The translations under genes were made by a program, and so were the position numbers. 64,000 bases of DNA. Origin: an uncultured Candidatus Saccharibacteria bacterium. Its GTDB lineage: Bacteria; Patescibacteriota; Saccharimonadia; Saccharimonadales; CAZDQS01. The stretch lies in the NCBI GenBank assembly GCA_964507855.1, contig CAZDQS010000004.1:14888-78887 (forward strand), in the 5' to 3' direction. Shown piece after piece: positions 1 to 64,000 of this stretch. The notes below the pieces were generated by a model, which was given only the letters and a program-made list of their open reading frames with translations, had not been told where the DNA came from and did not search any database. The first letter of the stretch is position 1. Every line of letters begins with the position of its first letter.

Positions 1-12
1 ATAACGTTCAGT

Positions 13-252
13 ATGGGGCTCTTGCAGCTCGTGGACGCACTACACCAGCTCACCAGCGAGCACCCCGCACACCTCATTATCAAACATCACGACACCATAT
101 ATGTTGCATCCGGCGGGGATGTCAGCACCACCAAGCTAGCAGAAGATAAAGAAATCTGGCGGGTCGAAACCGCCGCCAAGACGGCCGTCTGGTGGCTGCA
201 AAACCCAAGCAAACCGTTCGAAGCACTCACAACAGCGATAACCTCATCCTAG
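13..252 (+). CDS. hypothetical protein (79 aa)
   Basis: ORF only; no recognisable motif. Confidence 0.3.
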   Translation: MGLLQLVDALHQLTSEHPAHLIIKHHDTIYVASGGDVSTTKLAEDKEIWRVETAAKTAVWWLQNPSKPFEALTTAITSS

Positions 253-293
253 CGGTATTTAAAATAGACCAAATTTAGTTCATAATATAAAAA

Positions 294-1409
294 ATGGATT
301 CTGAGGCTTATCTTCATCGCGCTGGCCTGCTACGTACCGTAAACGCTTCGCTAGATAGGGAACTGGCGCGTGATAGCGACCCCGAAAGGCTCGACAGGCT
401 CATGCAGCTTGGCGCTGAGGCGGTAATTGCGGCTACTTTAGCGCGTGATAGCGAGCTGGTAACTACGCTTGCTGACTCGTTCAGGATAGTTGCCCGATCT
501 GAAATCTCGATTTTTAATCGGCTTACACCAAAGCAGAGAAACTCACTGCAAGCGATGACTTTTGCCAAAGAAAGCTCTGTTGATAGGATTGTCCAGTCCT
601 TGAGGGCTCAGGCGCCCATACGAGAAGAAGCCATGAAGTTCATGGACGACAGCCGCCGAGATATACGCCGCACGCAAGGAGAACTGTTTGCTTCTTTTAT
701 GAGTAATCGGTTGCAGAATCCTGGCCAAGGGGAAGATACACGCAGCTTCAACAAACGCCTGCTCAAAACCGCGACGCTCAGCGAGCTGGGGCTTAGACTA
801 CTACCGATCACCCGATGTGGAAATTCTGAACCATACAGCTTTCAGGTAGCAGGTGAAACCTTCTCGGATTTAGGCAACTCGGACCACGGCTGTCTCGTCA
901 ACGTACATGCCCTGCAGACAGAATATGACGCGCTCGTGGCGCTCCAGTTTATTGCCGCCAAATATGATTTTGGATTTATACCCCTTCTCGCAACTCCTAA
1001 TATCGACAGGATACGTAACTCGCATCAAAAATCACCACGGCTAAACGCGGATATTCTGCTCGTTAAGGACGATGGCACCGAAACCTTGCCCGTGCAGATA
1101 AAGGTTGATTGGCACGAACCGAAAAACGGCGCACGACAAAAAGAACCGCCATATGATGAGGAAGTGTTGATTATCGACTCCAAGACGCTCGGCACATGGT
1201 CATACGAAAATACAACCACAAAAACAAAATCCGGCAAGACCAGAACAAAGCCGCATGTACAATTCCTGGCCGGCGGCATCACGGCTGCCTTTGCCCGCAG
1301 ACAGGCAAAACGGGCGCCACTCCCTAAGTCCTTACAAACAATTACCAAGAACAGCCAGACAGAGCAAAGTATCGTAGAGGCACTACGATCAAAAGGCTTC
1401 GCAGCATAA
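294..1409 (+). CDS. hypothetical protein (371 aa)
   Basis: Long ORF with AT-rich upstream region. C-terminal half has E...D(ILLV)...QIK spacing loosely reminiscent of PD-(D/E)xK nucleases; not diagnostic. Confidence 0.55.
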   Translation: MDSEAYLHRAGLLRTVNASLDRELARDSDPERLDRLMQLGAEAVIAATLARDSELVTTLADSFRIVARSEISIFNRLTPKQRNSLQAMTFAKESSVDRIVQSLRAQAPIREEAMKFMDDSRRDIRRTQGELFASFMSNRLQNPGQGEDTRSFNKRLLKTATLSELGLRLLPITRCGNSEPYSFQVAGETFSDLGNSDHGCLVNVHALQTEYDALVALQFIAAKYDFGFIPLLATPNIDRIRNSHQKSPRLNADILLVKDDGTETLPVQIKVDWHEPKNGARQKEPPYDEEVLIIDSKTLGTWSYENTTTKTKSGKTRTKPHVQFLAGGITAAFARRQAKRAPLPKSLQTITKNSQTEQSIVEALRSKGFAA

Positions 1410-1410
1410 A

Positions 1411-1460
1411 GTTTGAGCGAGGCTACGAAGTAGAATCCTTTCGGAACACGATTTTGTTCG
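1411..1460 (-). pseudogene. decayed tRNA-Leu 3'-half fragment
   Basis: Contains an exact 23-nt copy (1434-1456) of the anticodon-stem/variable-arm segment of the adjacent tRNA-Leu (1534-1556). It is followed by a degenerate T-arm/acceptor-like CCTCGC tail; no 5' half. Confidence 0.5.
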
Positions 1461-1505
1461 TCTCCAACGGCGCACCTTAAGATGCGCGCCCGTGCGACTG
1501 GGATT

Positions 1506-1590
1506 TGGTGGGCGAGGAGGGAATCGAACCCTCAATCCTTTCGGAACACGATTTTGAGTCGTGCGCGTATACCAATTCCGCCACTCGCCC
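1506..1590 (-). tRNA. tRNA-Leu (anticodon CAA)
   Basis: Manual cloverleaf: acceptor GGGCGAG/CTCGCCC, D arm GCG-GAATTGGTATA-CGC, anticodon arm CACGA-CTCAAAA-TCGTG, long variable arm TTCCGAAAGGATT, T arm GAGGG-TTCGATT-CCCTC, encoded ACCA. Confidence 0.92.
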
Positions 1591-1783
1591 AACAAATTCC
1601 AGGGAAAAGCTTCGCTTTTCCGTATACCAGTTCCGCCTTGAGCGGCATAGGCTAAATTTAAAAAGTGCGCATGTACCGCTTTACGGACTGTTCCACTCTT
1701 TAGATTTATCTTGACAATCTTACCGTTTTTAACGCCGCAAGACAATATCTGCCAACTTATATTATACTTGATGACAAGAGGTA

Positions 1784-3019
1784 ATGCCTCTTATTATCGC
1801 TATGGCTACACACGACACCGACCACCAATCTCACTCTCCATCACCTTCTGGAAGCAAGAAGGTGATTAGCCCACTGCCCGGTGCCGACAGCATAAACGCC
1901 GCGGCAGAACTTGTGCGCAAACGGATTAACGAGATCTTCGGCCCGGAACCGGACGCCAAAGAAGAAATTGCCGAGGCCAAAGCTGCCGGCACTCATCGCT
2001 CTAAGCACCAGGAATTTATGTACCGTTTAAGCACATCCGGAAAATCCCTGGCCCAAATCCAGACTGAGTGGCATGAATATTACGTCAACTTGCCCGACCA
2101 TGAGAAGCACGAGGTCTGGCAAGAATTTTACGCGGCACACGACCAAACCAAGCGCCCCTCCGAAACTACTCCCGAAACACCTAGGCCCCTGCCAAAGTCT
2201 AAGCGTACGTCCCTCAAGCGCCCCGCCCCCCAAGCACCTGCCCAAGTCGTAAACGTTGCCGACCTCAAACAAGAATTGCTGCAGAAAGTCAGCAGCCGCT
2301 CACGCAAAGCCACGCACCACATACAGTCACTCCTCTTTGGCCTCGGCATGGGCTCGCTCGTCATGCTCATCCTGATGTTCGGCTTCTTCAATCAGCGCTT
2401 TATTGCGCCGTTCATGACTCCGAGCCGCGTCATCAGCAATACACCGATCATCCTTAATCCGAACGACACCACCGCCGGTCCCGAGCCGCGAATCATCATC
2501 CCAAAAATAAATGTCGACGTACCGGCTGTCTATGACGAATCGTCCATTGAAGAGGCGGCGGTCCAGCGCGCGCTAGAACGCGGTGTGCTCCATTACGCCA
2601 CCACGCCGAATCCGGGCGAGAAGGGCAATGCAGTCTTCTTCGGCCACTCCAGCAATAATATTTTCAATAGGGGACAGTACAAGTTTGCCTTCCTACTGCT
2701 CAAATCGCTTGAGCCGGGCGATACGTTCATCATCCACTACGACAGTGTCCGATACGTCTATAAAGTCTTCGAGAAGCGCATCGTGGCCCCGACAGAAGTT
2801 TCGGTTCTTAACCCCATAGCTGGCAAGGCCGCGACCGCAACACTCATTACGTGCGACCCACCAGGGCGCGACACTAACCGCCTCGTTGTCGTCGGCGAGC
2901 AAATATCACCCGATCCGTCAGGCAATGCAGAGAGTTCTGCGCTCAAGCCCGAACGCATGCCGGAAGTCGTCCCCAGCAACGCGCCAAGCCTGTGGTCACG
3001 TTTGACCGACTGGTTCTAA
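1784..3019 (+). CDS. sortase family transpeptidase with Pro-rich N-terminal region and TM anchor
   Basis: C-terminal domain carries the TLITC catalytic signature (ATLITCDPPG) and HSSN His motif; hydrophobic segment LLFGLGMGSLVMLILMFGFF. Confidence 0.85.
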   Translation: MPLIIAMATHDTDHQSHSPSPSGSKKVISPLPGADSINAAAELVRKRINEIFGPEPDAKEEIAEAKAAGTHRSKHQEFMYRLSTSGKSLAQIQTEWHEYYVNLPDHEKHEVWQEFYAAHDQTKRPSETTPETPRPLPKSKRTSLKRPAPQAPAQVVNVADLKQELLQKVSSRSRKATHHIQSLLFGLGMGSLVMLILMFGFFNQRFIAPFMTPSRVISNTPIILNPNDTTAGPEPRIIIPKINVDVPAVYDESSIEEAAVQRALERGVLHYATTPNPGEKGNAVFFGHSSNNIFNRGQYKFAFLLLKSLEPGDTFIIHYDSVRYVYKVFEKRIVAPTEVSVLNPIAGKAATATLITCDPPGRDTNRLVVVGEQISPDPSGNAESSALKPERMPEVVPSNAPSLWSRLTDWF

Positions 3020-3096
3020 CATACGCTTCGTACCAACCAGCCCATGAATAGAGCTCATAGCCCGTTGGCTTCTTGGCCATGTTTCAGCCTCTAACT

Positions 3097-4578
3097 TTAT
3101 TCCTCGACTATCAAAGATGTGCGGGTCACAGCGCTTCGCGCGCTATCCGTAACCGACGGTGCGATATTGAACACAGCATTGTAATCCCGGTTGAAGAAGA
3201 TGCCTTCGGCCAGGCTGGTTGGTGCCAATGTCCTGAGATTAATACCGTCATAATCAAACACAATCGTCTTGCCTTCGCTGACCGCAACCAGCCTGTGTCC
3301 GTCCATCCACATCGCGCGCTGTGCTCCGTCCAGCGGCTTCTCGAGTTCATAGCGGTAGCTGCGCTCCGTCTCCATATCAAACACGGCGAAGCGATTACCT
3401 CCCTGGGCAACAGCAAAGCGGGCATTGTGCGAGAAGCTAACAAAGCTTGCCTCGTCGACACGTAAAATCGCAGTCGCATACGGTACCTTAGGCTCAGACT
3501 GCTTTATGAGTGGGAACGGATCCCGATAGAGGTAAGCTCTGTTGTCAGCCTTTGAGCCCGCAATGATATACCACTTGTTCTCAAAGCGCGCCATATCAAG
3601 CAAGTACGTGTCGCTCGGCGACAATGTCCTGAGCTGGAACGAGCCGTCGTTGTCACGCACCTTTACGCTCACTTTGCCCTCGGGCGCGTCCTTCTCCGTC
3701 ACATACACGACATACTGCTCATCATGCGACTTAAAGTCCAAAACACCTGTCAAAAACGGCTCGATTGACCGATCGCGCAGCTCGGCAGCTTCGAGAACGC
3801 CGGTCTCTTGATTATAGAAGTAATAGCGGTCATAGCGCTTGTCACGCAAAACCAGCTCCGTCGGTGTGCGGCCAAACGCTTGCGAAAGATTTATGCTCTC
3901 CTCTGGCTTGTCGCGGTCGATCAAGATATACTCGCGGCCACCCTCAAAAGCGTGCTCCAACACAAGATGTCTGTTATCCGTAGACCACTCAACCACCTTC
4001 AGCGAACGGCCAGCCTTATCTGTCGTCATGAGGTCGGCGGGGAGGGTTATCCGCTGCGGCTCCACATCTTCCTCGTTCATATCATAGACATCAAAATCTA
4101 CGAAGTTACCCGGCACCTGCACCAGCAACCACTGCCGGTTGGGGCTAGCGGTAGCAAGTGAAGGCGTAGTTGAATATTGGCCCACGTCTGCTGTCTTTAG
4201 ATCAACAGGAAAGAGGAAGGGATACACAAACCGCTCAATACTGCCGCCGATAAGCGTAAAATCGCGCGTCCACCAATGGTAACCTTCGCGCTGCAGCTCC
4301 AAACTATACCGCCCCTCGGGCAGGTTAATGCGTGTATCGGTCCGCGACGAATGCCGCTCGCCATTCAAGAAAATATCCGCGGCCTGCGGCTGGGCGGCAA
4401 TATATACCAACCCGTTCCGGGTAATCTGGCCATCCTTGCCAAGACTGTAGCCAAACGTCAGCGCAGCGAGCACCATTGACCCCAACCCAATCGCAACCCC
4501 GATAAGCACATAGCCCACCATCAATCGGTTGCGGTGCGCACGCTTTTTCTTCGGGTCAAGAAAATCCATTAGCATCAT
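3097..4578 (-). CDS. PEGA domain-containing membrane-anchored protein
   Basis: N-terminal TM helix followed by a PEGA-type motif (FLNGERHSSRTDTRINLPEGRYSLELQREGY) and a long beta-rich C-terminal region. Confidence 0.7.
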   Translation of the reverse strand: MMLMDFLDPKKKRAHRNRLMVGYVLIGVAIGLGSMVLAALTFGYSLGKDGQITRNGLVYIAAQPQAADIFLNGERHSSRTDTRINLPEGRYSLELQREGYHWWTRDFTLIGGSIERFVYPFLFPVDLKTADVGQYSTTPSLATASPNRQWLLVQVPGNFVDFDVYDMNEEDVEPQRITLPADLMTTDKAGRSLKVVEWSTDNRHLVLEHAFEGGREYILIDRDKPEESINLSQAFGRTPTELVLRDKRYDRYYFYNQETGVLEAAELRDRSIEPFLTGVLDFKSHDEQYVVYVTEKDAPEGKVSVKVRDNDGSFQLRTLSPSDTYLLDMARFENKWYIIAGSKADNRAYLYRDPFPLIKQSEPKVPYATAILRVDEASFVSFSHNARFAVAQGGNRFAVFDMETERSYRYELEKPLDGAQRAMWMDGHRLVAVSEGKTIVFDYDGINLRTLAPTSLAEGIFFNRDYNAVFNIAPSVTDSARSAVTRTSLIVEE

Positions 4579-4706
4579 TATAAATCATCGCGCGCGGAAA
4601 CAAATGGGCTACTGGAGACAAATTCACCATAAGCGGGTATTGCGAGCTTTAGACACTAGCGGTACTATACATAGTAGAACCGAACAAAAGAGGGTAACAA
4701 AAAACA

Positions 4707-5996
4707 GTGGGACAGGGAAAAACATTTGTGGAGCTGAATGGCAAACGGTACGACACCCGGACCGGACGTGTGCTTGATATTGTCGCGCCAAAAAGCGCAG
4801 CAGTAGCCAAAAAGCCGCTTCACATCCGTAAGGCCAAACCCTCAACCGGCAAGCATGTTGACGGGTTCGTGCGCGCACATGCCAGCAAAGTCGCCGTAGC
4901 CGCACCAAAGCCGGCACCCAAGCCAGCCGCACCCGCTCCTGTCGCAGTTAAGACGGAGGAACCGAAGCCCAAGAAGCAAGTCGACCGCAACGTCAAGCAC
5001 CTTCGCCGTCGTTCACCGCAAAAGGCAAAAACGCTCATGCGTACCGCTGTCAAAAAGCCGAACAAGACACCTGTCCAGGCGATTGCCTCTCCGGTACAGT
5101 CATCACCGTATCTCTCATTCTTGAGCGAGCCGGCAAACATCATCACCGCACGTGTGGCTTCAGAGCGAGCAACCCGCGCTATCAAGACCCAGAAAAGCGC
5201 GCTCATCAGCCGCTTTGGCGAGCTTGAACAAGCCATTATCAAAAAATCAGAGCAGATAAATGTCCGTGTTGCGCCGTCAAGCCAATCATTCAAGCCCATA
5301 CCGCAGAACGTTCCCGTAACCCAGCCGGCCAAAAAGCCAGCCGTAGCGCAATCAGCCGCGCCGGCGCGCCCACAAAAACCAAGCACCCACAATGCTGCCA
5401 AGCCTCAGCACGCCAAACCCGCCCCGTCGAAGAAAGCCGACGAACTTTTCGCCAAGGCGCTTGAGTCCGCCACCAGCCACCAGCACAAACCCGCCCCCAA
5501 GCCGAAAGCCCGCCAACGGCTCGCCCACAGCTTAGGGATGAGCACGCGAAGCGTCAGCCTCAGCGCAGCGGCCTTGAGCGTCTTGCTGTTAGCTGGCTTT
5601 TTCGCGTACCAGAACGTACCAAATTTCGCTATGCGCCTGGCAGCCTCGAAGGCCGGTTTCGCTGCCTCAATGCCTGGCTACCACCCTGCCGGCTTTACCA
5701 TGGACGGGCCGATTGCTTACGGCCCAGGGCACATCACCCTCAACTTCAAGTCCACGACCGACGAACGCTACTACAAGATCACCCAGCGGCCCTCCAACTG
5801 GAACAGCGAAACATTACTTGACCAGTATGTCGCAGCCGAGCGCCGGTCTTACCAGACCTACCAAAACCAAGGCAAAACCGTCTACATATACGATGGCGCG
5901 AACGCGACCTGGGTAGACGGCGGCGTCTGGTTCCACATCGAAGCTAGCGACAGCCTCAATAGCGACCAGCTACTCAAAGTCGCCAGCAGCTTGTAA
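4707..5996 (+). CDS. Lys/Ala/Pro-rich membrane protein with DUF4367-like C-terminal domain (anti-sigma-factor-like architecture)
   Basis: GTG start; low-complexity N-terminal half, one TM (LSAAALSVLLLAGFFAY). C-terminus ends ...SDSLNSDQLLKVASSL, typical of DUF4367. Confidence 0.6.
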   Translation: MGQGKTFVELNGKRYDTRTGRVLDIVAPKSAAVAKKPLHIRKAKPSTGKHVDGFVRAHASKVAVAAPKPAPKPAAPAPVAVKTEEPKPKKQVDRNVKHLRRRSPQKAKTLMRTAVKKPNKTPVQAIASPVQSSPYLSFLSEPANIITARVASERATRAIKTQKSALISRFGELEQAIIKKSEQINVRVAPSSQSFKPIPQNVPVTQPAKKPAVAQSAAPARPQKPSTHNAAKPQHAKPAPSKKADELFAKALESATSHQHKPAPKPKARQRLAHSLGMSTRSVSLSAAALSVLLLAGFFAYQNVPNFAMRLAASKAGFAASMPGYHPAGFTMDGPIAYGPGHITLNFKSTTDERYYKITQRPSNWNSETLLDQYVAAERRSYQTYQNQGKTVYIYDGANATWVDGGVWFHIEASDSLNSDQLLKVASSL

Positions 5997-6024
5997 TATA
6001 TTTGCTACGTTGTAAAATATATTT

Positions 6025-6267
6025 ATGACAAACCGTGGACTACGTAATACTGTAGCAGCCGCCGCTCTTGTGGCTGGCACGTATGCTGGCGTTTCGGCAG
6101 CTTCGCACGAAGTAGCGCCCGGCACAGAATTTGCAACCATACATTTTGGCGAAACTAGCATACCCCTTAATGAACAACGGCTCGCACAAGCCGTGCTGGC
6201 AGTCGGTAACTTCGCCCTGGCCGGCGTTGCCGTAGCGGTGACAGATAAGCAAGCCCGGACTGAATAA
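6025..6267 (+). CDS. small hypothetical protein, signal-peptide-like N-terminus
   Basis: 80-aa ORF with AAAALVAGTYAGVSAAS hydrophobic N-terminus. Confidence 0.35.
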   Translation: MTNRGLRNTVAAAALVAGTYAGVSAASHEVAPGTEFATIHFGETSIPLNEQRLAQAVLAVGNFALAGVAVAVTDKQARTE

Positions 6268-6307
6268 ATTTCTACCTGAGCCACCCCTTAAGGTACAATA
6301 AGCCCTG

Positions 6308-7735
6308 ATGAATACTGTTCGCACCCGATTTGCACCGAGCCCGACGGGATATTTGCACGTTGGCGGTATCCGTACCGCGTTGTTTGCCTGGCTGGTCGCA
6401 CGCCAGGCAGGCGGCCAGTTTATCTTGCGCTTTGAGGATACTGACAAGAAGCGGGAAGTCGAAGGCGCCCGTGAACACCTTATAAAAAGCCTCCGTACCC
6501 TCGGTATGGAATATGACGAAGGTCCCGACAAGGGCGGCCCGTTTGCACCCTATGTCCAAAGCGAACGCCTGGACAGTTACAAGGTCTGGGCACAGAAGCT
6601 GATTGATGCCGGCCGCGCCTATGCCGACCCGTACACGCCTGAGGAAGTGCAGAAGTTCCGCGAACAGGCGCAAGCAGCAAAACGACCGTTCCTGTACCGC
6701 AACCACCGCCCCGAAAACCCGCCTGCGTGGGATGGCACACGACCCTTGCGTTTTAAGTCCGACCCGAAGCCTTACCGTTGGCACGACGAAGTCATGGGCG
6801 ATCTTTCAACCGGCCCAGAAGTCATTGACGACTTTATCCTTATCAAATCCGACGGTTACCCGACGTACAACTTCGCGCATATTATCGATGACGCAGAGAT
6901 GGAGATAACTCATGTCATCCGGGGCCAGGAGTTCCTGGCAAGCGTACCGAATTACCTCAACCTCTATGAAGCACTTGGCCTAACACCGCCTATCATGGCG
7001 ACCATGCCACACGTACTCGGCCCCGACGGCAAGAAAAAGCTCTCCAAGCGTGACGGCGCCAAGGATGTACTGGATTATGTCCGGGAAGGCTACTTGCCGG
7101 AAGCGCTTGTAAGCTTTATTGCAACCTTAGGCTGGAACGACGGCACCGAGCAAGAAGTCTTTACCGTCGAGGAACTGATTAAAAAATTCAGCCTCGACCG
7201 TGTCCAGAAGAGCGGCGCGCGCTTTGATGAGCGCCGCCTGCTGTGGGTAAACGGCCACTTTATCCGCGAGCTGCCGCTCGACGAATTGTACATCCGGGTT
7301 AAGGAGTACTGGCCGGAAGAATCTGCCAGCTTTGATGATGCATATAAAAAGAGTGTGCTGGCTCTCGTACAGGAACGCCTCAAATTCTTTGCCGAACTGC
7401 CTGAACTGACCCGGTTTTTCTTTACCGACTTGCCGCTAAACCCCGAGCTTATAGGCACTCACAAGCAGCTGAAAAAGCTGTCCGGCGAGGAGCTGAAATC
7501 ACTGCTTGAGCAAGCACGCGGGATTATTGCTGATAGCGACTTCAGCGCTGAAGAACTACAAAAAGACCTGAACGAACTACTGGAATCCACCGGCCAGAAG
7601 CCAGCCGTATTGTTCAGCCTTATCCGCATAGCCACCACTCAAAGCCCAGCTAGCCCCGGCCTCGCCGAAACGCTTGCAATCTTGGGTAAAGAAACCACGC
7701 TCCGCCGCATCGACGAGCAACTAGCTCAGCTCTAG
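6308..7735 (+). CDS. gltX: glutamate--tRNA ligase
   Basis: RFAPSPTGYLHVGG (HIGH-type) and KLSKRDG (KMSKS-type) class I signatures; full-length 475 aa. Confidence 0.95.
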   Translation: MNTVRTRFAPSPTGYLHVGGIRTALFAWLVARQAGGQFILRFEDTDKKREVEGAREHLIKSLRTLGMEYDEGPDKGGPFAPYVQSERLDSYKVWAQKLIDAGRAYADPYTPEEVQKFREQAQAAKRPFLYRNHRPENPPAWDGTRPLRFKSDPKPYRWHDEVMGDLSTGPEVIDDFILIKSDGYPTYNFAHIIDDAEMEITHVIRGQEFLASVPNYLNLYEALGLTPPIMATMPHVLGPDGKKKLSKRDGAKDVLDYVREGYLPEALVSFIATLGWNDGTEQEVFTVEELIKKFSLDRVQKSGARFDERRLLWVNGHFIRELPLDELYIRVKEYWPEESASFDDAYKKSVLALVQERLKFFAELPELTRFFFTDLPLNPELIGTHKQLKKLSGEELKSLLEQARGIIADSDFSAEELQKDLNELLESTGQKPAVLFSLIRIATTQSPASPGLAETLAILGKETTLRRIDEQLAQL

Positions 7736-7888
7736 CGCCTCGGTGGCAGCCTTAACGTCTGCTTGCAGCTCAGCAACCTGGATAGCAACAACCTCCAGTG
7801 CATCTTCAATGCCTGCAACTTTACCGAGCGCAAGGCAGGTGAGTTCATTAAGTTCCGGCAGCCGCCGGTATTTCAAATTCTCTTTCAT
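7721..7888 (-). CDS. possible small coiled-coil protein (55 aa from internal ATG MKENLKYRR...)
   Basis: ORF only; convergent 15-nt overlap with gltX stop; the longer 87-aa version runs into a GC-rich segment and is unlikely. Confidence 0.2.
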   Translation of the reverse strand: MKENLKYRRLPELNELTCLALGKVAGIEDALEVVAIQVAELQADVKAATEALELS

Positions 7889-8050
7889 AATAATCAGTTT
7901 GTTAGGTTGAGCATGAGGGTGGGGGACGAGTCGGGAAGGGGTAGCCAGATGGCGACCATCATCTTCCGCGAGCCGTCCGCCCACACCTCATGTGCCGGGA
8001 TTTCCGGCGCAGTAGCAGACTTGGCCGAAGCCGAGCCTTGATCGTGCAGG

Positions 8051-8995
8051 TCAGAGGTCGAGAGACAGAAGCGCAACAGCGCCGATCGCTCCCGCCTTCT
8101 CTCCGAACTGCGACAACTTGACGCTGGGCTTCTGTGCCATGGTCAGTTCGTCGCGAAGCCGAGCCTCCAGCTCCTCGAGGAGCCACGGCTGCTTGGCAGC
8201 GATGCCGCCGCTAAAGGTTACCAGCGGGACATCGAGGAGCATCAAGGCGTTCCGGATCCCCATAGTCATGAGGCCCAGAATCTCCTTCCACTCACGACCG
8301 CCAGGCTTCAGCGCCTCAGCCGGCTGTCCGTAAGTTGCCCTGATGCCGTTGCCGCCAACGGAGGCCTCGAGACACCCGTACTGGCCGCACTTACACTGAC
8401 GCTTGCCACCGAAGAAGACTCGCTGGTGTCCGATCTCCGTCGGCCAGACCTTCGGCCGCCCTTCGATGTGCCGAACGATCGCGCCGCCGACGCCGGTTCC
8501 CCAGATCATGCCGAGGAAGTCGTCTTCCTGACCAAAGCCGTAGACGGCGTCTGCGAGTGCGGCCGCTTCGGCATCGTTGCCGAACACCACGGGACACTGG
8601 TTGGCGTCGCGGAAATATTCCACGATTTGCACGCCGACCCAATGGGGCAGGTTGGCCGACCCAGCAAGGTGGGTTCGCTCCGGGCTAACCTTGCCGGCGA
8701 CGGCCAGGCCGATGCCCTCGACGGGTCCATAAAGGTCCGCGAGGTCATAGATGGCCCGCTGAATAGCCCAGAGGTCATTCATGCAGCCAATCTCGCCCTT
8801 GTCGAGCGTCCGCTCTCGGACTTCTCTGCGGTCCACCTCCACGCCTTTGTCACGCGAAGGGAAGACACCGATCTTGGCGCTCGTGCCGCCAACGTCAATT
8901 CCAAGGTACAAGGTATTCTCCTTGCTCGGGGGGTCAATGACCCATGAACCTGCACGTGAACGATCGACCTTGAGCTCCTCGGTAACGAGGGTCAA
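8051..8995 (-). CDS. ROK family sugar kinase (glucokinase-like)
   Basis: LGIDVGGTSAKIG ATP-binding motif and CKCGQYGCLEA zinc/ROK signature. GC3-rich codon usage unlike its neighbours. Confidence 0.85.
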   Translation of the reverse strand: MTLVTEELKVDRSRAGSWVIDPPSKENTLYLGIDVGGTSAKIGVFPSRDKGVEVDRREVRERTLDKGEIGCMNDLWAIQRAIYDLADLYGPVEGIGLAVAGKVSPERTHLAGSANLPHWVGVQIVEYFRDANQCPVVFGNDAEAAALADAVYGFGQEDDFLGMIWGTGVGGAIVRHIEGRPKVWPTEIGHQRVFFGGKRQCKCGQYGCLEASVGGNGIRATYGQPAEALKPGGREWKEILGLMTMGIRNALMLLDVPLVTFSGGIAAKQPWLLEELEARLRDELTMAQKPSVKLSQFGEKAGAIGAVALLSLDL

Positions 8996-9182
8996 AGTAT
9001 GATTATTTTATAATAATGTAAGCTTTTTATCAAGATTGGTGCAGTCCGCTACCAGCTTTGTACAACATAATAAAATGAGGTATTGCATGAAGAGAGCGGG
9101 GCCGGGAGGCGGAGAGGTGAAGGCTGGCGCGTGATGGCCAATCTTCAGCGCTCTCCGCCGCCGGCTCATCTCCCTGAAGCAG

Positions 9183-9920
9183 CTAGCGCTGCTTCTTGTT
9201 CTTGCCCTTGCCCTTCTTCGGCGCCTCGGCTGCCTCCTCGGAGGAAACCTCCTTCGGCACCCGGCGCCTCCGCGACTTCTTGGACCGCGGCTTGCGGGCC
9301 GGCGTGACGTCGATGCCGAGACGGCGGACCGCCGCGGTGTCGCGTACCCAGTCCCAGAAGTCGTCGATGAGCTCGACCATCTTCAGGGCGTTGTCGCCGG
9401 TGTCCAGGGGCTGGCCGAGGACGTAGTGACAGTCGGGCTGGGTGGTGCCGCGGAACTGGCCGTAGAGCTTGTGCCCCACGACCTGGAGTCGCTGCCTCTC
9501 CAGCCACTGGGACCGGAGTTGCAGGTCCTGCTTGGTCCGCCGCAGGAGACTGAACCACAGGTAGTTCAGGTCATCCTGCGTCTTCGGCTCCACGTCGGCG
9601 TACGACATGAGGTCGTCGCGGCGCTCCTGCGAGAGCAGGGGATAGTGCGGGTCGGCCACCACGTCCGCGAAGGCCTCCAGGGTCTCCATGAGGCGGGCGT
9701 GGATACGGGTGAGCAGCGACTCGATGAAGTCGAGCCGCCGGGAGAGAGAACCCGGGGTGTACCCTCGGGCCCTGAGCTTGCCGATGCCACCGGAGCGGTA
9801 GTCGGCGAGGATCTTGGCCGGCTTGCCGTAGAGCCACGTACTGAGCGGGTGCTCGCACAGGCTGTTGAGGCGGGCCGTGAGCGGGCTGCTGACGGGACGG
9901 TCGACGAGCTGGGTACCCAT
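9183..9920 (-). CDS. hypothetical protein (245 aa) with Lys/Arg-rich C-terminal tail, high-GC
   Basis: Long ORF preceded by GGAGG 9 nt upstream of the ATG. The very high G+C generates spurious ORFs in all other frames. Confidence 0.6.
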   Translation of the reverse strand: MGTQLVDRPVSSPLTARLNSLCEHPLSTWLYGKPAKILADYRSGGIGKLRARGYTPGSLSRRLDFIESLLTRIHARLMETLEAFADVVADPHYPLLSQERRDDLMSYADVEPKTQDDLNYLWFSLLRRTKQDLQLRSQWLERQRLQVVGHKLYGQFRGTTQPDCHYVLGQPLDTGDNALKMVELIDDFWDWVRDTAAVRRLGIDVTPARKPRSKKSRRRRVPKEVSSEEAAEAPKKGKGKNKKQR

Positions 9921-10199
9921 GATCGGGCCCTCCTCTTCCTGATATCGGTTAGGATCAATGACCCAGGTTACACCCGAAACAGGATAGCTACGCTCGCTAT
10001 ATCGTTACAAGCATAGGTAACCTGTTTCGGTGGCAGCTACAGCCGACCGTCACACTCTCTTCATGCATTAATGTGCTAGCCTTACCGCGATAGCAGCAAA
10101 GCCTTGGCTCAAGATTGAGCTTGCGCAGCATTATACAATTTTTATGTTTTTTTGTCAATAATGCGTGTTGTACCCTGTGTCCTTGCTGAAGAAACGAGG

Positions 10200-12782
10200 T
10201 TAGCGAAGCCGGAGGATGCCGTCTTCTTCAGGGCTTATAAACTCTTGGGGCTTTGGAGAAGGTGCTTCCGGGCTTGGCTGCTGGGGCTGATCGGGTGAAG
10301 CTTGGTCTGTCTTTTTCTTGCGTTTGCGGGTGCGCTTGCGCTTTTTCTTTGGCTGCGCCTCTTCATCGAGTGGGCCGATCTCGCCACCAGCCGCACTGCC
10401 TACGGAAGGCTGGGGGAGCGGTTCGTGGGATGTCTCAGTCGGCATAACCGGCTGGGCTTCACGCTTCACTCGCGGTTTCTCACTCATCTGCCGAAAGGCT
10501 TGTTCTGGCGTCATGTAGCGGCCACGGACGTAATCTTCGATATCTTCGCGACGGTACGCATACCGCTGGCGACTACGCTGGACAATCTCACCCACAAAGT
10601 CTTCGCCAAACGGCGGCAAATCAAGCGATGTTGCCGAAAACGCCTGGGCCTTTTCGCCGTATATTGTCATGCTGATAACAAAGTGCCGGTTATGCATGTG
10701 CACCAGGTCGTACTCCAGGAATTTTGGTTCAAAATACCGCTGCATGACCCGCGCATCATCCGCGCCCATGCGAAAAGCGATAATTGAACCGACGTTGCCG
10801 AAGACCGCGTCTTTGACCTCCATAGACATCTGAGCAATGTACTGGTTAGCGACAGTGAGGTTCAGGCCGTACTTGCGGGCTTCAGACAAGATAGTCGCGA
10901 ACGATTCTGTGGCAAAGTTCTGGAACTCGTCAACATAGAGATAAAACGGCGACCGCTGGTCCTGAGGAATATCCGCCCGACTCATGGCGCCAAGCTGAAT
11001 TTTGGTCACCAAAAGCGCACCAAGCAGCGCAGCATTGTCCTCGCCGATAAGGCCACGCGAGAGGTTCACGACGAGAATTTTCCGCTCGTCCATAATCTGA
11101 CGAATATTGAAGCTGCTCTTGGGCTGGCCGATGATATTGCGCACAATCGGGTTGGCCGTAAAGGCGCCGACTTTGTTCAGCACCGGCGCAACCGCCTCGG
11201 CCTGGAATTTGTCATTCCAGCTGGCGAACTCCACCGTCCAGAAATTGCGCACCACCGGATCCTCGACGTATTTCAACACATCTTGGCGGAACTTTTTATC
11301 CGTCAGCATACGGGTGATATCGAGCATAGTCGAATCAGGGTAGTCAAGCAGCGCGAGCAAGCAATACCGCAGGATATATTCCAAACGCGGGCCCCACGAC
11401 TCGAACATGCGCTTCAAGACACCAATAAGCTCTGAAGCGGTGTGGGTCTTGAGCTTCGGGTCGTTCACCTCCATTGGGTTAAAGGCAATCGGGAAATCCG
11501 TATCCGCCGGGTTGAAGTAAATAACATCACTGACGCGTTCTTCCGGAATGCGACGCAGGATGTTCAGCGCGTAGTCGCCGTGTGGATCAATAACAGCAAA
11601 GCCGTACGGGCTGTAGATGTCAGATATCGTCAACAGCTCCAACATACCGGACTTACCAACACCGGTCTGTCCAATAATATAGAGGTGTCGTCCGCGGTCG
11701 GACCGCGGCAAGCCAAAAGCAGTGTTGTGGCCGCGGAAGTTGGTGATTGCGGCCGGGCTTATATCCGGCTGCTCCTGTCCGCTGAGGATGGGCAGATTAG
11801 CCGGCGGCTCGGCTGTGTTCGAGCTCGCCCAAAGAATAAATGGTGTTTCCACGTTGGTATGCGGCAAATGGTAGAGCGTAGCGATTTCTTCGATATTGCA
11901 GATAAAGCCCTTATTGAGAATTCGCTGACGGTAGACCTCAAGCGCGGCCGGGTTGTCCGTCAGCCGCCGTCCCGCGAAACCGTTCAAGTACGTGGTGTTG
12001 AACTGTTTGTAGCTGGCAATAATAGCCTGCATCCGCAACTTGGCCTGCGACGGGGGAAGGTTGCCGCGATAGACAATCCGAATTGCCGTCTCATATGCCA
12101 GCTTCTGGCTCTTTGTCTCAGCGCCCGTAATCCGAGCCTGCTGGTATTCCGTCAGCTTCACCGGTGCGGCGTCCTTGCCGTCAGGCGGTGTCCAGAGTGC
12201 AGTCATAGCCTTGGTAAAACCAAGACCGCCGCCGCTCCGCATGTTGGCGATGTAGCTTTCGCTCTTGCGATGCCAGTTGTCGGCTGCCGGCCGGACGACG
12301 TGCTGCAGCCACGCCTCCTCATTGTCCTCGAACTTCGCAAGCGCCGCTGTAATGGCCGCCAGCGGGTCAACCTCGAAGCTCTGGAAAGTCTTGATTGGCA
12401 AAGCTTCGTGACCAGTCAGCTTCAGTTCGGACATAAGGTTCGTCTCGTAGTGACCGCCTTCTTCTGTCGTGTAGTCTTGCACTTCAGAAATCTGCACGGT
12501 CGGATACTGGGCGTAGATTTGCTCCTCAACGAAGTCCTTCAGCTCCTCAGGCACCCAGACATAAAACGCAATGCGCTTCTTTCGTACTGCAATCTCGAGA
12601 CTGATCCGCTCCCGGACACTGGAAGAGAAGTAACCCGCCCGAGGACTCATCAACAGCCCATGCAGACTGGCAAACAGCTGCTCGGCGGCAAGCTCTTTCT
12701 TGTCATTCGTCCGCGGCACTTGCAGGAGCAGCACAACGCCGTTTTGAGACAGGGGAGAGGACTTATGGCGTTTCAGTATCAT
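10200..12782 (-). CDS. VirD4/TraG/TraD-like P-loop ATPase (type IV coupling-protein-like, FtsK/HerA superfamily) with Pro/Lys-rich tail
   Basis: Walker A GQTGVGKSG, Walker B LYVDEFQNF, TraG/TraD-type C-terminal region; no N-terminal TM helices evident. Confidence 0.8.
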   Translation of the reverse strand: MILKRHKSSPLSQNGVVLLLQVPRTNDKKELAAEQLFASLHGLLMSPRAGYFSSSVRERISLEIAVRKKRIAFYVWVPEELKDFVEEQIYAQYPTVQISEVQDYTTEEGGHYETNLMSELKLTGHEALPIKTFQSFEVDPLAAITAALAKFEDNEEAWLQHVVRPAADNWHRKSESYIANMRSGGGLGFTKAMTALWTPPDGKDAAPVKLTEYQQARITGAETKSQKLAYETAIRIVYRGNLPPSQAKLRMQAIIASYKQFNTTYLNGFAGRRLTDNPAALEVYRQRILNKGFICNIEEIATLYHLPHTNVETPFILWASSNTAEPPANLPILSGQEQPDISPAAITNFRGHNTAFGLPRSDRGRHLYIIGQTGVGKSGMLELLTISDIYSPYGFAVIDPHGDYALNILRRIPEERVSDVIYFNPADTDFPIAFNPMEVNDPKLKTHTASELIGVLKRMFESWGPRLEYILRYCLLALLDYPDSTMLDITRMLTDKKFRQDVLKYVEDPVVRNFWTVEFASWNDKFQAEAVAPVLNKVGAFTANPIVRNIIGQPKSSFNIRQIMDERKILVVNLSRGLIGEDNAALLGALLVTKIQLGAMSRADIPQDQRSPFYLYVDEFQNFATESFATILSEARKYGLNLTVANQYIAQMSMEVKDAVFGNVGSIIAFRMGADDARVMQRYFEPKFLEYDLVHMHNRHFVISMTIYGEKAQAFSATSLDLPPFGEDFVGEIVQRSRQRYAYRREDIEDYVRGRYMTPEQAFRQMSEKPRVKREAQPVMPTETSHEPLPQPSVGSAAGGEIGPLDEEAQPKKKRKRTRKRKKKTDQASPDQPQQPSPEAPSPKPQEFISPEEDGILRLR

Positions 12783-12935
12783 ATCTTATTATTATACAAC
12801 TTTTAGCAAGTTTATTCAAGAATAAGCACCTTTACTGCTTCTCACTATACACCGAATATACGCTTGCTAGAAGCCTGGAATAAAGAGACTGTTTTTGTTT
12901 TTCCAAAGCACAAGCTTTGTTACAATACCTAGGAT

Positions 12936-14195
12936 ATGTTAGATGATTTCCGCCCGCGCCGGAAACCGGCGCCAGTTGAACCTCGGCCAATGCCTGAGCC
13001 CGTCACGCCTGACGAGCCCACGGAGCTCGACACCGTCGACCCGCCAGACCCTCCACTTGCAGCACCCGCAGCTGAACCTGTCGTAGACGACACCACGAAA
13101 AAGAAAAACAATTTCATCCAGAAGCTCCGCAGCCGCATTCGTAGGCCCCGCAATAAAAAAGAATGGGCCATTCTTGTTGCGACTGTACTCATCGTTATCG
13201 GTGGCTTGAGCGGCGGCGCCTACGCACTATACAAAAGCCTGCAGCCAGAGCCGGTCCAGCAAGTCGTGGAACCCCCACCGCCAGCACCGGAGCCGCCACC
13301 TGAGCCAACCACCGTTGCCGCCAAATTAACAGGCTTGCAGGTAGAGCCGGAACTCAATAAGCGGCCAATTACCGGCATTATGATAGAGAACAGCCCGTCG
13401 GCACGTCCGCAGTCCGGCCTCAAGGACGCCGAAGTCGTCTTCGAAGCAGTTGCCGAAGGCGGCATTACCCGCTTCCTCGCGCTCTTCCACATTAACCGCC
13501 CGCAAGAGATTGGACCGGTCCGCAGTGCTCGACCATACTACGTGGACTGGGTAGCAGGCTTCGACGCCGGCTACGGCCACGTCGGTGGCAGCCCGGAAGG
13601 CTTGGCACACTTGCGTAACATTGGGGTCAAAGACCTCGACCAGTTTGGCAACCCAGGCGCCTACTGGCGTTCGAGCGCCCGCTACGCGCCACACAACATG
13701 TACACCAGCATGGATCGGCTCGATGAACTCAACAAGAGCAAAGGCTACACTTCAAGCAACTTCGCCGGTTTTGCCCGCTACGAAGACGAAGCGCCTGCCG
13801 AAACACCAACCGCCAAGACTATCGACATCGCTCTCTCGAGCTATCTCTACAACGTCCACTACGATTATGACCCCGCCAGCAACAGCTATAAGCGAGTCCT
13901 CGGCGGCCAACCTCATGTTGACGCACCAACAGGCCAGCAGATCGCCCCGAAAGTAATCGTCGCCATGGTCATGGCCAAGGGACGCAACGGTATCTACAGC
14001 ACCTACAACACCATCGGCAGCGGCGAGGCCATCATCTTCCACAATGGCGAATACGCGAGCGCCCGGTGGGAAAAAACCAGCAGCAAAGAACCCCTCAAGT
14101 TTACGAACGCCGAAGGCAAACCGTTCAAGCTCGCCCCGGGGCAAACCTGGATTACCGCCGTCGGCAGCCCAGCGGAAGTTACCCACGCCCCATAA
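12936..14195 (+). CDS. DUF3048 (YerB-like) domain protein, membrane anchored
   Basis: Pro-rich N-terminus, TM (ILVATVLIVIGGLSGGAYALY), then RPITGIMIENSPSARPQSGLKDAEVVFEAVAEGGITRFLALF, typical of DUF3048. Confidence 0.8.
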   Translation: MLDDFRPRRKPAPVEPRPMPEPVTPDEPTELDTVDPPDPPLAAPAAEPVVDDTTKKKNNFIQKLRSRIRRPRNKKEWAILVATVLIVIGGLSGGAYALYKSLQPEPVQQVVEPPPPAPEPPPEPTTVAAKLTGLQVEPELNKRPITGIMIENSPSARPQSGLKDAEVVFEAVAEGGITRFLALFHINRPQEIGPVRSARPYYVDWVAGFDAGYGHVGGSPEGLAHLRNIGVKDLDQFGNPGAYWRSSARYAPHNMYTSMDRLDELNKSKGYTSSNFAGFARYEDEAPAETPTAKTIDIALSSYLYNVHYDYDPASNSYKRVLGGQPHVDAPTGQQIAPKVIVAMVMAKGRNGIYSTYNTIGSGEAIIFHNGEYASARWEKTSSKEPLKFTNAEGKPFKLAPGQTWITAVGSPAEVTHAP

Positions 14196-14513
14196 AGTCC
14201 CGACTCTCGGCGTAATACATACAACAACCCTTGCTTTCGATTAGTTCAGCGGGTGTAGAATAGATAGGCTATGTGAGCACTGGGAGGCCCCTTTAGCACA
14301 CAAGCTTTATAACGATTCAGGATGGTATGCTTCGGCCCCTGCCAATCCTCTCATACGAACAAGCTCCGGCTTCCTGTCACGATAGAGCATTGAACGGTCT
14401 GCTTTATCTACCAGGCAGCTCCACTGAGCCTCTTTGGCTCTCAAATCCGTTCGCCGCTAGATGGTAATCTTGACGGCTTTTTTGCGTTTAACCCCATAAA
14501 AGGAGCTTGGATT

Positions 14514-14768
14514 ATGAAAACAGCACAGTTGATCAACAAGGCAGTAGAAGTTAACTCTTTTTACTTCACCCAAGGAAAACAATTTAAGTCATTTCCGGCA
14601 CGCATTACTGTCGACAACCGTCAGTACGCGTTCCAGTCGGGCCTGCAAATGCTCATAGAGAAAGGCCAGCAGGCCATCCGGCTGTTCCAGATGACCGACG
14701 GCAGCGCGACTTACCGGATCAAGCAAGAGGGCGGCCAATGGGTGCTGCTCAGCATAGCAAGGGGGTAA
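14514..14768 (+). CDS. hypothetical protein (84 aa)
   Basis: ORF with strong SD (AAAGGAG) 8 nt upstream of the ATG. Confidence 0.5.
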   Translation: MKTAQLINKAVEVNSFYFTQGKQFKSFPARITVDNRQYAFQSGLQMLIEKGQQAIRLFQMTDGSATYRIKQEGGQWVLLSIARG

Positions 14769-14773
14769 TTCAT

Positions 14774-15172
14774 ATGGAAACGACTATGGATCCAAGACCG
14801 GTCAAACCGACCAAAAACAGTTGGGCTTTCGCGGTTGATTTAGGCCGCACAGTCGGGAGAAACAGCTCTCGATTCGGGCGTGCCGGACGCTCTCGCTTGA
14901 GCCGAGTTTCGGTGCGGCGGCGAGAAACGCAAGGGAGCCGTACAGGGAAGTACGGTGACCGCGTATCGAAGCCGACAAGCCGGAAATCGGCCAAGAGGAC
15001 AGCGGGGTCTCCGGCTTTGCCAGAGAGCAGACCGTCCGGCGAGAGTGTCCGGCGATGTGTCATTACGGCCTGTTCCAAGGAAGCCAAGGCTTTTGGCATC
15101 AAAGCCGGGATGCGCTACGAAGAAGCAAAAAGGCTCATCCCAGAACTGCGAATATTAATCTATAACCGCTAG
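14774..15172 (+). pseudogene. Y-family DNA polymerase N-terminal fragment carrying a palindromic insertion
   Basis: C-terminal 38 aa (RCVITACSKEAKAFGIKAGMRYEEAKRLIPELRILIYN) resemble the conserved N-terminal finger region of DinB/UmuC. The ORF stops after it, lacks the DxxxFF catalytic motif and contains family-1 element copy A. Confidence 0.35.
14883..15052 (+). repeat. family-1 GC-rich palindromic insertion element, copy A (170 nt)
   Basis: Terminal helix 14883-14896/15039-15052 (14 bp, one G.U); inner helix 14901-14912/14980-14991; core alignable to 17045-17185. Confidence 0.7.
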
Positions 15173-15188
15173 ATGTTGAGGTACGAAA

Positions 15189-15536
15189 ATGGACTACGAA
15201 TTAGAACCAGTCGACGAGAGCGTCGGCACTTCAGTACACATGGGCTTCCCCAATGCTGCTGTAGACACACGCCTGACCGGCCTGGACATCAGCCAGCTGC
15301 TCATCAAGCGGCCGCACAGCACGTTCTTTATGCGCATATCGGGTAACCAGTGGAGCCGCGACGGCATATTTGACGGCGACATCGCTATCATCGACCGGGC
15401 GCTGAACCCGCAGGTGACCGACCTGGTCGTCTGGTGGCAGGAAGACAACGAGTTTGCTATCTCGCTCTTCAGCCGCGTGCGCAAAGGATGCCCGGTATGG
15501 GGGGTTGTCACGAACATAATCCACCAGTTCCGATGA
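15189..15536 (+). CDS. UmuD-like S24 peptidase-fold protein, catalytic residues substituted
   Basis: Aligns by eye to UmuD (GFPNAA..., DGDIAIIDR). The GDSM serine motif reads GNQW and the TVKK lysine position reads AISL. ATGA overlap with umuC. Confidence 0.75.
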   Translation: MDYELEPVDESVGTSVHMGFPNAAVDTRLTGLDISQLLIKRPHSTFFMRISGNQWSRDGIFDGDIAIIDRALNPQVTDLVVWWQEDNEFAISLFSRVRKGCPVWGVVTNIIHQFR

Positions 15537-16810
15537 AAACCCGCGTATTTGCACTCATAGATTGCAACAATTTTTTCGTCTCATGCGAAAGGATCTTCCG
15601 GCCAGACCTCGAAGGCAGGCCCGTTGTCGTACTGTCCAGCAACGACGGCTGTGCTGTCGCCAGGTCGAACGAAGCCAAGCGCCTCGGCATCCCCATGGGC
15701 GCACCCGCTTTCAAGTACCGGCAGCTGTTCGAGCGGGAAAGGGTCGTACGGTTCAGCGCCAACTTTGAGCTCTACAGCGATATCTCCCGGCGGATAACCC
15801 ATATACTTACTGAAGTTACGCCGCGTATTGAGATCTATTCTATTGATGAATCATTCCTAGACCTTTCGACGCTCGACATCCGTGATTATGAGGCATGGGG
15901 CAGGGCAGTGCGGACACGCATCCAGAAGGAGGTTGGCGTACCGGTTTCTGTCGGCATCGCACCCACCAAGACGCTCGCCAAGCTCGCCACCGAGTACGCC
16001 AAGCAGCATCCGGACTCCGGCGGCGCTACGTCATTCATAGACAAAGACCTGAAGCCCTACCGGCAGCATATTGCCCTGGAAGACATCTGGGGTATTGGCT
16101 GGCGCCTCGCGCCTCGCCTGCGGGCGCTTGGCCTCGCCACGGCCGATGACGTAGCCGGATTACGTCCACAGCTTGCCCAAAAGCTCATGGGTATCCACGG
16201 CCGCCAGCTGGTGTACGAGCTGAACGGCACGGCATGTTTTCCCATGGAACTCCTGCATCAAAAACCCAAGAGCATCGCCCGCACCCGTACCTTTGGCGAA
16301 GACACCCGGGAGTTTTATGTACTGGAGGCAGCTGTCGCTAACTTCGTCACCCAGGCCGCCTTCCGGCTGCGCCAGTCCGCCCAGCTGGCCCGCCGCTTAG
16401 GCCTATTCCTCTGCAGCAATAAACACAAACCCAATTACCAGATATGGAACCAAGAGGCGGTGTTCCAGGTACCGACAGCCGACACAGGACAGCTCATTTC
16501 CGCCGGCATCGCCTTGCTAACCGACATGTACGAGCCTACCACCGAATATCATCGGGCAGGGGTGTGGCTGCATGACTTTGTCCCTGCTGATCAACTTCAA
16601 ACCGACCTACTCGGCACCGTCGACGTGCGTGAACACGCCCGCGCCATGAGCCGCATGCAGGCCATCGACGGCATCAATAACCGCTACGGCCGCCGCACCA
16701 TCCGCTTCGCCGCCGAAGACCTCGCTCAGGCCTGGCAACCCAAACACGGCTTGCGCAGCCCCCGCTACGTTTCCACTTGGGAAGAGCTGCCACTCGCGCG
16801 TATAGTATAA
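15533..16810 (+). CDS. umuC: Y-family DNA polymerase (UmuC-type, Pol V catalytic subunit)
   Basis: FALIDCNNFFVSCERIF..., VLSSNDGCAVARSNEAKRLGI, SIDESFLD motifs. Start moved to the MKTRVF ATG overlapping the upstream stop. Confidence 0.9.
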   Translation: MKTRVFALIDCNNFFVSCERIFRPDLEGRPVVVLSSNDGCAVARSNEAKRLGIPMGAPAFKYRQLFERERVVRFSANFELYSDISRRITHILTEVTPRIEIYSIDESFLDLSTLDIRDYEAWGRAVRTRIQKEVGVPVSVGIAPTKTLAKLATEYAKQHPDSGGATSFIDKDLKPYRQHIALEDIWGIGWRLAPRLRALGLATADDVAGLRPQLAQKLMGIHGRQLVYELNGTACFPMELLHQKPKSIARTRTFGEDTREFYVLEAAVANFVTQAAFRLRQSAQLARRLGLFLCSNKHKPNYQIWNQEAVFQVPTADTGQLISAGIALLTDMYEPTTEYHRAGVWLHDFVPADQLQTDLLGTVDVREHARAMSRMQAIDGINNRYGRRTIRFAAEDLAQAWQPKHGLRSPRYVSTWEELPLARIV

Positions 16811-16821
16811 TCACCTCTGTT

Positions 16822-17622
16822 ATGAAAGCCACCGACCAGCTACTGGCAAAATATCCGCTTATTTCCGACCAAATTAGCCGGGAAGAGTTGGGCGTGGTTT
16901 TGCGGGAGTTGGAAACAACACTGCAGCAAAGTGTTCCTGGAACAGTGGTAGAGTTCGGCTGCTACAAGGGCACAACCAGTCTGTTTATCCGCCGACTGCT
17001 AGATTACTACAAGGATTCACACCGTACGGTCGGAGTACCTGCACTTGAGCCAAGTTTCGGTGCGGCGGCGAGGAACGCAAGCGAGGCGTACATGTCGTAC
17101 GGTGAGCGCGTACCGGAGCCGCCCAGCCGAAAATTGGCCAAGAGACCGGCAGAGTCTCTGGCTTTGCCAGAGAGCAGGCCGGACGGTGCAGGTACTCCGA
17201 GGGAGTTCCATGCGTATGATTCTTTCGAAGGCTTGCCACCCAAGAGCAGGGAAGACCAGAGTGCCGCCGGCGTGGATTTCACAGCTGGCGAACTCGCGAT
17301 CAGTAAAAAGCAATTTCTGAAAGAATTCCACAAAGCAGGATTGCAACCACCTATCACGCATAAGGGCTGGTTCAATGAGCTTTCCGATAAGGATATCCCA
17401 GAAGAAATTGCCTTTGCGTTCCTCGATGGGGATTTTTATGGTTCCATCAGGGATTCGTTGCAGCTCGTTTGGCCGCGGCTGCACGAGCAGGGGGTGATAT
17501 TGATTCATGACTACAAGCGTGAGACGCTGCCCGGGGTAGAGAAGGCGGTGCACGAGTTTCTGCAGGACAAACCGCACCGCCTGAGGTACGAACACAATAT
17601 TGCGATTGTGGCGCAATCTTAA
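16822..17622 (+). CDS. TylF/MycF-type class I SAM-dependent methyltransferase with a 59-codon in-frame insertion
   Basis: VEFGCYKGTTS (SAM-binding loop), DSFEGLP, LDGDFYGS, ILIHDY motifs; insertion between ...KDSHR and EFHAYDSFEG. Confidence 0.8.
   Translation: MKATDQLLAKYPLISDQISREELGVVLRELETTLQQSVPGTVVEFGCYKGTTSLFIRRLLDYYKDSHRTVGVPALEPSFGAAARNASEAYMSYGERVPEPPSRKLAKRPAESLALPESRPDGAGTPREFHAYDSFEGLPPKSREDQSAAGVDFTAGELAISKKQFLKEFHKAGLQPPITHKGWFNELSDKDIPEEIAFAFLDGDFYGSIRDSLQLVWPRLHEQGVILIHDYKRETLPGVEKAVHEFLQDKPHRLRYEHNIAIVAQS
17030..17200 (+). repeat. family-1 GC-rich palindromic insertion element, copy B (171 nt)
   Basis: Perfect 15-bp terminal helix 17030-17044/17186-17200; inner helix 17049-17060/17127-17138; central CGTAC hairpin. 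Confidence 0.75.
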
Positions 17623-17641
17623 GCGTTGCTATAATAGGCGC

Positions 17642-18097
17642 ATGGCGCTGCGGCAGCTGATTGACAAGATAAAACACCGCGAGCGAAAGCCACTGAGTCC
17701 TCGCGCACTCAACTTCATTGCGCTCCTGCTCGGCCTGGCCGTCATTGTGACATTGGCGATTGCCAGCCCGTACGTGCTCAGGATTTTTGATAAGCCAGAA
17801 GTAGCCACCGCAGAGGAAGTGACAATTCCGCATCTTGACCTCGCACCCATAGAAGAAGCTCAGCCTGTTCCGGTACCAGAAACTCCTCAGCCCCCGCAGC
17901 ATGAGACCCCTCAAGTCAGCGGCCTCCAGACAAAAGATGACTCACAGGAATTTCGTAAGCGAGATAAAAAGCGCCGCCGGACACACCAAGCCAAACCAGA
18001 ATCAACGCAACACAAGCACCAGCGTCTTGATCAAACCGTCAAAAGCACACTCGAAGCACTGCGCCGCCAGTTTTATTTCCAGAGGAAAAACGACTGA
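17642..18097 (+). CDS. hypothetical membrane protein (151 aa)
   Basis: ORF from MALRQL...; one TM (FIALLLGLAVIVTLAIASPYVL); basic C-terminus. Confidence 0.45.
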   Translation: MALRQLIDKIKHRERKPLSPRALNFIALLLGLAVIVTLAIASPYVLRIFDKPEVATAEEVTIPHLDLAPIEEAQPVPVPETPQPPQHETPQVSGLQTKDDSQEFRKRDKKRRRTHQAKPESTQHKHQRLDQTVKSTLEALRRQFYFQRKND

Positions 18098-18144
18098 TTG
18101 AAAGTACCAAAGTAAAAACCGGAGGCTAGCTCCGGTCATTACTT

Positions 18145-18299
18145 TGGTGACCTCACGGGGAATACAGGTATAATCCGCCCGTTTGCCAGCACGCTGGCGG
18201 GGGATTATCGAACCACCTGGGATTCGATTCCGTTTCTCGGCGAGAAACTACCAATGAAAAACACCCACCAAAAGAGTGGGTGCCTTTCATTGGTGACCC
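18145..18299 (-). repeat. 155-bp direct repeat, distal copy (starts with the 3'-terminal 19 nt of tRNA-Glu)
   Basis: 150 of 155 positions identical to 19168-19322. On the minus strand it reads terminator hairpin, three further hairpins, then ATTCCCCGTGAGGTCACCA. Confidence 0.85.
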
Positions 18300-18514
18300 T
18301 AACCAAAGAGACTGATGCCAGCAATTGTTAGTGTTTGTATCAAATATAAATAGCGTGAAACGCTGCTATACTTGCTCTTGCGGAAGTGCCTACTCTCCCA
18401 GGAAGACTGAGTAGCTCTACAGCTTATATAGCCCCTATCCCATATTCTTAGTGGTGACAGTTATTAGCCTGCTTATCTATGCAGTCAAGGCAGCAGCTAT
18501 CAAATCAGTCGTTT

Positions 18515-19090
18515 CTAATTGGTCGGTGATAGAGTTTTAATAGAGTCGTCCACTGATTTTCGGTAGGTGCCACTGAAGAAACCATCGCCCGCATGCGTGG
18601 GGTCATAGTAATAGAAGTAATCACCGACAGTCTTGTGAGACCAATTGTTTTGTGTTGCACAATCTTCGTTAGTATCACACCTAGCTAAACCTGATTTTGT
18701 ACCTGTCTTCGCTCGATACAGCAGACCCATCTTTTCCTGTGTCTCAGGACCACCACTTAGCTTACCCTCAGCTTCGAGCGAAGGACTGGTTAGACGAACC
18801 GATTCTATCCCCCTATAGTTTTGGTAGTTCTCGTAGGTGAGATCTTGAATCTCATTCGGTACACTAATTTGCACACCCCATTCTTTAATATCGAGGTATT
18901 TACTATTGCTTGCTTCTTTATTTGCTTGATTTGTTGCTGATGACTGTTCGAATTGAGCAGTGCTGGTAGTCTCTTTATTCTTGTTGCTCTGGCGGTCGTA
19001 TACGAGCCAACCCACAGCTCCAAGTAGTCCAACTACAACTACTACGATAAGTATTTCAACGACACTAAAACCTTTTTGATTAGCTTTCAT
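18515..19090 (-). CDS. type IV pilin-like protein (prepilin-type N-terminal cleavage/methylation domain)
   Basis: MKANQKG/FSVVEILIVVVVVGLLGAVGWLVY: G-F cleavage site, Glu at +5, hydrophobic helix. AAGGAG SD upstream of this ATG. Confidence 0.8.
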   Translation of the reverse strand: MKANQKGFSVVEILIVVVVVGLLGAVGWLVYDRQSNKNKETTSTAQFEQSSATNQANKEASNSKYLDIKEWGVQISVPNEIQDLTYENYQNYRGIESVRLTSPSLEAEGKLSGGPETQEKMGLLYRAKTGTKSGLARCDTNEDCATQNNWSHKTVGDYFYYYDPTHAGDGFFSGTYRKSVDDSIKTLSPTN

Positions 19091-19167
19091 ATATTCTCCT
19101 TTATTCTCCTTATGCTCGTTTATAACATGAATGAAATAAAAAAGCACTTGTTAAAGTACTCAATCAT

Positions 19168-19322
19168 TGGTGACCTCACGGGGAATACAGGTATAATCCG
19201 CCCGTTTGCCAGCACGCTGGCGGGGGATTATCGAACCGCCTGGGGTTCGATTCCGTTTCTCGGTGAGAAACTACCAATGAAAAACACCCACCTGAAGAGT
19301 GGGTGCCTTTCATTGGTGACCT
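19168..19322 (-). repeat. 155-bp direct repeat, tRNA-proximal copy
   Basis: See 18145-18299. Its last 9 nt (19314-19322) are the real 3' end of tRNA-Glu. Confidence 0.85.
19276..19313 (-). terminator. Rho-independent terminator directly after tRNA-Glu
   Basis: Minus strand: GGCACCCAC-TCTTCAG-GTGGGTG followed by TTTTTC. Confidence 0.7.
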
Positions 19323-19388
19323 CACGGGGAATCGAACCCCGATTGCCAGGATGAGAACCTGGTGTCCTAACCGTTAGACGATGAGGCC
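19314..19388 (-). tRNA. tRNA-Glu (anticodon CTC)
   Basis: Manual cloverleaf: GGCCTCA/TGAGGTC acceptor (one G.U), D arm GTCT-AACGGTTA-GGAC, anticodon arm CCAGG-TTCTCAT-CCTGG, T arm CGGGG-TTCGATT-CCCCG, encoded ACCA. Confidence 0.92.
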
Positions 19389-19645
19389 ACAGCTTGCGGC
19401 AGATATTATCTCCTGCATGACAATCTATTGCAAAAAGTACGGACGGTCTTGGTGTCCTAGTCACGTTCCGCGCCCCCGAAACTTTCATACTACAAACAAG
19501 TTTGTAATCTGAAAGGTTTCCTTGCATACCGCCACTGGCGGTATTCACACCAGACGATGGGGCCGGATCGGCATAAGCCCGAGGCAATGTATCGTCGCAA
19601 AAGACCAACAAATCGTACCACAACAGGGGCGAATTGTCTACCTAG

Positions 19646-19681
19646 CCAAATAAAACCGGTCGGTACAAGCGTACCGGCCGG
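19646..19681 (-). terminator. Rho-independent terminator-like hairpin (minus strand)
   Basis: Minus strand: CCGGCCGGTAC-GCTT-GTACCGACCGG followed by TTTTATTT; no annotated gene upstream of it. Confidence 0.5.
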
Positions 19682-19879
19682 ATGCGCGCATACTTAGATG
19701 TTTCGCCAAAACAACTAAGGGAGGGGGTTTGTTGTTTTTGGTTTATGCCCACCTAAATAGCAACTTCATGGTAGCAATGTAATTCCAAGCTTGTCAATAT
19801 GCTAATGCTTTATACAATACTAGTTTAGGCCGCAACAAAAACGTATACTTCTAGGTAAGCATAATGCTTATGTAAAACC

Positions 19880-21646
19880 ATGCAAACCGTAAAACCATAT
19901 TGGTACCGCCTCTATTACGGCTGGATGCTCCTCTATAGCATCGGGCTGCTTGCTGGCTTTTTTGCGGTTAAATACTTCCCGTCGCTTGAGTCACTCGGCC
20001 AACATTTTGAGCTTACAACCACAACGGCACTCTTGTCCGGGCTATACCTCTTTTACGCACTAACTGTTTTCTGGTTTATACGCAAACGCAATGAGCAGTT
20101 AGCATTATTTGCGGGACTGTGGATCTTCGCCATGATTCTCCTTAATGGACTGGGGCAGACCAACCCGCACTTCAGCAACCTCCTCTATGCGCTCCCCTGG
20201 ATTGCCATGGCGGCATTCAACGGCATGTTCGGCGCGCCTATCGCACTTGGCTCGGTGTGTCTCACGGGCGTGTATATCGTACTCGAACACGAGTTTGACT
20301 TCATGAGCTTGAGCGGTGTTTCCGTGTTCCTGTTTGTTGCCGATGCCATTGCTGCCTACGGCTGCTACCGCTTATGGCGACGCGTCTATATCAACGTCAA
20401 CGAGGCACGCATTCAGCAACTGACCGGAATGATTGTCAACAAAGACGTGCAGTCCCAGATACTCATTGAGTCCATTAACGAAGGTGTCATCGGCTTTGAC
20501 CACGAAGGTGTTGTGCGCATCATCAACCCGGCTGCCGCCAAGCTTACCGGCTGGGACACCAAAGACGCCCAGAACCTCGATGTCAACGCCGTCATGATGC
20601 TCGCACAAGAAGACAGCACCCCGCTCGAGAGGGAAGAAAACCCAATTTCCTTGGCAATTACCAGCAAGCAACACGTCAATAAAACTTTGCAGTTAACAAG
20701 CAAGACCGGCAACAAAACAATTATTTCACTCTCTGTATCGCCAGTCATCGTGCCTGATATCGACCAGCCAGTCGGAGGCGTAGCGGTGTTCCGCGATATC
20801 AGCGCCGACAGGGAAGAGGAACAGCGTCGGGCAGAGTTCATCAGCACTGCCAGCCACGAAATGCGCACACCGGTAGCAGCAATCGAAGGCTACCTAGCGC
20901 TCGCCATGAACGACCGCGTTAGCCGGATTGACAGCAAGGCCCGGTCATACCTCGAAAAAGCCCACTCCTCCACGCAACACCTCGGCAAACTTTTCCAAGA
21001 CCTGCTCACCAGTGCGCGGGCAGAGGATGGACGCCTGGCAAGCCATCCGGTCGTGGTCGAGATGGGCGAGTTCCTTGAGAGGCTAGCAGAAGATTTGCGC
21101 TTCGCGGCACAAAAGAAGGGCCTGCAAATGGAGTTTGTCATGAGCAGCGGCGCTGCCGATCAAGTCTCAATCGACGCAACCGCCAGCAACAACAAAATCG
21201 TCCGCCCCCTCTACTACGTTCACGTCGACCCTGACCGCATCCGAGAGGTAGTTACGAACCTCTTTGATAACGCCGTCAAGTACACCGAGAGCGGCAAGGT
21301 CAGCCTCGGCCTCACGGGCGACCAAGCAGTTGTCCAGGTATACGTCCGCGACACCGGCGCTGGCATTCCTGCCGAAGACATCCCGCACCTTTTCCAGAAA
21401 TTCTACCGGGTCGACAGCTCCGCCACCCGCACAGTAGGCGGCACGGGCCTCGGCCTCTTTATTTGCCGCAAGATTGTTGAGTTGTATCAAGGTCGTATCT
21501 GGGTTGAGAGCGAACCAGGCAAGGGCAGCACCTTCTACATTAACTTGCCGCGCCTCGGTACTGCCCGGGCAGAAGAATTACGCGCAAAAGAAGCCTCCCA
21601 CCACTTATCTTCTGTTCCTGGGCATGGTACAATACGGACAACATAA
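19880..21646 (+). CDS. membrane sensor histidine kinase (multi-TM, PAS, HisKA, HATPase_c)
   Basis: H-box STASHEMRTP; N/G boxes NLFDNAVKYT, DTGAGIP, GGTGLGLFICRKIV; N-terminal hydrophobic helices. A TTGTCA-16-TACAAT promoter-like site lies about 80 nt upstream. Confidence 0.9.
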   Translation: MQTVKPYWYRLYYGWMLLYSIGLLAGFFAVKYFPSLESLGQHFELTTTTALLSGLYLFYALTVFWFIRKRNEQLALFAGLWIFAMILLNGLGQTNPHFSNLLYALPWIAMAAFNGMFGAPIALGSVCLTGVYIVLEHEFDFMSLSGVSVFLFVADAIAAYGCYRLWRRVYINVNEARIQQLTGMIVNKDVQSQILIESINEGVIGFDHEGVVRIINPAAAKLTGWDTKDAQNLDVNAVMMLAQEDSTPLEREENPISLAITSKQHVNKTLQLTSKTGNKTIISLSVSPVIVPDIDQPVGGVAVFRDISADREEEQRRAEFISTASHEMRTPVAAIEGYLALAMNDRVSRIDSKARSYLEKAHSSTQHLGKLFQDLLTSARAEDGRLASHPVVVEMGEFLERLAEDLRFAAQKKGLQMEFVMSSGAADQVSIDATASNNKIVRPLYYVHVDPDRIREVVTNLFDNAVKYTESGKVSLGLTGDQAVVQVYVRDTGAGIPAEDIPHLFQKFYRVDSSATRTVGGTGLGLFICRKIVELYQGRIWVESEPGKGSTFYINLPRLGTARAEELRAKEASHHLSSVPGHGTIRTT

Positions 21647-21678
21647 GCGATATAAAAGCCTAAGCAAGGGTATCAAAG

Positions 21679-23238
21679 ATGGCAAAAATAATGCTGGTCG
21701 AAGACGACAACAACCTGCGCGAGATCTACGAAGCTCGACTAGCCGCAGAGGGATATGAAATTATTTCCGCCGCGGACGGCGAAGAAGCCTTGGCGTTGGC
21801 GGTTAAAGAACGTCCGGACCTCATCATCTCCGATATTATGATGCCGAAAATCAGCGGCTTTGACATGCTTGACCTGCTCCGCAGCACCCCTGCAACCCGC
21901 GATTCAAAAGTCATCATGATGACTGCCCTAAGCCAGGCCGAGGACAAGACTCGCGCCACCAACCTTGGCGCCGACAGATACCTGGTTAAGTCACAGGTTA
22001 CCTTAGAGGACGTGGCCCGCGTCGCACGCGAAATGCTCGAGGAAGACGCCTCCAGTCAACCGCCGCCAATCAATAGCACGTCGGACTCCCCACAGACTGA
22101 AGGCACGACGCCACAGCCCGCACCGACTGCCGCTCCTACGCCTGATCCAGCAGCCACAGGAACTGCGCAACCAGCCCCGCAGCCAAGCGATGACTCTAAT
22201 AATGATCCGACACAAACTCCGCCGCCCCAACCGCCTGCGGACCCTCCAGTCGCGCCGCAGGATACGCCACCACCGGCAGCACCGCCTCCCACTGAAAACA
22301 ACGCTGCCGCAACCGTCTCAAACGAGCCTGCAGCCAACCAGGCCGTTTTTAATACGAGCCCCGATCAAGCGACTGCACAGACCACAGAAACCGAAGCAGC
22401 TGCCGTCGAATCTCAAATACAAGATTTTATCAACAACCTCAAGGTGAGCAACGACACCCCCGTAGCTCCCGAGGGTGTACCAGGTACAGCACCCGCCCCA
22501 GCAGAGACAACGATTCCAGCCGAGCAGCCGTCACCAGTGCCCGACCAACCAGCAGAAACACCAGCCCCGGCACCTGACGACCCAACCAAGGGCGTAATCC
22601 CAGATACGATACCACCTGCTGAGACGCAAGAAGTTGTCCCAGAGACACCAGTGCCAGCTCCGGCAGCACCCGCCGCTACTCCCGCACAAGAGCCAGCCCA
22701 GCAAGCTCCAGCGCAGACCATATCCGTCAGCCAACCCCCTGAGCCGGCTACTCCAGCACCGACACCGGCTCCTACACCGCAAGAGCCCGCTGCACCAGTC
22801 CCGCCACCGGCCGCACCAACCCCAGAGCCCGTACCTGCGCCCCAGACGCCCACGAGTCCGGCTCCTGCCGCCGATACAACCATCATTCCAGTCATCACCC
22901 CCGAGGCAAAACCACCGCAACCCGCTCCGGCAGAAACGCAAGAATCAACAGTACAAGTTGCCCATCCCGCTCACCAAAAAGTCATCCAACCCATCAACGA
23001 CATTACGAAAGGTTCGGTAGACCTTAACGCACTGCTCGCCGAAGAACAGGCAAGAGAACAGGCCACCGCTGGCGCCACGGCGCCCCAGGTAACAGCCGTC
23101 GTTAGCCCAGACCCCGTGGCTACGCCAGCCGATAATCCAGCTCAACCCACGGCGCCCGCCCCCGTCCCGGACTTGCCTGCCAACCAAAATATTGCCCCGC
23201 CCGGCACCACCTTTGACCCCAATAGTGTTTCGCTGTAA
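21679..23238 (+). CDS. response regulator receiver domain fused to a ~390-aa Pro/Ala/Thr/Gln-rich low-complexity tail
   Basis: REC motifs: MLVEDD, DLIISDIMMPKISGF, MMTAL, K in YLVKS. No DNA-binding or enzymatic output domain recognisable. Confidence 0.85.
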   Translation: MAKIMLVEDDNNLREIYEARLAAEGYEIISAADGEEALALAVKERPDLIISDIMMPKISGFDMLDLLRSTPATRDSKVIMMTALSQAEDKTRATNLGADRYLVKSQVTLEDVARVAREMLEEDASSQPPPINSTSDSPQTEGTTPQPAPTAAPTPDPAATGTAQPAPQPSDDSNNDPTQTPPPQPPADPPVAPQDTPPPAAPPPTENNAAATVSNEPAANQAVFNTSPDQATAQTTETEAAAVESQIQDFINNLKVSNDTPVAPEGVPGTAPAPAETTIPAEQPSPVPDQPAETPAPAPDDPTKGVIPDTIPPAETQEVVPETPVPAPAAPAATPAQEPAQQAPAQTISVSQPPEPATPAPTPAPTPQEPAAPVPPPAAPTPEPVPAPQTPTSPAPAADTTIIPVITPEAKPPQPAPAETQESTVQVAHPAHQKVIQPINDITKGSVDLNALLAEEQAREQATAGATAPQVTAVVSPDPVATPADNPAQPTAPAPVPDLPANQNIAPPGTTFDPNSVSL

Positions 23239-23262
23239 GGCCCTACACTGTAAGCTACCTGT

Positions 23263-23925
23263 ATGAGGTTAAACCGATACATTGCGCTCGCCACCGGCAT
23301 GAGCCGCCGGGCTGCTGATAAGGCAATTACAGCCGGCCAAGTGCTTGTAAATGGCCGACGGCCCGATCTTGGTCAGGACGTAACAGATACGGACCAGATA
23401 ACGCTCGGCGGCCAAAAACTAACAAACCATGTCAATATATTGACATACTTGCTCCATAAACCCATCGGTTACGTCAGCTCACGAGACGGACAGGGAAATA
23501 AGACTATCTACGATTTGCTTCCACCAGAGCTTCACCACCTCAAGCCGGTCGGGCGTCTGGACAAGAACTCTTCTGGCCTGCTTCTTCTCACCAATGACGG
23601 CACGCTCGCCTACGAGTTGACCCATCCAAGCTTCCAAAAAACCAAAGTATACAAGATTGCCCTCAATCGGCCGCTAGAGAGCGCAGACAAGTCAGCAATC
23701 TTAAGCGGCAAGGTCATGCTGGACGGTCTGCCGAGCAAGCTCCGTCTTGAACCTATCAACGACCGGGACACGACTAACTGGAAAGTTATCATGCAAGAAG
23801 GCCGCAACCGTCAAATCCGCCGAACCTTCGAAGCTGTTGGCTATAACGTCGTCAAACTCCACCGCACACACTTCGGTCAGTACTCATTGGGTGGTTTAAA
23901 CGAAGGTCAATTTACTGTTGTATAA
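23263..23925 (+). CDS. pseudouridine synthase, RsuA/RluB family (S4 domain + catalytic domain)
   Basis: MRLNRYIALATGMSRRAADKAI (S4) and GRLDKNSSGLLLLTNDG catalytic Asp motif. Confidence 0.85.
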   Translation: MRLNRYIALATGMSRRAADKAITAGQVLVNGRRPDLGQDVTDTDQITLGGQKLTNHVNILTYLLHKPIGYVSSRDGQGNKTIYDLLPPELHHLKPVGRLDKNSSGLLLLTNDGTLAYELTHPSFQKTKVYKIALNRPLESADKSAILSGKVMLDGLPSKLRLEPINDRDTTNWKVIMQEGRNRQIRRTFEAVGYNVVKLHRTHFGQYSLGGLNEGQFTVV

Positions 23926-24794
23926 GAAGCTATCCCTAAAGTTCCCAGCCCGGCCTGGCCGATAGCTTCAACAATTCTGGGATTAGGATAAAAAGAATCG
24001 TGCAATGAGGCATACTCTTGCCGTATTTGTTCTACAATACAGTCTGGCACGCCAGCAAATACATCTCCATCACTGGTGCGCAATGCTTGATAATTGGCGC
24101 CGACATGGTAAGCCTCTAACTCTTTACGCCATTGAACTTGGAGATATTCATCTGTATTAAATGGCATAATAGGATTGCTAAGAGCTTGCACAACATGTTG
24201 TAGCTCATGGGCGAGCACAGCCTCCCCCTTAAGCCGGCTGCATGGCGTGTCGTCGCTCATAGAGAGCATAGCAATAGGTTTCCCGGTAAAAATGCGGGTG
24301 TTGTCTCCCCCTAGATTTGGGTACAAGAATGTACTAAGTGTTGAACTGGCGGCCGGATACGTAACTCGTCCGTTATATCCATCAATCGACCATGCGTACT
24401 CCCATCTCTTAAATGCCTTTTCGATACATTCGACTACATCCCATCCCGCGAACCCTTTGGCTTCATCAATAGCCCATGCTTCTGCAGTTTCAGCTACGCG
24501 CAACCGTTGTTCGGGGCTCATGGTTTTCAATGAAGCATCCAGCCGCAGCGTCTCCCCTGGCTTCATAGCTATCACAGGAGTAGTATTCGCATCTCTGTGC
24601 TTCTTAGGAGCACTCACCGTTCCGTCTTTGATATTTGGCACATACAGAGCCTCGGCAGCACACAAGAGGTCCACTGCAAACTTCCCTAAGACCGCCTGCG
24701 TTTCTTCCCAGCTTAGTACCTCGATAACTTCTTTTTGGACGCGCTCCACAAACCTTGAGCGACGACGGGCTTCAAAAGAGACAAACTGCATCAT
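23907..24794 (-). CDS. hypothetical protein with HExxH metallopeptidase-like motif
   Basis: VLAHELQHVVQAL motif; otherwise no recognisable family; 19-nt convergent overlap with the preceding gene. Confidence 0.55.
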   Translation of the reverse strand: MMQFVSFEARRRSRFVERVQKEVIEVLSWEETQAVLGKFAVDLLCAAEALYVPNIKDGTVSAPKKHRDANTTPVIAMKPGETLRLDASLKTMSPEQRLRVAETAEAWAIDEAKGFAGWDVVECIEKAFKRWEYAWSIDGYNGRVTYPAASSTLSTFLYPNLGGDNTRIFTGKPIAMLSMSDDTPCSRLKGEAVLAHELQHVVQALSNPIMPFNTDEYLQVQWRKELEAYHVGANYQALRTSDGDVFAGVPDCIVEQIRQEYASLHDSFYPNPRIVEAIGQAGLGTLGIASYTTVN

Positions 24795-24856
24795 ACTTTA
24801 ATACCATTATTTTATACTGTCGTCAACGTCGCTTATCTGTTATAATGTATCCTTGA

Positions 24857-26377
24857 ATGAAAAAATTACCCATCGTAGCCATCGTCGGACGAGCGAATGT
24901 TGGCAAGTCCAGCTTGTTTAACGCCATCCTGGAGCGGCGTGAGGCAATTGTTGCCGACGAGCCAGGCACGACCCGCGATGCCATCACCGCCAAAGCAACT
25001 ATCTGGAGTCGAGAAAGCGAGACGAAATCCTCGCCGCATTTGGATGGAGCGCAAGGCGAAGGCGAGCAGCGGACCGAGGCGTATACGAAATACGACGAGG
25101 GAGCAGCACAGCCTTCCACGCAGCGATCCGCCAAAAATGCCAGCAGGGTTGACGGCTCTGCAGGCAAGCAGGCTGGTATGGTGCGGCAGGATTTCTGGCT
25201 CGTGGATACGGCCGGTATGAAAACGGCCGAAGATGACTTCGAGCTCACTATCCAAGAGCAGATTATGGAAGCGGCCGCAGCAGCCGATATCATCTTGGTC
25301 GTTATCGAAGCACACGTGACAATCACTGAAGAGGACCGCCGGGTCGCCAAGCTAGCCTTAAAGAGCAAAAAGCCGGTAATTCTCGTCGTCAATAAGGCCG
25401 ACAAGTCTCGCGGTGCTGCTCCAGAAGACTACCTTCGCCTCGGCATCAAAGAAATCTATCTCACCAGCACGACACAACGCGATGGTATCGATGACCTGCT
25501 TGAGGGTTTAAGTGATCAATTGCCCCAAGCTACCCTCCAGGAGGCCAGCGACCGCCTGCACATTGCAATCCTGGGCCGTCCGAACGTCGGCAAATCCCGG
25601 CTCTTCAACACGCTTGCCAAGAAACAGCAGGCAATCGTCGCCGACCGTGCCGGCACAACCCGCGACATTAACCGCACGACGGTGCGCTATCACGGCAGGG
25701 AAATCGAAATTATGGATACCGCCGGTATTCGCCGCAGCGGCAAAATCGAGCAGGGCGTGGAGCGGTTCAGTGTCATCCGGTCCTTAAGCGCCATCGAACA
25801 AGCCGACATCTGCCTCTTGCTCCTCGACGTTAATGAGCTAAGCACAGCGCTTGATCAAAAAATCGCCGGCATGATCAAAGAAGCCGGCAGAGGTCTGGTC
25901 CTCGTCGTCAGCAAGTGGGACTCGCTTGAAGAAAAGACACCCTTTAGTCGCGACCAAATCGCCCCCGAAATACAAGCCAGCTTTGAGTTCGTACCGTGGG
26001 CACCGCTCGTATTTACAAGCTCTGTCACCGGCCAAAACGTCACCAAGCTCTTCGAACTTGCGCTCGAAATAGACGAACGTCGCAAGCAACAGATAAAGAC
26101 CACCGAATTAAACCGCTGGCTTCGCCAGGTAGTAGACAAGCATCCGCCGGCCGGCCTCAAGAACCGCCAGCCCAAACTCAACTACATGGTACAAGAGGAC
26201 AATCCCATCCCGTCATTCCGCGTCTACGGCGCGCACACGAAGTTCCTCCACTGGTCATACAAGCGTTTTATGGAGCGAGACTTCCGCGAGCACTATGACT
26301 ACATTGGCTCACCGGTCAAATTCTGGTTCATCGAAAAACACGAAACGCACAAGCACGGCCAAGCGCCTCGCAAATAG
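24857..26377 (+). CDS. der: ribosome-associated GTPase Der (EngA) with a ~58-codon in-frame insertion in GTPase domain 1
   Basis: Two G domains (GRANVGKSSLFN ... DTAG ... NKAD; GRPNVGKSRLFN ... DTAGIR ... SKWD) plus KH-like C-terminus. Extra segment between ATIW and FWLVDTAG. Confidence 0.92.
   Translation: MKKLPIVAIVGRANVGKSSLFNAILERREAIVADEPGTTRDAITAKATIWSRESETKSSPHLDGAQGEGEQRTEAYTKYDEGAAQPSTQRSAKNASRVDGSAGKQAGMVRQDFWLVDTAGMKTAEDDFELTIQEQIMEAAAAADIILVVIEAHVTITEEDRRVAKLALKSKKPVILVVNKADKSRGAAPEDYLRLGIKEIYLTSTTQRDGIDDLLEGLSDQLPQATLQEASDRLHIAILGRPNVGKSRLFNTLAKKQQAIVADRAGTTRDINRTTVRYHGREIEIMDTAGIRRSGKIEQGVERFSVIRSLSAIEQADICLLLLDVNELSTALDQKIAGMIKEAGRGLVLVVSKWDSLEEKTPFSRDQIAPEIQASFEFVPWAPLVFTSSVTGQNVTKLFELALEIDERRKQQIKTTELNRWLRQVVDKHPPAGLKNRQPKLNYMVQEDNPIPSFRVYGAHTKFLHWSYKRFMERDFREHYDYIGSPVKFWFIEKHETHKHGQAPRK
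25024..25195 (+). repeat. family-1 palindromic insertion element, diverged copy C (172 nt)
   Basis: Terminal helix 25024-25038/25182-25195 (14 bp, one bulge). Core shares CGCAAG, GAGGCGTA-hairpin-TACG, GCCAA and GCCAG..AGCAGG..GACGG blocks with copies A and B. Confidence 0.6.
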
Positions 26378-26422
26378 CCGTTTTCCTTGCTCTCGCTTGC
26401 TCGATACGGGATACTATCTGCC

Positions 26423-27076
26423 ATGGGACTATTCCTCCGACACAGAGATGAAAACACCGGCCAACACCTAGCGCCAGCCTATACCATCGGCTCAGAGAAG
26501 TCGCTGGTTATCGTGGGACTCGGCAATCACGAAAAAGAATACGACAGTACCCGACACAACATCGGTTTTGCCGCACTCGATACTTTCGCCGAACTCAATG
26601 ACATGCCGGCCTGGGCGACCAAGAAAGACCTGAAGTGCCTCTTGAGCCAGCATACTCTTGGCGACACGCGGGTTATCCTTATTAAGCCGACTACCTTTAT
26701 GAACCGCAGTGGCGAAGCTGTGCAGGCGGTACTGAAGTTTTATAAAATCCCTGTCCAAAACACCATCATCGTCCACGACGAGCTCGATCTGCCGTTTGGG
26801 CTTATCCGCACCCAGAAGGGCGGGGGAGCCGCCGGCCACAACGGCGTGAAATCAGTTATCGAACACTGTGGCGATGAGTTCGGCCGCGTACGGATCGGCA
26901 TCAAGAACGAGCTTCGCAGCCGGATGGATGGCGCGGATTTTGTCCTTGGCAAATTTACAGCCGAAGAACAAGCCCACATGAAAGCCCTCACTCAAGAGGT
27001 AAGTGCCATTCTATCAGAGGCAATATTCGGCAACGGCCTCGTCCCCGAAACCCGCCAGTTCCTCGTCGAGACATAA
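26423..27076 (+). CDS. pth: peptidyl-tRNA hydrolase
   Basis: VIVGLGNHEKEYDSTRHNIGF, MNRSGEAV, HDELDLPFG, GHNGVKS motifs. Start set at the first ATG (the ORF-track start is TTG). Confidence 0.9.
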   Translation: MGLFLRHRDENTGQHLAPAYTIGSEKSLVIVGLGNHEKEYDSTRHNIGFAALDTFAELNDMPAWATKKDLKCLLSQHTLGDTRVILIKPTTFMNRSGEAVQAVLKFYKIPVQNTIIVHDELDLPFGLIRTQKGGGAAGHNGVKSVIEHCGDEFGRVRIGIKNELRSRMDGADFVLGKFTAEEQAHMKALTQEVSAILSEAIFGNGLVPETRQFLVET

Positions 27077-27215
27077 GACAAAAAAGAGCCTGCAGAAGGC
27101 AAAAATGCCCAGTGGACATTTTTGTAGGCACGAGCGAAGCGTCATAGTGTTAAAAGCATTAAGCTCTCAGTTAAAAACAGGATGGGGCACCGCTCTCGCG
27201 CGAATCAACAAAAAA

Positions 27216-27257
27216 GAGCCTGCAGAGGGGGTGGGCACCGCTGCAGGCTCATTTTTA
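27216..27257 (+). terminator. Rho-independent terminator-like hairpin
   Basis: GAGCCTGCAG-15 nt-CTGCAGGCTC followed by ATTTTT; lies 140 nt after the pth stop. Confidence 0.6.
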
Positions 27258-27650
27258 GGCTCGAAAAACTCAAGCCCAGACTACTCCCTTCAACCCACCC
27301 CAGTGAAGCGTCATATACCATAATCAATAATAAGGTTATGCGCCTCCGCGAATGCGGAATCCGTCAAGACTCACTGGCCCACATTGAAGCCCAAGGGGGC
27401 CCTGAAAATTGCGAGAACTTCCAGAGTACTAGTTAAAGGGATTAGTCTGTTTTAGAGCGTTGGTCTAGAAGACCACGCCTGATAAGTGGAGGGTAACAAC
27501 TTACTGGCACGCTCTAAAACAATCTAACAATTTGTTAGAATTGGGGGTATAAGGTACGTTAAGCTCGCATATACGAACTTACGAATTGCAATTCTAGCAA
27601 AAAGATGTCTTTGTGTCAATACCTTTCAATAAATTTGTACATATTACAAA

Positions 27651-28511
27651 ATGAGTATAACAACGCTTAAGCTTGTAAATAAAGACATCCCTGAACCGCT
27701 CAGGCATATCCCTACGCCCCCGAAACAACTCTGGGTTCTCGGCAATCTCACCCCACTGCTGGATAAACCAAAAGTGGCCGTTATTGGTAGCCGCAAAGCA
27801 TCGCCTTACGGGACCCATACCACCGAGAAGCTGGCTGGCGAGCTAGCGGGGAAGGGTATTGTCATCATCAGCGGGCTGGCGCTCGGGATAGACGGTATCG
27901 CCCACCGGGCAGCGCTCGGCAGTGGTGGGCACACTATTGCAGTGCTGCCATGCGGTCTGGAGCGCGTCTATCCCTCTTCACACCGGGAACTGGCGAAACG
28001 CATTCTGGATGGCGGCGGCGCACTTATCAGCGAGTACCCCGAGGGTACTGAGCCGCGCCGCGAGAACTTCATTGCCCGCAACCGCCTCATATCAGGCTTG
28101 GCCGACGGCGTGCTAATACCCGAAGCAGCCGAGAAGAGCGGCAGCCTGCATACCGCCAACTTTGCCCTGGAGCAGGGAAGGACGGTCATGGCCGTACCCG
28201 GCAATATCACCAGCCCGACGAGTAAGGGGACAAACAACCTTATTAAAAGCGGTGCTACACCGGTCACCGAGGCTGCCGACGTGCTGCACGCGCTTGGCCT
28301 GGAAGGGATCACACCAGAGCAGACTGAATTACTCGGCCAGAACAGGGAGGAGCAAATTGTGCTAGACCTACTAGGCGACGGTGTTACCGATGCCGCCGAG
28401 CTGCTGGCGCGCAGCGAACTGACCGCGCCCGCATTCAACCAAACTCTCACTATGCTGGAGATTACCGGCCGCATTAAACCAGTGGGCGCCGGGCATTGGA
28501 CACTTCGGTAG
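27651..28511 (+). CDS. dprA: DNA processing protein DprA
   Basis: GSRKASPYG, ISGLALGIDGIAHRAAL, NRLISGL motifs of the DprA Rossmann fold. Confidence 0.9.
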   Translation: MSITTLKLVNKDIPEPLRHIPTPPKQLWVLGNLTPLLDKPKVAVIGSRKASPYGTHTTEKLAGELAGKGIVIISGLALGIDGIAHRAALGSGGHTIAVLPCGLERVYPSSHRELAKRILDGGGALISEYPEGTEPRRENFIARNRLISGLADGVLIPEAAEKSGSLHTANFALEQGRTVMAVPGNITSPTSKGTNNLIKSGATPVTEAADVLHALGLEGITPEQTELLGQNREEQIVLDLLGDGVTDAAELLARSELTAPAFNQTLTMLEITGRIKPVGAGHWTLR

Positions 28512-28515
28512 AGTA

Positions 28516-28544
28516 TTGACATTTTTTAATTTTTATGGTAAATT
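28516..28544 (+). promoter_or_regulatory. sigma-70-like promoter candidate
   Basis: TTGACA - 17 nt - TAAATT, about 85 nt upstream of the 28628 ATG. Confidence 0.4.
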
Positions 28545-28627
28545 CATTCAATCCTGGCAATTGCCTGGATACCACCGTTCTCACCTGAAAAGGTTTTGAG
28601 AACCCGCACCTGAGGAGAATAGACAGA

Positions 28628-28939
28628 ATGACCAACGAGGCAGTCCTGGACCTCGACCACACCGACGACAACGCTCCGGTGTACATCGCCGACATCCCCG
28701 TAGAAATCACTCTTCATGCCTTAGGGCATGTGGATCGGCTGAACGATTCGGCCATCATCGACTGCTTCACCTGCACTGGTGAGAAGACGTTCCTCGTGCA
28801 GCAGCACCAGTTCCTGGATGGGACGCACCACGTCAGTGGTGTCTTCGACCCGTTCGGGGACTCCATCGACGCCCGTTTCACCTGCACGCTCGACTTCCAG
28901 TCGGACATGGAGACGTGCATCATCAAGCGTGTCCGCTGA
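28628..28939 (+). CDS. hypothetical acidic protein (103 aa), GC3-rich
   Basis: ORF with GAGGAG SD and an upstream promoter candidate. Codon third positions are strongly G/C, unlike the flanking genes. Confidence 0.6.
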   Translation: MTNEAVLDLDHTDDNAPVYIADIPVEITLHALGHVDRLNDSAIIDCFTCTGEKTFLVQQHQFLDGTHHVSGVFDPFGDSIDARFTCTLDFQSDMETCIIKRVR

Positions 28940-29260
28940 GGCGGATACCAAGAGAGGCGCCGGGGAAGGCAGAAGAGCGACCACAAGTCGCGTCCTTCCT
29001 CGGCAGGGGTTTTGGTTATTTCTATTTCTCCTCAGGTTTTTCTCTTATTGTTTATGATCATGCTGATATTCGAGCGTTCAGCGAGAATATATGCCGAACC
29101 CAAGAAAACAATTCCTTTATGAAAAATAAGTTTTCTTAGCGTGAAGCTATATGAGTCCAAAAGGACGAAAACGAAAAAACTTGCCAAAACCCCTGCTAAT
29201 GCGGTAGGGTGAAGTGCTGTTGCATTGTGCCAATGCCTTTCGCAACGTAAGATACTACTT

Positions 29261-31555
29261 ATGGCAAAAAACTTAGTTATCGTAGAGAGCCCGGCAAAAG
29301 CCAAGACGATTGAGAAGTACCTGGGCAAAGATTTTGTGGTCAAAAGCAGTTTTGGCCATATCCGGGATTTGCCCAAAAAAGGCCTCGCGATTGATAAAGA
29401 AAAAGGCTTCGAACCGTCTTATGAGATTTCCGCCGACAAGAAGAAGGTCGTCGCCGAACTCCGCAAAGCCGCCAAGAGCGCCGAGACCGTCTGGCTGGCA
29501 AGTGATGAAGACCGCGAAGGAGAGGCGATTGCCTGGCACCTCTGCCACGCCCTGAAGCTTGACCCCAAGAAGACCAAGCGGATTGTCTTTCACGAAATCA
29601 CCAAGCCCGCCATCCTGCACGCTATTGAAAACCCACGCACCGTTGACCAGCACCTCGTTGATGCCCAGCAGGCCCGCCGCGTCCTCGACCGGCTTGTCGG
29701 GTATGAACTCTCACCAGTACTCTGGAAAAAAGTCCGCACCGGCTTAAGCGCCGGCCGCGTACAATCCGTCGCCGTCCGGCTCATCGTTGAGCGCGAGCGT
29801 GAGATTAAAGAATTCGAGGCCGAAAGCAGCTTCAAGGTCACGGCTATCTTTACAATAGGCAAAGAAGAGCTCAAAGCTGAACTCAGCACTAAGTTCCCGG
29901 ACATTGCCGCTGCCCGGAAGTTCCTCGAAGCCTGCATTAATGACACTTTTACTGTCCAAGACGTTGCCACCAAGCCTGGCTCGCGCAACCCGGGGCCGCC
30001 ATTTACGACCAGCTCACTCCAGCAGGAAGCCGCCCGCCGGCTCGGTTACAGCGTCCGCCAGACCATGACGCTCGCCCAGCGCCTGTACGAGAGCGGTCAC
30101 ATTACCTATATGCGTACCGACAGCACCAACTTGGCTGGCCAGGCAATCAAAGCAGCCGAGGATTACATCAAGAAGTCCTATGGTGACAAGTATCACCAGG
30201 TACGCCAGTACAAGACCAAATCCGCCGGCGCCCAGGAAGCCCACGAAGCCATCAGGCCGACCGATTTCACTAAGACAAGCGCCGGCAGTGATGCTCAACA
30301 AAAGAAGTTATACGAGCTTATCTGGCGCCGCGCCCTCGCCAGCCAGATGGCACCTGCCGCCATTGACCGCACCGAGATCACTATTGCGCCGTCGAAATCA
30401 AAGGAGACGTTTATCGCCAAGGGCGAAGTACTTATATTTGACGGTTTCCTCAAGGTGTACGGCGGCGGCAAAGATGATGTGATTTTGCCTAAAGTTGAAA
30501 AAGGCCAACGTCTTGACCTGTCCACGATGACCGCTGCGGAGGTATTCAGCCGTCCGCCGGCCCGCTACTCTGAAGCCAGCCTCGTCAAGAAGCTCGAGGA
30601 GCTTGGCATCGGCCGGCCAAGTACCTACGCGCCGACCATCAGCACTATCCAATCTCGCGGCTACGTTGAGAAACGCGACCTTGAGGGCGTAGAACGTGAA
30701 GTACAGACACTCACGCTAGAGAAGGGAAGCGTAACCGAAGCCACCACCACCGAAGTGACAGGAGCTGACCGCGGCAAACTCCTGCCGACCGACATCGCCA
30801 TGATGACGACCGACTTCTTGACCAAACACTTTAGTGACATCGTAGACTTTGACTTCACCGCCCGGGCAGAGGAGGAGTTTGATGAAATCGCCGACGGCAA
30901 GCAGACCTGGAACAAGATGATCAAAGAGTTCTATACCGGTTTCCAGCCGCTCATCGGCAAGGCGGAAGACATCAGCCGCGAGGAAACCAGCCAAGCCCGC
31001 GTGCTTGGGCAAGACCCCAAGAGCGGCAAGCCTGTGATAGCCCGTTATGGCCGCTACGGTGCTATGTTACAGATTGGCGAGGTAGAAGACGACGAAAAGC
31101 CTCGGTTTGCGCCGCTGCCGCAAGGAACGACACTCGAGACCGTCACATTCGAGCAGGCTATGGAGATGTTCAAGCTGCCGCGCGACGTCGGCACCACCAA
31201 AGACGGCGAAGTTATCAAAGCCAACATCGGCCGCTTTGGCCCATACATCCAGATCAACAAGACGTACGTCTCGATCAAGCCCCTCGACCCGCTGACTATC
31301 ACCGAAGCGGAAGCCCGCAAACTTTACGAAGAAAAGCTGGAAAAAGAAGCCAACAAGTACATCAACCGCTTCCCAGGCGGCATAGATGTTGTCAACGGCC
31401 CATACGGCCCATACATTACCAACGGCAAGAAGAATGCCAAAATCCCGAAAGACGCCGATCCCAAGAGCATCACCGAAGCCCAAGCTAAAGAGCTGCTTGA
31501 GAAGGCCCCTGCAAAAGGTCGCCGCTTCCCCCGCCGCAAATCCCGCGCCAAATAG
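29261..31555 (+). CDS. topA: DNA topoisomerase I
   Basis: MAKNLVIVESPAKAKTIEKYLG (Toprim), ITYMRTDS active-site Tyr motif; C-terminal Lys-rich repeats. Start moved to the MAKN ATG. Confidence 0.95.
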   Translation: MAKNLVIVESPAKAKTIEKYLGKDFVVKSSFGHIRDLPKKGLAIDKEKGFEPSYEISADKKKVVAELRKAAKSAETVWLASDEDREGEAIAWHLCHALKLDPKKTKRIVFHEITKPAILHAIENPRTVDQHLVDAQQARRVLDRLVGYELSPVLWKKVRTGLSAGRVQSVAVRLIVEREREIKEFEAESSFKVTAIFTIGKEELKAELSTKFPDIAAARKFLEACINDTFTVQDVATKPGSRNPGPPFTTSSLQQEAARRLGYSVRQTMTLAQRLYESGHITYMRTDSTNLAGQAIKAAEDYIKKSYGDKYHQVRQYKTKSAGAQEAHEAIRPTDFTKTSAGSDAQQKKLYELIWRRALASQMAPAAIDRTEITIAPSKSKETFIAKGEVLIFDGFLKVYGGGKDDVILPKVEKGQRLDLSTMTAAEVFSRPPARYSEASLVKKLEELGIGRPSTYAPTISTIQSRGYVEKRDLEGVEREVQTLTLEKGSVTEATTTEVTGADRGKLLPTDIAMMTTDFLTKHFSDIVDFDFTARAEEEFDEIADGKQTWNKMIKEFYTGFQPLIGKAEDISREETSQARVLGQDPKSGKPVIARYGRYGAMLQIGEVEDDEKPRFAPLPQGTTLETVTFEQAMEMFKLPRDVGTTKDGEVIKANIGRFGPYIQINKTYVSIKPLDPLTITEAEARKLYEEKLEKEANKYINRFPGGIDVVNGPYGPYITNGKKNAKIPKDADPKSITEAQAKELLEKAPAKGRRFPRRKSRAK

Positions 31556-31574
31556 CCTAAGTGTCCGATTGGTA

Positions 31575-31603
31575 TTGAAAAAGTTTGTATATTGTGTTAT
31601 TAT
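31575..31603 (+). promoter_or_regulatory. sigma-70-like promoter candidate
   Basis: TTGAAA - 17 nt - TATTAT immediately after the topA stop. Confidence 0.45.
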
Positions 31604-31662
31604 ATAGATATCTCCGTTGAGCAATAAGCTCCAGAGATGCTCTTCAAGCAGACAGACAGCTC

Positions 31663-31911
31663 ATGATTGCTGGGCAGCACAGCTACCGCCTGTGCCCCAC
31701 AATCTTCCCGCACAACGAAAGGACCACTGTGTCAGCAGCCATCCCCGGCATCGCATCTATTGTGACGGCAATCTTCTGTGGTTTATGCACAGCTACTGCC
31801 GTAGACAACAAGAAGGCCTCCTTCTACGGAATGGCAGCCTTCACTGGTCTCATGGCCATCCTAACTGGGATGCTTGCCGCAAGCCAGCTCATCATCGAGA
31901 ACATGGGATAA
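31663..31911 (+). CDS. small two-TM membrane protein (82 aa; possibly 60 aa from the GTG at 31729)
   Basis: Two hydrophobic helices (AAIPGIASIVTAIFCGLC; MAAFTGLMAILTGMLAA). AAAGGA lies 7 nt before the internal GTG. Confidence 0.4.
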   Translation: MIAGQHSYRLCPTIFPHNERTTVSAAIPGIASIVTAIFCGLCTATAVDNKKASFYGMAAFTGLMAILTGMLAASQLIIENMG

Positions 31912-32035
31912 CTCCTTTTGACATCAGCCGTTCCGGCCACCAGAAGCAAGCAGAGAGAAGGGTGTGGAGACACACAAAGGATCTGCTCGCCAACTGGCTT
32001 GCACCTCTTTTGTCTCTACATTGTTCTGTCTGCTT

Positions 32036-32092
32036 GGTTCGCTTCACGAATGTGTGTTTGTGCTGATGAGCCGAAAACGGCGAAAGCGAGCC
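32036..32092 (+). ncRNA. type III hammerhead ribozyme
   Basis: Read 5' to 3': GGUUCGCU-U (cleavage after 32044), stem I hairpin CACGAA-UGUGUG-UUUGUG, core CUGAUGA, stem II GCCG-AAAA-CGGC, then GAAA-GCGAGCC. All conserved core nucleotides are present and all three stems pair. Confidence 0.85.
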
Positions 32093-32276
32093 TAAAGTTA
32101 GTAAATAAGCATAAGAATGTACCTTTGGCACATATTTTTCCACAGCTCACATCTATTACTTAGTAATATTGCTATGCAAAATATGGGCGAGAACGTCCAC
32201 TACGTGCTACAATAATTACGCACAACACATTCGCCGCAACACCGCGAACGAAAAGAGAAAAAAGCGGCCGTAAGTG

Positions 32277-32305
32277 TTGACTTTAACAAACTAACGTTAT
32301 ATAAT
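32277..32305 (+). promoter_or_regulatory. sigma-70-like promoter
   Basis: TTGACT - 17 nt - TATAAT, about 120 nt upstream of the 32424 ATG. Confidence 0.55.
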
Positions 32306-32423
32306 TAGTTAATTCATGCTGGTGGATTGACGGCGACCGTAGGCATGCAGGGTAGGGAACTACAGCCGATCCCCCTCACATCTAAAAGTACGACTAAAAC
32401 AGCAAATAACAGATAGGAAGTAT

Positions 32424-33464
32424 ATGCCTGACACTGAAGTACAAGCCAAGACGTTGAACATCGAAGTCATTGTTAATGACGTCCTGGAGACTATTGAACG
32501 AGAGCGTGAGCGTGAAATTGTTGCTCGACGCTTTGGCTTGTTTGATCGCAAGGAAACACTGGAGCAAATCGGTGAACTCCTTGGTATTACCCGTGAGCGT
32601 GTCCGCCAGCTTGAGAAGGCTGTCGTCGCCCGCCTCAAGGCCGCTGCCGGCAATGACCTGCCGCACATCGGTGAAATCGAAGAGACATTCGTCACCCACC
32701 TGCGCGAACTCGGCGGCGTCAGTCGTATCAGCAACCTCAGTGAGCGTTTGACGGCTGAGAACAGCCGGGTAGACCAGGCACGTGTATCCTTCCTCGCCCA
32801 GCTCTGCCCGCAACTCGTCGTTATTGATGAAAACGACCACTTTTACCACTCTGCCGGTTTGGCCGAACTCCATGACGAGAAGGCCCTTAAGGCTCAGGTA
32901 GCCAAGATTATTGACGCCATCAAGAAGATCGGTGAACCGACCCAGATAGACAAGATTGCAGAAGCCGTCGGCGATGCCGATCCGGCACATACCGAAGCAC
33001 TCGCCAGCACCTCGAAGCACCTCGCGACTCTCAACGGCCGCTGGGGCCTCGTCAAGTGGCCGATGGTCAACCCCAAGAACATCCGCGACAAGATCTACGT
33101 CATCCTGCACGACAACAAAAAGCCGCTGCACTTCAATGAAATTGCCGACGCTATTAAGAAATCCAGCTTCAAGCGCAAGGATGTTACCACCCAGGCTATC
33201 CATAACGAGCTCATCAAAGATAAGCGCTTTGTCCTCATTGGTCGTGGTATCTACGCCCTCAAGGAATGGGGTTATGAGCGCGGCACCGTTGCCGATATCA
33301 TCGCCGATGTCCTCAAGAAGGCCGGTGAACCGCTACACCGCGACGAGATCGTCAAGCGCGTGCTGAAGAGCCGCCAGGTTAAGGAGACGACTATTCTCCT
33401 GAACCTCCAGGGTAAGCCGCAGTTCAAGCGTGTCGCCAAGGCCACCTACGCGCTCGCTGAATAG
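32424..33464 (+). CDS. sigma-70 region 4-like HTH plus HARE-HTH (RpoE-delta-like) domain protein
   Basis: REREIVARRFGLFDRKETLEQIGELLGITRERVRQLEKAVVARLK (region 4). C-terminal LHFNEIADAIKK...RFVLIGRGIYALKEWGYERG repeated HARE-HTH-like modules. Confidence 0.75.
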   Translation: MPDTEVQAKTLNIEVIVNDVLETIEREREREIVARRFGLFDRKETLEQIGELLGITRERVRQLEKAVVARLKAAAGNDLPHIGEIEETFVTHLRELGGVSRISNLSERLTAENSRVDQARVSFLAQLCPQLVVIDENDHFYHSAGLAELHDEKALKAQVAKIIDAIKKIGEPTQIDKIAEAVGDADPAHTEALASTSKHLATLNGRWGLVKWPMVNPKNIRDKIYVILHDNKKPLHFNEIADAIKKSSFKRKDVTTQAIHNELIKDKRFVLIGRGIYALKEWGYERGTVADIIADVLKKAGEPLHRDEIVKRVLKSRQVKETTILLNLQGKPQFKRVAKATYALAE

Positions 33465-33489
33465 CGAATTTTCTTAATGCATAAAACCT

Positions 33490-33526
33490 GCCCTCCTGTT
33501 ATTGATTAAAAACAGGAGGGCTTTTA
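33490..33526 (+). terminator. Rho-independent terminator
   Basis: GCCCTCCTGTT-10 nt-AACAGGAGGGC followed by TTTTAT. The 3' arm doubles as the SD of the next ORF. Confidence 0.7.
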
Positions 33527-33527
33527 T

Positions 33528-33773
33528 ATGGGCAAGAAGGACGAAATAGGGCAGGCAGACGTACCACTTGTGTCAATGCAGCCGCTATGGGAGCTGGGCA
33601 TCACAGAAGTCACAGGGCATAATCTGGAAACCCAGGGAAGGAAAGAAGTAAACCGGCTACTCAAAGAAGGATGGCTGCTTTTGCACGTCTATACGTTAAA
33701 ATATCAAGAGGACAACATCTGGCGTGAGCGTCCTATGGCAATCCTTGGCCTCCCCGGCAAACACTCGGACTAG
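33528..33773 (+). CDS. hypothetical protein (81 aa)
   Basis: ORF with AGGAGG SD. Confidence 0.45.
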   Translation: MGKKDEIGQADVPLVSMQPLWELGITEVTGHNLETQGRKEVNRLLKEGWLLLHVYTLKYQEDNIWRERPMAILGLPGKHSD

Positions 33774-33819
33774 CACGACGTTTCGCTCCCTTACGCAAAC
33801 ATAACCAAAAGGAGGAACA

Positions 33820-34095
33820 ATGACGAGCGAGGTACAGAAAGATACCTTCGCTAATGATGCATGGCTTAATGATGCCATGAAGAAAGCGGCCGCGATTGCG
33901 GAACAACAAGGAAGAACAACCGAAGATGTGCTGCATAGCGCTCTCAGGCTGGGCCTGGAGGGTATACAGCTTGGCGAAGATGTCGTCGCGGTCATAGGAT
34001 TAGGCAGACAAGTGGCCGCCCGTACAGAAAGCTGGGCTGACGCGCTCGGTCTTTCCCCAGAAGCCTACGTCGAGAGACGACTTATGAACTCATGA
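33820..34095 (+). CDS. hypothetical protein (91 aa)
   Basis: ORF with AAAGGAGG SD 5 nt upstream of the ATG. Confidence 0.5.
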   Translation: MTSEVQKDTFANDAWLNDAMKKAAAIAEQQGRTTEDVLHSALRLGLEGIQLGEDVVAVIGLGRQVAARTESWADALGLSPEAYVERRLMNS

Positions 34096-34157
34096 CAACT
34101 GTACAAAATACGAACAGTCATTGTGCCTAAACTCATGGCTCGAAAATTACATAAAGG

Positions 34158-34182
34158 CACGGCACCACAGCCGTGTTTTTAT
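34158..34182 (+). terminator. Rho-independent terminator
   Basis: CACGGC-ACCACA-GCCGTG followed by TTTTTAT. Confidence 0.65.
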
Positions 34183-34851
34183 ATGGATGACAGTGAGTAG
34201 GCAAGCATGGAAAAAATTACGCAGAGCATGTAGGAAAAACTATAAAAATAGCAGCCCAGACCGGCAGCAGAGCACATGAAAGCAAATATAGACTATATGT
34301 CGCACAATGTATATTTTGCGACTCTATATTGTAGATTAAAGATGATAACTCATACGTCCCCTGCAGGGGAGTAATCCGCCGTTTGCGCGTATTATCGCGC
34401 ATAACTCGCTCCTCGCAGTGTACGCGTCATGTTTGCATTACCACTCCATGATGCCGCCATCAAGTACTTGTGCATTGGCGTCCAGTACGCACTGTGAGAA
34501 TTGCAACATTGCCAGAGTTTTCCACATGTGAAAACTTGCATTATTTGACTTTTCACGTTTTTGTAACTTTATTATATATTTCCCCTGCCTCTCACTCTTT
34601 TCCCCGTTTTTGACTTTTGCCCTATTGCATATTGTTATATAGTTTTTTGCCACCCGACCCTGTACTTCCGTATATGAACAATTTACGAACATCTAGGGGA
34701 GAAGCGGGGACGAAAGAGCTTAGCGTGGCTTTGTTGGTACAGACGTTGATACAGCCTTATCGCAGCAAACTATATGGTTACCAAAGGCACGAGCACTATT
34801 GCCGCAAACAGAAAGCAGAGCTGGCTTGCCCTTCCCTCGCCGAGAGATAGG

Positions 34852-35763
34852 CTACTTATAGTAAGCGCGTTCATGGACGCGCACGTCGATATATTCAGCT
34901 GGCAGTTTGCCTTCAGCTTGCAGCCGCTGCTGGACCGCAAAGAGAGTGCCTGCCTGCTGGCGAGCATCGCCAAGCATGTCGAACTTTATGTAGTACTGCA
35001 GCCCTTCAAGTTTGACATGCAGCTCGCTAGCAACAGCGGGTAAGGAAAGTGAGCTGATTGTTAAACCCTTATTACTAAACTGTCTGCTAATCTCACGGAT
35101 AAATTTTACGTCGCTAGCTGGCAACACAGCCCGGCCGGCCTCAAGCTCAACACCGGTGACGTCCTCTACGATCGGCAGGTTACTTTTATCAAGCCGCACG
35201 ATTTTGGAGACATCCGCAATAGCCACGCCTTGTTCATCCACCACAAAGCCGCCTTGCTGGCTGGTCAGGATTAATGCGGGCGCTTTTGGTGCAATATGTA
35301 TCACTGGCCGACGGCCCATGAGAGGCAAAGACACTTCCGCGGTCGCAAGTTCCGGAAACTGCCCCTTGAGCTCACGCGCTACCTTCTGCCGATCAATCGT
35401 TAGCTTATTGTAGTTGAGAAGCGACCCAGAAATTATCGTGCGGGCCGCCTCTTGGTAAACTCCGGCCTCACGATACAGTGGCACTACTGACGTACTGCTG
35501 ACTTGGATAACTTTAGGGCTGGGATCAACGCCAAGCACATACAGGAAACAGATAGCGATAGCCGCTGCAGCGAGAATCGACGGCGTGTGGCGCACCCACC
35601 AGCCGCGTGGGCGACGCTTCTGCGCGAATGCTTCAGTATTGCGCGCTCCCCTTCCTTCACCATCCAGACCGCTTGAGTAGTACGAGAATACATTACTCGG
35701 CCGCTGTGGAATAACCGGCCGACTGCGGGCGGACTGCTTGTTACCCTTCCCCCATCTCATCAC
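34852..35763 (-). CDS. ftsQ: cell division protein FtsQ/DivIB (POTRA domain)
   Basis: Basic N-terminus, single TM (ILAAAAIAICFLYVLGV), POTRA-like region; position directly after murG in the dcw cluster. Confidence 0.8.
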   Translation of the reverse strand: MMRWGKGNKQSARSRPVIPQRPSNVFSYYSSGLDGEGRGARNTEAFAQKRRPRGWWVRHTPSILAAAAIAICFLYVLGVDPSPKVIQVSSTSVVPLYREAGVYQEAARTIISGSLLNYNKLTIDRQKVARELKGQFPELATAEVSLPLMGRRPVIHIAPKAPALILTSQQGGFVVDEQGVAIADVSKIVRLDKSNLPIVEDVTGVELEAGRAVLPASDVKFIREISRQFSNKGLTISSLSLPAVASELHVKLEGLQYYIKFDMLGDARQQAGTLFAVQQRLQAEGKLPAEYIDVRVHERAYYK

Positions 35764-36971
35764 TTCCCTGCTTCCCTACCCCTGGCGACCTCGACAAGCA
35801 AGGTGGCGAGACGAGCTGTAGCGTCTGGCACTGTGAGCACTCTGAGCTTTTGCCCCAGAGCCTGTCGAGCTGCGGTATCCTGTAGAAGATTGCGGATGGC
35901 ACGGTCGAGCGCCTCTCCACCCTGCCGAAATGTTGCTTCATCAACCATAACCACCGCTCCTTGGGCCGCCCAGCCTTCAGCATTCTTTGTCTGATGACCA
36001 CCCGTTAGTTGCGGGTTCGGCACGACGATACAAGCTTTGCCCTGTACGCCAAACTCAGCGATGGTATTAGCACCAGCACGCGTGACAATAACGTCCGCCG
36101 CCCCACTGTAACGATACATCCCCTGGACAAAGTCCAGCACTTGCAAGCGTTCATGCGCGTAATCACCATACGTGCCTTCGTTGCCTTTGCCGACTTGGTG
36201 AATGATGTGTAGATCTGAAAATTCACTAAGCAGCGCCGGTACAATCCCACGCATGGCTTCATTGAGCCGGCGCGCACCGAGACTACCACCAGTCACAAAC
36301 AACAACCTTGCCTCGTCGGGCAGTCCTAGCTCTTGCTTGAACTTGTCTTGGTTTTCCTGTGTTACTGGCTGGTATTCACGAGCGACCAGCACCCCAACAT
36401 ACTTCGTTTTATCAGGCGGATATGCGTAGAGTTCTGCTGGCATGCCCGTCGCATGATAGGCGGCCCACTTGCTTACGAGGCGGTTGGCCAGGCCGGGCAA
36501 CACATCCGAGTCGTGCGTCACAAAAGGCCGCCCTTTAAGCGCCGCCGCCAAGCCTACCGGAACTCCCACGAACCCGCCTTTGAGCAGAATGACATCGGGC
36601 TGAATGTGCTTGAGCAGACGCAAACTCTGCAAAAATCCGAGAGCAATAAACACCACATCCCGAATATTCTGGAAATTTGTCTTAACGTCCAGGAGCCGTT
36701 TCAGCCAGGATTCACCGTGGTAGCGGCGGAACTTGCCGGCGAAAATCGTATATTTTTTATCAAAAACTTGCTCGTCCTCAATCATATGGGCAAATTTGCC
36801 GCGACGCTCACCGATGTAAACGATTTCGCACTGCGGATAACGCGCCTTTAATTCTCGCGCAACCACAATCAATGGCGTAATATGGCCACCTGTTCCGCCA
36901 CCAGTCAAAACAACAGTAAAACGACTATCATCGCCGGGAGGCGCGTCTGATTGAGTAGGCTGATCCTGCAT
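35760..36971 (-). CDS. murG: undecaprenyldiphospho-muramoylpentapeptide beta-N-acetylglucosaminyltransferase
   Basis: LTGGGTGGHITP glycine-rich loop, GGSLGA and TRAGANTIAE motifs. Confidence 0.93.
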   Translation of the reverse strand: MQDQPTQSDAPPGDDSRFTVVLTGGGTGGHITPLIVVARELKARYPQCEIVYIGERRGKFAHMIEDEQVFDKKYTIFAGKFRRYHGESWLKRLLDVKTNFQNIRDVVFIALGFLQSLRLLKHIQPDVILLKGGFVGVPVGLAAALKGRPFVTHDSDVLPGLANRLVSKWAAYHATGMPAELYAYPPDKTKYVGVLVAREYQPVTQENQDKFKQELGLPDEARLLFVTGGSLGARRLNEAMRGIVPALLSEFSDLHIIHQVGKGNEGTYGDYAHERLQVLDFVQGMYRYSGAADVIVTRAGANTIAEFGVQGKACIVVPNPQLTGGHQTKNAEGWAAQGAVVMVDEATFRQGGEALDRAIRNLLQDTAARQALGQKLRVLTVPDATARLATLLVEVARGREAGK

Positions 36972-38160
36972 ACGAAGTAATTCTCGTTTGTGTTAGTGGT
37001 TCGCTTGCGCTATACGTAGTATACCGTGAAATTTGGAATACAAGACCGACTGCCCCTGTCACAAACAGCACGCTCGTACCGCCATAGCTAATAAACGGCA
37101 ACGTAATGCCTTTCAGCGGCAACAGCCCCAGCATTGCACCAATATTAATAATTGCCTGCGTGCTCAGCCAGGCCAAGATACCGACCACCACCAGCCGGCT
37201 GAAGTTATCCGGCGCCCGCTCGGCAATTGCCTTCATCCTGCTGAAAAACATTGCGAATATACCGAGTAGGACCGACACGCCGAAAAAGCCGAATTTTTCG
37301 GCGAAGATTGCAAATATCGAGTCGTTTGCAGCCTCTGGCAAGTAGCCATATGCCTGCACGCTTCGCGCAAGACCAAGCCCAAACACCCCGCCGGAGCCGA
37401 CCGCAATCAGGGCTTGGCATGCCTGGTAGCCCTCATTCTGACAATCACTCGTTGGGTTCAAAAAGGTCGATAAACGGTCCCGCCGGTAGCCTACGGACGC
37501 CACGGCCAACACCAGCCCGATGACAATTATCCCGCCAAACATCGCGATACGCTTCAGCGGCAGACCGGCCACAAACGACATGATGCCAATCATCGCCACC
37601 ATAACGCCAGTCGATCCCAAATCGCTCTGGATACCGGCCACCACGACGCCAATGATGCCTGTCGCAATAAGAATTGGCCGTAGGGTTAATTTCTCATTGC
37701 CTAGACTGCCGCGCGCCATAGCATCCGCCAGGAAGCCAGCCAGCCAGATAAGAAGTGCGAACTTAATCAGCTCCACCGCCTGGAATGACAGCCCGCCGAC
37801 TTGTATCCACCGCTTAGCGCCATACACTTCCTCGCCAAACAACAACACACCCAAGGCCGCCAAGCCTGCGGCAATAATCAGCGGCTTCTGTACCCGCCGC
37901 CAGAACGTCAACGGTATGTTCGCCATAGCCACAAACGCCGCAACGCCAAGACCAATCGCAATCAGCTGCTTTGTGACGTAGTAGTTCTCCCCTACCCCCT
38001 TCTGGGCAGCCAGGCCGGGACTAATCGCATAAATAACTATCAGCCCAACAGTAAGGAGTATCGCGCTTACAATAACCAGCCAATAATCGGGCCGATGTCG
38101 TCGCTGGCCTGTCTGGCCATGCATACTTGCTCGCCGCGTACCACCATAGCGTCGGTCCAT
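36928..38160 (-). CDS. ftsW: SEDS family peptidoglycan polymerase FtsW
   Basis: About 10 TM helices, GLLPLKGITLPFISYGGTS signature; dcw context. Confidence 0.9.
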   Translation of the reverse strand: MDRRYGGTRRASMHGQTGQRRHRPDYWLVIVSAILLTVGLIVIYAISPGLAAQKGVGENYYVTKQLIAIGLGVAAFVAMANIPLTFWRRVQKPLIIAAGLAALGVLLFGEEVYGAKRWIQVGGLSFQAVELIKFALLIWLAGFLADAMARGSLGNEKLTLRPILIATGIIGVVVAGIQSDLGSTGVMVAMIGIMSFVAGLPLKRIAMFGGIIVIGLVLAVASVGYRRDRLSTFLNPTSDCQNEGYQACQALIAVGSGGVFGLGLARSVQAYGYLPEAANDSIFAIFAEKFGFFGVSVLLGIFAMFFSRMKAIAERAPDNFSRLVVVGILAWLSTQAIINIGAMLGLLPLKGITLPFISYGGTSVLFVTGAVGLVFQISRYTTYSASEPLTQTRITSYAGSAYSIRRASRR

Positions 38161-39201
38161 CTAGAGCCACCTTAGAAGATACAGAATCAGCCCCAGCACG
38201 CCGAACACCTGGCCCATAACCCAGAACCGCATCGTTATCTTGGTCTCGGGCCAGCCAAGCGCCTCGAAATGATGATGGATAGGCGATGAGAGAAAGATTT
38301 TCTTGCCGTTACGGAGCTTGCGTGAGAGGCGGTTAATAATAACCGAGCCGGTTTCGGCTACGTACACGGCACCGATGACCGGCAATACGAATATCGTTCC
38401 AGTCTGAAGCGCAATAATACCGAGTGCCGTACCAAGCGCAAACGAACCCACGTCACCCATGAAGAACCGAGCCGGATAAATGTTAAACCACGTGTAGCTG
38501 AGCAGCGCTCCGACCACCGTCAAACAAAAGCCCGCCAGCGCGTACTGGCCTTGGATAGCACAGATAACTGAATAAGCTGCAAATGACGATACGAGCAGAC
38601 CGCCCGCCAATCCATCTAGGCCGTCGGTAATATTGACGGCATTTGCCGTTGCCACGACGACAAACCAAAAGATAAAAATGATAAGGAACCCAACCTGCAG
38701 TTCGCCCACTCCGGGCACATGGATGCTTGAGACATCCAGGCGATCGAAGAACCACCAGCCACCAGCTAGTGCCACCAAGCTGTGAAGCGCGAACTTAATC
38801 TTGGCGCGCATGCCAGCGATACCACCCTTGCCGCCGCGGATATTAATCCAGTCATCAACCAGACCAATAACGCCCGAACCAACCATACCGGCCAGCGGCA
38901 GCCACGTCTGCCCACGTTCGAGGTTAAAGAACAGTGTTACGAGTGCCGTCGAAACAACGAATATGATACCTGCCATGGTCGGGATGTTGCGCTTGTGCTT
39001 CTCGGCATGCAGCTTCTTGTACACGGTCGCCTTGCCACCAGCCCAGGCATCTGCGCGCTGCTGCTTCCACCACTTGCCCCGGTAGGCCAGGGTCGTATAG
39101 ATGGGTGTAATCAGCATACTGAGCGCGAAACTCACGAACGCCAGCAAAAATACTCGTATGATGGTCCCGGTCTGAACTGCAATGGTTATTGTTTCTGTCA
39201 T
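38161..39201 (-). CDS. mraY: phospho-N-acetylmuramoyl-pentapeptide transferase
   Basis: NAVNITDGLDGLA, MGDVGS, HHHFE motifs. Confidence 0.95.
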   Translation of the reverse strand: MTETITIAVQTGTIIRVFLLAFVSFALSMLITPIYTTLAYRGKWWKQQRADAWAGGKATVYKKLHAEKHKRNIPTMAGIIFVVSTALVTLFFNLERGQTWLPLAGMVGSGVIGLVDDWINIRGGKGGIAGMRAKIKFALHSLVALAGGWWFFDRLDVSSIHVPGVGELQVGFLIIFIFWFVVVATANAVNITDGLDGLAGGLLVSSFAAYSVICAIQGQYALAGFCLTVVGALLSYTWFNIYPARFFMGDVGSFALGTALGIIALQTGTIFVLPVIGAVYVAETGSVIINRLSRKLRNGKKIFLSSPIHHHFEALGWPETKITMRFWVMGQVFGVLGLILYLLRWL

Positions 39202-39222
39202 AGTACGTTGCTCCTCATTATA

Positions 39223-40998
39223 CTACTGGCGCTTCGGTGTGACCCCGAAATTATCAATTAACGTTTTTGCTATGGTGCCGAACAGCGGTGCAGCTGCCTG
39301 CGAACCGGCATAACCGCCTAGTTTCGGCTCGTTTACCTGGACAACAATCACATACTCTGGTGTATCGCCACCAACAAACCCGATAAATGTACCATTAAAT
39401 CTATCCTCATAATACCCTCCCTCGGGCCTGGCTATCTCAGCCGTACCCGTCTTGCCGCCGATACTAAACTCTGGCCCTGGCATCGGAATCGAGTAAATGG
39501 CGTGGTTTTGCTGCACGACATATTCCATCAGCTCCGTAACCGCGCGCCCTGTTTCAGGCTTCACCACGTCTTTCCGGATAACGGCAGGCTCCCTATTCTC
39601 TTCTCCGAGACGAGAAATCAAGTGCGGCTGGTAGTACGTGCCGCCATTCAGCACGCTCGACATAGCCGCCGCCATCTGGAGTGTCGTTGCCGTCATACCT
39701 TGCCCAAACGCGGTGTTTGCGTAACGGATATTAAGCCCGAAGCCTTCATGCGGGTCAGGCACCATACCAGGCGCCTCATACCCCTGCTCGATACCGACAG
39801 GTTTACCAAACCGAAAGCGCTCCGCCATGTAGTCGTGCCAAATTGTACGGGCCTTTTCATTGACTTCGCCGCCACCCATTTGCATCAAAAGCCATGTCGC
39901 GCCTGTGTTCAGTGACAATTGCAAAATGTCAGCGACACTTCTTGTACCGGCACCGCTGCTTTCCTCGATGTTCTTCACAGTACTGTTATCAATCTCGTAC
40001 TGGCCTGGGTCCGCATACGTTGTGTTCTTGCCGACTGCGCCGACATCTATCGCCGCGGCGACTGTGAGCGGTTTCATAATCGAGCCTACTTCAAAAGGCG
40101 CACTCACCGTCGGATTCTGGAACACTTCAATATCCTCTTGTGCGACCTTAAAGAACTCTGCCGGATTATACGTAGGATAGTTCGCCATTGCCTTAACAGC
40201 CCCGCTATTCACATCCAAGACAAGCGCGCTGCCAGAATCCGACTTAGCCCGCTCCAGGCCTGCTTTCAGCAAATCCTCGACCTGCCGTTGCAACGAAATA
40301 TCTATGGTCAGCACCGCCCGCTTGCCGGGCTCCGGCTCCTCTACGATGTTGTCTTTGTTGGCCGCCAGGGGCACGCCGCTGGCGTCGGTGATAGCCTTGA
40401 GCTGGCCAGGTTTGCCAGTCAGCTCTTCGTTGAGGTACTGTTCAACACCATACGTGCCCTTCCCCTCGTCATTTACAAAACCAAGCAGTTGTGCGGCTAA
40501 CGTCCCTTGCGGATAGGTCCGGATGGATTCCTCCCGCGTTCCAACACCCTTGATACCGAGTTCACGGATGGCCTTCTGCTGGTCCTCGGTTAGTTTTTTG
40601 GCCAATATTGCGTAGCGCCCTTCCCCGCGCATCTGATCCTCGTATTTGGCCGCGTCACCGCCGGTTATCGCAGCTAATTCTTTCGCGGCTTTGGTTGCGT
40701 CTTCAACATAGCGCGGATCATTTGTATACAGCGGATCGGCATACAGCGTATAGCGCTTCTCGTTGAGCACAATCGGAACGATATTCTCACCGTCATGCGC
40801 CTCAATAACACCGCGCTCCGCTTCTATTTCATACTGTTTGAGCTGGCTGCTGCTTGCTGCCTTGGCATAAAAATCATGTCGAATTACCTGGAGATAAAAT
40901 GCCCTGACAGCAAACACGCTCAAAACAGCTAAAAGCACCCCGTACCACACACGGATACGAAGGAGCGGGTTGCTATGCGAAGCAGGTTCTGGAAACAT
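39223..40998 (-). CDS. ftsI: class B penicillin-binding protein (FtsI-type transpeptidase)
   Basis: SIMK (SxxK), SLN (SxN) and KTGTA motifs; N-terminal TM anchor; dcw context. Confidence 0.9.
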   Translation of the reverse strand: MFPEPASHSNPLLRIRVWYGVLLAVLSVFAVRAFYLQVIRHDFYAKAASSSQLKQYEIEAERGVIEAHDGENIVPIVLNEKRYTLYADPLYTNDPRYVEDATKAAKELAAITGGDAAKYEDQMRGEGRYAILAKKLTEDQQKAIRELGIKGVGTREESIRTYPQGTLAAQLLGFVNDEGKGTYGVEQYLNEELTGKPGQLKAITDASGVPLAANKDNIVEEPEPGKRAVLTIDISLQRQVEDLLKAGLERAKSDSGSALVLDVNSGAVKAMANYPTYNPAEFFKVAQEDIEVFQNPTVSAPFEVGSIMKPLTVAAAIDVGAVGKNTTYADPGQYEIDNSTVKNIEESSGAGTRSVADILQLSLNTGATWLLMQMGGGEVNEKARTIWHDYMAERFRFGKPVGIEQGYEAPGMVPDPHEGFGLNIRYANTAFGQGMTATTLQMAAAMSSVLNGGTYYQPHLISRLGEENREPAVIRKDVVKPETGRAVTELMEYVVQQNHAIYSIPMPGPEFSIGGKTGTAEIARPEGGYYEDRFNGTFIGFVGGDTPEYVIVVQVNEPKLGGYAGSQAAAPLFGTIAKTLIDNFGVTPKRQ

Positions 40999-41077
40999 AA
41001 GCCGTTACACTATACCATTCTTAGCGAAAATCTGAGGTAATATGCGTGAGTTCAGAGGAAGCTCTGCCATCTGTCGA

Positions 41078-41425
41078 TCAGTTCTGTACTGTGCCGCTTG
41101 GTGCGACGGACACAAGGTTCTTGGCGGCCTCGCTCTCCTTAACCCTATCCAGCGCCTGCAAGCGCGCCGCGGTCACTTCCAATTCATCATGCTCTTCTTT
41201 GAGCGTCGCTTGCTGGTTCTGCAGCTCGCTGATGCGGTAACCATACGCATTGGTCTTCGTCACTTGCGTGAGATACAAAAGACCAAGCAGACATGCCAAA
41301 ATAATAAGGAGTACCGTGTTGCTGATAGGGCCAAGTGTCCGTTCGTGCGTCCGGAAGCTTGTCGTGTTCTGGTTACGCGCTGCGTAGCGCTGGCGGTTCA
41401 ATGCCATTGAACTAGAGTATGTCAT
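41078..41425 (-). CDS. FtsL/septum-formation-initiator-like small bitopic protein
   Basis: TM (ISNTVLLIILACLLGLLYL) followed by a coiled coil (ELQNQQATLKEEHDELE); lies between rsmH and ftsI. Start set at MTYSS because the longer ORF merely translates a CAAAAA repeat. Confidence 0.6.
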   Translation of the reverse strand: MTYSSSMALNRQRYAARNQNTTSFRTHERTLGPISNTVLLIILACLLGLLYLTQVTKTNAYGYRISELQNQQATLKEEHDELEVTAARLQALDRVKESEAAKNLVSVAPSGTVQN

Positions 41426-41745
41426 AGATGCCTTTTGTTTTTGTTTTTGTTTTGGTCCAGTGGTGAGCTTTTGATGGCTCACCACTGGGCTGGTCGCATA
41501 CTACAGTACTTTTACTCGTACCTTGTATGCCCGGGAGCTGCTTTTTACCTGGATAGGCATGGAGCTCTCCTTTGTTTTTTAGTTCTTAGCAATGCAGCTG
41601 GATGCGATACAAGGAAGAAGCGAAGCCCGCACCGAGCTGTACATGAGGTACAGCGAGGGAGGACTAGAGCTTCTGACGCAGTAGCGCGCCAGCAGTCCTG
41701 GCAAGCTTTCGGGCTTTGCCCGAAAATTGACAGGACGGTGCATTG

Positions 41746-42648
41746 TTAAGGTTTTTGTTTTGCTGCGGCCCGAAGCTTAGCGCTCCGTGCTCGCGGATTA
41801 AAAACTATTTCCTTACTATCGCCGCTGACAGGACTCTTAGTGAGTATCCGAAGCTCGGCATCATAGCGGTCCCCGCCGTGCTCGGCAAAGAACTGTTTGA
41901 CAATACGATCTTCCAAGCTATGGAAGCTGATTATTGCCAACCTGCCCCCTGGCGCAAGCAATTCAAGCCACAGTGGCAATGCCTGCTCCAACTGGCCCAG
42001 CTCGTCGTTGACGGCAATCCGAAGCGCCTGGAAGACACGGGTCGCTGGATGAATCTTGTGCTTCCCTGTCCTTGGCGGCCGGACGGCTGCAGCGATAATA
42101 TGCGCAAGTTCCGTGGTCGTAGATATTGGTCGGTGCTCAATAATTGCAGCGGCAATACGTTTCGCGTGAGGATCTTCGCCGTAGCGGCGGAATATGTCCA
42201 CCAGTTCGGCTTCACCATACGTGTTGACGATGTGCTCGGCAGTCAATTGCTGCCGGTTATCCATCCGCATATCGAGCGGCCCTTCCTGGGAAAAGGAAAA
42301 ACCACGGTCTGCATTGTCAAGGTGCGGTGACGACACGCCCAAATCGGCCAGGATAAGATCGAAGCGGTTCCCTTCTCCGACAAGTTGCTTGGCAGCATCC
42401 AGATAATGCATATGCACTATCCGCACGCCAGTGCCCGCGAACTTATCGGCCAACACTTTGACCGCTTGCTCGTCCCGATCAACCAGGACAGCGCCTTCGC
42501 TGTTTTTTGTACGCGCCAACACTTCAGAAGCGTGCCCACCGTAACCGGCCGTCGCATCGAGGTACGTTTCACCTCTTTGCGGGTCCAGGTACTGTAACAC
42601 TTCTTCTAGTAGTACCGGCACATGATATGGTTGTGACTGGTTTACCAT
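41746..42648 (-). CDS. rsmH: 16S rRNA (cytosine1402-N4)-methyltransferase
   Basis: HVPVLLEEV, DATAGYGGHA, DLGVSSPHLD, SFHSLEDRIVK motifs. Confidence 0.93.
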   Translation of the reverse strand: MVNQSQPYHVPVLLEEVLQYLDPQRGETYLDATAGYGGHASEVLARTKNSEGAVLVDRDEQAVKVLADKFAGTGVRIVHMHYLDAAKQLVGEGNRFDLILADLGVSSPHLDNADRGFSFSQEGPLDMRMDNRQQLTAEHIVNTYGEAELVDIFRRYGEDPHAKRIAAAIIEHRPISTTTELAHIIAAAVRPPRTGKHKIHPATRVFQALRIAVNDELGQLEQALPLWLELLAPGGRLAIISFHSLEDRIVKQFFAEHGGDRYDAELRILTKSPVSGDSKEIVFNPRARSAKLRAAAKQKP

Positions 42649-43168
42649 CCTACTAAGGATAGCAAACCCTTTCTTTTTGTTTTGGTGAATCTTGCTTTTT
42701 GTTTTTGTTTTTGTTTTGGCAAGGTCACCTAACCAGCAGTCAACTTTTTGTTTTTTGGAATGTTTTTGTTTTTGTTTATATCCGGTGAGGCGCCGGATAT
42801 GGATATCCTAGGGGCGAATGGTGAAGATCTTACGAGAGGCTTAATGATAAGCCTAATCTTCGCCGGCCCGCAGGATAAAAGTTTGAGAGACTTTGTGTGA
42901 GGTGGAGTTTTGGGAGGTGTTTTGTAGTGGAAGGTACAAAGGTGTTTTTATGTGGTGACTTCGATCCACATGTTGACTGCCGATTAGCTAACCTCGCATG
43001 GCTTACGAGACACCCATTCTGGGTTTCTCGTCGCGCCGGGCAGTCGACTGAATCGTCTGCTCGGGCTGCTCTTCCCGGCCTGTGGACGGGGAAAGCTTCA
43101 CCCGTTCCGGGCACAAATCGTGCCTTGTGGTGCTAATCGGTTTTGCTTGATTGTTAAAGAACTGCCCG

Positions 43169-43531
43169 TTATGCCAGTTCGGCTGCCATAATACGCCAGT
43201 ACTTGCCGGCACGAACTGCCACGATATCGCGGTCAATGCCAGCATGGTCCAGCAGATGCTGTTCCAGCGTAATGCGGCCCTGCTTCTGGTCTAACTCACT
43301 GTCACACTTCCCCATGCGGAACTGAACGTTGAGGTCGGCCACGCGCTCGTCTAGGATACTTCCCTTCAGCTGCGGCTCTACCTCGCCATCCCAAATATCT
43401 TTCGGGTACATGTGCAGGTAGTTTTGGAAGCCTCGAGTAATCACGACACCTGATGCAAACTCAGCGCGAAGCTCGGCCGGTATGGTTAACCGCCGCTTGT
43501 CGTCAAGCTTGCGTTCGAAGTAATCGGTCAC
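43169..43531 (-). CDS. mraZ: transcriptional regulator MraZ
   Basis: Two SpoVT/AbrB-like repeats with LDDKRRLTIPAELR and LDQKQGRITL; GTG start; first gene of the dcw cluster. Confidence 0.85.
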   Translation of the reverse strand: MTDYFERKLDDKRRLTIPAELRAEFASGVVITRGFQNYLHMYPKDIWDGEVEPQLKGSILDERVADLNVQFRMGKCDSELDQKQGRITLEQHLLDHAGIDRDIVAVRAGKYWRIMAAELA

Positions 43532-43611
43532 CCTGGCTCCAGTTTTGTTAATTTTGTAGTGGTGTTTTTGTTTTGCGGCTAACCTTTGAAGCTGGTCTAC
43601 TTCTTTTAGGG

Positions 43612-43660
43612 TTACCCACGATTACCCACTGACATGAGTTTACTACCCACCCTTACCCAC
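43612..43660 (-). promoter_or_regulatory. MraZ operator-like array overlapping a promoter candidate
   Basis: On the mraZ sense strand there are four GTGGGTA(A/G) boxes arranged as two pairs with 10-bp spacing (43612, 43622, 43643, 43653). TTGCAA...TAAACT overlaps them. Confidence 0.6.
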
Positions 43661-43718
43661 TTGCAAGCCTTTTATGCTGTTTTATTCACTTTCTTTCACC
43701 ACTTATCCACAATCTGGC

Positions 43719-43753
43719 CGAAATAAAAAACCCACCACAACATGTGGTGGGTT
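43719..43753 (-). terminator. Rho-independent terminator after the LysM gene
   Basis: Minus strand: AACCCACCAC-ATGTT-GTGGTGGGTT followed by TTTTTTATTT. Confidence 0.7.
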
Positions 43754-43777
43754 AGCTGTGGAAGACCACACTAGATA

Positions 43778-44161
43778 CTATTCACCGTCCGGCCCGCGAA
43801 CAACGAGACGATCACCCGGCTGCAGGCCATCCTGTGCATCCGGCTGTGCTTGCAGAGTATCAACAACAGCACGGATATCCTCACCCTGAAGCTTGGTGTC
43901 ATTTGCAATCCCCCAAAGGGTATCGCCATGCTGAACCACATGCACGCGGGTTCCTGGATCTCCCTCTTCTAACACCGGAGGCCGCTGACCCCAAATTCGT
44001 TCAAGGCCATCACCGACGGCTTCTATGGCTCTTGGCACTGCTACTGCCGCACCGGCAACGGCTGCGCCAGCAAGCATAACAGCTCCAATCCGCCGCGCTA
44101 AGTATTTTGGCCGAGGAGTTGGAAGTGTATTTCTGTTTTCTATTGAGCTTATTGCTGTCAT
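43778..44161 (-). CDS. LysM peptidoglycan-binding domain protein, membrane anchored
   Basis: TM (IGAVMLAGAAVAGAAVAV) and LysM motif VHVVQHGDTLWGIAN...LQPGDRLVV. Confidence 0.75.
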   Translation of the reverse strand: MTAISSIENRNTLPTPRPKYLARRIGAVMLAGAAVAGAAVAVPRAIEAVGDGLERIWGQRPPVLEEGDPGTRVHVVQHGDTLWGIANDTKLQGEDIRAVVDTLQAQPDAQDGLQPGDRLVVRGPDGE

Positions 44162-44225
44162 AGTATTTTTAATTATATCAAATAGTTACATTTTTGTCAA
44201 TGTTATATCTTAAGCTACCCTGTTT

Positions 44226-44744
44226 TCATCTGGCTTGGCTAAGGGCTGTCATGAGGCTCTCACACTCCGTAGGCTCAAGTTGATACGTATACCCCCCGTC
44301 TTGCAATTGCCTGATCATCTCATATTGCTCAGCCTGCAACTTCCCTTCTCTTTCCGCCACGGCAAACAGCACTTCATTGCTTAAGAGAACTGGCGGCATT
44401 TCAGTGGAGGCATACACATAGAAAGCGTTTGATAAAGGTATGTGCAGCCCGTCCATGATATCCGCCTGCGACTCTGGCACATACGGCGAGTTGTCCCTAT
44501 AGAGCTCAGTGAGCAGGCGAATAAACGGCGACCCCTCCACGGGTGGATCGATCGCCGAAAACGCTACTTCATCACTGCCCGCGATTGAACAGGCATAGCG
44601 CCGACGCCGCTCCATATCAATAGAAGCTCGAGGGTCATTGATGCCATCCGCCTCCCTGAGTCCTGGGATCATATTATCGAGCAGCCTGTAGAGACGTTGG
44701 CCAGCAGGCCATCGGCCCTCCATTCCATCCGGGATGTTGTCCAT
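44226..44744 (-). CDS. hypothetical protein (172 aa)
   Basis: ORF only. Confidence 0.5.
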   Translation of the reverse strand: MDNIPDGMEGRWPAGQRLYRLLDNMIPGLREADGINDPRASIDMERRRRYACSIAGSDEVAFSAIDPPVEGSPFIRLLTELYRDNSPYVPESQADIMDGLHIPLSNAFYVYASTEMPPVLLSNEVLFAVAEREGKLQAEQYEMIRQLQDGGYTYQLEPTECESLMTALSQAR

Positions 44745-44780
44745 ACCGGTATTAAATACTTTAGCAGCTAAAGCGTCAAA

Positions 44781-46064
44781 CTAGTCTTTATCCTGACGTC
44801 GCGCAGCTATCTCTTTCGCGAACCATTTGGCGCTATCGCGCACCCGCCGCTTCATAGTCTTGCGGTCCACTTCAACTAAGCCAAATTTCGGCCACCAGCC
44901 TTCGGCCCATTCAAAGTTGTCTAGCAAGCTCCAGTAGAGGTAGCCTTTCACATTGGCGCCTTCTTTTATAGCGTCTTCAAGAGAAGCAATTGTTTTTTCG
45001 ATCCACCATTTGCGGTGCTTGTCACGACCGTCAGCGACGCCGTTCTCGGTCACCATAATTGGCACGCCGGGGTATTTCTTGTGAATCATCATAATCACTT
45101 CGCCGACGGCCTCCGGCTCCATGTACCACCCCAGGTCGTTCACTGGTGTCTTCGGATTAGCAAAGTTACTTGTGCCTATTCCCTTCACGTAATTCTTGAA
45201 ATAGTTATTGAAGCCGATGAAATCAACATGCTTGCGTGTGAGCATCAGCCACAGGCCGTTGTTGCCGAAATTGGCCGTCCACGCACCAATACGGTGCAAC
45301 AAATTGCTTTCGTCCCGCGGTACATTAATGACCAGCTGCGGCGCGGACGAAACCTGCAATTCAGGCTTGATACTCTTGATAATCTTATACGCCCGGCGGT
45401 GTGCCAGCAGCAGGTGTGTATATGACCGCACAAACTCAAGCGGTGAGCTATACGGCGCTGGCCACTTGCCCTCAAAGAAGCTGAACCAGGTGTAGATATT
45501 CGGCTCATTGAGAATTATCACGTACTTAACTTCGTCGCCCAGCTCCTCGATGACCTTGGCACAAAAGCGCAAGAAGTAGCCGATATTGCCATAGCGCATA
45601 AAGCCGCCGCGCTCCTCGAACCACACCGGATTCGTCCAGTGCCAGAGGTTGAGCATCGGCTCCAGGCCGCGCTTTTTCATGGCACGGATGTATTCACGAT
45701 AGTGCCGGAATTCACGCGCATCCCACTTACCCTCTTCCGGCTCCAGGCGTGACCACTCAATACTAAAGCGAAACGCGTTGAAATTAAGCGCTTTTGCAAG
45801 GTCAAAATCATGCTCGTAGCGCTCATAGTGCTCCATGCCGGTGCCGGATACGTAATTATTCGGGTCTTCGGCCTCGGCACGAATCTCTTTCCAGCGCGGC
45901 AGCCAACTGTACCGCTGCTCGGCCGTCTTCGCCAGCCGGGCGGCGTTCTCCAGTTCCCATACTGTCCATTGGTTATAATTACCACCCTCTACCTGGTGGC
46001 TGCTCGTACTGGCGCCCCACAGGAAATCTTCGGGAAAAATGCTTCTATCCTTTTTGTCCACCAT
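44781..46064 (-). CDS. glycoside hydrolase family 1 beta-glucosidase
   Basis: FLWGASTSSHQVEGG N-terminal signature, acid/base ILNEPN, nucleophile VTENG. Confidence 0.92.
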   Translation of the reverse strand: MVDKKDRSIFPEDFLWGASTSSHQVEGGNYNQWTVWELENAARLAKTAEQRYSWLPRWKEIRAEAEDPNNYVSGTGMEHYERYEHDFDLAKALNFNAFRFSIEWSRLEPEEGKWDAREFRHYREYIRAMKKRGLEPMLNLWHWTNPVWFEERGGFMRYGNIGYFLRFCAKVIEELGDEVKYVIILNEPNIYTWFSFFEGKWPAPYSSPLEFVRSYTHLLLAHRRAYKIIKSIKPELQVSSAPQLVINVPRDESNLLHRIGAWTANFGNNGLWLMLTRKHVDFIGFNNYFKNYVKGIGTSNFANPKTPVNDLGWYMEPEAVGEVIMMIHKKYPGVPIMVTENGVADGRDKHRKWWIEKTIASLEDAIKEGANVKGYLYWSLLDNFEWAEGWWPKFGLVEVDRKTMKRRVRDSAKWFAKEIAARRQDKD

Positions 46065-46108
46065 CGCTTGTTTATTATACAGGCAATTTCGCGCTTATGG
46101 TCCACAAC

Positions 46109-46909
46109 TTACGGCGCCTGGCTTAAATCATTTATGCCCTGCATTTCTTCTCCGGTCAGCTCAAAGGTGAATATGTCTATGTTCTCCTTCATGCGCTCTG
46201 GATTGGACGACTTCGGGATCGGCACGGTACCGTGCTGGACACACCAGCGCAGCATAACCTGGGCCGGGGTTTTGCCATATGCGGCGGCAATTTCCTGAAT
46301 GGCCGGGTTCTTCATGTCCGTAGCTTGGGCGAGCGGGCTGTATGCCTGCACGACAATGCCCTGCTCATGACAATACGCGAGCACTTCCCGCTGTTCGTGG
46401 TAGTTAAAAGCATGAAGCTCTATCTGGTTGACCGCCGGTACAATATCGGACTGCGCCCGCACTTCCTCGAGGTGACGTATTTCATAATTTGAGACGCCTA
46501 TCGCCTTGGCCCGACCATCCCGGTAGATTTCCTCCAGCGCCCGCCAGGCGTCAGCCCGTGCATCGATACCTGGCCAGTGGATAAGATAGAGATCTACATA
46601 CTCCAGCCCCAGGCGCTCAAGCGACTCCTTGAATGCCCGATGCGCGCTTTCATAACCAAGGTCACCGCTCCACAACTTGGTCGTCACAAATATTTCTTCG
46701 CGCGGGATGTCGCTTGCCCGGATCGCCTCACCCACGCTGCGCTCATTGCCGTATAGCTTCGCCGTGTCAATGAGCCGATACCCTGCTTGCAAAGCTGCAA
46801 CAATAGCCTCTGTGGCCTCTGTTCCGTCGCGCAATTGCCACGTACCGTAACCAATGGCCGGCATGCTCGCGCCAGTGTTTAGTGTTCGTGTTTGCATCTT
46901 CTCCTGCAC
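46109..46909 (-). CDS. aldo/keto reductase (2,5-diketo-D-gluconate reductase-like)
   Basis: GYGTWQL, GYRLIDTAKLYGNE, LIHWP, IPKSSNPERMKEN signatures. Confidence 0.92.
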   Translation of the reverse strand: MQEKMQTRTLNTGASMPAIGYGTWQLRDGTEATEAIVAALQAGYRLIDTAKLYGNERSVGEAIRASDIPREEIFVTTKLWSGDLGYESAHRAFKESLERLGLEYVDLYLIHWPGIDARADAWRALEEIYRDGRAKAIGVSNYEIRHLEEVRAQSDIVPAVNQIELHAFNYHEQREVLAYCHEQGIVVQAYSPLAQATDMKNPAIQEIAAAYGKTPAQVMLRWCVQHGTVPIPKSSNPERMKENIDIFTFELTGEEMQGINDLSQAP

Positions 46910-46995
46910 GGCTTCTATTCTACGGATTTATGGGGAAGATTTTATAGAATATCTAACAGCAGATATAATTTATATGTTGTCAATTTTAGGAGATT

Positions 46996-48237
46996 ATGAG
47001 GCATAGCGAGACGCAAGTTGAATTTGAGCCATACTATTATGATTTGTCTTCCGGCTCATTATTGACCACGGAAAATAATATCCAAAGAATTGAACTCGGA
47101 AACTCTCCCCGTAACCTCGAGCAACTACTATCTCTTGGGCGTATAGCATTGTTGAGCGAAACCTTCTCGCCGTCCATCACTGACGAAGATCCGCAGATAC
47201 ACAAGCTTGCTTCTTTGTTAACTTACCCCTTGCCAGATATCAAAATAGATGCTTACCAACATCTCAACACTCGCCAGTGGTCGGTCGAAGATTTCAAAGA
47301 TTACGGAAGGTGGTTAGCAATGTTGTGTCATCAGAAAGATAAAAAATTAAACAAACAAGTAGTGACTAGAGCCTTTCGACTGGGGATTGGCCCCAGCATA
47401 AGAAGCATCACCTACGGGCGGTTTTCGTCTATGAGTGAGTTTTATAGTGCATCGGGTGCGGAAACAGCACATAGAGTCTATACCATCGCAGATTGGTCAC
47501 TTGAAGATTGTGTCGATTATATCCGAGAAGCTCTAGCACCAATCGAAAAGGTCGGCAAAATATATGCTCAGGATTATTTGAACGAATTCGCTCAAAAGAC
47601 GAAAGGACCTACTGCCACAGTATTGTGTAGGCATACCTCACTTACGGTTAGAGAACTTATGGATCTTGCGGGATACCCTAATGTCAGAAAATGGAAAGAA
47701 GCTGATTTCGTTTCGTGGGGCGTTAAGTTCATGTTTGCAAATAATGGCACTCTACCGACTACCCCGGCTCTAAGAAACCTGGCCCTTCAGGGACGGGGAC
47801 CATCCGTAAAAGCAGTACAAGTTCAATTTTCAACTATTCCCGACTTTCAAAAGAAAACAGCAAGACGGTTTGAAGAAGCGAGCTCTGAATTCACAGAACG
47901 CTTATTACAACTCGGCTCGCATCTGTCATCTCGCTGTGATGCTGAACCGCTACTTCGCACAGCTACCCCCCTACCGGCACGCGTACGCAGACTAGCGCAA
48001 TATTACTTACTGGAAACAACACATGTAAATATGCAGCCCTGGCTGAAAGTAATAGTCGCCAGAATTGATTCCGCGGAAAAGTTTATATCCGCCATCCAAC
48101 AACACTCTCCCTCAACAACCAAGGGACACATGCAAATAGCAGCTCGGCGTATTGGGGTTTTCGGAGATATCTGGGAAACCGATCTGTCTTACCTCGACTA
48201 CCTACGTGTCCTGCCAAAAGATGAAGACGATTACTAA
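46996..48237 (+). CDS. hypothetical protein (413 aa), visibly lower G+C than neighbours
   Basis: Long ORF with AGGAG SD; no recognisable domain. Confidence 0.6.
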   Translation: MRHSETQVEFEPYYYDLSSGSLLTTENNIQRIELGNSPRNLEQLLSLGRIALLSETFSPSITDEDPQIHKLASLLTYPLPDIKIDAYQHLNTRQWSVEDFKDYGRWLAMLCHQKDKKLNKQVVTRAFRLGIGPSIRSITYGRFSSMSEFYSASGAETAHRVYTIADWSLEDCVDYIREALAPIEKVGKIYAQDYLNEFAQKTKGPTATVLCRHTSLTVRELMDLAGYPNVRKWKEADFVSWGVKFMFANNGTLPTTPALRNLALQGRGPSVKAVQVQFSTIPDFQKKTARRFEEASSEFTERLLQLGSHLSSRCDAEPLLRTATPLPARVRRLAQYYLLETTHVNMQPWLKVIVARIDSAEKFISAIQQHSPSTTKGHMQIAARRIGVFGDIWETDLSYLDYLRVLPKDEDDY

Positions 48238-48848
48238 CGCTCTTTCTTAGGCGGCATGTAGGTGCCTTCTTGAAGTTCTTCGAGCATTTTGTCCTTACGT
48301 TTTTGGCGTGTTTCTTCTTGTTTGGCCTGCTCTATCCATTGCACCCAACCTTTCTGCTGGTAGTACGGCCGGGCCTTGTAGGCTTCCAATTGGCCATTTT
48401 CCCTGAGGAATGACTCATATTCGTGCGGGACGTCGAATGTCCGCGAACCGGGCTTTGGCGCCCCAAAGTCCACCTTCTTGCCGGTCTTATTGTTAGCAAC
48501 CGCCTGCTTAACCAGCCTGATAATTAGCTCCTCGGGAATCTCCTGCCCTTCGCGGAACTTCATCGTACGCTTGGCTTTGCTCTCTGTATCTGGCCCCTCC
48601 TCCCACGTCCCCTTTGGGACGTCAAGCAGCACCCCTTGCGGGAAGCTGAAGTGCACCCATTCTGTGGCGCAAAATAACCATGTCACGCCACCGTTGTGTT
48701 CAAAATACGGCGTGCCCCACTTTATTTCCTCGGTGATGTCCGGATCGGCCTTGTGCACAAGCTCGCGCAATTTCCGCACCACGGCCGCCTGCCACGGCTT
48801 ATCCAAACCTTTGATATAATCGTCTACTTTCGGGTTCATGAACCTCAT
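48234..48848 (-). CDS. DUF1801 (YdhG-like) plus YdeI/OmpD-associated domain protein
   Basis: VDDYIKGLDKPWQAAVVRKLRELV...IKWGTPYF (DUF1801). C-terminal FLRENGQLEAYKARPYYQQKGWVQWI (YdeI-like). Start trimmed so it does not run into repeat R1. Confidence 0.75.
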   Translation of the reverse strand: MRFMNPKVDDYIKGLDKPWQAAVVRKLRELVHKADPDITEEIKWGTPYFEHNGGVTWLFCATEWVHFSFPQGVLLDVPKGTWEEGPDTESKAKRTMKFREGQEIPEELIIRLVKQAVANNKTGKKVDFGAPKPGSRTFDVPHEYESFLRENGQLEAYKARPYYQQKGWVQWIEQAKQEETRQKRKDKMLEELQEGTYMPPKKER

Positions 48849-48877
48849 AATACACCGCTTGGCTAGGCGATATCCAT

Positions 48878-49116
48878 CCATGGCTAGCTTGCCCAGGCTC
48901 TGCCGGCTCCTGATACGGCGAGTGTCAAAACCACAATTTCTGCGAAGGACGTGTTTGACGGCTTTTCCTTCCTTGAAGAATTAAGAAAGAAAAGCCGGAG
49001 TTGTCCGAAGCATTGTGGCTTTTGACGACGAGCGTATCAAGAGCTGGTAGCTGCCTGCCATTTCTTTGCCTCCTTTCTTGTTGGCACAAGAAAGGAGGTC
49101 GCTCCAGCCGGAACGG
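48878..49116 (+). repeat. family-2 structured intergenic repeat, copy R1 (239 nt)
   Basis: Aligns end to end with 56129-56367. Nested helices include CTGCCGGCTC/GAGCTGGTAG, GTCAAAACCACAAT/ATTGTGGCTTTTGAC and CCTCCTTTCTTG/CAAGAAAGGAGG. Confidence 0.8.
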
Positions 49117-49136
49117 CTGAGTGAACAGTGACTTCT

Positions 49137-50666
49137 TTATTTTTTTCTCGTAACCAATGCGTCTTCACCGAAATGCTTCTTAATCCGGGCGCGGATCGAG
49201 CCTGGGTGCCGGCCAAACTTTTCGGTGAGCTCCTTAACCGTGACACTCTTACCGTCACTAAATAGCCGCACCAGCCGGGCGTCCTCTTCTTCTTTCCATG
49301 GCCGGTAGGCGTTTGGGTACTTTTCGCGCATCTTTTCCAGTTTTTCGTTCCATGTACCTGCTGACTTCTTGGATGGCTTTTCTTTGGCTCGTTTCTCAGC
49401 AAGCTCACGCAAATGCGCAAATTTCTTGCTGGCTGCTCCTGAACGTGCCCTCAACTGTTCATCAATCAGAAGCGCATCCGGGCTGACGCGCAACGCCATT
49501 TGGTTGATGCCTGCCAAGCTGAGCGTATCAAGGCTACGCACTCGGCTCAGCGCCACGTAGCCCATGCCCTCGACGAACGCCCGGCGCAGGTCTATCCGCG
49601 CAGCATCCAACGTCATTCCCTGGCTTTTGTGCACGGTAATAGCCCATGCCAACCGGAGCGGAATTTGCGTAAGACCTGCGCGCTTTTTGTCACCGTCACG
49701 CAGCTCCCAGGTCTCAGGTGTTATGACAATTTTGCGGCCGTTTTTAAGCTCAACTATCGGATAGTCGGTCGCCTTCTCGAACCCAACCACAACACCCAAA
49801 GAGCCGTTCACATACTTTTTCTCGGGATTATTGCGGATACACATCACCAGTGCGCCTTCTTTCAGCACCAACACATCTTGCGCCAAGCAAGACCGACTCA
49901 AACTCTCGACATAATTCGCCTGGCCGGTGGTTGCCATCTCGTACACGTGCTCTTTGCCTTTCAGTTGCGTCAGGCGCTGATTGTTGATGGCGTCAACATC
50001 CACGTTTGTTGTGTGGAGCTCTGTTACATCCTCGAACGGATCATGCGCCTGCTGGCGCGACAATAGCAACTCGGCATGACGGCGGCGCACATCCCCTGCC
50101 CGCAATGCATTCAAGATATCAAGATACGCATCGTCATTCTGCCGGTGCTGCTCGCTCAAGTAGCACACGACCGGATCCAGCTCCTGCCACACCGATGAGC
50201 CAACCACAAAGCCACCCTGTTTGCCTTCGCTTCTATTAATGGGAGGTAATTGAAAAAAATCGCCGCACAAGATAACTTGCATACCCCCGAATGGCGCGCC
50301 CCCACCACGCACCCTGCGCGCAACTTCGTCCACCATATCCAAGCGGTAATCGTGCAGCATAGAGATCTCATCGATGATAAGTACGTCTGTTTTTTCGATA
50401 GTTTCCCGCCGGCCTTTCTGCATATCATCATGGAAATACTTCGGCAGCGAATCATGGATGCCGATACCGCTCCAGGAATGGATAGTATTGCCGCCCAGGT
50501 GTGTCGCGGCCAGACCGGTCGTGGCCGTCACAGAGACGTGCTTGCCCGACCGCTTGGCGCGGCGGATAAACTCGTTGAGAACGTACGTCTTGCCCGAACC
50601 GGCCGGCCCGGTCAACAGCACGCTTTCCCCTGCCCCCATGATTTCTAACGCCAGCGCTTGGTCCAT
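49137..50666 (-). CDS. PIF1/RecD-like AAA ATPase DNA helicase with C-terminal HTH-like tail
   Basis: LTGPAGSGKTYVL (Walker A), IIDEISML (Walker B), AITVHKSQG helicase motif. Confidence 0.85.
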   Translation of the reverse strand: MDQALALEIMGAGESVLLTGPAGSGKTYVLNEFIRRAKRSGKHVSVTATTGLAATHLGGNTIHSWSGIGIHDSLPKYFHDDMQKGRRETIEKTDVLIIDEISMLHDYRLDMVDEVARRVRGGGAPFGGMQVILCGDFFQLPPINRSEGKQGGFVVGSSVWQELDPVVCYLSEQHRQNDDAYLDILNALRAGDVRRRHAELLLSRQQAHDPFEDVTELHTTNVDVDAINNQRLTQLKGKEHVYEMATTGQANYVESLSRSCLAQDVLVLKEGALVMCIRNNPEKKYVNGSLGVVVGFEKATDYPIVELKNGRKIVITPETWELRDGDKKRAGLTQIPLRLAWAITVHKSQGMTLDAARIDLRRAFVEGMGYVALSRVRSLDTLSLAGINQMALRVSPDALLIDEQLRARSGAASKKFAHLRELAEKRAKEKPSKKSAGTWNEKLEKMREKYPNAYRPWKEEEDARLVRLFSDGKSVTVKELTEKFGRHPGSIRARIKKHFGEDALVTRKK

Positions 50667-50733
50667 AAGTAGTATTAGTATAGCGAATTACGCCTAATAA
50701 TGATTTTTAGAGTTAGCAAAAAATTCAGACTTT

Positions 50734-51315
50734 CTAGCCGGCCTTCGGCCGGACCTGCTTGCCCGTGGCGGGGTTGGTCAGGGCCAGCTCTTTCTTCTTG
50801 AGGTCCAGGCGTACAATGTATTCCTCGAACTGCTTCAATAGGCCAGAATATTGCCAGTTTGGCGTCATGATGTGCAGCAGCTTCCCCTCCTGCTCCAGGT
50901 ATTCGGCCAAGCTGTAAAAGTCCCCGTCACCTGAGATAATAATCGCTTTGTCATAATTTGGCATCTCTTTGACAGCCCAAAGGACCAGTTCAGCGTCCAC
51001 ATTGCCTTTGATCAACTTCTTTTCTTCTGGCTTTTCAGGCTGCTCATCAGCCTCACTCTCTGGTTGCGGCACCTTGACGCTATCTGCCGTCGGCTTGAGC
51101 ACAATCAGATAGCCCGCGTCATGCAGCTTGATATACATGTCCTCGTATTCCGGCACATGGCCGATAAACATATAGGCATGCGTTACGTTGTAGTGGTCTT
51201 TTAAAAATTTGCGAAACTTGCGCCAGTCCATCTTCCAGCCCATCTTTTGGATGCCGAGGTTCAGGTTCTGGTTGTCAATGAAGGCATAGTTGCCCTTCTT
51301 TTTGCGATATCTCAT
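50734..51315 (-). CDS. NYN (LabA-like) domain protein
   Basis: YAFIDNQNLNLG N-terminus and IISGDGDF motif typical of the NYN/LabA fold. Confidence 0.8.
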   Translation of the reverse strand: MRYRKKKGNYAFIDNQNLNLGIQKMGWKMDWRKFRKFLKDHYNVTHAYMFIGHVPEYEDMYIKLHDAGYLIVLKPTADSVKVPQPESEADEQPEKPEEKKLIKGNVDAELVLWAVKEMPNYDKAIIISGDGDFYSLAEYLEQEGKLLHIMTPNWQYSGLLKQFEEYIVRLDLKKKELALTNPATGKQVRPKAG

Positions 51316-51613
51316 TGGTTAATCATATCACCTACGCGCTGCTCCTGAGGATGTAAAAAATTGGGGGCGCTACATGTGGCGGCTACACCGTAGGACTTGA
51401 CACCATTTTACATAAGCGATAAGCTAGTCTTTGTGTGTTTTTTCCGAGGTGGAGAATCCGCACATTTTACCCCTGTAACCAATTAACAGAATTAATCGAG
51501 GGCTTCGCCCGGATCACGAGGCGCATTTCCGAAAAATCGGAAATGCCGGTCATTCGCGAAGCCCTTATATAATTAATTACCCGGCAGGGGGGTATAAGGA
51601 GGTGTAACCCAGT

Positions 51614-52255
51614 ATGCGATTAGTCGCTGCAGTGGCGGCAGTATTTGCTGTTGCCGCAATTTCGGTAGGCGGTACGCAAACCGCTCATGCCGAATCTCAA
51701 CAAACATCAGATAAAGAACCGGTCATGGTCACCGTTGAGCGGGGGGATTCGCTCAGCAAAATTGGCAAGCGATATGACACTACATACCAAAGAATTTTCT
51801 ACGCAAATACCGAGATCGAGAACCCGGACTTGATTTTTCCGGGACAAGAATTACGAATACCTGACGCAGAAGAAGAGCTAGAAGAACGCCCGATACCTTC
51901 AAGCGCTCAAGCTCCAACCCGCGTAACCAAGGCGACCGCGCCACGTCGCGCCACAGCACCAAGAGCTACCACACGAGTACGCACACCAGCTCCCGCCCCG
52001 GCAGCGACCGTGCCGAGCGGTGGTGTCTGGGACAGCCTGGCACAGTGTGAATCTGGCGGAAACTGGTCAATCAGCACCGGCAACGGCTACTACGGCGGCC
52101 TGCAATTCAGCTTGTCTAGCTGGCGTGCCGTTGGCGGCCAAGGCTACCCACACCAGGCAAGCAAGGCCGAGCAGATTGCCCGCGCCCAAGCACTCCAAGC
52201 CATCCAGGGCTGGGGCGCATGGCCTGCCTGTACAGCCAAACTTGGCATTCGGTAA
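51614..52255 (+). CDS. secreted LysM + resuscitation-promoting-factor (Rpf) transglycosylase-like protein
   Basis: Signal peptide; LysM (VTVERGDSLSKIGKRY...FPGQELRIP); Rpf core WDSLAQCESGGNWSISTGNGYYGGLQFSLSSW...GWGAWPAC. Confidence 0.88.
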   Translation: MRLVAAVAAVFAVAAISVGGTQTAHAESQQTSDKEPVMVTVERGDSLSKIGKRYDTTYQRIFYANTEIENPDLIFPGQELRIPDAEEELEERPIPSSAQAPTRVTKATAPRRATAPRATTRVRTPAPAPAATVPSGGVWDSLAQCESGGNWSISTGNGYYGGLQFSLSSWRAVGGQGYPHQASKAEQIARAQALQAIQGWGAWPACTAKLGIR

Positions 52256-52305
52256 GTTTACCGGAGCGTAAAACAAAGACCCCGGAGCGTCCCCCGCCCC
52301 GGGGT

Positions 52306-52917
52306 TTATTTAATGCCCTCGATCCTCCGGAGCAGACGTGCATTTCGTTCTAAGAATGCTTGGATATCTGCTGCCAAGGGCGTGGTATCTCCGTCATGAT
52401 AGGCATCAGCAGCTCGTGAAATATAAATAGTGTCCCTGTGCAGCTCAAAATCATACGCTTGGCAAAAGTCCACAAAATATGCCATGTCCGCCGGGTCAAA
52501 AATCTGCAGCAATTCCTGTTCCTGCTTCGGCCCGCAGTACATCTGGAAGTAATTTGGAAAATCCCCTTCCAGATCAAGCTTTCTCAACCCCTGCATGGAA
52601 ATAAGCGGACCGAGCTTGCTCTTACTGCCGATTGCCACAAGATGCAGCCGCGTGTCATGGTGCAATTGCACGTAAATTATTACCCGCCCGTCACCAGCCG
52701 CAATGAGGTTATACGGGAAGCCAGCGCTCTCACCTTTGTGCAAGCTTGTCAGCTTGCCGGAAGTTAATAACCCCCTAGAAGATATGATGGGCCCGGGCCT
52801 TTCGTGCTTTGCTCCCCTCGGCAAGATGCCTTTGTGCCTCGCCACACCATAAAGCACTGCCCCAATCAGAAAAACAAAATATAACTTGCTAAACATAGGT
52901 AAATCATAACACTGCAT
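52306..52917 (-). CDS. hypothetical membrane-anchored protein (203 aa)
   Basis: ORF; N-terminal hydrophobic helix; abuts the upstream ORF with no gap. Confidence 0.5.
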   Translation of the reverse strand: MQCYDLPMFSKLYFVFLIGAVLYGVARHKGILPRGAKHERPGPIISSRGLLTSGKLTSLHKGESAGFPYNLIAAGDGRVIIYVQLHHDTRLHLVAIGSKSKLGPLISMQGLRKLDLEGDFPNYFQMYCGPKQEQELLQIFDPADMAYFVDFCQAYDFELHRDTIYISRAADAYHDGDTTPLAADIQAFLERNARLLRRIEGIK

Positions 52918-53367
52918 CTACTGGAGAAGAAAAGCCACCCGGTCGAATAGCAAGCCACAGTCGCCGGCACTAGCCTCCAACTGATTGCCTGTCTCGCGCT
53001 TCAAAAGGCGCGTTCCCCGCTCAACCTGATCCATGAACTCATCAGAGACTGCCACCTCTTGTCGTGGCTCTGGAATGGATGGGCATGCTCGTATACTTTG
53101 CCCAAACTCGACCAGCTGCTCGTCACTTGTTCTGAATATGTAATCATGGTTGACTGATGAATTCACCGTCGAATCATTATGCGCAAGCTCACGATACCGA
53201 AGCACCATCTTATTTCCGCCCGGGAAATACCTAAGCATACCCGATAAGCAGATTGTCAGCGGGGGCCATTCCAAGAAATCAAGATCCACGTATATCCGCT
53301 CAATCTTCGCGTATAGACGCGAACCGTTATCCAGCACACGGACACGCGCGTCAGGCTCTTCGGCCAA
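52918..53367 (-). CDS. hypothetical protein (149 aa)
   Basis: ORF contiguous with 52306-52917 (operon-like). Confidence 0.5.
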   Translation of the reverse strand: MAEEPDARVRVLDNGSRLYAKIERIYVDLDFLEWPPLTICLSGMLRYFPGGNKMVLRYRELAHNDSTVNSSVNHDYIFRTSDEQLVEFGQSIRACPSIPEPRQEVAVSDEFMDQVERGTRLLKRETGNQLEASAGDCGLLFDRVAFLLQ

Positions 53368-53473
53368 ACCCAGAAACCCAGAAATGCTTCTTTCAAGACA
53401 TCAAAATCATCATATGTCGGCAGGCCCATGTCAGGACGCTCGATTTGTCTCATATTAATTTCAATAGTAACAG

Positions 53474-53704
53474 TTATTTTACAAACTGAATAACTTTTGT
53501 TCTCGTAGTGTGGCCGCGGATGATTGTTATGCACGATTTTGGCACGTCGAAATACTCTGCCAAAAGCTTAATGACAGCCGCGTTCGCCACACCGTCAATT
53601 GCTCGTTCGCGTACGTAAATAACCACCTCCCCATCCGGCTGCAGCTCAACAAGCGGGCCCTTCTTGCTCCCCGGTTTTACCCGTACCGACACACGCTGTT
53701 TCAT
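53474..53704 (-). CDS. DUF167 (YggU) family protein
   Basis: VRVKPGSKKGPL...YVRERAIDGVANAAVIKLLAEYFDVPKSCITIIRGHTTRTK matches the YggU pattern. Confidence 0.8.
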   Translation of the reverse strand: MKQRVSVRVKPGSKKGPLVELQPDGEVVIYVRERAIDGVANAAVIKLLAEYFDVPKSCITIIRGHTTRTKVIQFVK

Positions 53705-53744
53705 GCCATTATCATAGCAGTCCGATTACGGTAGAATTAAGCAT

Positions 53745-54035
53745 ATGAGTAAGGACAACAAATACTGGTTCAAGCGTCGCCGCTACGGCTGGGGCTACAT
53801 CCCCGTCACCTGGCAAGGCTGGGCGCTCATCATCTTCTTTATCATCTCAACTATCGCGGCCACGCGCCTACTGCCACCGGAATCCGAAGATCCAACAAGG
53901 AGCGAAATCATCCGCTTTAGCCTAGCCATGGCAGGGCTTGCTGTGGTACTGGTATTCGCGAGTATCGCCAAAGGCCCCAAACCCCGCTGGCGCTGGGGCA
54001 AAAAACCAACCGACAACCCAGAAGAAGATTTCTAG
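53745..54035 (+). CDS. small membrane protein (96 aa)
   Basis: Two hydrophobic helices; ORF only. Confidence 0.45.
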   Translation: MSKDNKYWFKRRRYGWGYIPVTWQGWALIIFFIISTIAATRLLPPESEDPTRSEIIRFSLAMAGLAVVLVFASIAKGPKPRWRWGKKPTDNPEEDF

Positions 54036-54081
54036 CCACCCCTATCTCGAGGCTACGAAAGGCCTATGTGTTCTCGGTAAT

Positions 54082-54645
54082 TTAACGCTTGCCGACCAAG
54101 CGGCCCATCAGGCCTTTGACGAGATTTTCACTATCTAATTGCGGGTCGTAAATACTAACCGGTTGCCCTGCAGCTATCAATTTGTCCTGAAAAGGCCGTA
54201 CGAAAGACCAGCCAGGATCGGGATAAACCTCTTCGTCAACCGTCACCACGCCACTTTTTCTGATAGTCTCGAAACTATGCCCTTTACCGTATTCCGCAAA
54301 TATACCATCAATTACCCACCCTTCGGTATGTTTGATGATCTCCAGCGACCTTCTTTTGCTGCGAGCTGCCCTCAGTTCTCCTTGCTGTGTGTAAGTGTAT
54401 TTTGTAGGACGTACCACTGAATCTGGCTCAACGCCACACAGAATGTCTAAACGCCTCATTATACGGACGACATCAACCGCTCTCCTGCCCGTGTGTTCTG
54501 CCTCTGTCAAACGAGGCCACAGTAAAGCCAACAAGTCTCTTGCCTCGCCCTGTCTTAGCGCAGCTTGTTCTTGCAGTAGGGCGGTTCTTTCTTCCTCCTG
54601 TCCACCTGCACCAAGTCGCCTCTCACCGGGTGTCGCGTACATCAT
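54082..54645 (-). CDS. hypothetical protein (187 aa)
   Basis: ORF only. Confidence 0.5.
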   Translation of the reverse strand: MMYATPGERRLGAGGQEEERTALLQEQAALRQGEARDLLALLWPRLTEAEHTGRRAVDVVRIMRRLDILCGVEPDSVVRPTKYTYTQQGELRAARSKRRSLEIIKHTEGWVIDGIFAEYGKGHSFETIRKSGVVTVDEEVYPDPGWSFVRPFQDKLIAAGQPVSIYDPQLDSENLVKGLMGRLVGKR

Positions 54646-54718
54646 AGGAGTCTCCTTCGTTTTATATTGAAGACTATATACCTATTTTGACATAAATACC
54701 AAATCGCCTTATAACAAT

Positions 54719-55624
54719 TTACTCGTTATTGTAGGCGGCTTCGAGTTCGGCGATGTTCATCTTTTTCATTGGTAAGAATGCCTTGACCAGGCGGGCTATT
54801 TGCTCAGGCGTTCCGTTACTCATCATGTCGTTGAACGAAGTCGGCGAAACCTGCCACGACACGCCGTACTTGTCCTTGAGCCAACCACACTGTTCGGCCT
54901 CGGGCACGGCTGAAAGCTTCTCCCAATAGTAATCAATTTCTTCTTGCGTATCGCAATTAATGAGCAACGATATCGCCTCGTTAAAGGTAAACGGCTGCTC
55001 CACGCCGGAATCCATGGCCGCAAGCCACTGCCCCTCGAGCATAAAGTCAGCAAACATCAGCGACCCCTTCTTGGCCGGGCCGGTGTCTTCCGGATACTTC
55101 GCAACAGTGCCGAGCTTTGCATCCTTGAATACAGAAAGATAGAAGTTTATCGCTTCTTCGGCTTGATTGGTATGCTCACCGGCAAACATGAGGGATGGAA
55201 TGATAAACGGCCGCTCTTCACCCTCCGGGTCAGTCAGCATCAGCTGCCATGTCACACCATACTTGTCCTTGACCCAGCCATAGCGTTTGCTGAAAGGATA
55301 CTCCTGCAGTGGCATCAGCGTCTCGCCGCCCTCGCTCAATGTGCCCCACAGCTCGTCCAGATGCTCCCTTGCTTGATCGTCACGTGACGGGTCAAAGTTC
55401 AGGATGAAGGATATTGAAGGATTGAGTTTAAACACCGGCCCGGCACTGATTGCCATAAAGTCATGGCCGCTGAGATTAAATGTCACCACGTCGCTGTCAC
55501 CGCCCGGTGTATCAGACAGCGTCACTACGCTATCAATCTTAGAATCTGGAAACGCCGAGACATAAAACTCCGCCGCTTCCTTAGCTTCCTTATCAAACCA
55601 CAAATGCGGAACAATCTTTTGCAT
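54719..55624 (-). CDS. tandem VOC/PhnB-like (3-demethylubiquinone-9 3-methyltransferase domain) protein
   Basis: MQKIVPHLWFDKEAKEAAEFYVSAFP plus repeated DKYGVxWQ motifs, indicating two PhnB-like halves. Confidence 0.85.
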   Translation of the reverse strand: MQKIVPHLWFDKEAKEAAEFYVSAFPDSKIDSVVTLSDTPGGDSDVVTFNLSGHDFMAISAGPVFKLNPSISFILNFDPSRDDQAREHLDELWGTLSEGGETLMPLQEYPFSKRYGWVKDKYGVTWQLMLTDPEGEERPFIIPSLMFAGEHTNQAEEAINFYLSVFKDAKLGTVAKYPEDTGPAKKGSLMFADFMLEGQWLAAMDSGVEQPFTFNEAISLLINCDTQEEIDYYWEKLSAVPEAEQCGWLKDKYGVSWQVSPTSFNDMMSNGTPEQIARLVKAFLPMKKMNIAELEAAYNNE

Positions 55625-55638
55625 GACACCCCCTAAAG

Positions 55639-56094
55639 TTACGTTTCTACTCGCCCCTCAATAATAGCACTGAGTTGGGTTGCTAATTTTTCTGGATTTT
55701 CGTAGCTCAAATGCCGAGCAAGATTATTACCCACTACACCTTGATTAAAATAAGAAAGTCTTCCGTCACCTTCCGTTGCAATAAACACGTGCTTTCCCTT
55801 CCCGAGCGCATACCCGATTTCAAACTGAACTCCGGCCGAGGGCTGGTCATGGACGAGCGCGAGCAAAATATCGGAGTTGTCTATTTCTTCCAAATCTTTC
55901 TTCACGCCAATATCCGGCGGTGAGTTAGTAATAATCCAACCTTCGTGCTCCACCGCACAAAAGACTTCTAGATGCCCTGACTTTCTTAGAGCTTCCAGTA
56001 TTTCTTCGATAACTTTGCGAAATACCGGCTTAACTTCGCCCGTATCGTAATCCACTTGATTCGAAAAAGATGTCGCTAAGAATACTTTACTCAT
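55639..56094 (-). CDS. nucleoside 2-deoxyribosyltransferase-like protein
   Basis: SDILLALVHDQPSAGVQFEIGYALGKGKHV matches the family core. Start set at MSKVF because the longer ORF reads through repeat R2. Confidence 0.65.
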   Translation of the reverse strand: MSKVFLATSFSNQVDYDTGEVKPVFRKVIEEILEALRKSGHLEVFCAVEHEGWIITNSPPDIGVKKDLEEIDNSDILLALVHDQPSAGVQFEIGYALGKGKHVFIATEGDGRLSYFNQGVVGNNLARHLSYENPEKLATQLSAIIEGRVET

Positions 56095-56128
56095 ATCCCT
56101 CAATAATAGCATTAACAGCTGCGGAGTT

Positions 56129-56367
56129 CCTTGGCTGATTTGGCCAGGCTCTTCCAGCTCCTGATGGACGAGTGTCAAAGCGACAATTTCTGCGCAGGAC
56201 GTGTTTGACGGCTTTTCCTTCATTAGAAAATTAGAAAAGAAAAGCCGGAGTTGTCCGGAGCATTGTCGCCTTTGACGACGAGGCCATAACGAGCTGGAAG
56301 CTGCCTGTTGCTTCTTTGCATACTTTCTTGTCAACACAAGAAAGTATGTTGGGACAAGCCGGAACGG
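56129..56367 (+). repeat. family-2 structured intergenic repeat, copy R2 (239 nt)
   Basis: Helices CTTCCAGCTC/GAGCTGGAAG, GTCAAAGCGACAAT/ATTGTCGCCTTTGAC, GGCTTTTC/GAAAAGCC and CATACTTTCTTG/CAAGAAAGTATG. Confidence 0.8.
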
Positions 56368-56378
56368 ATTGGCCGAAA

Positions 56379-57686
56379 CTATAAAGCTATCTTGCTTTTG
56401 AGTTCTTCAACCTTCACACGCTCTTGCTCAGTAGTATCGCGATTACGAACCGTAACCGTTCCGTCTTCCAAAGTATCAAAATCAATCGTCACGCAATACG
56501 GCGTGCCGATTTCGTCCTGTCGGCGATATCTTTTACCTATGTTGCCATTGTCATCCCACATGACCGCGCCAAACTCGTCCTTCAGCATCTTGTAGACTTC
56601 TCTGGCCTTTTCCACCAGCTCGGGCTTGTTCTTCAGCAGCGGCGAAACCGCAACTTTAACTGGGGCTAGGTGCGCGGGCAACTTGAGATACACGCGCTTT
56701 TCGCCATTAACTTCATCTTCCGTGTAGGCGCTGACCAGTACGGCCATGAGAGCGCGCTCCACGCCGAATGACGGCTCGATGACATGCGGCACAAACGGCT
56801 CGCCGCCGTCCTTAGGCCTATACTCCATGTTTTTGCCGGATGACTTCTGGATGTTCATAAGATCAAAGTCCGTGCGGTACGCCAGGCCCAAGAGTTCCTT
56901 GCGGCCGATTGGATAATCAAACTCAAAGTCAATTGTGCGCTTGCTGTAATGCGCGCGCTCCTCGTCCGGCACTTCCAGCTCGTGAACCTTGTCCTTTGGA
57001 AGCCCGATGGCTTCCAGGTAGGCGTAAATATCCTTTACCCAACTCTCAAAAGATTCTTTCCACTTGTCCGGATGGACAAAGTACTCGATCTCCATCTGCT
57101 CGAACTCGCGTGAGCGGAAGACAAAATCCCGCGGAGAGATTTCGTTACGGAAGGCCTTACCAATCTGGGCGATACCAAACGGCATGTCAGGATAAAAGCT
57201 ATCTACGACGTTCTTGAAGTTCGTAAAAATACCCTGTGCAGTCTCCGGCCGTAGATAACTAACCGAAGCTTCGTCATCAACCGGCCCGACATTTGTCTTG
57301 AACATCATATTGAACTGGCGGGCTTCGCTAAACGTATCGGTCTTGCCGCACGTTGGACATTTGCTGGTGTCAATTTGGTCTTCGCGGAAGCGGGATTTGC
57401 AGTTGGAGCACTCCACCAGCGGATCGGTGAACGTATCCACGTGGCCGCTGGCCTGCCAGACTTTCTGATTCATCAAAATTGCCGCGTCCACGCCATACAT
57501 GTCTTCCCTGTCGTCAACAAACATCTTCCACCACAGGTCCATGATGTTGCGCTTCAAGGCAACGCCAAGCGGGCCGTAGTCCCACGTACCACTTAAGCCG
57601 CCGTAAATCTCGGAGCCTTGGTAAATAAACCCGCGCCGCTTACACAAGCTAACAATATCTTCTAGAGAAACTTCATCTTTTGCCAT
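56379..57686 (-). CDS. glyQS: glycine--tRNA ligase (homodimeric class II type)
   Basis: RGFIYQGSEIYGGLSGTWDYGPLG, FRNEISPR (motif 2), EPSFGVERA (motif 3); C-terminal anticodon-binding domain. Confidence 0.95.
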   Translation of the reverse strand: MAKDEVSLEDIVSLCKRRGFIYQGSEIYGGLSGTWDYGPLGVALKRNIMDLWWKMFVDDREDMYGVDAAILMNQKVWQASGHVDTFTDPLVECSNCKSRFREDQIDTSKCPTCGKTDTFSEARQFNMMFKTNVGPVDDEASVSYLRPETAQGIFTNFKNVVDSFYPDMPFGIAQIGKAFRNEISPRDFVFRSREFEQMEIEYFVHPDKWKESFESWVKDIYAYLEAIGLPKDKVHELEVPDEERAHYSKRTIDFEFDYPIGRKELLGLAYRTDFDLMNIQKSSGKNMEYRPKDGGEPFVPHVIEPSFGVERALMAVLVSAYTEDEVNGEKRVYLKLPAHLAPVKVAVSPLLKNKPELVEKAREVYKMLKDEFGAVMWDDNGNIGKRYRRQDEIGTPYCVTIDFDTLEDGTVTVRNRDTTEQERVKVEELKSKIAL

Positions 57687-57886
57687 ATATGACCTTACTT
57701 ACTGTATCTGTTTCAGCTTACACTAGCCACCTTCGGCCTGCAAATGCCATACCGCTCATTCATCGTACCTTTCAGGTACGCCTCACTCACCTGATAGCAT
57801 TTTCGGCTCGAACTTTGGCTAGTTCACTAATAAAACCGATACAGGAAGCAAGGACTGCAAATTATATCTGGAATTGATACAAAAAC

Positions 57887-58579
57887 CTAGGCTCGCAAAA
57901 ACTGCTGGGCCATGGACCGCACCAGCTGGCTTCCCCGCTGGAGCACGCTGTCGATATCCTTCACCTGGCCCAAAACTTCCGGCGAATCAATCCCGAACAC
58001 CAGGCGCAGGAACTTTATGTGATTGGCGGTGTACATCCCCTGCTCATGCGGAATGAACGCCATGTTCTCCAGATCAAACGTGTATAACGTACCGACATCG
58101 AGCTTCTGACCCGTAGCGTCGGTGCGGAGGTTCGGCTGGTGTCCAGCAAGTTTGAGCAGCTGCGCGTCAAACCAAGCAGTCAAAAGTTCCGGCGGTAAAT
58201 TGCTATCATCAAGCCCCTCAAACGTAGCGCTGAGCAGATCAAAATATTCCCGGCCGGCAGCATCTTCCGTTGATTTGTTGAGGCGCTTGATAAGCTCATA
58301 GCCGAGCATCGTCCGGCTAATATCTTTCACAATGTTGCCGAAGTGACGGTGCAGTCTCGTAGATACGAGCGTACCAATCTCGCCCTTGCCCGGGATAAAG
58401 CTTAGTTCCGAAATGCTGAATAATTCAATCCCGCCCGCCAGCTTGCTTGTGCTCTTTCGCACACCCTTGGCCATAAGCCGCAGCTTGCCGTGGTCGGGCG
58501 TTAAGACGGTCAAAATACGGTCCGCCTCGCCGAAGTCCGTGCGGAACAGGATGATACCGTGGGTAAGGATTTGTTTCAT
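57887..58579 (-). CDS. recO: DNA repair protein RecO
   Basis: GIILFRTDFGEADRILTVLTPDHGKLRLMAKGVRKSTSKL (OB-fold N-terminus). Start at MKQIL, with a 4-nt overlap on the upstream regulator stop. Confidence 0.88.
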   Translation of the reverse strand: MKQILTHGIILFRTDFGEADRILTVLTPDHGKLRLMAKGVRKSTSKLAGGIELFSISELSFIPGKGEIGTLVSTRLHRHFGNIVKDISRTMLGYELIKRLNKSTEDAAGREYFDLLSATFEGLDDSNLPPELLTAWFDAQLLKLAGHQPNLRTDATGQKLDVGTLYTFDLENMAFIPHEQGMYTANHIKFLRLVFGIDSPEVLGQVKDIDSVLQRGSQLVRSMAQQFLRA

Positions 58580-58962
58580 TGTGACGCTGGAGCCAACACA
58601 CTTTCGACGCACTGCACCAGCCGCCGCAACTTCGTGGTGGGCTTGTATAAATACTGCTTTACCCCGAGTTCATGCCACAACGTCGTATCAAGCCCGGGGT
58701 TGCTGGCGGGCAAACCGGTCAGTAGGATGACTGGAACCTCTTGCCAGTCAGCATAGGAGCGAAACTCATAGAGGAACTCGATGCCATTATGCCCAGGAAG
58801 CTGCATTTCCAGCACCACCACGTCCGGTGTGGCACTATCAGCAACATGAATAGCAGCTTGCGCTGACGCAGCGTGCATCACCTCGTGGCCCCCACCCTCT
58901 AAAGCGGCTGTATACGTATGCGCTAGTACAGGATCCGGTTCAACTAACAACACCCTCGTCAT
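58576..58962 (-). CDS. single-domain response regulator (CheY-like receiver)
   Basis: VLLVEPD, DVVVLEMQLPGHNGIEF, LLTG and K in LYKP receiver motifs. Confidence 0.85.
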   Translation of the reverse strand: MTRVLLVEPDPVLAHTYTAALEGGGHEVMHAASAQAAIHVADSATPDVVVLEMQLPGHNGIEFLYEFRSYADWQEVPVILLTGLPASNPGLDTTLWHELGVKQYLYKPTTKLRRLVQCVESVLAPASQ

Positions 58963-59004
58963 ATACCTCTAACTTTACCATGCGCTTCATTATTTCACCG
59001 CCGC

Positions 59005-59242
59005 GCTTCGCTTGGCCGGTGACCTACTTTCTTGTGTCAACAAGAAAGCTAGGCAAAGAAATGACGGGCAGCTGCAGCCACGTAATGCATCTGTTGGTAA
59101 AAAAGTAGCTTGCCTCGGCAACTCACCACCTATTGTGCCACCGGCACAATAGGTGCCTCAGACACTCCGAGGAAGCCAAGCGCGCTACTTTATTACAACA
59201 TCTGCTCAGGTGGCTCGCAGAGCCCGAACAAACCAGCCATGG
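59005..59242 (-). repeat. family-2 structured repeat, copy R3 (238 nt, inverted orientation, diverged interior)
   Basis: Reverse complement starts CCATGGCTGGTTTGTTCGGGCTCTGCGAGCC and ends with the hairpin CCTAGCTTTCTTG/CAAGAAAGTAGG. It keeps the family helices with different sequences (CTGCGAGCC/GGCTGCAG). Confidence 0.7.
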
Positions 59243-59289
59243 AGTGCCTAGCAACACAGCTTCTATAGGATTAGCCGTCTTGGCGGCAT

Positions 59290-59526
59290 CCTTGGCTGGT
59301 TCCCCAGGCTCTGAAAAATCGATGCTAAAAGCCGCTGTTTGGGCGAATCAAGCCGGCACGCGGTCCTGCCCACTCATATAGAAAATTTGGGCGGGGCCGA
59401 CAGGATGGAGTTGTGCCAGCGCGCCTCAAACAGCGAGATTTTGGCAATCGTGCTTTTTCAGTTGCCTGTCGTTTTTTGTCCAACTTTTTGTCGACACAAA
59501 AAGTTGTGCGGGGCTGGCCCGAAGGG
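59290..59526 (+). repeat. family-2 structured repeat, copy R4 (237 nt, diverged)
   Basis: Starts CCTTGGCTGGTTCCCCAGGCTCTG. Helices CTGAAAAA/TTTTTCAG, GCTGTTTGGGCG/CGCCTCAAACAGC and CAACTTTTTGTC/GACACAAAAAGTTG; same length and architecture as R1 and R2. Confidence 0.7.
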
Positions 59527-59543
59527 ACAGACCGAAAAATGCT

Positions 59544-60260
59544 CTAGACTAAAGCCAACTGCTGGCTCGGCACAAACGTCGCTGCAAGACCACTGCGTCG
59601 GTGATGTTTGGCCACCCTCAATTGCGCCGACATGCTGGACAGAATTGACTCGGCGATGAACAGCCCGGCGCCGCTGCTTGCTACCACGTCGCTTAATGGA
59701 TGACGTGCCTTGCCATGCAATGCCCGTGCCCGGTTGAGTGCGTTAGCATTCAAGCCCTCAACATCAGCATAGACTCCCGCTACGATTCCGCCCCGCCGGC
59801 GGTGCGCACCCATGACTAGTCGCTGGGATTTTGCAGCCTGGTGACTCTGCGCCTCAATCAGCACCTGGCCAATATTGGCAAGTGCGTACTCCAGGCCTTC
59901 CCGATTAGCCATCACCGGCTCGTAGCGCCCGCCAATCTCCAGCTCCAGCTGGCTGCCATACTGTTTTGCCAAGCCATCAAGTCGGTGGGCAGTGTCATAC
60001 AAAACCGAGGCAAGCGACACAGGCTCAAGCTGCAAAGAGACCTGCCGTTGTATCAAATTATTACTCAGCAAATAACTATCAATAAAATGCAAGGCCCTGT
60101 CAGCGGCCACTTCAATGTGGGGCAATAGGTCAGTAACGTCCCGCCCGGACCTGGCCAACTCACTGAAAGTTGATATATGCAGCAGCGGTACTTTGAGCTG
60201 CTCAGCCAATGCCTCAAGCAGCTTCTCGCTATCGTTCGTTGGTGCGAAATCGCGCGCCAA
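59544..60260 (-). CDS. cytoplasmic histidine-kinase-like protein (DHp-like helix + HATPase_c-like domain)
   Basis: Possible H-box PLLHISTFSELAR, N-box-like LEYALANIGQVLIEA, G-box-like SSGAGLFIAESIL; no TM segments. Confidence 0.6.
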   Translation of the reverse strand: MARDFAPTNDSEKLLEALAEQLKVPLLHISTFSELARSGRDVTDLLPHIEVAADRALHFIDSYLLSNNLIQRQVSLQLEPVSLASVLYDTAHRLDGLAKQYGSQLELEIGGRYEPVMANREGLEYALANIGQVLIEAQSHQAAKSQRLVMGAHRRRGGIVAGVYADVEGLNANALNRARALHGKARHPLSDVVASSGAGLFIAESILSSMSAQLRVAKHHRRSGLAATFVPSQQLALV

Positions 60261-60313
60261 GCTGTTACCCCCGCTTAGTTTGTTCGCATTATACTCTAAT
60301 GAATCGGGCGAAT

Positions 60314-61045
60314 CTACGGGACAAAGCTAAGATTGGCAAGAATGATATCGTTGAAGTCCTTCACCTTATCTTCTGACTCGGTCCAGACCTTCAGCGTCTT
60401 GTCACGCAACGGAATCAACACCATGCTGCCGCGTTTCTTGGGCACAACTTCACCATCTATCCGAGAGCCCAGAACATCCGGAACTTGTGCCGCCCGGTAA
60501 GGGCTGACCTGCACACTACCCTGCTTGATATACGCGTCAAACTGCTGCAGTTCCGCTTCGTATGCTTTATTAATAACCTGGAATCGCAATGCAATCGAAT
60601 ACGACGGATCGACACCCGGCACAAAATCAGGGTGCAAATAGCCATCAAGGTTGGTCGCACCTGAAGGCTTCTCATTAATATAAGCGCCCCAAGTCTTTGG
60701 GTATTTCACGGCCAGGCTGCCAAACTGTGATGGCCCACGGTATGACTTAAGCGGCTCTTTCTCGCGCTCGACAAATTCGGCGTCTTTGGCGGAAGCTGTC
60801 TCTTGCTTGGCTACCTCCACAGCGGCGGCAATCTTTTGGTCCACGTCATATTTGTAGCTCTGCCGCTCACCCCACGCCCATACGAACAAACCGATAAATA
60901 CGACGGCTAGGAGCGATGCGAGTATGGTCGCGACAAGCCAGACATTGATCCGAAACTTGTGCGGTTTCGGCTGTCCAGCTGCTTGATATGGTGCCTGTGG
61001 CCCGGGCGGATACGCGCCCTGCTGATAAGGATTGTTTGGTGGCAT
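60314..61045 (-). CDS. hypothetical bitopic membrane protein with Pro/Gln-rich N-terminus
   Basis: ORF; TM (VWLVATILASLLAVVFIGLFVWAW). Confidence 0.5.
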   Translation of the reverse strand: MPPNNPYQQGAYPPGPQAPYQAAGQPKPHKFRINVWLVATILASLLAVVFIGLFVWAWGERQSYKYDVDQKIAAAVEVAKQETASAKDAEFVEREKEPLKSYRGPSQFGSLAVKYPKTWGAYINEKPSGATNLDGYLHPDFVPGVDPSYSIALRFQVINKAYEAELQQFDAYIKQGSVQVSPYRAAQVPDVLGSRIDGEVVPKKRGSMVLIPLRDKTLKVWTESEDKVKDFNDIILANLSFVP

Positions 61046-61069
61046 ATTGGTTTTATCATACCATAAGCA

Positions 61070-61567
61070 CTAACGAGCTTTGGCATGATATTTGTAGAGG
61101 TAGACTCCCTCTCTTTCGTTATCGATATGACGGCTTGGTATTTGAAATGCGTAGCTCACAAGCTTGACAGATTTGCTAAATCTTTGGATAATTTTTTTAT
61201 CCAATTGCTCCATATATTTTGGCAAGAGAAACACAAAGATACCGTCGGCATCGGGCCACGACTTTGTCCAGTAATTGCCCCACACGACCTTGACTTGGCC
61301 GCGGTAGCGAAGCGTATTCAGCCAGGCTATGAGCGCCAGCATCGGATTCAGCTCATAGCCCACCGCTTTCCAGCCACGACGGGCGGCTGCCTTCAAGACA
61401 CGACCGTCGCCACAACCCAGTTCGAGCATTGTCTGCCCTGGCTTAAGATCCAATAGATCAAGCGCTGCCTCCTGCTGCGATTTCAGCGTCGGCACCCATG
61501 GCGCACCCACAAAAACCACAAGCCCAAACATCAGGAGAATAACCAAGAGGACCCATAAAAGAACCAC
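61070..61567 (-). CDS. class I SAM-dependent methyltransferase, membrane anchored
   Basis: MLELGCGDGRVL motif I; N-terminal hydrophobic helix. Confidence 0.8.
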   Translation of the reverse strand: MVLLWVLLVILLMFGLVVFVGAPWVPTLKSQQEAALDLLDLKPGQTMLELGCGDGRVLKAAARRGWKAVGYELNPMLALIAWLNTLRYRGQVKVVWGNYWTKSWPDADGIFVFLLPKYMEQLDKKIIQRFSKSVKLVSYAFQIPSRHIDNEREGVYLYKYHAKAR

Positions 61568-61574
61568 GCTTTCG

Positions 61575-61790
61575 CTACTCCTCCAGCCGCTTGTCCCAAG
61601 CAGCCTTGACCTTGGACACCTTGTTCTCGGCCGTCTTTAGGTACGCCTCCAGCTGCTCCACCACCTCCATGCCGCGTTGGTATAATTTGAGCGCCTCGTC
61701 GATGTCCAGGTCGGATGACTCTAGCCGTGCCAGTATCTCATCCAACTCTCCGCTAAGCTTCCGGTAGTCAATCTCTTTGCTGTTTGCCAT
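61575..61790 (-). CDS. xseB: exodeoxyribonuclease VII small subunit
   Basis: 71 aa; LDEILARLESSDLDIDEALKLYQRGMEVV pattern; adjacent to xseA. Confidence 0.88.
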   Translation of the reverse strand: MANSKEIDYRKLSGELDEILARLESSDLDIDEALKLYQRGMEVVEQLEAYLKTAENKVSKVKAAWDKRLEE

Positions 61791-61794
61791 ATCG

Positions 61795-62910
61795 TTATTG
61801 TACCTCCTTGATTGTTGCCTCGGCAGTCGTGTCCTTAAACTGCAGACTCACGTCCTCGCCTTGTCGTAGTTCCTTGCCACTTCGGATAATTCTCTCGCCC
61901 GAGCGAACAATGACAAAGCCGCGCGCCAGTGCCGCTTCTGGGTTAAGCGCACGCAGCAAGTGGCTCCGCGATGCCAGCTGCTGGCGATCAAACCGAATCT
62001 GTGCCCGTATCCGCTCGTACAACGCGGCTGACTTAGTTGCAAGCGCTTGCCTGCCGGACTGGATGAAAGCGCTTAATGAGTACCCGAGCGCGCCGCGCGC
62101 TGCTGCCAACCGTTCAGCCACCTGCTGGCGGTCGGGCACCAGGAACTGGGCGGCGTTGCTCGGTGTACTCGCCCGCCGGTCCGCTGCCATCTCAGCAAGC
62201 GAAATGTCGACCTCATGCCCGATGGCAACAAGCGTAGGGATACGACTGGCCGCGACCGCCCGCGTTACCTGCTCGGTGCTAAAAGCCGCCAGATCTTCCG
62301 GGCTCCCACCGCCGCGGGTAATCACCAGCACCTCCGGCGGCGCTGCCTGTTGGTTGAAATATTCAATAGCCGCTACAATCTGCCCAACAGCCGCCTCTCC
62401 CTGCACCTGCACGTCAGCTAACCGGACATCAAGCCCGCCCCAGCGCTCGTTTAATATCTTCATAAAGTCGTGGTACGCCGCGGATTCGCTCGACGTAATC
62501 AAACCTACCGTTGCCGGTGGATATGGCAGTGCCCGCTTGCGGGATTCGTCAAACAGCCCTTCAGCTTCCAGCTTGGCCTGCAGCAGCGCCGCGGCACGCT
62601 TGATGCTTCCCTCGCCCACTGGCATCATCGCCTGCACCGTCACGCTGAACCCGTACTGTGGATGCAGGCGCGGATTGCCCCTCACTTGCAGCAACATCCC
62701 ATCCTCAAGCGGCCCTGGCAATTGGTACACGGTCCCGAAAAACCGCACACTCGCCAACTCGTCCTTGAGATCAAAGTACACCCATCGGTTCTTGCTCACC
62801 CGGAAATTAGCCAATTCACCAGTAATTGTCACGCTTGGATAGGCGTACTCTAACGTCTGGTTTAAGGCCGCGACAAATTCACTGACCGTGAGTGTTACTT
62901 CACCGTTCAT
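61795..62910 (-). CDS. xseA: exodeoxyribonuclease VII large subunit
   Basis: LTVSEFVAALNQTLEYAYPSVTITGELANFRVSKNRWVYFDLKD (OB fold), ITRGGGSPEDL, VAIGHEVD motifs. Start set at MNGEV. Confidence 0.9.
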   Translation of the reverse strand: MNGEVTLTVSEFVAALNQTLEYAYPSVTITGELANFRVSKNRWVYFDLKDELASVRFFGTVYQLPGPLEDGMLLQVRGNPRLHPQYGFSVTVQAMMPVGEGSIKRAAALLQAKLEAEGLFDESRKRALPYPPATVGLITSSESAAYHDFMKILNERWGGLDVRLADVQVQGEAAVGQIVAAIEYFNQQAAPPEVLVITRGGGSPEDLAAFSTEQVTRAVAASRIPTLVAIGHEVDISLAEMAADRRASTPSNAAQFLVPDRQQVAERLAAARGALGYSLSAFIQSGRQALATKSAALYERIRAQIRFDRQQLASRSHLLRALNPEAALARGFVIVRSGERIIRSGKELRQGEDVSLQFKDTTAEATIKEVQ

Positions 62911-63973
62911 GTGACAGCTCTTGTGGGGCGTCTTTGGCGTGAATAGTTTTTTCATACAGCACGTAGCCAAGCGGCAACTGTATGAGCATACTCAAGATCC
63001 GATACATGACAGTCACCGGGATACTAACGCCCGGCGGTATGCCTGCCGCTGCCAATACACCGGTCATGAGTGCCTCATATATGCCCACCCCGCCGGGTAG
63101 TACCGAGAAGAATCCAGCAAAGTTCGCGATAGCATACGCGATGATGACCGCGCCCGGGTTGACTAGCTCGCCAAACGCCACATAGATGACGTAGATCGCC
63201 AAGATCTCACTCAAGTTCACCAGCATGGCGTACACCATCGGCCACTTCAGCCGCCACAAATCATCCTTGATGAGCATATAGTTCTCGTGCAGCTCGTTAA
63301 ACATATTCTGCACTCGCTCAACGCTAATTGTCTCCGGCACGTTCCGCCGCACGATACCAATAAGCCGGTTGAGCGTGTGCGTAATGTACGTAAAAAATGC
63401 ATTAATGCGCTTCTTACTCCCAATAATAAAAGCAAACGCCAACGTAGAGATAATCAGCAGCGTGGACAGTGAACCCGCCACGAGCATGATGAAGTTGCTG
63501 GCCTTGCCGCCAATAGCCAGGATAATGAGCCCAATGACAAGAAAAGCCTGGAACGAAACAAAGATGAGAATAAACCGCATAAACTGCACGAGTGTCGCCT
63601 TGCCCGCGCTCACTCCCTCTTTGCGCATCCGGACACCAAAGAAAGAAAAGCCTGACACGCCGCCACTCGGAAACACGTTATTCACAAATGTCAACTCGGC
63701 ATGCACCCGCATCATCCGCTTGTAATTAACCTTCTCGCCTAAGATTTTGAAAAACTCCTGGTACAAGCGCGTGTAGACGTGATAGTTGTAGGCGCGCACT
63801 GGCAGCAGCAGAAGTATCGCCATGGTGTTTACCCGGCCCAAGTTGCGGAAACTATCTATGATTTGGTGACGCACCGCATAAATCAACACAGCAAAAGCAA
63901 CGAACGTAACAACCGTCAACACAAGCTTCCATCGCTGTTGGTGCTTTTCTTTTTCAGACATTCTGAATTGCAT
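62900..63973 (-). CDS. UPF0104/lysylphosphatidylglycerol-synthase-TM-region (flippase-like) membrane protein
   Basis: About 8 TM helices; GAVIIAYAIANFAGFFSVLPGGVGIYEALMTGVLAAAG signature region. Confidence 0.8.
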   Translation of the reverse strand: MQFRMSEKEKHQQRWKLVLTVVTFVAFAVLIYAVRHQIIDSFRNLGRVNTMAILLLLPVRAYNYHVYTRLYQEFFKILGEKVNYKRMMRVHAELTFVNNVFPSGGVSGFSFFGVRMRKEGVSAGKATLVQFMRFILIFVSFQAFLVIGLIILAIGGKASNFIMLVAGSLSTLLIISTLAFAFIIGSKKRINAFFTYITHTLNRLIGIVRRNVPETISVERVQNMFNELHENYMLIKDDLWRLKWPMVYAMLVNLSEILAIYVIYVAFGELVNPGAVIIAYAIANFAGFFSVLPGGVGIYEALMTGVLAAAGIPPGVSIPVTVMYRILSMLIQLPLGYVLYEKTIHAKDAPQELSHER

Positions 63974-64000
63974 TATAACAACGTAGTACGTATACCGTAT

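Follow-up and report, generated by a model that had tools for sequence, protein, structure and literature searches.

A Y-shaped repeat within der of a Saccharibacteria genome: a candidate mobile element whose closing helix pairs with host codons

MITEs carry element-borne terminal inverted repeats and are accompanied by direct target-site duplications. Self-splicing introns pair guide sequences with their exons, through P1/P10 (the internal guide sequence) in group I and through EBS-IBS in group II, and the omega-RNAs of IS200/IS605 TnpB/IscB consist of a conserved structured scaffold followed by about 16 nt of host flank that is specific to each copy. The Rickettsia palindromic elements (RPEs; Ogata et al. 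2000, 2002) are described in PMC2229807 and PMC10969869 as non-autonomous elements of about 100-150 bp with stable stem structures, which lie in frame in many conserved housekeeping genes, where they are translated and tolerated as an extra peptide, and which are also intergenic; the account in PMC2229807 gives them conserved terminal inverted repeats of about 12 bp that are the element's own. A template switch, in which one replication event copies a nearby reverse complement, can generate a perfect stem together with apparent compensatory changes (PMC8794818).

The 64-kb stretch of DNA analysed here (the window) contains an insert in der that we read, with moderate confidence, as a copy of a non-autonomous, Y-shaped mobile element which resembles the RPEs and which would write an inverted copy of its downstream target on insertion.

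The insert in der and the family to which it belongs

The product of the host ORF is identical (100%) to protein P0001, and its homologues are annotated as ribosome biogenesis GTPase Der. Precomputed Pfam assignments for P0001 and these homologues give two MMR_HSR1 domains and a KH_dom-like domain, and the G1 and G3 motifs are readable, identifying the host as Der/EngA. The insert lies in the β2-β3 turn of GTPase domain 1. The spacing between TRD and FWLV is 12 residues in about 85 (counted by eye) of the 120 best Der homologues but 71 here, and uninserted homologues have four residues between W/Y and F, as in WRDQD-F and WNGQD-F. An earlier note on this DNA had described a gap of about 62 residues between ATIW and FWLVDTAG, confirmed here as 62, and had proposed that deleting 174 nt would restore W-S-R-Q-D-F; most of the 120 best homologues are indeed far shorter, and the deletion (25013-25186, with an uncertainty of about 3 nt at either end) has the predicted result. 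Because no filled and empty pair of near-identical strains was found, the inserted nucleotides were inferred from protein alignments.

Table 1. Features of the der insert and of the element copies in the window (positions are those of the window)
Feature	Position	Strand	Description
der (engA), host of the insert	24857-26377	+	ORF, 506 codons / 506 aa
Insert in der	~25013-25186	+	174 nt, 58 codons, in frame; from about 85 uninserted homologues and a codon alignment of 7 orthologous inserts
Leader	25013-25023	+	variable; from host W-S-R codons to the 5' arm
P1 5' arm, element side	25024-25038	+	bulged C at 25032; covaries with the 3' arm
P2, long interrupted hairpin of the core	25039-25135	+	tip helix 25078-25096; RNAalifold consensus, 54 copies
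P3, shorter two-part hairpin of the core	25137-25179	+	GGCUCUGC loop region, loop 25157-25159
P1 3' arm, inner part (tgcgg)	25182-25186	+	encodes part of V-R; YRCR pattern; no R before QD in uninserted Der
P1 3' arm, outer part	25187-25195	+	host codons Q-D-F (cag gat ttc); QDFWLV in uninserted relatives
Copy c1	14882-15053, core 14896-15039	+	inside truncated Y-family polymerase (IMS) gene fragment, ORF 14738-15172
Copy c2	17031-17200, core 17044-17186	+	in frame in TylF-type O-methyltransferase gene (16777-17622)
Der copy	core 25039-25180	+	within der
Copy c4	41587-41748, core 41597-41738	+	intergenic, between rsmH and ftsL-like gene, both minus strand

The Der copy is one of four in the window, all on the same strand (Table 1). 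In copy c1, positions 29-66 of the Pfam IMS profile start directly after the element; the assignment to IMS comes from Pfam, a BLASTP comparison of this host ORF with the neighbouring UmuC being not significant. The c2 insert is absent from all 39 aligned homologues, the other matches listed are about 60 aa shorter, and the closest homologue of the host gene among 15 billion proteins is 71% identical. Sharing between copies is limited to the core, bounded by CTTG...CGG, of which 142 nt were matched and which corresponds to about 156 nt (bases 19 to 174 of the alignment). A pattern scan yielded 73 loci, 59 of them in Saccharibacteria/Patescibacteria and all 59 confirmed by nhmmer; none of the other 14, from other phyla, was confirmed, and by our own estimate about 17 chance matches are expected. 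A peptide-profile search of a word-indexed protein database recovered only five small ORFs, and an exhaustive HMMER search with the window peptide did better. The genes that contain copies within their ORFs encode Der, LigA (two sites), GlmS, LepA, Dus (three copies), the TylF-type methyltransferase, PrmC, DHFR, an RluA-type enzyme, an Ogt-like protein, and UmuC.

The family is thus a small multi-copy repeat that lies in frame, with the frame open, in conserved protein genes, as RPEs do, and like MITEs it has no transposase gene of its own. Among the window ORFs scanned with Pfam there was neither a transposase nor a reverse transcriptase, clustering of neighbouring ORFs revealed no gene that recurs beside the copies, and viral contigs did not match the family. 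The Rfam 15 covariance models gave no match in the window at the gathering threshold and none for c1-c2 at E<=10; over the Der copy there was one chance 20-nt match (E=2.5), and the family belongs to none of the group I intron, group II intron, or known ribozyme models of that release. GC skew at the copies is without bias (42 negative versus 31 positive), and orientation relative to neighbouring genes is only weakly biased (45 of 72 co-oriented), so that the common strand of the four window copies offers no evidence of strand-specific transposition. Judged from these sequences, the family can be classed as a non-autonomous mobile element, restricted by its nhmmer-confirmed loci to Saccharibacteria/Patescibacteria.

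The fold and its closing helix

All copies fold as a three-way junction (Y shape), and the RNAalifold consensus of 54 copies has compensatory changes in 45 of its 52 pairs; fold z-scores are -4.4, -7.0 and -9.0. The excess of G-U over A-C pairs (194 versus 67, p=1.7e-15) indicates that the folding strand is the sense strand, as RNA or single-stranded DNA, and a U-G wobble is kept in 46 of the 54 copies. A likeness of the P2 tip (GAGCCGUAU...UACGGU) to domain V of group II introns was considered and dropped, as there is no Rfam match, intron models included. The inserts of two Der copies, L006 and L007, have diverged by about 31%, but the two still share 49 of 52 intact pairs, a number reached in none of 20,000 runs of a neutral simulation (31.9 ± 3.4 pairs). 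It should be noted that this comparison is restricted to the part in which the two are about 80% identical: they were rejected as a clean sister pair since 840 nt are 100% identical and the switch to about 80% falls at an element copy, making recombination or an assembly chimera likely.

The helix that closes the Y (P1, the clamp) is private to each copy, with 12-18 bp, and the flanks of a copy pair far better with each other than with swapped flanks (Mann-Whitney p=2e-36). In the Der copy it consists of gaaatcctcgccgca and tgcggcaggatttc, which form 14 bp with a single bulged C, and the duplex has a stability of -29.4 kcal/mol; when flanks of other copies were paired in 4422 mismatched combinations, just 3 did as well. 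Among eight Der orthologues the arms covary, with 96.4% of cells paired and double changes in 11 of the 14 pairs, a result matched by none of 500 shuffles, and synonymous changes in the Q-D-F codons are accompanied by matching changes in the 5' arm. The integrity of the clamp shows no link with that of the core.

The earlier note had taken the 3' arm of this helix to be host sequence encoding R-Q-D-F and had named uninserted Der homologues as the comparison that could overturn a host origin. Those relatives do encode QDFWLV, so that a host origin stands for Q-D-F(-W), but probably not for R: the residue before QD in uninserted Der is G, D, or N, never R. The R codon and the innermost 4-5 bp of the helix are therefore probably element sequence rather than host, which leaves host sequence in about 9-10 of the 14 pairs, the inner 4 bp having a purine/pyrimidine pattern (YRCR) that is kept in 47 non-orthologous copies. 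Across the family, the 4-5 inner pairs could be carried by the element or reflect a target preference for YRCR.

In the outer 8-14 bp, the element-side 5' arm pairs with the host sequence directly downstream. Where the host protein is conserved (Der, LigA, GlmS, Dus, PrmC and gene starts), the 3' strand is the host sequence and the 5' strand its reverse complement, and the 3' arm abuts or covers host motifs such as ASKFLQ in the LigA copy L040 (judged against the second LigA copy, L025), ANVSC-GIGHTRW in GlmS, NFSG-IDINFGCP in Dus, and ILTIVDVGTG in PrmC. A host 3' arm is also found in LepA, DHFR, the RluA-type gene and UmuC, and at three gene starts (L051, L055 and L048) it consists of the start codon and the first codons. 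Against this, an alternative parse of c2 and of LigA-L025 places both arms within the insert. Direct target-site duplications were not detected, alignments of upstream with downstream flanks being no better than those of permuted pairs (p=0.12-0.64), and conserved element-borne terminal inverted repeats are lacking, since only the 4-bp pattern is shared. Beyond these 4 bp the clamp carries about 0 bits of information, and the arms are unrelated even between non-orthologous cores that are 81-83% identical. A clamp built on the flanking target, as the earlier note had suggested, therefore accounts for the different helix of each copy. The guide-like role that it had attached to this pairing is a different matter: the 3' strand is host sequence family-wide, but the arms are not inherited between related copies, so that copying from the target at insertion fits better than a pre-existing guide.

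Translation, insertion, and alternative readings

The coding frame is open in all eight Der orthologues, compared with 4 of 16 for other frames (p=0.0013), the length differences between Der inserts are all multiples of 3, and every other copy within an ORF is likewise open and in phase. The encoded peptide (58 aa) is hydrophilic and of low complexity, beginning with E-S-E (S-R-E in an alternative parse) and ending with M-V-R, and for residues 57-103, which lie between two strands, the AlphaFold2 pLDDT is under 50. In the comparison of L006 with L007, the divergence at first, second, and third codon positions is 0.35, 0.30 and 0.42 in the insert and 0.06, 0.02 and 0.43 in the remainder of Der. 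In a separate measurement, from the codon alignment of orthologues, third codon positions are more conserved in the insert than in the rest of Der (0.36 versus 0.58). The insert is thus read through, giving about 58 aa that are predicted to form a disordered loop and that drift free of protein-level constraint, which supports the earlier suggestion of a tolerated surface loop. Inteins have a Hint domain of at least about 130 aa, with a nucleophile as first residue and His-Asn at the end, and an intein was ruled out by the length, termini, and predicted disorder of the peptide.

According to the reading that we prefer, of a mobile element which writes an inverted copy of its target, the 5' arm would be made at insertion as the reverse complement of the downstream target, an "inverted target-site duplication." The likely route, a purely inferred one, is a snap-back or template switch, whether in replication or in reverse transcription, in which the new complementary strand folds into the Y and takes the target just copied as its template. 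This reading leaves the variable leader upstream of the 5' arm unaccounted for. The leader varies from 8 to 32 nt among Der orthologues in steps of 3, has no complementarity to downstream sequence, and forms no direct repeat; it was also ruled out as an outward continuation of the inverted copy, because flank complementarity reaches no further than about 13-18 nt from the core. Intact copies may be either young or kept folded by selection; the pairs retained between L006 and L007 and the conserved third codon positions of the insert fit a fold maintained at its site, whether through selection or through templated correction, at least as well as they fit recent insertion. A broader proposal is put forward only tentatively: that the family represents a new class of mobile element, a small structured RNA or DNA module that at each insertion copies the neighbouring target into itself in inverted orientation, is clamped to or targeted at its host, recolonises the same sites of der and other essential genes much as a homing element would but with no linked protein gene, and keeps its fold, host-codon pairs included, while its peptide drifts.

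Selection in place is the basis of the first alternative, that the element is a maintained RNA or single-stranded DNA module which acts on its host through mRNA stability, translation, or factor binding, its fold and host-codon pairing being selected and the start codon sequestered at gene starts. The retention of structure at near-neutral sequence divergence, the constrained third codon positions, the conserved wobble and sense-strand pairing bias, and the pairing of several copies with the start and first codons of a downstream gene are all in its favor. We consider it rather unlikely, because many Der lineages have shorter loops at the same site, which look like deletion remnants of a decayed insert, intergenic copies occur in both orientations, with c4 antisense within an operon, and the host genes are functionally unrelated. 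The same pattern is also expected if intact copies are recent products of a master selected for mobility.

Guide-directed homing, in which leader and 5' arm belong to the mobile unit, the arm steers insertion to a point immediately before the target by pairing with it, in the manner of intron guide sequences, and a Der-specific lineage spreads between genomes with its arm corrected to the local target, draws on the distribution of the insert. Der genes with the insert are interspersed with genes that lack it, and seven Der copies have a common junction and bulge position, four of them with a 17-nt leader, although the Der backbones that carry them do not group as one clade (0 of 100 bootstraps and 15 of 15 quartets). 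This counts against the preferred reading, as it calls for an exceptionally strong hotspot, for homing, or for loss on many occasions. In addition, a second subfamily (L008) is inserted in the same Der loop, 9 nt away, and the Der pairing has survived 11 double changes. However, the arms show neither relatedness between the most similar non-orthologous cores nor information beyond 4 bp, synonymous sites of the target vary freely between alleles, giving no sign of co-conversion, and no nuclease or recombinase partner was found among window ORFs or neighbours of the copies. A guide that exactly matches the synonymous codons of each host would still require templated correction, and we regard homing by a guide as unlikely.

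Removal before or during translation, by splicing from the mRNA or bypass by the ribosome so that the loop is never made, is very unlikely. A peptide free of protein-level constraint, a strong fold that pairs with the downstream "exon," and the sense orientation of all copies seen inside long ORFs would suit it, but a helix of about 14-21 bp holds the two junctions apart, one at either end, and the Rfam intron and ribozyme models are unmatched. In bypass elements the insert is skipped, so that neither the frame nor freedom from stops is required. Frame conservation, which removal does not require, thus disfavours processing at the RNA level, the other option raised by the earlier note, and with the multiple-of-3 indels it rules out translational bypass of the T4 gene 60 or mitochondrial byps type. 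Local expansion of a non-mobile loop, with hairpins arising from replication template switching alone, can appeal to the known ability of such switching to create and maintain hairpins (PMC8794818) and to the variable length of the Der loop in many lineages, but is scarcely credible, being already contradicted by the spread of one core over at least 59 loci in many genomes, unrelated genes, and intergenic DNA, and would survive only as a route for making or repairing the clamp.

If the preferred reading of a target-copying mobile element is correct, the family, previously undescribed, would be a second, independent case, beside the Rickettsia RPEs, of selfish DNA inside essential protein genes, here in the reduced genomes of Saccharibacteria. 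It would explain length variants of Der, LigA, GlmS, PrmC, DHFR, and other proteins, and such inserts are unreliable as clade markers. Nucleotide constraints can overlie the codons of a universal GTPase, in that synonymous sites in the Q-D-F codons change in concert with an insert 150 nt upstream. The insertion signature suggests snap-back or template switching, possibly guide pairing, and is testable. The family is also a well-supported structured nucleic acid, a candidate RNA family absent from Rfam.

Comparison with described systems

The likeness to RPEs, drawn by description rather than by sequence, is that both are small, non-autonomous, folded repeats which are translated in frame in housekeeping genes and also occur between genes. 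They differ in that the RPE repeats are conserved and element-borne, whereas here the terminal helix differs in each copy and its 3' strand is host sequence; in addition, the present element forms a three-way junction rather than a single hairpin and belongs to another phylum. Bacterial MITEs (Correia/NEMIS, ERIC, RUP and YPAL) are similar in size, copy number, absence of a coding gene, strong folding of the transcript, and occasional in-frame fusions. The present family has neither their element-borne terminal inverted repeats nor their direct duplications; its target is duplicated in inverted orientation, across the element, a signature unlike that of the MITEs compared.

Omega-RNAs, compared here by their general description, share the juxtaposition of a structured scaffold with a host flank that differs in each copy, but do not contain a second, complementary copy of the guide. 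Derivation from IS200/IS605 elements (PATE or omega-RNA) is not indicated: TnpA, TnpB and IscB domains are absent from the window ORFs by Pfam, no such gene lies beside the copies, there is no recurrent neighbour, and GC skew gives no strand bias. With the guides of self-splicing introns the element has in common a sequence near the 5' end of the insert that pairs with flanking host sequence, is site-specific, and covaries with the host. It differs from introns in having a core of about 156 nt with no catalytic core and no match to an Rfam intron model, in being read through in frame, and in the distance between its junctions. The template switch (PMC8794818) is the same kind of event as that proposed for the clamp; the switches described there act locally, with no mobile core, whereas here a conserved element, present at many loci, separates the inverted copy from its template.

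The insert in Der and its translation

The Der protein encoded in the window, which derives from a Candidatus Saccharibacteria genome, has 62 residues between ...AKATIW and FWLVDTAG. Its stretch from TRD to FWLV comprises 71 residues versus 12 in the majority (about 85, counted by eye) of the 120 top-ranked homologues, in which the gap from Trp or Tyr to Phe is 4 residues, as in WRDQD-F and WNGQD-F. Removal of the insert in silico restores W-S-R-Q-D-F, and the two arms of the closing helix (P1) pair over 14 bp, leaving a single C bulged; when flanks from different copies are combined, just 3 of 4422 combinations are as stable as the duplex of the copy's own flanks (−29.4 kcal/mol). The homologue comparison, the deletion, and the arm pairing thus bear out the 174-nt insert with a 14-bp terminal helix described in the earlier note.

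In the DNA of eight insert-bearing Der genes, the coding frame is open across the insert in all eight, versus 4 of 16 for the other two frames (p = 0.0013), and the differences in insert length are all multiples of three. In an AlphaFold2 prediction from an alignment of 58 sequences, pLDDT falls under 50 over residues 57–103, flanked by strands 43–52 and 108–117, and the insert is predicted to be a disordered loop capping a beta hairpin. The earlier note held that such an insert must be either tolerated as a surface loop or removed at the RNA level; the open frame and the predicted loop favor the former, and frame conservation disfavors the latter, including splicing, as well as ribosomal bypass. 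Two of the loci, L006 and L007, diverge at the three codon positions by 0.35/0.30/0.42 across the insert, versus 0.06/0.02/0.43 for the remainder of Der; over 21 pairs, the values for insert and remainder are 0.26/0.25/0.36 and 0.23/0.15/0.58, respectively. In these comparisons, the insert has no protein-level pattern, with third positions constrained, and it is evidently read through and translated into a junk peptide.

Positions of family 1 copies and other features discussed
Locus	Feature	Position	Strand	Remarks
Window	ORF bearing c1	14738-15172		144 codons
Window	c1, core	14896-15039	+	within truncated Y-family polymerase fragment
Window	Intact umuD/umuC-like pair	15189-16810		downstream of c1 ORF
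Window	c2, core	17044-17186	+	in frame in TylF-type methyltransferase gene
Window	155-nt direct repeats	18144-18298, 19167-19321		97% identical, 1 kb apart
Window	ORF between 155-nt repeats	18515-19147	-	no Pfam match
Window	tRNA gene	19317-19388	-	abutted by second 155-nt repeat copy
Window	Der ORF	24857-26377	+	
Window	Insert removed from Der	25013-25186		174 nt
Window	Der copy, P1 5' arm	25024-25038		
Window	Der copy, core	25039-25180	+	inside Der
Window	Der copy, P1 3' arm	25182-25195		
Window	27-nt T-rich repeats	41429-41455, 42693-42719		96% identical, bracket rsmH and c4
Window	c4, core	41597-41738	+	between rsmH and ftsL-like gene, both on opposite strand
Window	Second repeat family	48900-49120, 56140-56370		two copies ~89% identical over ~250 nt
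Window	Pif1-family helicase gene	49137-50666	-	adjoins one second-family copy
Window	Second family, inverted partial match	59021-59048		
L058	Three in-frame copies	4258-5725		single tRNA-dihydrouridine synthase gene
L058	Fourth copy	2078-2219		close by, opposite strand to the three
L006	Copy on der start	801-944		
L007	Copy on der start	7354-7497		
L010	Copy on der start	4736-4879		

Distribution and fold of the family

Searched with a profile built from the conserved region, the window yields four copies, each of them on the plus strand. A wider scan with a degenerate 41–42-nt pattern, covering a single genome for each species, gave 73 loci, 59 of them in Saccharibacteria or in bins labelled Patescibacteria or Parcubacteria, and nhmmer confirms the element in all 59; in the other 14, from other phyla, it finds nothing, and about 17 chance matches were expected by our estimate. 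No Rfam family and no viral contig matches the element, and a literature search found no paper on such an element in Saccharibacteria. Copies within long ORFs are without exception sense-oriented, and intergenic copies occur in both orientations; a single reading frame, encoding a hydrophilic peptide, is shared by most of the in-ORF copies. In the c1-bearing ORF, the final 38 residues before the stop correspond to an N-terminal portion of the IMS (Y-family polymerase) profile; this ORF looks like a polymerase pseudogene, and c1 is internally frame-shifted relative to c2. The genome of L058, CAZOZI01, is the source of four loci.

The fold of every copy is far more stable than that of shuffled sequence (z-scores −4.4 to −9.0), and 54 aligned full-length copies give a three-way junction consisting of P1, a long interrupted hairpin (P2), and a two-part hairpin (P3), with compensatory double changes in 45 of 52 consensus pairs. 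At paired positions, G-U outnumbers A-C by 194 to 67 (p = 1.7e-15), and 46 of the 54 copies retain one particular U-G pair, which argues that the structure belongs to the sense strand, where it would form as RNA or single-stranded DNA.

Other repeats are present in the window. In each copy of a second family, a long hairpin (z −8.0 and −7.1) precedes a perfect 14-bp hairpin resembling a terminator; unlike in family 1, the outer stem is common to both copies, with compensatory changes. Helicases of the Pif1 type, one of which is encoded beside a second-family copy, unwind structured DNA. The 155-nt repeats may mark the two ends of a small element that integrated there. Read on the minus strand, the downstream copy of the 27-nt repeat (TGCYTTTTGTTTTTGTTTTTGTTTTGG) codes for the KQKQKQK run in the ftsL-like protein.

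The closing helix and host sequence

The closing helix differs from one copy to the next, in all copies. Pairing between a copy's own flanks is much stronger than between swapped flanks (Mann-Whitney p = 2e-36); complementarity extends 13–18 nt from the core, with none beyond, and homology between copies ends exactly at the base of P1. The core is mobile, and the cores of c1 and c2 are 83% identical, with unrelated arms. A purine/pyrimidine pattern is found only in the innermost 4 bp of P1 (YGYR on one side, YRCR on the other), and there is no direct target-site duplication around the copies. In the case of well-conserved host proteins, the 3' arm, downstream of the core, is host sequence. It coincides with or adjoins the motifs QDFWLV in Der, ASKFLQ in LigA of L040 (LigA of L025 has ASKKYPEFLQGR, without insert at that site), ANVSC-GIGHTRW in GlmS, NFSG-IDINFGCP in Dus, and ILTIVDVGTGSG in PrmC; a conserved motif also adjoins the arm in DHFR, an RluA-type protein, and UmuC, and in a response regulator, exonuclease III, and a glycosyltransferase, the arm is the start codon and first codons. 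Uninserted homologues have no counterpart of the 5' arm; the parse is ambiguous for both c2 and LigA of L025. The earlier suggestion that the clamp is built against flanking target is therefore right and general, but the R codon and the inner 4–5 bp of the Der clamp look like element sequence.

All 14 P1 pairs form in seven Der copies despite synonymous differences in the paired host codons (CGG/CGC/CGT/CAG/CAA, CAG/CAA/CAT, GAT/GAC, and TTC/TTT). Across the eight Der copies, 96.4% of P1 cells are paired, with double changes in 11 of 14 pairs, a level of pairing reached by none of 500 shuffles and compared with 36–48% in slid controls. Between L006 and L007, paired sites are 31% different, but both loci can form 49 of 52 pairs; the neutral expectation from simulation is 31.9 ± 3.4 pairs, and 49 was reached in none of 20000 runs. 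The contigs of these two loci (L006 1-4103 versus L007 6554-10652) are 100% identical over 840 nt and then ~80%, the switch occurring at the upstream element copy; the cause is either a recombination event at the repeat or chimeric metagenome assembly. That upstream copy, a second one that is also present in L010, lies directly on the der start, with the ATG among the core's final bases and codons 2–6 as the 3' arm; the 3' end of the core (AGCAGG, ~5 nt, ATG/GTG) resembles a ribosome-binding site and start codon.

Site history, insertion, and known systems

With the insert masked, the nearest neighbor of each insert-bearing Der is an uninserted Der, the sole exception being the mutual pair of homologues P0006/P0008; none of 100 bootstraps recovers the insert-bearing genes as monophyletic, and 15 of 15 quartets join an insert-bearing Der to its own uninserted neighbor. 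The uninserted loop has the B. subtilis length, and the uninserted state is therefore ancestral. Seven Der copies have a common junction and bulge position, and four a common 17-nt leader before the 5' arm; the eighth (L008) is of another subfamily and lies 9 nt upstream, and the loop was therefore hit at least twice. Shorter loops ending R-Q-D or R-D in many lineages look like deletion remnants, decay stages of the element. Among the homologues P0101, P0066, P0068, and P0032, one lineage has an 83-residue acidic expansion of the loop, and others have such shorter loops in a graded series of 33, 24, 16, and 13 residues. It is possible that the loop is a strong hotspot or homing site with young intact copies, which would account for intact folds without selection in place; it is also possible that an old insertion was lost many times, its fold being kept by selection or templated repair. 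Template switching is documented as both creating and repairing hairpins (PMC8794818).

We infer that the 5' arm is a copy of the target (T) made at insertion. A strand growing through the target would switch to an element template and copy the core; the new strand would fold into a Y, bringing its 3' end back to the just-made target copy, which it would copy for ~10–15 nt before rejoining the chromosome. The outcome would be upstream - revcomp(T) - core - T - downstream, matching the observed layout. No transposase or reverse transcriptase turned up in the window ORFs that were scanned, and none recurs beside copies.

There is a real chance that this insertion chemistry is new. The pairing of internal sequence with a downstream 'exon' resembles intron guide pairing only formally, and the two defining features of a MITE, conserved terminal repeats and direct duplications, are both absent. 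Among known systems, the Rickettsia palindromic element comes closest, being likewise in-frame, translated, and tolerated in many housekeeping genes (PMC2229807, PMC10969869). Compared by description, however, its closing helix is a conserved inverted repeat, whereas that of family 1 is variable and host-derived, and family 1 also differs in its three-way junction fold and in the phylum of its hosts.

Follow-up and report, generated by a model that had tools for sequence, protein, structure and literature searches.

A predicted type III hammerhead ribozyme caps an inserted orphan-gene unit in a Saccharimonadia chromosome

A motif with the features of a type III hammerhead ribozyme lies between topA and a gene for a sigma-like protein in a 64-kb stretch of DNA (the whole stretch that we analysed, hereafter the window), and raises the question of what a self-cleaving RNA would do between two chromosomal genes. 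Bacterial and phage hammerheads were first described in 2010-2011, and their role in bacteria is still largely elusive; the processing of polycistronic RNA has been suggested and is unproven (PMC6765202). Judged by its nearest relatives in sequence, the host is a Saccharimonadia (TM7/CPR) chromosome: the named relatives of the 346-aa sigma-like protein are Candidatus Saccharibacteria/Saccharimonadales, and the 80 related genomic loci that we collected all come from Saccharibacteria/Saccharimonadales. The neighbourhood dprA-topA-sigma-like gene adjoins the dcw cluster, and the genes within about 10 kb are all housekeeping genes, including a two-component pair, a pseudouridine synthase, Der, Pth, MurG, FtsW, MraY, PBP and RsmH. 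No integrase, phage or reverse-transcriptase/retroelement gene was found within about 10 kb, which confirms what a preliminary description of this DNA had said of phage and retroelement genes, and no intrinsic-terminator-like site was found on the plus strand between 28400 and 32500.

The 57-nt sequence reads GGUUCGCU-U-CACGAA-UGUGUG-UUUGUG-CUGAUGA-GCCG-AAAA-CGGC-GAA-AGCGAGCC, and its parts are listed in Table 1. The A15.1-U16.1 pair is present (A32085 with U32043), position 17 is a non-G (U32044), and stem II is closed by the G10.1-C11.1 pair (G32070-C32081), which is invariant in the 35 distinct copies described below. The MFE fold of the isolated 57-mer is the hammerhead three-way junction itself (-21.7 kcal/mol, z = -3.4), with stems of 8, 6-7 and 4 bp, of which stems I and II are closed by loops and stem III forms the open end. 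Every element of the complete type III hammerhead that had been read from the sequence beforehand was thus found in place, and fold and covariation agree with it.

Table 1. Features of the dprA-topA-sigma-like region, in window coordinates
Feature	Position	Strand	Basis or detail
dprA	27651-28511		
Second inserted unit	28516-29004	+	promoter-like site, orphan ORF, GC hairpin
Promoter-like site TTGACA-17-TAAATT	28516-28544	+	consensus scan
Orphan ORF, 103 aa	28628-28939	+	ORF list
GC hairpin, then U/C-rich spacer	28959-29004	+	fold
Degenerate hammerhead remnant, upstream of topA	29125-29177	+	matches to R1 and R2
topA	29225-31555		
Promoter-like site TTGAAA-17-TATTAT with TG	31575-31603	+	consensus scan, 10/12; consensus match only
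Orphan ORF, 82 aa, two hydrophobic segments	31663-31911	+	ORF list; called as a gene in a public assembly
Long imperfect hairpin	31948-32035	+	3' end abuts the first ribozyme base
Type III hammerhead ribozyme	32036-32092	+	sequence read, MFE fold, Rfam RF00008, descriptor, R1 and R2 models, covariation
Stem III	32036-32043 (GGUUCGCU) with 32085-32092	+	8 bp, one G.U
U17, cut site	32044	+	predicted cleavage between 32044 and 32045, triplet CUU
Stem I, CACGAA/UUUGUG	32045-32050 with 32057-32062	+	6 bp, one G.U
Loop I, UGUGUG	32051-32056	+	
Core CUGAUGA	32063-32069	+	seven bases intact; aligned to the model core
Stem II, GCCG/CGGC	32070-32073 with 32078-32081	+	4 bp
Loop II, AAAA	32074-32077	+	
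GAA (G12-A13-A14)	32082-32084	+	
A15.1 and GCGAGCC, stem III 3' strand	32085-32092	+	
Conserved blocks before the sigma-like gene	32163-32214, 32272-32315	+	blastn of the intergenic region against 80 loci
Promoter-like site TTGACT-17-TATAAT	32277-32305	+	consensus scan, 11/12; inside the second block
Sigma-like gene, 346 aa, sigma-70 region 4 and HARE-HTH domains	32424-33464		

A match of this kind is not expected by chance. We wrote our own type III descriptor, requiring the core, the GAA, a non-G at position 17 and three helices; across both strands of the 64-kb window it returned this single site. In dinucleotide-preserving shuffles loose matches arose at 0.027 per window, and none of 300 shuffles gave a match at the observed helix lengths. 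The sole site and the empty shuffles together exclude a chance match and, with the family-model score given below, bear out the earlier statement that such a match is unlikely. We consider it very probable that the element is a true type III hammerhead; it looks functional, and it is predicted to cleave itself.

Rfam gives a less direct answer. At gathering thresholds only two tRNAs are reported in the window and the hammerhead is not listed, while a permissive scan aligns Hammerhead_3 (RF00008) to the element end to end with 31.4 bits and E = 5.8e-5 (401 nt), below the RF00008 gathering score of 48.5 bits. The other permissive matches (snoU61, miRNA families, STnc410), with E of 0.6-4, stem from the long hairpin and were treated as chance. 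One half of the refutation that the preliminary description had proposed, a cmsearch score under the gathering threshold, is therefore what we found, but the threshold is uninformative here: of about 25 sister and phage copies that our model detects in 12 loci, Rfam at gathering reports one, and so misses about 24 of 25 copies that are backed by covariation. We read the low RF00008 score as a limit of the Rfam model, not as evidence against membership; because the gathering threshold misses nearly all of the subclass, such ribozymes are systematically unannotated. Models built from the family itself behave differently: R1, a covariance model from five copies (the window copy and those of loci L007, L010, L034 and L071), scores its own five members at 63-77 bits and the window copy at 71.4 bits, and R2, a refined family model from 37 related copies, gives the window copy 69.2 bits with E of about 4e-20 (filters off), although these E-values are rough. 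A search of 580 kb with R1 yielded no further strong match beyond the five copies.

How widespread is this ribozyme? By the descriptor, 4 of the 80 related loci have an intact hammerhead, which in every case lies on the gene strand; the copy of L007 occupies the same topA-to-sigma-like gap as in the window, and those of L010, L034 and L071 lie upstream of topA. Hammerheads at this neighbourhood are thus sporadic, being present in 5 of 81 Saccharimonadia loci. A generic pattern, consisting of the core and a 4-bp stem II with an NAAA loop, matched at least 120 viral contigs, and in 80 of those viral loci R1 picks out 120 type III hammerheads built on the same 57-nt plan, often 2-5 to a contig. 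These phage-contig copies place the window ribozyme in a subclass that is widespread among phages and bacteria. A narrower version of the pattern, with the ACGAAU stem I added, matched no viral contig and 28 metagenomic stretches, some of them on contigs of 0.8-1.2 Mb. Where such metagenomic copies have comparable flanks, these match Saccharimonadia, with identities of 62-78% for topA, the sigma-like gene and one gene of the window, and the named relatives of the Obg protein encoded beside the copy in L228 are all Saccharimonadia/Saccharimonadales. A 16-mer from the conserved 5' flank, TTGTTCTGTCTGCTTG, was also tried as a probe and set aside; it matched 26 viral contigs, roughly the number expected by chance on a rough, uncomputed estimate.

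The copies gathered with R1 (37, of which 35 are distinct) were aligned by fitting them to the model; the retrieval pattern had set parts of stems I and II in advance and left stem III free. In this alignment 94% of cells fall in standard pairs, as against 28-47% when the partners are slid by 1-3 columns; 12 of the 16 pairs have changed on both sides, and none of 500 shuffles reaches the observed score. Stem III, which the retrieval pattern leaves unconstrained, takes on many different sequences and retains its pairing. The core is invariant across the family except at N7 (U or C), a known free position of the hammerhead core. The stems vary, yet nearly all copies have a loop I that starts with UG and a loop II that ends with AAA, and the first base of loop II is A where loop I is a 5-6-nt UGNGUR and U where loop I is longer; such tracking between the two loops would be consistent with a loop-loop tertiary contact of the kind typical of natural, fast-cleaving hammerheads. 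Among the cleavage triplets of 34 copies CUC is the commonest (22) and CUU, the triplet of the window copy, comes second (6). Members of the subclass are compact, at about 57 nt; stem I has 6 bp and a UGNGUR loop, and stem II has 4 bp and an NAAA loop. Besides being abundant in phage contigs, they are present in Saccharimonadia (TM7/CPR) chromosomes.

In the window the ribozyme does not stand alone. The gap between topA and the sigma-like gene measures 868 nt, against a median of 244 nt (n = 72), and holds a unit of about 550-600 nt in which a promoter-like site, an orphan ORF and a long hairpin are followed by the ribozyme as a 3' cap. The promoter-like sites at 31575 and 32277, both noted beforehand, were reproduced by our consensus scan; the first would be the putative start of a transcript bearing the ribozyme. 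The 82-aa ORF has sub-threshold Pfam matches to membrane families and nothing above threshold, no relative but itself among 1.84 billion representative proteins, and no homologue in the 80 related loci. The hairpin is very stable: the region 31906-32035 folds at -53.9 kcal/mol (z = -6.2 against mononucleotide shuffles), and the longer segment 31912-32100 has z = -5.8. An equivalent hairpin in L034 has a 17-nt 3' arm identical to that of the window, and the two loci share 82% identity over 77 nt across the hairpin-ribozyme module although the modules sit at different junctions. The flank CUGCUUGUCA occurs in 5 copies in unrelated contexts with at most 2 mismatches, with the window's own copy at 3. 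Downstream of the ribozyme, the two conserved blocks also stand ahead of the sigma-like gene in many loci that have no hammerhead, and for this reason we take them as the gene's own promoter region and as the right-hand limit of the insert.

A second unit of similar composition lies in the dprA-to-topA gap, which at 749 nt (median 183 nt) is the longest of 33. Its 103-aa ORF belongs to no Pfam or PHROG family, and no related locus has a homologue. Behind it follows a degenerate hammerhead, scored by R1 at 22.3 bits (E = 0.0035) and by R2 at 21.8 bits (E = 1.8e-4, filters off), in which GUCC-AAAA-GGAC and CGAAA are preserved exactly as in the L071 copy. The core has become CUAuAUGAG, with G5 lost and one base inserted, and stem I is missing; for these reasons we predict that it is inactive. 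In L010, L034 and L071 an intact copy takes up this gap, and we read the sequence in the window as the probable dead remnant of a second hammerhead-capped unit. The earlier statement that no second ribozyme is nearby has to be qualified, as this degenerate copy lies 2.9 kb upstream. Clusters of the prophage type have several hammerheads in one orientation around single genes or short gene blocks; in the window, one intact and one degenerate copy flank topA at a distance of 2.9 kb. A third hammerhead-like match, at 29045-29114, was not significant (E 0.44, R2).

The same order of ORF, hairpin and ribozyme recurs in relatives. Copies are found between co-directional housekeeping genes, namely in obg/exoI, clpP/rpoB, rpsP-KH/trmD and topA/sigma-like gene, ahead of ligA and ahead of topA. 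In about six loci the gene that follows is convergent. In the related copies the ribozyme lies 35-190 nt past the stop of a same-strand ORF of 45-220 aa. Two loci, L251 and L252, carry four same-strand hammerheads each, 550-900 nt apart in the topA-to-sigma-like gap, and these arrays read as an ORF-hammerhead pair repeated four times, with an ORF before every hammerhead. The cargo ORFs have no Pfam or PHROG family, and when clustered together they proved unrelated, save for sister-genome orthologues and one tandem paralogue pair.

Structure upstream of the ribozyme is the rule in Saccharimonadia: 31 of 34 copies have a strong hairpin in the preceding 130 nt (median z of -4.5 against mononucleotide shuffles). 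It is a single long GC-rich hairpin. In most copies an unpaired, G-poor spacer comes after it, in which G-depletion is moderate (a median of about 0.17-0.18, against a background of 0.24); the depletion is absent where the hairpin abuts the ribozyme, the window included. We considered whether this G-poor, C-rich spacer might act as a Rho-loading site or an anti-Shine-Dalgarno sequence. Phage copies are without the long-hairpin arrangement (upstream median z = -0.9). A short hairpin, GUGUC-UUCAAAG-GACAC, precedes 29 of 124 phage cores (chance expectation about 0.9%) and none of 37 Saccharimonadia cores.

Sister genomes show what these junctions look like without a ribozyme. In L228 the obg-to-exoI gap of 608 nt contains TGTATAAT, a 101-aa orphan ORF, a hairpin and a hammerhead. 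In L256 and L257, whose Obg is 88% identical to that of L228, the gap is 43 nt with nothing extra, and the final 23 nt ahead of the exonuclease I start in L228 still align with L256. In L258 and L259 (Obg 85% identical) a gap of about 2.5 kb carries a different insertion and no hammerhead. As judged from these comparisons, the hammerhead-capped units are insertions, absent from sister genomes. We rejected the notion that every gap expansion carries a ribozyme: when other expanded topA-sigma or obg-exoI gaps were scanned, no hammerhead and no Rfam family was found in them. The ribozyme is therefore frequent in such insertions, and not obligatory.

What, then, might the ribozyme do? We think it probable that the hammerhead caps the inserted orphan-gene unit and that its most likely action is to cut read-through RNA and so insulate the next gene; to the fuller role, in which it both makes the 3' end of the inserted gene and acts as its insulator, we would give about even chances. 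Transcripts from the unit's promoter, or reading through from topA, would fold the hammerhead as it emerges and cleave after U32044. On the upstream RNA the cut would create a 2',3'-cyclic phosphate end that follows the very stable hairpin by 9 nt, an arrangement that would block 3' exonucleases, and the downstream RNA would begin with a 5'-OH on the structured body of the ribozyme. The mRNA of the inserted gene would in this way gain a defined and protected 3' end that needs no canonical terminator, while the sigma-like gene would be uncoupled from upstream transcription and would rely on its own two conserved promoter blocks. What the sequences show is the motif with its family and covariation, the recurring order of ORF, hairpin and ribozyme, and the insertion status of such units; self-cleavage in vivo, the ribozyme-bearing transcript and its stabilising and insulating consequences we infer. 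Trimming of the 3' UTR or insulation had already been proposed for this site, and the comparative context favours that reading through three features: the small ORF and hairpin before the ribozyme, the lack of the whole block in sister genomes, and the promoter blocks of the sigma-like gene downstream. In the loci in which the next gene is convergent, only a role at the 3' end fits, and not one in a 5' UTR. Against the reading stand the Rfam score under the gathering cut-off, the triplet CUU in a family where CUC is commoner, the alternative pairing of the upstream RNA described below, and the expanded gaps at these junctions that have no hammerhead.

The ribozyme might instead be a passenger, real and perhaps still cleaving, which came in with phage-like donor DNA, has no role selected in the host and is decaying. 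Its 57-nt architecture is as abundant in phage contigs as described above (120 matches in 80 loci, often several per contig), its occurrence in Saccharimonadia is sporadic (5 of 81 loci for this neighbourhood), the window itself contains a decayed copy, the cargo ORFs are orphans, and similar insertions have no hammerhead at all. Against this, the core is invariant save for N7 and the stems are kept by compensatory changes in 35 distinct copies from many genomes, which points to purifying selection on the fold, though possibly in a mobile donor. The Saccharimonadia flank, with its long GC hairpin and spacer, is missing in phage copies, just as the GUGUC hairpin of phages is missing in all 37 Saccharimonadia cores, and the specific sequence variant has no match in viral contigs. 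We regard a relic without a host role as rather unlikely, though it is the explanation that deserves the most weight after the processing and insulating one.

A second possibility is that the element is a conditional switch, in which upstream pairing with stem II/III regulates cleavage and thereby tunes read-through from topA or the orphan ORF into the sigma-like gene. In the MFE structure of 31912-32100 the stem II/III region does pair with a segment shortly after the ORF stop (GCCGUU.CCGGCC), at the expense of the active fold; for the window ribozyme with its upstream 130 nt, this alternative pairing is more stable than the native fold by 3.4 kcal/mol, in a folding model that ignores tertiary contacts and co-transcriptional order. 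This gap lies within the error of the model, and drops to 1.4 kcal/mol when 60 nt of downstream sequence are added. Across the family, folded in upstream context to see whether the flank protects native folding, the native fold is part of the MFE structure of 12 of 32 copies, with a median penalty of about 1 kcal/mol. The competing segment is not conserved in other copies, where flanks outside the hairpin differ between loci; no ligand-binding element and no Rfam riboswitch is found; and the sigma-like gene has its own promoters downstream. Regulated cleavage thus appears improbable.

Slightly less probable still is that the hammerheads belong to an RNA circle or mobile RNA, with copies in direct orientation freeing ORF-length RNAs, bearing 5'-OH and cyclic-phosphate ends, that an RtcB-type ligase would circularise. 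Type III hammerheads drive eukaryotic retrozyme and viroid-like RNA circles elsewhere, and the four-hammerhead arrays of L251 and L252, with their spacing of 550-900 nt, would release unit-length RNAs. In the window, no RNA is bounded by two active sites, because one copy is intact and the second is dead, and the surrounding 10 kb yielded no reverse transcriptase or other retroelement gene. Perreault et al. (2011; PMC3088659), too, detected no spliced or circular products of bacterial arrays. Least probable of all is a chance or inactive look-alike unrelated to hammerheads, for which the Rfam score under the gathering cut-off would speak, and against which stand the shuffle controls, the 69 bits against the family model, the compensatory changes and the intact catalytic positions.

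The locus extends hammerheads to the candidate phyla radiation. The ribozyme class, its occurrence in bacteria and phages and its gene-flanking arrays are already known; the Saccharimonadia host and the non-prophage chromosomal setting are new, and the anatomy of the unit is, to our knowledge, undescribed. Our literature search found no report linking hammerheads to Saccharibacteria, Patescibacteria or the candidate phyla radiation. The setting is a clean natural one, with a ribozyme at the 3' end of inserts within conserved housekeeping operons, and the sister genomes that have no insertion and the dead copy in the window provide internal contrasts, so that the processing and insulation hypothesis becomes directly testable. 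More tentatively, hammerhead-capped orphan units may be a recurrent route by which new genes settle between essential co-directional genes in the compact genomes of Saccharimonadia, with the ribozyme as a natural insulator and maker of 3' ends and the hairpin-ribozyme module moving between loci and genomes; this is a possibility rather than our expectation. For such movement speak the module sequence that the window shares with L034 at another junction and the recurrence of the CUGCUUGUCA flank. If true, such insertions would leave the expression of downstream core genes undisturbed, and the ribozyme would be a native counterpart of engineered ribozyme insulators.

Among the closest known systems is the RF00008 type III hammerhead itself, with which the window copy shares the core CUGAUGA...GAAA, the A15.1-U16.1 pair, the non-G at position 17, the G10.1-C11.1 pair and helices open at stem III; it departs from the model consensus in its compact loops of 6 and 4 nt. 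Retrozymes and viroid-like RNAs use the same type of ribozyme, with direct repeats that delimit unit-length RNAs. They differ from the window in that they need two active copies and circularisation, and retrozymes also need reverse transcriptase in trans, whereas in the window a single copy looks active and its surroundings yielded no such genes.

Comparable in arrangement are the three prophage hammerhead arrays flanking single genes for which Perreault et al. (2011; PMC3088659) showed cleavage in vitro. These authors proposed that such arrays process polycistronic RNA into gene-length mRNAs, and looked for spliced or circular array products, which were not detected (PMC3088659). Same-strand hammerheads lie there between co-directional ORFs and flank single genes of variable identity (PMC3088659), an arrangement that the window resembles. 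The role that we propose extends their proposal, and agrees with the suggested, unproven processing of polycistronic RNA by bacterial hammerheads (PMC6765202). The window differs in being core CPR chromosome with no phage genes within 10 kb, in a cargo without PHROG matches, and in having one intact and one dead copy. Copies on phage contigs differ also in their 5' flank, which in 29 of 124 is the short GUGUC-UUCAAAG-GACAC hairpin where Saccharimonadia have a long GC hairpin and spacer.

The sole bacterial self-cleaving ribozyme with a well-understood role is glmS (PMC6765202). Like the window element, it is a self-cleaving RNA inside a bacterial mRNA, and its cleavage alters the fate of the transcript. 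Its fold is unrelated, its activity depends on a metabolite and it always occupies the 5' UTR of one gene, whereas elements of the window type adjoin many different genes, and no ligand-sensing part is seen in them.

The proposed role itself resembles that of RiboJ, an engineered insulator that combines the sTRSV type III hammerhead with a hairpin. In both, a type III hammerhead that separates a promoter-proximal region from the downstream gene cuts, or in the window would cut, the upstream RNA off and so makes expression independent of it. RiboJ is engineered, works in a 5' UTR and carries its helper hairpin 3' of the ribozyme; the element described here is natural, follows an ORF and has its hairpin on the 5' side.

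Just 5' of stem III, the window's ribozyme is preceded by a string resembling CUGCUUGUCA, from which it differs by 3 mismatches. We found 5 copies of this string with at most 2 mismatches directly 5' of the ribozyme, in differing genomic contexts. At this string the window and the related Saccharimonadales locus L034 have 17 identical bases in common, and the ribozymes of the two lie at different junctions. The recurrence of this flank together with the 17-base identity suggests that a hairpin-plus-ribozyme module moves between loci.

A degenerate hammerhead copy was found upstream of topA. Its stem II, loop II and CGAAA are intact and the same as in the copy of the related locus L071, its core is altered to CUAuAUGAG, and it has no stem I. 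Upstream of this copy comes a 103-aa orphan ORF and then a hairpin, which repeats the layout of the window's intact unit. In at least 22 Saccharimonadales loci topA is preceded by a conserved glycine-rich membrane ORF of 56-58 aa (e.g. MKLMIFIGITVFGTVGAWLGAALFDHGNWFGG...); we could not find a homologue of it in the window, where the orphan 103-aa unit takes its place in the gap before topA. The junction between obg and the exonuclease I gene measures 43 nt in L256, 608 nt in L228 and about 2.5 kb in L258, loci whose Obg proteins are 85-88% identical, and it appears to be an insertion hot spot for orphan genes, whether or not a hammerhead comes with them.

The window contains a segment, GCCGUU.CCGGCC, that closely follows the stop codon of the small ORF (31911) and is complementary to the stem II/III region of the ribozyme (32070-32092). 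In the minimum free energy structure of 31912-32100, this pairing displaces the active ribozyme fold. The segment is not conserved among other hammerhead copies; it could compete with the active fold by chance, or it could act as a local switch. Further downstream, two blocks preceding the sigma-70 region 4/HARE-HTH gene are conserved across many Saccharimonadales. The first includes an extended -10-like sequence, TGCTACAAT, and the second includes TTGACT-17-TATAAT; the blocks are probably tandem promoters. The window's only Rfam matches at gathering thresholds are two tRNA genes.

Coordinates of the features in the window and in the comparison loci
Feature	Locus	Position	Strand	Remark
CUGCUUGUCA-like string	window	32020-32035		just 5' of stem III
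CUGCUUGUCA-like string	L034	322-338		just 5' of stem III
CUGCUUGUCA-like string	L238, L243, L235 (second copy), L007			just 5' of stem III
Degenerate hammerhead	window	29125-29177	+	upstream of topA
Glycine-rich membrane ORF	L010	279-449		upstream of topA
Glycine-rich membrane ORF	L071	263-439		upstream of topA
Glycine-rich membrane ORF	at least 20 further related loci			upstream of topA
obg-to-exonuclease I junction	L256	4273-4315
obg-to-exonuclease I junction	L228	8106-8713	-
obg-to-exonuclease I junction	L258	4273-6829
First conserved block	window	32163-32214		upstream of sigma-like gene
Second conserved block	window	32272-32315		upstream of sigma-like gene
tRNA gene	window	1509-1590	-	Rfam match
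tRNA gene	window	19317-19388	-	Rfam match
GUGUC-UUCAAAG-GACAC hairpin	L123	333-350		viral, example
GUGUC-UUCAAAG-GACAC hairpin	L161	13669-13686		viral, example
Tandem duplication, ~667 nt	L241	4140-4866	-	between clpP and rpoB
Four-hammerhead array	L251	1844-3934	+	fills topA-to-sigma-like gap
Four-hammerhead array	L252	1497-3303	-	fills topA-to-sigma-like gap

In the viral loci (L082-L201), 29 of the 124 phage hammerhead cores have a short conserved hairpin, GUGUC-UUCAAAG-GACAC, immediately on their 5' side, against a chance expectation of about 0.9%; the motif occurs 362 times in total across these loci, and it precedes none of the 37 Saccharimonadia hammerhead copies. In L241, the tandemly duplicated stretch carries paralogous membrane ORFs that are 41% identical, a hairpin region of 90 nt that is almost the same in both units, and a hammerhead. 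The hammerheads of L251 and of L252 lie on the same strand, 550-900 nt apart, with one ORF of 99-191 aa before each, and each of these loci is a chromosomal array of four ORF-hammerhead units in Saccharimonadia.

Follow-up and report, generated by a model that had tools for sequence, protein, structure and literature searches.

In the 64-kb stretch of DNA analysed here (the window), four related segments, denoted R1 to R4, lie between protein-coding genes, and searches with nhmmer and a covariance model detected no further copy in the window. R1, R2 and R4, all on the plus strand, each face a convergent gene, with 9, 0 and 4 nt, respectively, between their 3' end and its stop codon; this gene encodes glycyl-tRNA synthetase (GlyRS) in the case of R2, whose last base overlaps the stop codon, and a protein of 238 aa in the case of R4. 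R3, on the minus strand, points toward a response-regulator gene (start codon at 58962). The initial annotation had reported four structured repeats at these positions, and that observation is real and was understated: the positions were confirmed, the limit of the conserved sequence was moved ~11–13 nt further 3', where a GAA(A)-type motif is found, and three elements were absent from the earlier description, namely the innermost conserved 5-bp helix (P2), a pseudoknot with a putative triplex in the 3' domain, and a small 3'-terminal hairpin. The copies and associated features are as follows.

~48845–48850, CATAAT box of R1, resembling a -10 element
48852–48893, conserved leader of R1
48894–49127, plus strand, R1 core RNA, beginning at the first P2 base and ending in the 3' GAAC (70.9 bits)
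56145–56379, plus strand, R2 core RNA (71.3 bits)
58993–59226, minus strand, R3 core RNA, inverted (66.4 bits)
59305–59539, plus strand, R4 core RNA, head-to-head with R3 (55.8 bits)
58963–59543, 581-nt block comprising R4 and R3, head-to-head, and a 29-nt tail with a GAGG ribosome-binding site; it lies exactly between the stop codon that ends the 238-aa gene and the start codon of the response-regulator gene

Motif scans detected 3–4 matching sites each, against 0.15–0.65 expected from shuffles (a palindromic hairpin motif gave 6 matches, since both strands were counted), and the folding z-scores of the four copies are -9.1, -6.7, -6.9 and -5.4. The window's copies also share a conserved leader motif, TCC(A/T)TGGCT, 5' of P2. 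Although they belong to one genome, the copies are highly diverged, with pairing kept through compensatory change. R1 and R2 are 84% identical over an ungapped core of 181 nt, and their paired positions include 5 compensatory double changes, 7 single changes that keep the pairing and 8 broken pairs, the last being due in part to alignment error at the ends. The helices proposed originally, that is, the outer helix (CTGCCGGCTC/GAGCTGGTAG and its counterparts, including the two G.U pairs in R1), the long middle helix (GTCAAAACCACAAT/ATTGTGGCTTTTGAC and its counterparts) and the 3' hairpin, are all present. Two loop motifs that had been described as recurrent proved to be more restricted: the GAA/GAA internal loop is exact in R1 but not in the other copies, and the apical loop AGAAAATT occurs in R2 and R4 but not in all copies.

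The initial annotation proposed that a covariance model be used to look for additional copies and that covariation be evaluated statistically. Pattern scans and a covariance model recovered 28 further members at 21 other loci in public metagenome-assembled genomes and metagenomes. Among 12 full-length sequences, both partners vary in 42 of the 58 pairs, with 91% of the cells paired; none of 500 shuffles reached the observed level, and slid controls gave 13–22 pairs, so that the covariation is far above both types of control. The recruiting pattern fixes much of the 3' domain, and conservation of those bases is, therefore, partly by construction.

In all four copies, P2 is a 5-bp helix (CAGGC/GCCUG) that closes a rod of ~160 nt with conserved internal loops:

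48894–48898 with 49053–49057, plus strand, P2 of R1 (CAGGC with GCCTG)
56145–56149 with 56303–56307, P2 of R2
59222–59226 with 59065–59069, P2 of R3 (CGGGC/GCCCG)
59305–59309 with 59464–59468, P2 of R4
48937–48949, plus strand, conserved distal internal loop of R1, 5' side (GGAC-GUGUUU-GA-C)
48997–49006, distal internal loop of R1, 3' side (GGAGUUGUCC)

Family-wide, P2 covaries among CAGGC, CGGGC and CCGGC. The rod helices show free compensatory variation, and two or three internal-loop or junction motifs are conserved; in many members, the distal loop takes the form GGAC-UGUUU-GA / GA-GUU-CC.

The additional members show the conserved 3' domain to be an H-type pseudoknot: the loop of a conserved hairpin further downstream pairs with the three nucleotides following P2, and a U-rich linker joins this triplet to the hairpin. 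The elements of this domain are as follows.

49058–49060 (CCA) with loop 49082–49084 (TGG), plus strand, pseudoknot of R1 (helix 6)
56308–56310 (TTG) with 56332–56334 (CAA), pseudoknot of R2
59062–59064 (TCA) with 59037–59039 (TGA), pseudoknot of R3
59469–59471 (TCG) with 59492–59494 (CGA), pseudoknot of R4
49061–49068, plus strand, U-rich linker of R1 (UUUCUUUG), proposed third strand of a triplex
56311–56318, 59054–59061 and 59472–59478 (UUUUUUG), equivalent linkers of R2, R3 and R4
49069–49098, plus strand, conserved hairpin of R1 (CCUCCUUUCUUGU-UGGC-ACAAGAAAGGAGG; helix 2)
56319–56348, about 59021–59053, and 59479–59508, equivalent hairpins of R2, R3 and R4
49099–49127, plus strand, variable 3'-terminal hairpin of R1, closed by CGCUC/GAGUG and followed by GAAC; the 3' tails of R2, R3 and R4 end at 56379, 58993 and 59539

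The loop carries the reverse complement of the triplet following P2 in 28 of the 32 distinct 3' domains, in 7 combinations; the triplet and loop positions were left unconstrained in the recruiting pattern. Across 25 of the 3' domains, the pseudoknot helix is 97% paired, with three of the four pairs changing on both sides and none on one side only, and the conserved hairpin (helix 2) is 96% paired, with 7 of 13 pairs changing on both sides; in the alignment of 12 full-length sequences, the pseudoknot helix is 100% paired, and all three pairs change on both sides. The geometry would be tight, with a pseudoknot loop of only 4 nt and two invariant closing pairs, such that either the closing pairs open or the junction is unusual.

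The linker tracks the purine strand of the hairpin in a parallel register. Position 4 of the linker is C exactly when position 5 of the purine strand is G, and, when this G is missing, the linker contains no C. In the second copy at one locus (L018b), whose stem has lost 2 bp at its top, the C moves from position 4 to 2 and the G from 5 to 3; a shift in the same direction is what a parallel third strand predicts, and it disfavours antiparallel pairing. From this exchange between U.A-U and C+.G-C, we infer a major-groove triplex, with the 7–8-nt linker running parallel to the purine strand. The inference rests on few independent events, with three covariation states, all of them parallel; the decisive register shift is seen in only one sequence, and there are no probing or three-dimensional structure data.

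Several lines of evidence bear on the strand of the functional molecule. The rod is more stable on the sense strand than on the antisense strand in 30 of 31 members, by 10 kcal/mol on average; the sense strand contains 127 G.U pairs and the antisense strand 71; and a pyrimidine-motif triplex is possible only on the element-sense strand. Element-sense RNA is, accordingly, favoured as the functional molecule, in the absence of expression data, and selection on such an RNA, previously suggested from the two G.U pairs of R1, gains support from the strong covariation, the rod stabilities and the G.U count. An AT-rich block with boxes of the TATAAA, AATAGA or CATAAT type lies upstream of the copies; a simple sigma-70 scan revealed no canonical element-sense promoter upstream of the four copies, and there is no intrinsic terminator beyond the 3' end. 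At another locus (L008), the P2 strands of a head-to-head pair are just 6 nt apart, which leaves scant space for separate promoters.

The intergenic gaps occupied by the copies are very short, and most copies are tail-to-tail with their neighbour, and the convergent arrangement of R1, R2 and R4 recurs at about 14 of the 22 other loci. This placement, along with the inverted pairs reminiscent of BIMEs, would be compatible with a cis-acting 3'-UTR, terminator or insulator that functions, in the manner of REP/BIME elements, on the opposite strand, its target being the mRNA of the convergent gene. However, it is on that strand that the fold is worse in nearly all members, the triplex motif requires the sense-strand pyrimidine linker, and the antisense hairpins are not followed by a U-tract; moreover, several copies run in the direction of the next gene or have divergent genes on either side. 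Tight abutment is to be expected in any case, because an element of ~270 nt fills a gap that previously measured 0–40 nt. We consider a cis-acting role very improbable.

We compared the family with Rfam 15 (4227 models), at gathering thresholds and in permissive scans with E values up to 10. At threshold, the window and loci L001–L011 yielded just tRNAs and one unrelated cobalamin riboswitch, and permissive scanning of the region and five more loci produced only chance hairpins of the miRNA/snoRNA type. The models of SAM-II, SAM-V, preQ1-II and preQ1-III had no match at E up to 10, and neither did the Rfam models of raiA, HEARO, OLE, ROOL and GOLLD. The absence of an Rfam match, the 28 additional members and the covariation above control levels support the first of the two possibilities raised in the initial annotation, a novel class of multicopy structured ncRNA.

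Triplex pseudoknots serve as ligand pockets in the SAM-II, SAM-V and preQ1-II riboswitches. As in those RNAs, the telomerase RNA pseudoknot and the MALAT1 and PAN ENE elements, the U-rich strand would run alongside the purine strand of a U-A-rich helix in parallel orientation; as in MALAT1, the run of U.A-U triples would be interrupted by a C+.G-C triple; and, as in telomerase RNA and SAM-II, the third strand would come from loop 1 of the pseudoknot. None of these families gave a sequence or model match. In contrast to all these, the module here is the 3' domain of an RNA of ~235 nt and would stack on the helix closing the rod, the loop crossing stem 1 is just 1–2 nt long, and there is no riboswitch context, A-rich 3' tail or reverse transcriptase. 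A SAM-II, SAM-V or preQ1-II riboswitch was rejected given that no model matched and that the downstream genes are unrelated and mostly convergent. More generally, the position of R3 and a few other copies upstream of a co-directional gene, and the chance ORFs of 25–60 codons in some copies, leave room for a riboswitch-like leader or for an mRNA encoding a small protein or a type I toxin. Such a role is, nevertheless, hardly credible: the members do not share a downstream gene, most of them converge with their neighbour, and on neither strand is the frame or position of an ORF conserved, several members having none on either strand.

The large orphan RNAs raiA, HEARO, OLE, ROOL and GOLLD resemble this family: they measure hundreds of nucleotides, have intricate, conserved, pseudoknot-containing structures that covary strongly, are of unknown biochemistry and show a patchy phylogenetic distribution. 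Those RNAs are usually single-copy, whereas here at least four diverged paralogues occur within 11 kb and behave like insertions. An integron attC site, an imperfect palindrome of 60–140 nt, differs in size and fold, and there is no integrase in the window; this reading is disfavoured also because the pseudoknot and triplex are RNA features.

The second possibility raised initially, a MITE-like element, finds support in the distribution of the copies. In relatives, the genes flanking R3/R4 overlap (ATGA) or are 3 nt apart, and GlyRS directly precedes the next gene at the R2 site; three related genomes share this gene order without leaving space for R2 or R3/R4, and the covariance model detected no copy in the two of them with DNA (L028 and L029). 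The criterion of presence/absence variation at otherwise syntenic sites is, therefore, met, with the qualification that GlyRS identity to these relatives is only 84–87%; insertion rather than loss is inferred from the gene overlap in relatives and was not observed directly. Several public contigs break off within a copy, and divergent pairs are frequent, sometimes bracketing one or two accessory genes. The copies are, thus, copy-number-variable cassettes that are absent from syntenic relatives.

These features, together with the occurrence in either orientation, exclusively in intergenic DNA and mostly opposite to the flanking genes, as strand-specific insertion would give, are also those of a non-autonomous DNA transposon (a MITE or an IS200/IS605-derived PATE), in which hairpins of single-stranded or cruciform DNA would function in transposition and any RNA would be a by-product. 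However, single copies have no terminal inverted repeats or similar hairpins at their ends, and there is no target-site duplication; the R3/R4 block shows only a common GAAA(T/A)AATG 3' motif, without direct duplication. No transposase, TnpB, IscB or reverse transcriptase gene was found near the copies: Pfam analysis of 40 ORFs in the window identified no transposase, tnpB or iscB, the 64 kb contain no Y1 (tyrosine, HUH-type) transposase, and the ORFs around the copies at other loci, read from sequence without Pfam, are housekeeping or accessory. Strong divergence within one genome with compensatory preservation of pairing, and the G.U excess and energy asymmetry that point to one RNA strand, also speak against a DNA element, and the covarying pseudoknot and the parallel-register linker would have no role in a DNA hairpin. 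We regard a transposon of this kind as unlikely. REP/BIME/REPIN, ERIC, Correia, BOX and RUP repeats are likewise multicopy, intergenic, found in either orientation and frequently as inverted pairs, placed at gene 3' ends and variable in presence between relatives, and they are transcribed as hairpins (transcription of the present family is unproven). The units here, however, are two to ten times longer, highly diverged within one genome with compensatory changes, devoid of terminal inverted repeats, and conserved in their pseudoknot, putative triplex and internal loops; REP/BIME/REPIN elements, 20–40-nt palindromes with a REP-associated tyrosine transposase (RAYT), were rejected given the size of about 235–270 nt, the complex fold and the lack of a RAYT in the 64 kb.

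The combination of stems, pseudoknot, putative triplex and probably mobile multicopy DNA recalls TnpB reRNA/omega RNA and Cas12 scaffolds; the TnpB reRNA scaffold is described as consisting of stems, a triplex and a pseudoknot (PMC11844463). The 3' domain would contain the same kinds of module, and copy-variable, multicopy occurrence is typical of the insertion sequences bearing such RNAs, which would allow an omega/reRNA-like (TnpB, IscB) or Cas12 guide/scaffold RNA whose RNA-guided protein is encoded elsewhere in the genome. Yet, among the ORFs scanned in the window or read from sequence at the other loci, no tnpB, iscB or cas gene adjoins any of the ~32 copies, there are no IS200/IS605 ends and no overlap with a coding region, and neither HEARO nor any other catalogued family matches in Rfam. 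No guide segment is recognisable: no hypervariable unpaired sequence was found, the unpaired parts being conserved and the variable parts paired; the pseudoknot does not adjoin a guide but lies some 40 nt short of the 3' end; and the sequence past the 3' GAAA, which differs among copies, is that of the flanking gene (no target search was performed). A guide RNA appears quite improbable.

Neither a partner protein nor a mobility mechanism has been identified. The reading that we favour, as probable but by no means certain, is that R1 to R4 are four paralogous genes of an uncatalogued, dispersed and probably mobile family of structured ncRNAs, with a core of about 235 nt that the leader extends to as much as about 270 nt. 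The AT-rich block with -10-like boxes that accompanies each copy would probably drive transcription of that copy, and spread would rely on recombination or on a factor not encoded beside the RNA. The pseudoknot is predicted to stack on P2, so that the pseudoknot, triplex and P2 would form one compact stack, with the 5' end tucked in and the 3' domain guarded, and would render the RNA resistant to nucleases. This Saccharibacteria-like genome, then, seems to carry four diverged copies of a gene of ~235–270 nt for a highly structured RNA, the function of which is only inferred: the conserved loops may bind a protein encoded elsewhere, in which case the RNA would act in trans as a ribonucleoprotein (RNP).

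Four homologous copies of the structured element, which the initial annotation had placed in an 11-kb part of the window, were recovered by reading the sequence and aligning the four segments:

48878-49116, plus strand: copy R1
56129-56367, plus strand: copy R2
59005-59242, minus strand: copy R3
59290-59526, plus strand: copy R4

Every helix quoted in that annotation was found in the sequence, and the proposal of a single architecture holds in that all copies adopt one common fold; against dinucleotide shuffles, the folding z-scores are -9.1, -6.7, -6.9, and -5.4 for R1 to R4, respectively. R1 and R2 are 84% identical over 181 nt, and their paired positions show five compensatory double changes between the two copies and seven single changes that maintain pairing; R3 and R4 have only the ends and the architecture in common with this pair. 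Three conserved motifs occur at 3-4 sites each vs 0.15-0.65 expected (the palindromic hairpin motif yields 6 hits since it is counted on both strands). The conserved unit reaches approximately 11-13 nt further in the 3' direction than originally delimited, its last element being a GAA(A)-type motif that terminates at 49127, 56379, 58993, and 59539. No fifth copy was detected in the 64 kb with either nhmmer or a covariance model.

For searching public collections, we derived a pattern from the 3' motif, with the positions that were later found to covary set to N. Scanning with this pattern identified 11 loci in the species-representative genome collection, most of them in Saccharibacteria or Saccharimonadales metagenome-assembled genomes (MAGs), along with one 1.77-Mb Balneolaceae contig and one Gastranaerophilales MAG, and 16 loci in the metagenome collection. 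A covariance model of the 3' domain recovered all these loci and five more-diverged copies, bringing the number of distinct 3' domains to 32, including the four from the window. The family shows a patchy distribution across three phyla, Saccharibacteria, Melainabacteria, and Balneolota. The exact 3'-domain pattern had zero matches in viral contigs, and a blastn search with R3 as the query produced zero matches among INPHARED phages and PLSDB plasmids. Searches of the window and 16 loci against Rfam 15, at gathering and permissive thresholds, gave no family match at the elements; the only Rfam matches in the window are two tRNAs, and the repeats in the window matched nothing even at E-values up to 10. 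Literature searches, some of them with the hairpin sequences, turned up no description of this RNA, but a description outside the literature covered cannot be excluded. With no catalogued match, the family appears to be new at the family or class level; its function is unknown and its expression is untested.

The RNA contains a rod of 130-190 nt (31 members) closed by P2, a 5-bp helix that is present in all 31 members tested and covaries among CAGGC/GCCUG, CGGGC/GCCCG, and CCGGC/GCCGG. The helices of the rod are almost entirely different between subfamilies; recurrent features include an asymmetric loop, located about 10 bp above P2, in which …GA… faces AAU-NN-UG or AUCAAG, and a distal motif that is either GGAC-UGUUU-GA / GA-GUU-CC under a variable hairpin cap or a three-way junction containing CCGAC…GGAGUU. 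The distal loop was not accepted as a canonical k-turn: its bulge measures 5 nt, and in most members the adjoining stem is non-Watson-Crick; the tandem G.A pairs do fit a k-turn, and we retain the label 'k-turn-like'. An outer helix, P1, formed by a GGCUGG leader and the 3' tail and predicted by folding for R2-R4, was rejected as well, because it competes with the 3' hairpin and the leader is absent in other genomes.

The 3' domain, which follows P2, opens with three variable bases and a U-rich linker (UUUCUUUG or UUUUUUG), continues with a conserved hairpin whose core is CUUUCUUGU-NNNC-ACAAGAAAG, and closes with a small variable hairpin and GAAA. In 28 of the 32 distinct domains, the triplet after P2 is the reverse complement of the first three bases of the hairpin loop, in seven combinations (TTG/CAA, TCA/TGA, CCA/TGG, TCG/CGA, CTG/CAG, TGA/TCA, and ATG/CAT). 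The resulting pseudoknot helix is 97% paired in a 25-sequence alignment, with each variable pair altered on both sides, and 100% paired in the 12-sequence full-length alignment. Because the pairing strand runs straight on from the 3' strand of P2, the pseudoknot should stack on this helix; the linker extends from this junction down to the hairpin base and therefore lies parallel to the hairpin's purine strand. The two are in register, linker position i corresponding to purine-strand position i+1, with U facing A-U pairs and C facing the one G-C pair: whenever purine position 5 is G, linker position 4 is C, and an all-A purine run is accompanied by an all-U linker. In the second copy at locus L018 (L018b), the stem has lost 2 bp at its top, which places the G at position 3, and the linker C has moved to position 2. 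This shift in the same direction fits a parallel Hoogsteen strand and not an alternative antiparallel helix between linker and purine strand, although the argument rests on one sequence. Since both the register and the L018b shift fit a parallel third strand, the 3' domain is interpreted as an H-type pseudoknot with a putative major-groove U.A-U / C+.G-C triplex, where the pseudoknot is well supported and the triplex, inferred from covariation, is probable. The junction geometry remains unresolved because the loop consists of only four bases closed by two invariant pairs.

Two variants of the 3' domain deserve mention. In Gastranaerophilales-type copies (L003, 1976-2026; L006, 1519-1569), the loop CGGC is not complementary to the triplet after P2 and is complementary to GCCG within the 3' strand of P2, which would put P2 and the pseudoknot in competition, whether as a switch or by coincidence. 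Locus L016 carries, at 5816-6140 on the minus strand and head-to-head with a full-length copy, a miniature, rod-less variant that keeps a short CCAGACUCUGG hairpin, the U-rich linker, the U/A-rich hairpin, and a GCGC…GAUGAAAC tail, which suggests that the 3' domain is the essential core of the RNA.

The helix covariation noticed in the initial annotation is confirmed: among 12 full-length sequences, 42 of the 58 pairs change on both sides, compared with 13-22 in slid controls, 91% of the cells are paired, and none of 500 column shuffles reaches any of five measures. Selection on the element-sense RNA, previously surmised from two G.U wobbles, is borne out by the asymmetry of folding energy, with 30 of 31 members having a sense rod that outdoes its reverse complement in stability (mean difference, 10 kcal/mol), and by an excess of G.U pairs (127 sense vs 71 antisense). 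The pyrimidine third strand is found on the sense strand only. The RNA structure, apart from the inferred triplex, and its favored strand can be regarded as shown; a pure DNA transposon would leave unexplained both this asymmetry and the covariation in the pseudoknot and triplex.

Each copy is preceded by an AT-rich stretch with a -10-like box upstream of P2 (CATAAT in R1, AATAAT/TAATAG in R2, TATAGA in R3, and TATAGG in R4), and one metagenomic subfamily conserves, together with the RNA, about 75 nt upstream of it, TATAAA…AATAGAC among them. A generic sigma-70 scan called no element-sense promoter upstream of any of the four copies, and a terminator scan found no intrinsic terminator 3' of them; both scans are uninformative. 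Given the boxes and the negative scans, independent transcription is plausible but unproven.

The copies have ordinary genes as neighbors, namely, those for a DUF1801 protein, a PIF1-type helicase, an NYN-domain protein, a nucleoside deoxyribosyltransferase-like protein, glycyl-tRNA synthetase (GlyRS), RecO, and a response regulator. Neither the gene contexts of the copies nor the ORF scan of the members, which detected no conserved ORF or peptide on either strand, would be expected of a riboswitch or a small-ORF mRNA. A partner gene in cis was rejected as well: among 40 window ORFs, Pfam searches identified no transposase, TnpB, IscB, Cas protein, reverse transcriptase, or integrase. An omega-RNA-like guide shares module types with the family, but no nuclease gene was seen next to the copies, and no guide-like segment was recognized in them. 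One further candidate partner was considered:

50734-51315, minus strand: NYN-domain (PIN-like RNase) gene, 1.6 kb from R1

At L004, such a gene lies 66 nt upstream of an RNA copy. Relatives without the RNA keep the gene, however, and we therefore reject it as a partner and take the proximity as coincidence.

The window resembles DNA of a Saccharibacteria genome, and the GlyRS next to R2 has its best relatives in Saccharimonadales MAGs. Three relatives (GlyRS 84-87% identical) share the gene order XseA-XseB-…-238-aa gene-response regulator-RecO-…-GlyRS. In all three, the 238-aa gene and the response regulator overlap or are 3 nt apart, and the next gene directly follows GlyRS; no RNA copy was found with the covariance model in the DNA of two of the three. 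In the window, a 581-nt block, comprising R4 and R3 head-to-head and a 29-nt tail with a GAGG ribosome-binding site, sits exactly between the stop codon of the 238-aa gene and the start codon of the response regulator. The MITE-like side of the initial annotation is supported by these empty sites; no terminal inverted repeats, target-site duplication, or matching end hairpins were found at the copies. R1, R2, and R4 each face a convergent gene, with 9, 0, and 4 nt, respectively, separating the 3' end of the copy from that gene's stop codon, and convergent placement recurs in about 14 of 22 other loci, the rest being co-directional or between divergent genes. Such positions would suit a REP/BIME-like 3'-UTR element read from the opposite strand, but the strand evidence does not. 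Divergent head-to-head pairs are present in the window and at L008, L019, and L026, and those at L012, L016, and L018 enclose one or two accessory genes. Several public contigs end within a copy, as assemblers usually do at repeats.

Other features of the window were noted in passing. Between 33464 and 34852, long ORFs switch from mostly plus (about 19.9-33.5 kb) to mostly minus (34.9 kb onward), and the two blocks therefore converge; three of the four RNA copies are on the plus strand within the minus-strand block. Additional repeats are the following:

14896-15039 and 17044-17186: direct repeats of about 145 nt, 82-92% identical, flanking a Y-family (ImpB/MucB-type) DNA polymerase gene (15434-16810) and overlapping a TylF-like methyltransferase ORF (16777-17622)
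18144-18298 and 19167-19321: 155-nt direct repeat, 97% identical
19314-19388, minus strand: tRNA-Glu(CTC), adjoining the 155-nt repeat
41429-42780: several copies of T-rich TGTTTTTGTTTTTG-type repeats, around and within an ORF (41746-42648, minus strand)

In each copy of the 155-nt repeat, a stretch of about 20 nt matches the tRNA-Glu 3' end without a mismatch; read on the minus strand, a terminator-like hairpin precedes several others, and these are followed by the partial tRNA end (fold z-score -5.9). The intervening 870 bp or so contain one ORF (18515-19147, minus strand) with a type IV pilin-like N-terminal methylation motif, and the arrangement resembles a small insertion at a tRNA gene that is flanked by an att-type duplication.

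The best reading of these findings is a new family of structured non-coding RNA genes that act as copy-variable cassettes, with expression still untested. P2, the pseudoknot, and the triplex would form a compact stack, yielding a stable RNA, and the conserved loops may bind a protein encoded elsewhere; this role is an inference. A bolder version, which we consider improbable, is that Saccharibacteria and a few further lineages harbor a new kind of system, mobile or RNA-guided, of which the RNA is the active part. It would be either a self-propagating RNA gene, ribozyme-based or spreading via an RNA intermediate, with the triplex pseudoknot playing a role as in telomerase and retroelement RNAs, or a subunit of a ribonucleoprotein, encoded at an unlinked site, by which cassettes with a promoter are inserted into the narrow gaps between genes.

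The building blocks of the RNA are known motifs. To our knowledge, however, no described class combines a rod and a triplex pseudoknot stacked on P2 with several diverged paralogues in an 11-kb stretch, insertion between genes that overlap, and presence in three phyla. If confirmed, the family would add a class of large structured RNAs with a well-supported pseudoknot and a probable triple helix, and its module, with in-register switching from C+.G-C to U.A-U, would lend itself to structural work on RNA triplexes. Saccharibacterial genomes measure about 1 Mb and contain very little non-coding DNA. In such small genomes, four or more RNA genes of about 250 nt are costly, which implies a strong function or an efficient selfish strategy. 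Structural conservation of the grade seen in ribozymes and riboswitches is here paired, unusually, with transposon-like copy-number dynamics, raising the testable question of whether a structured RNA gene can spread without an adjacent protein gene.
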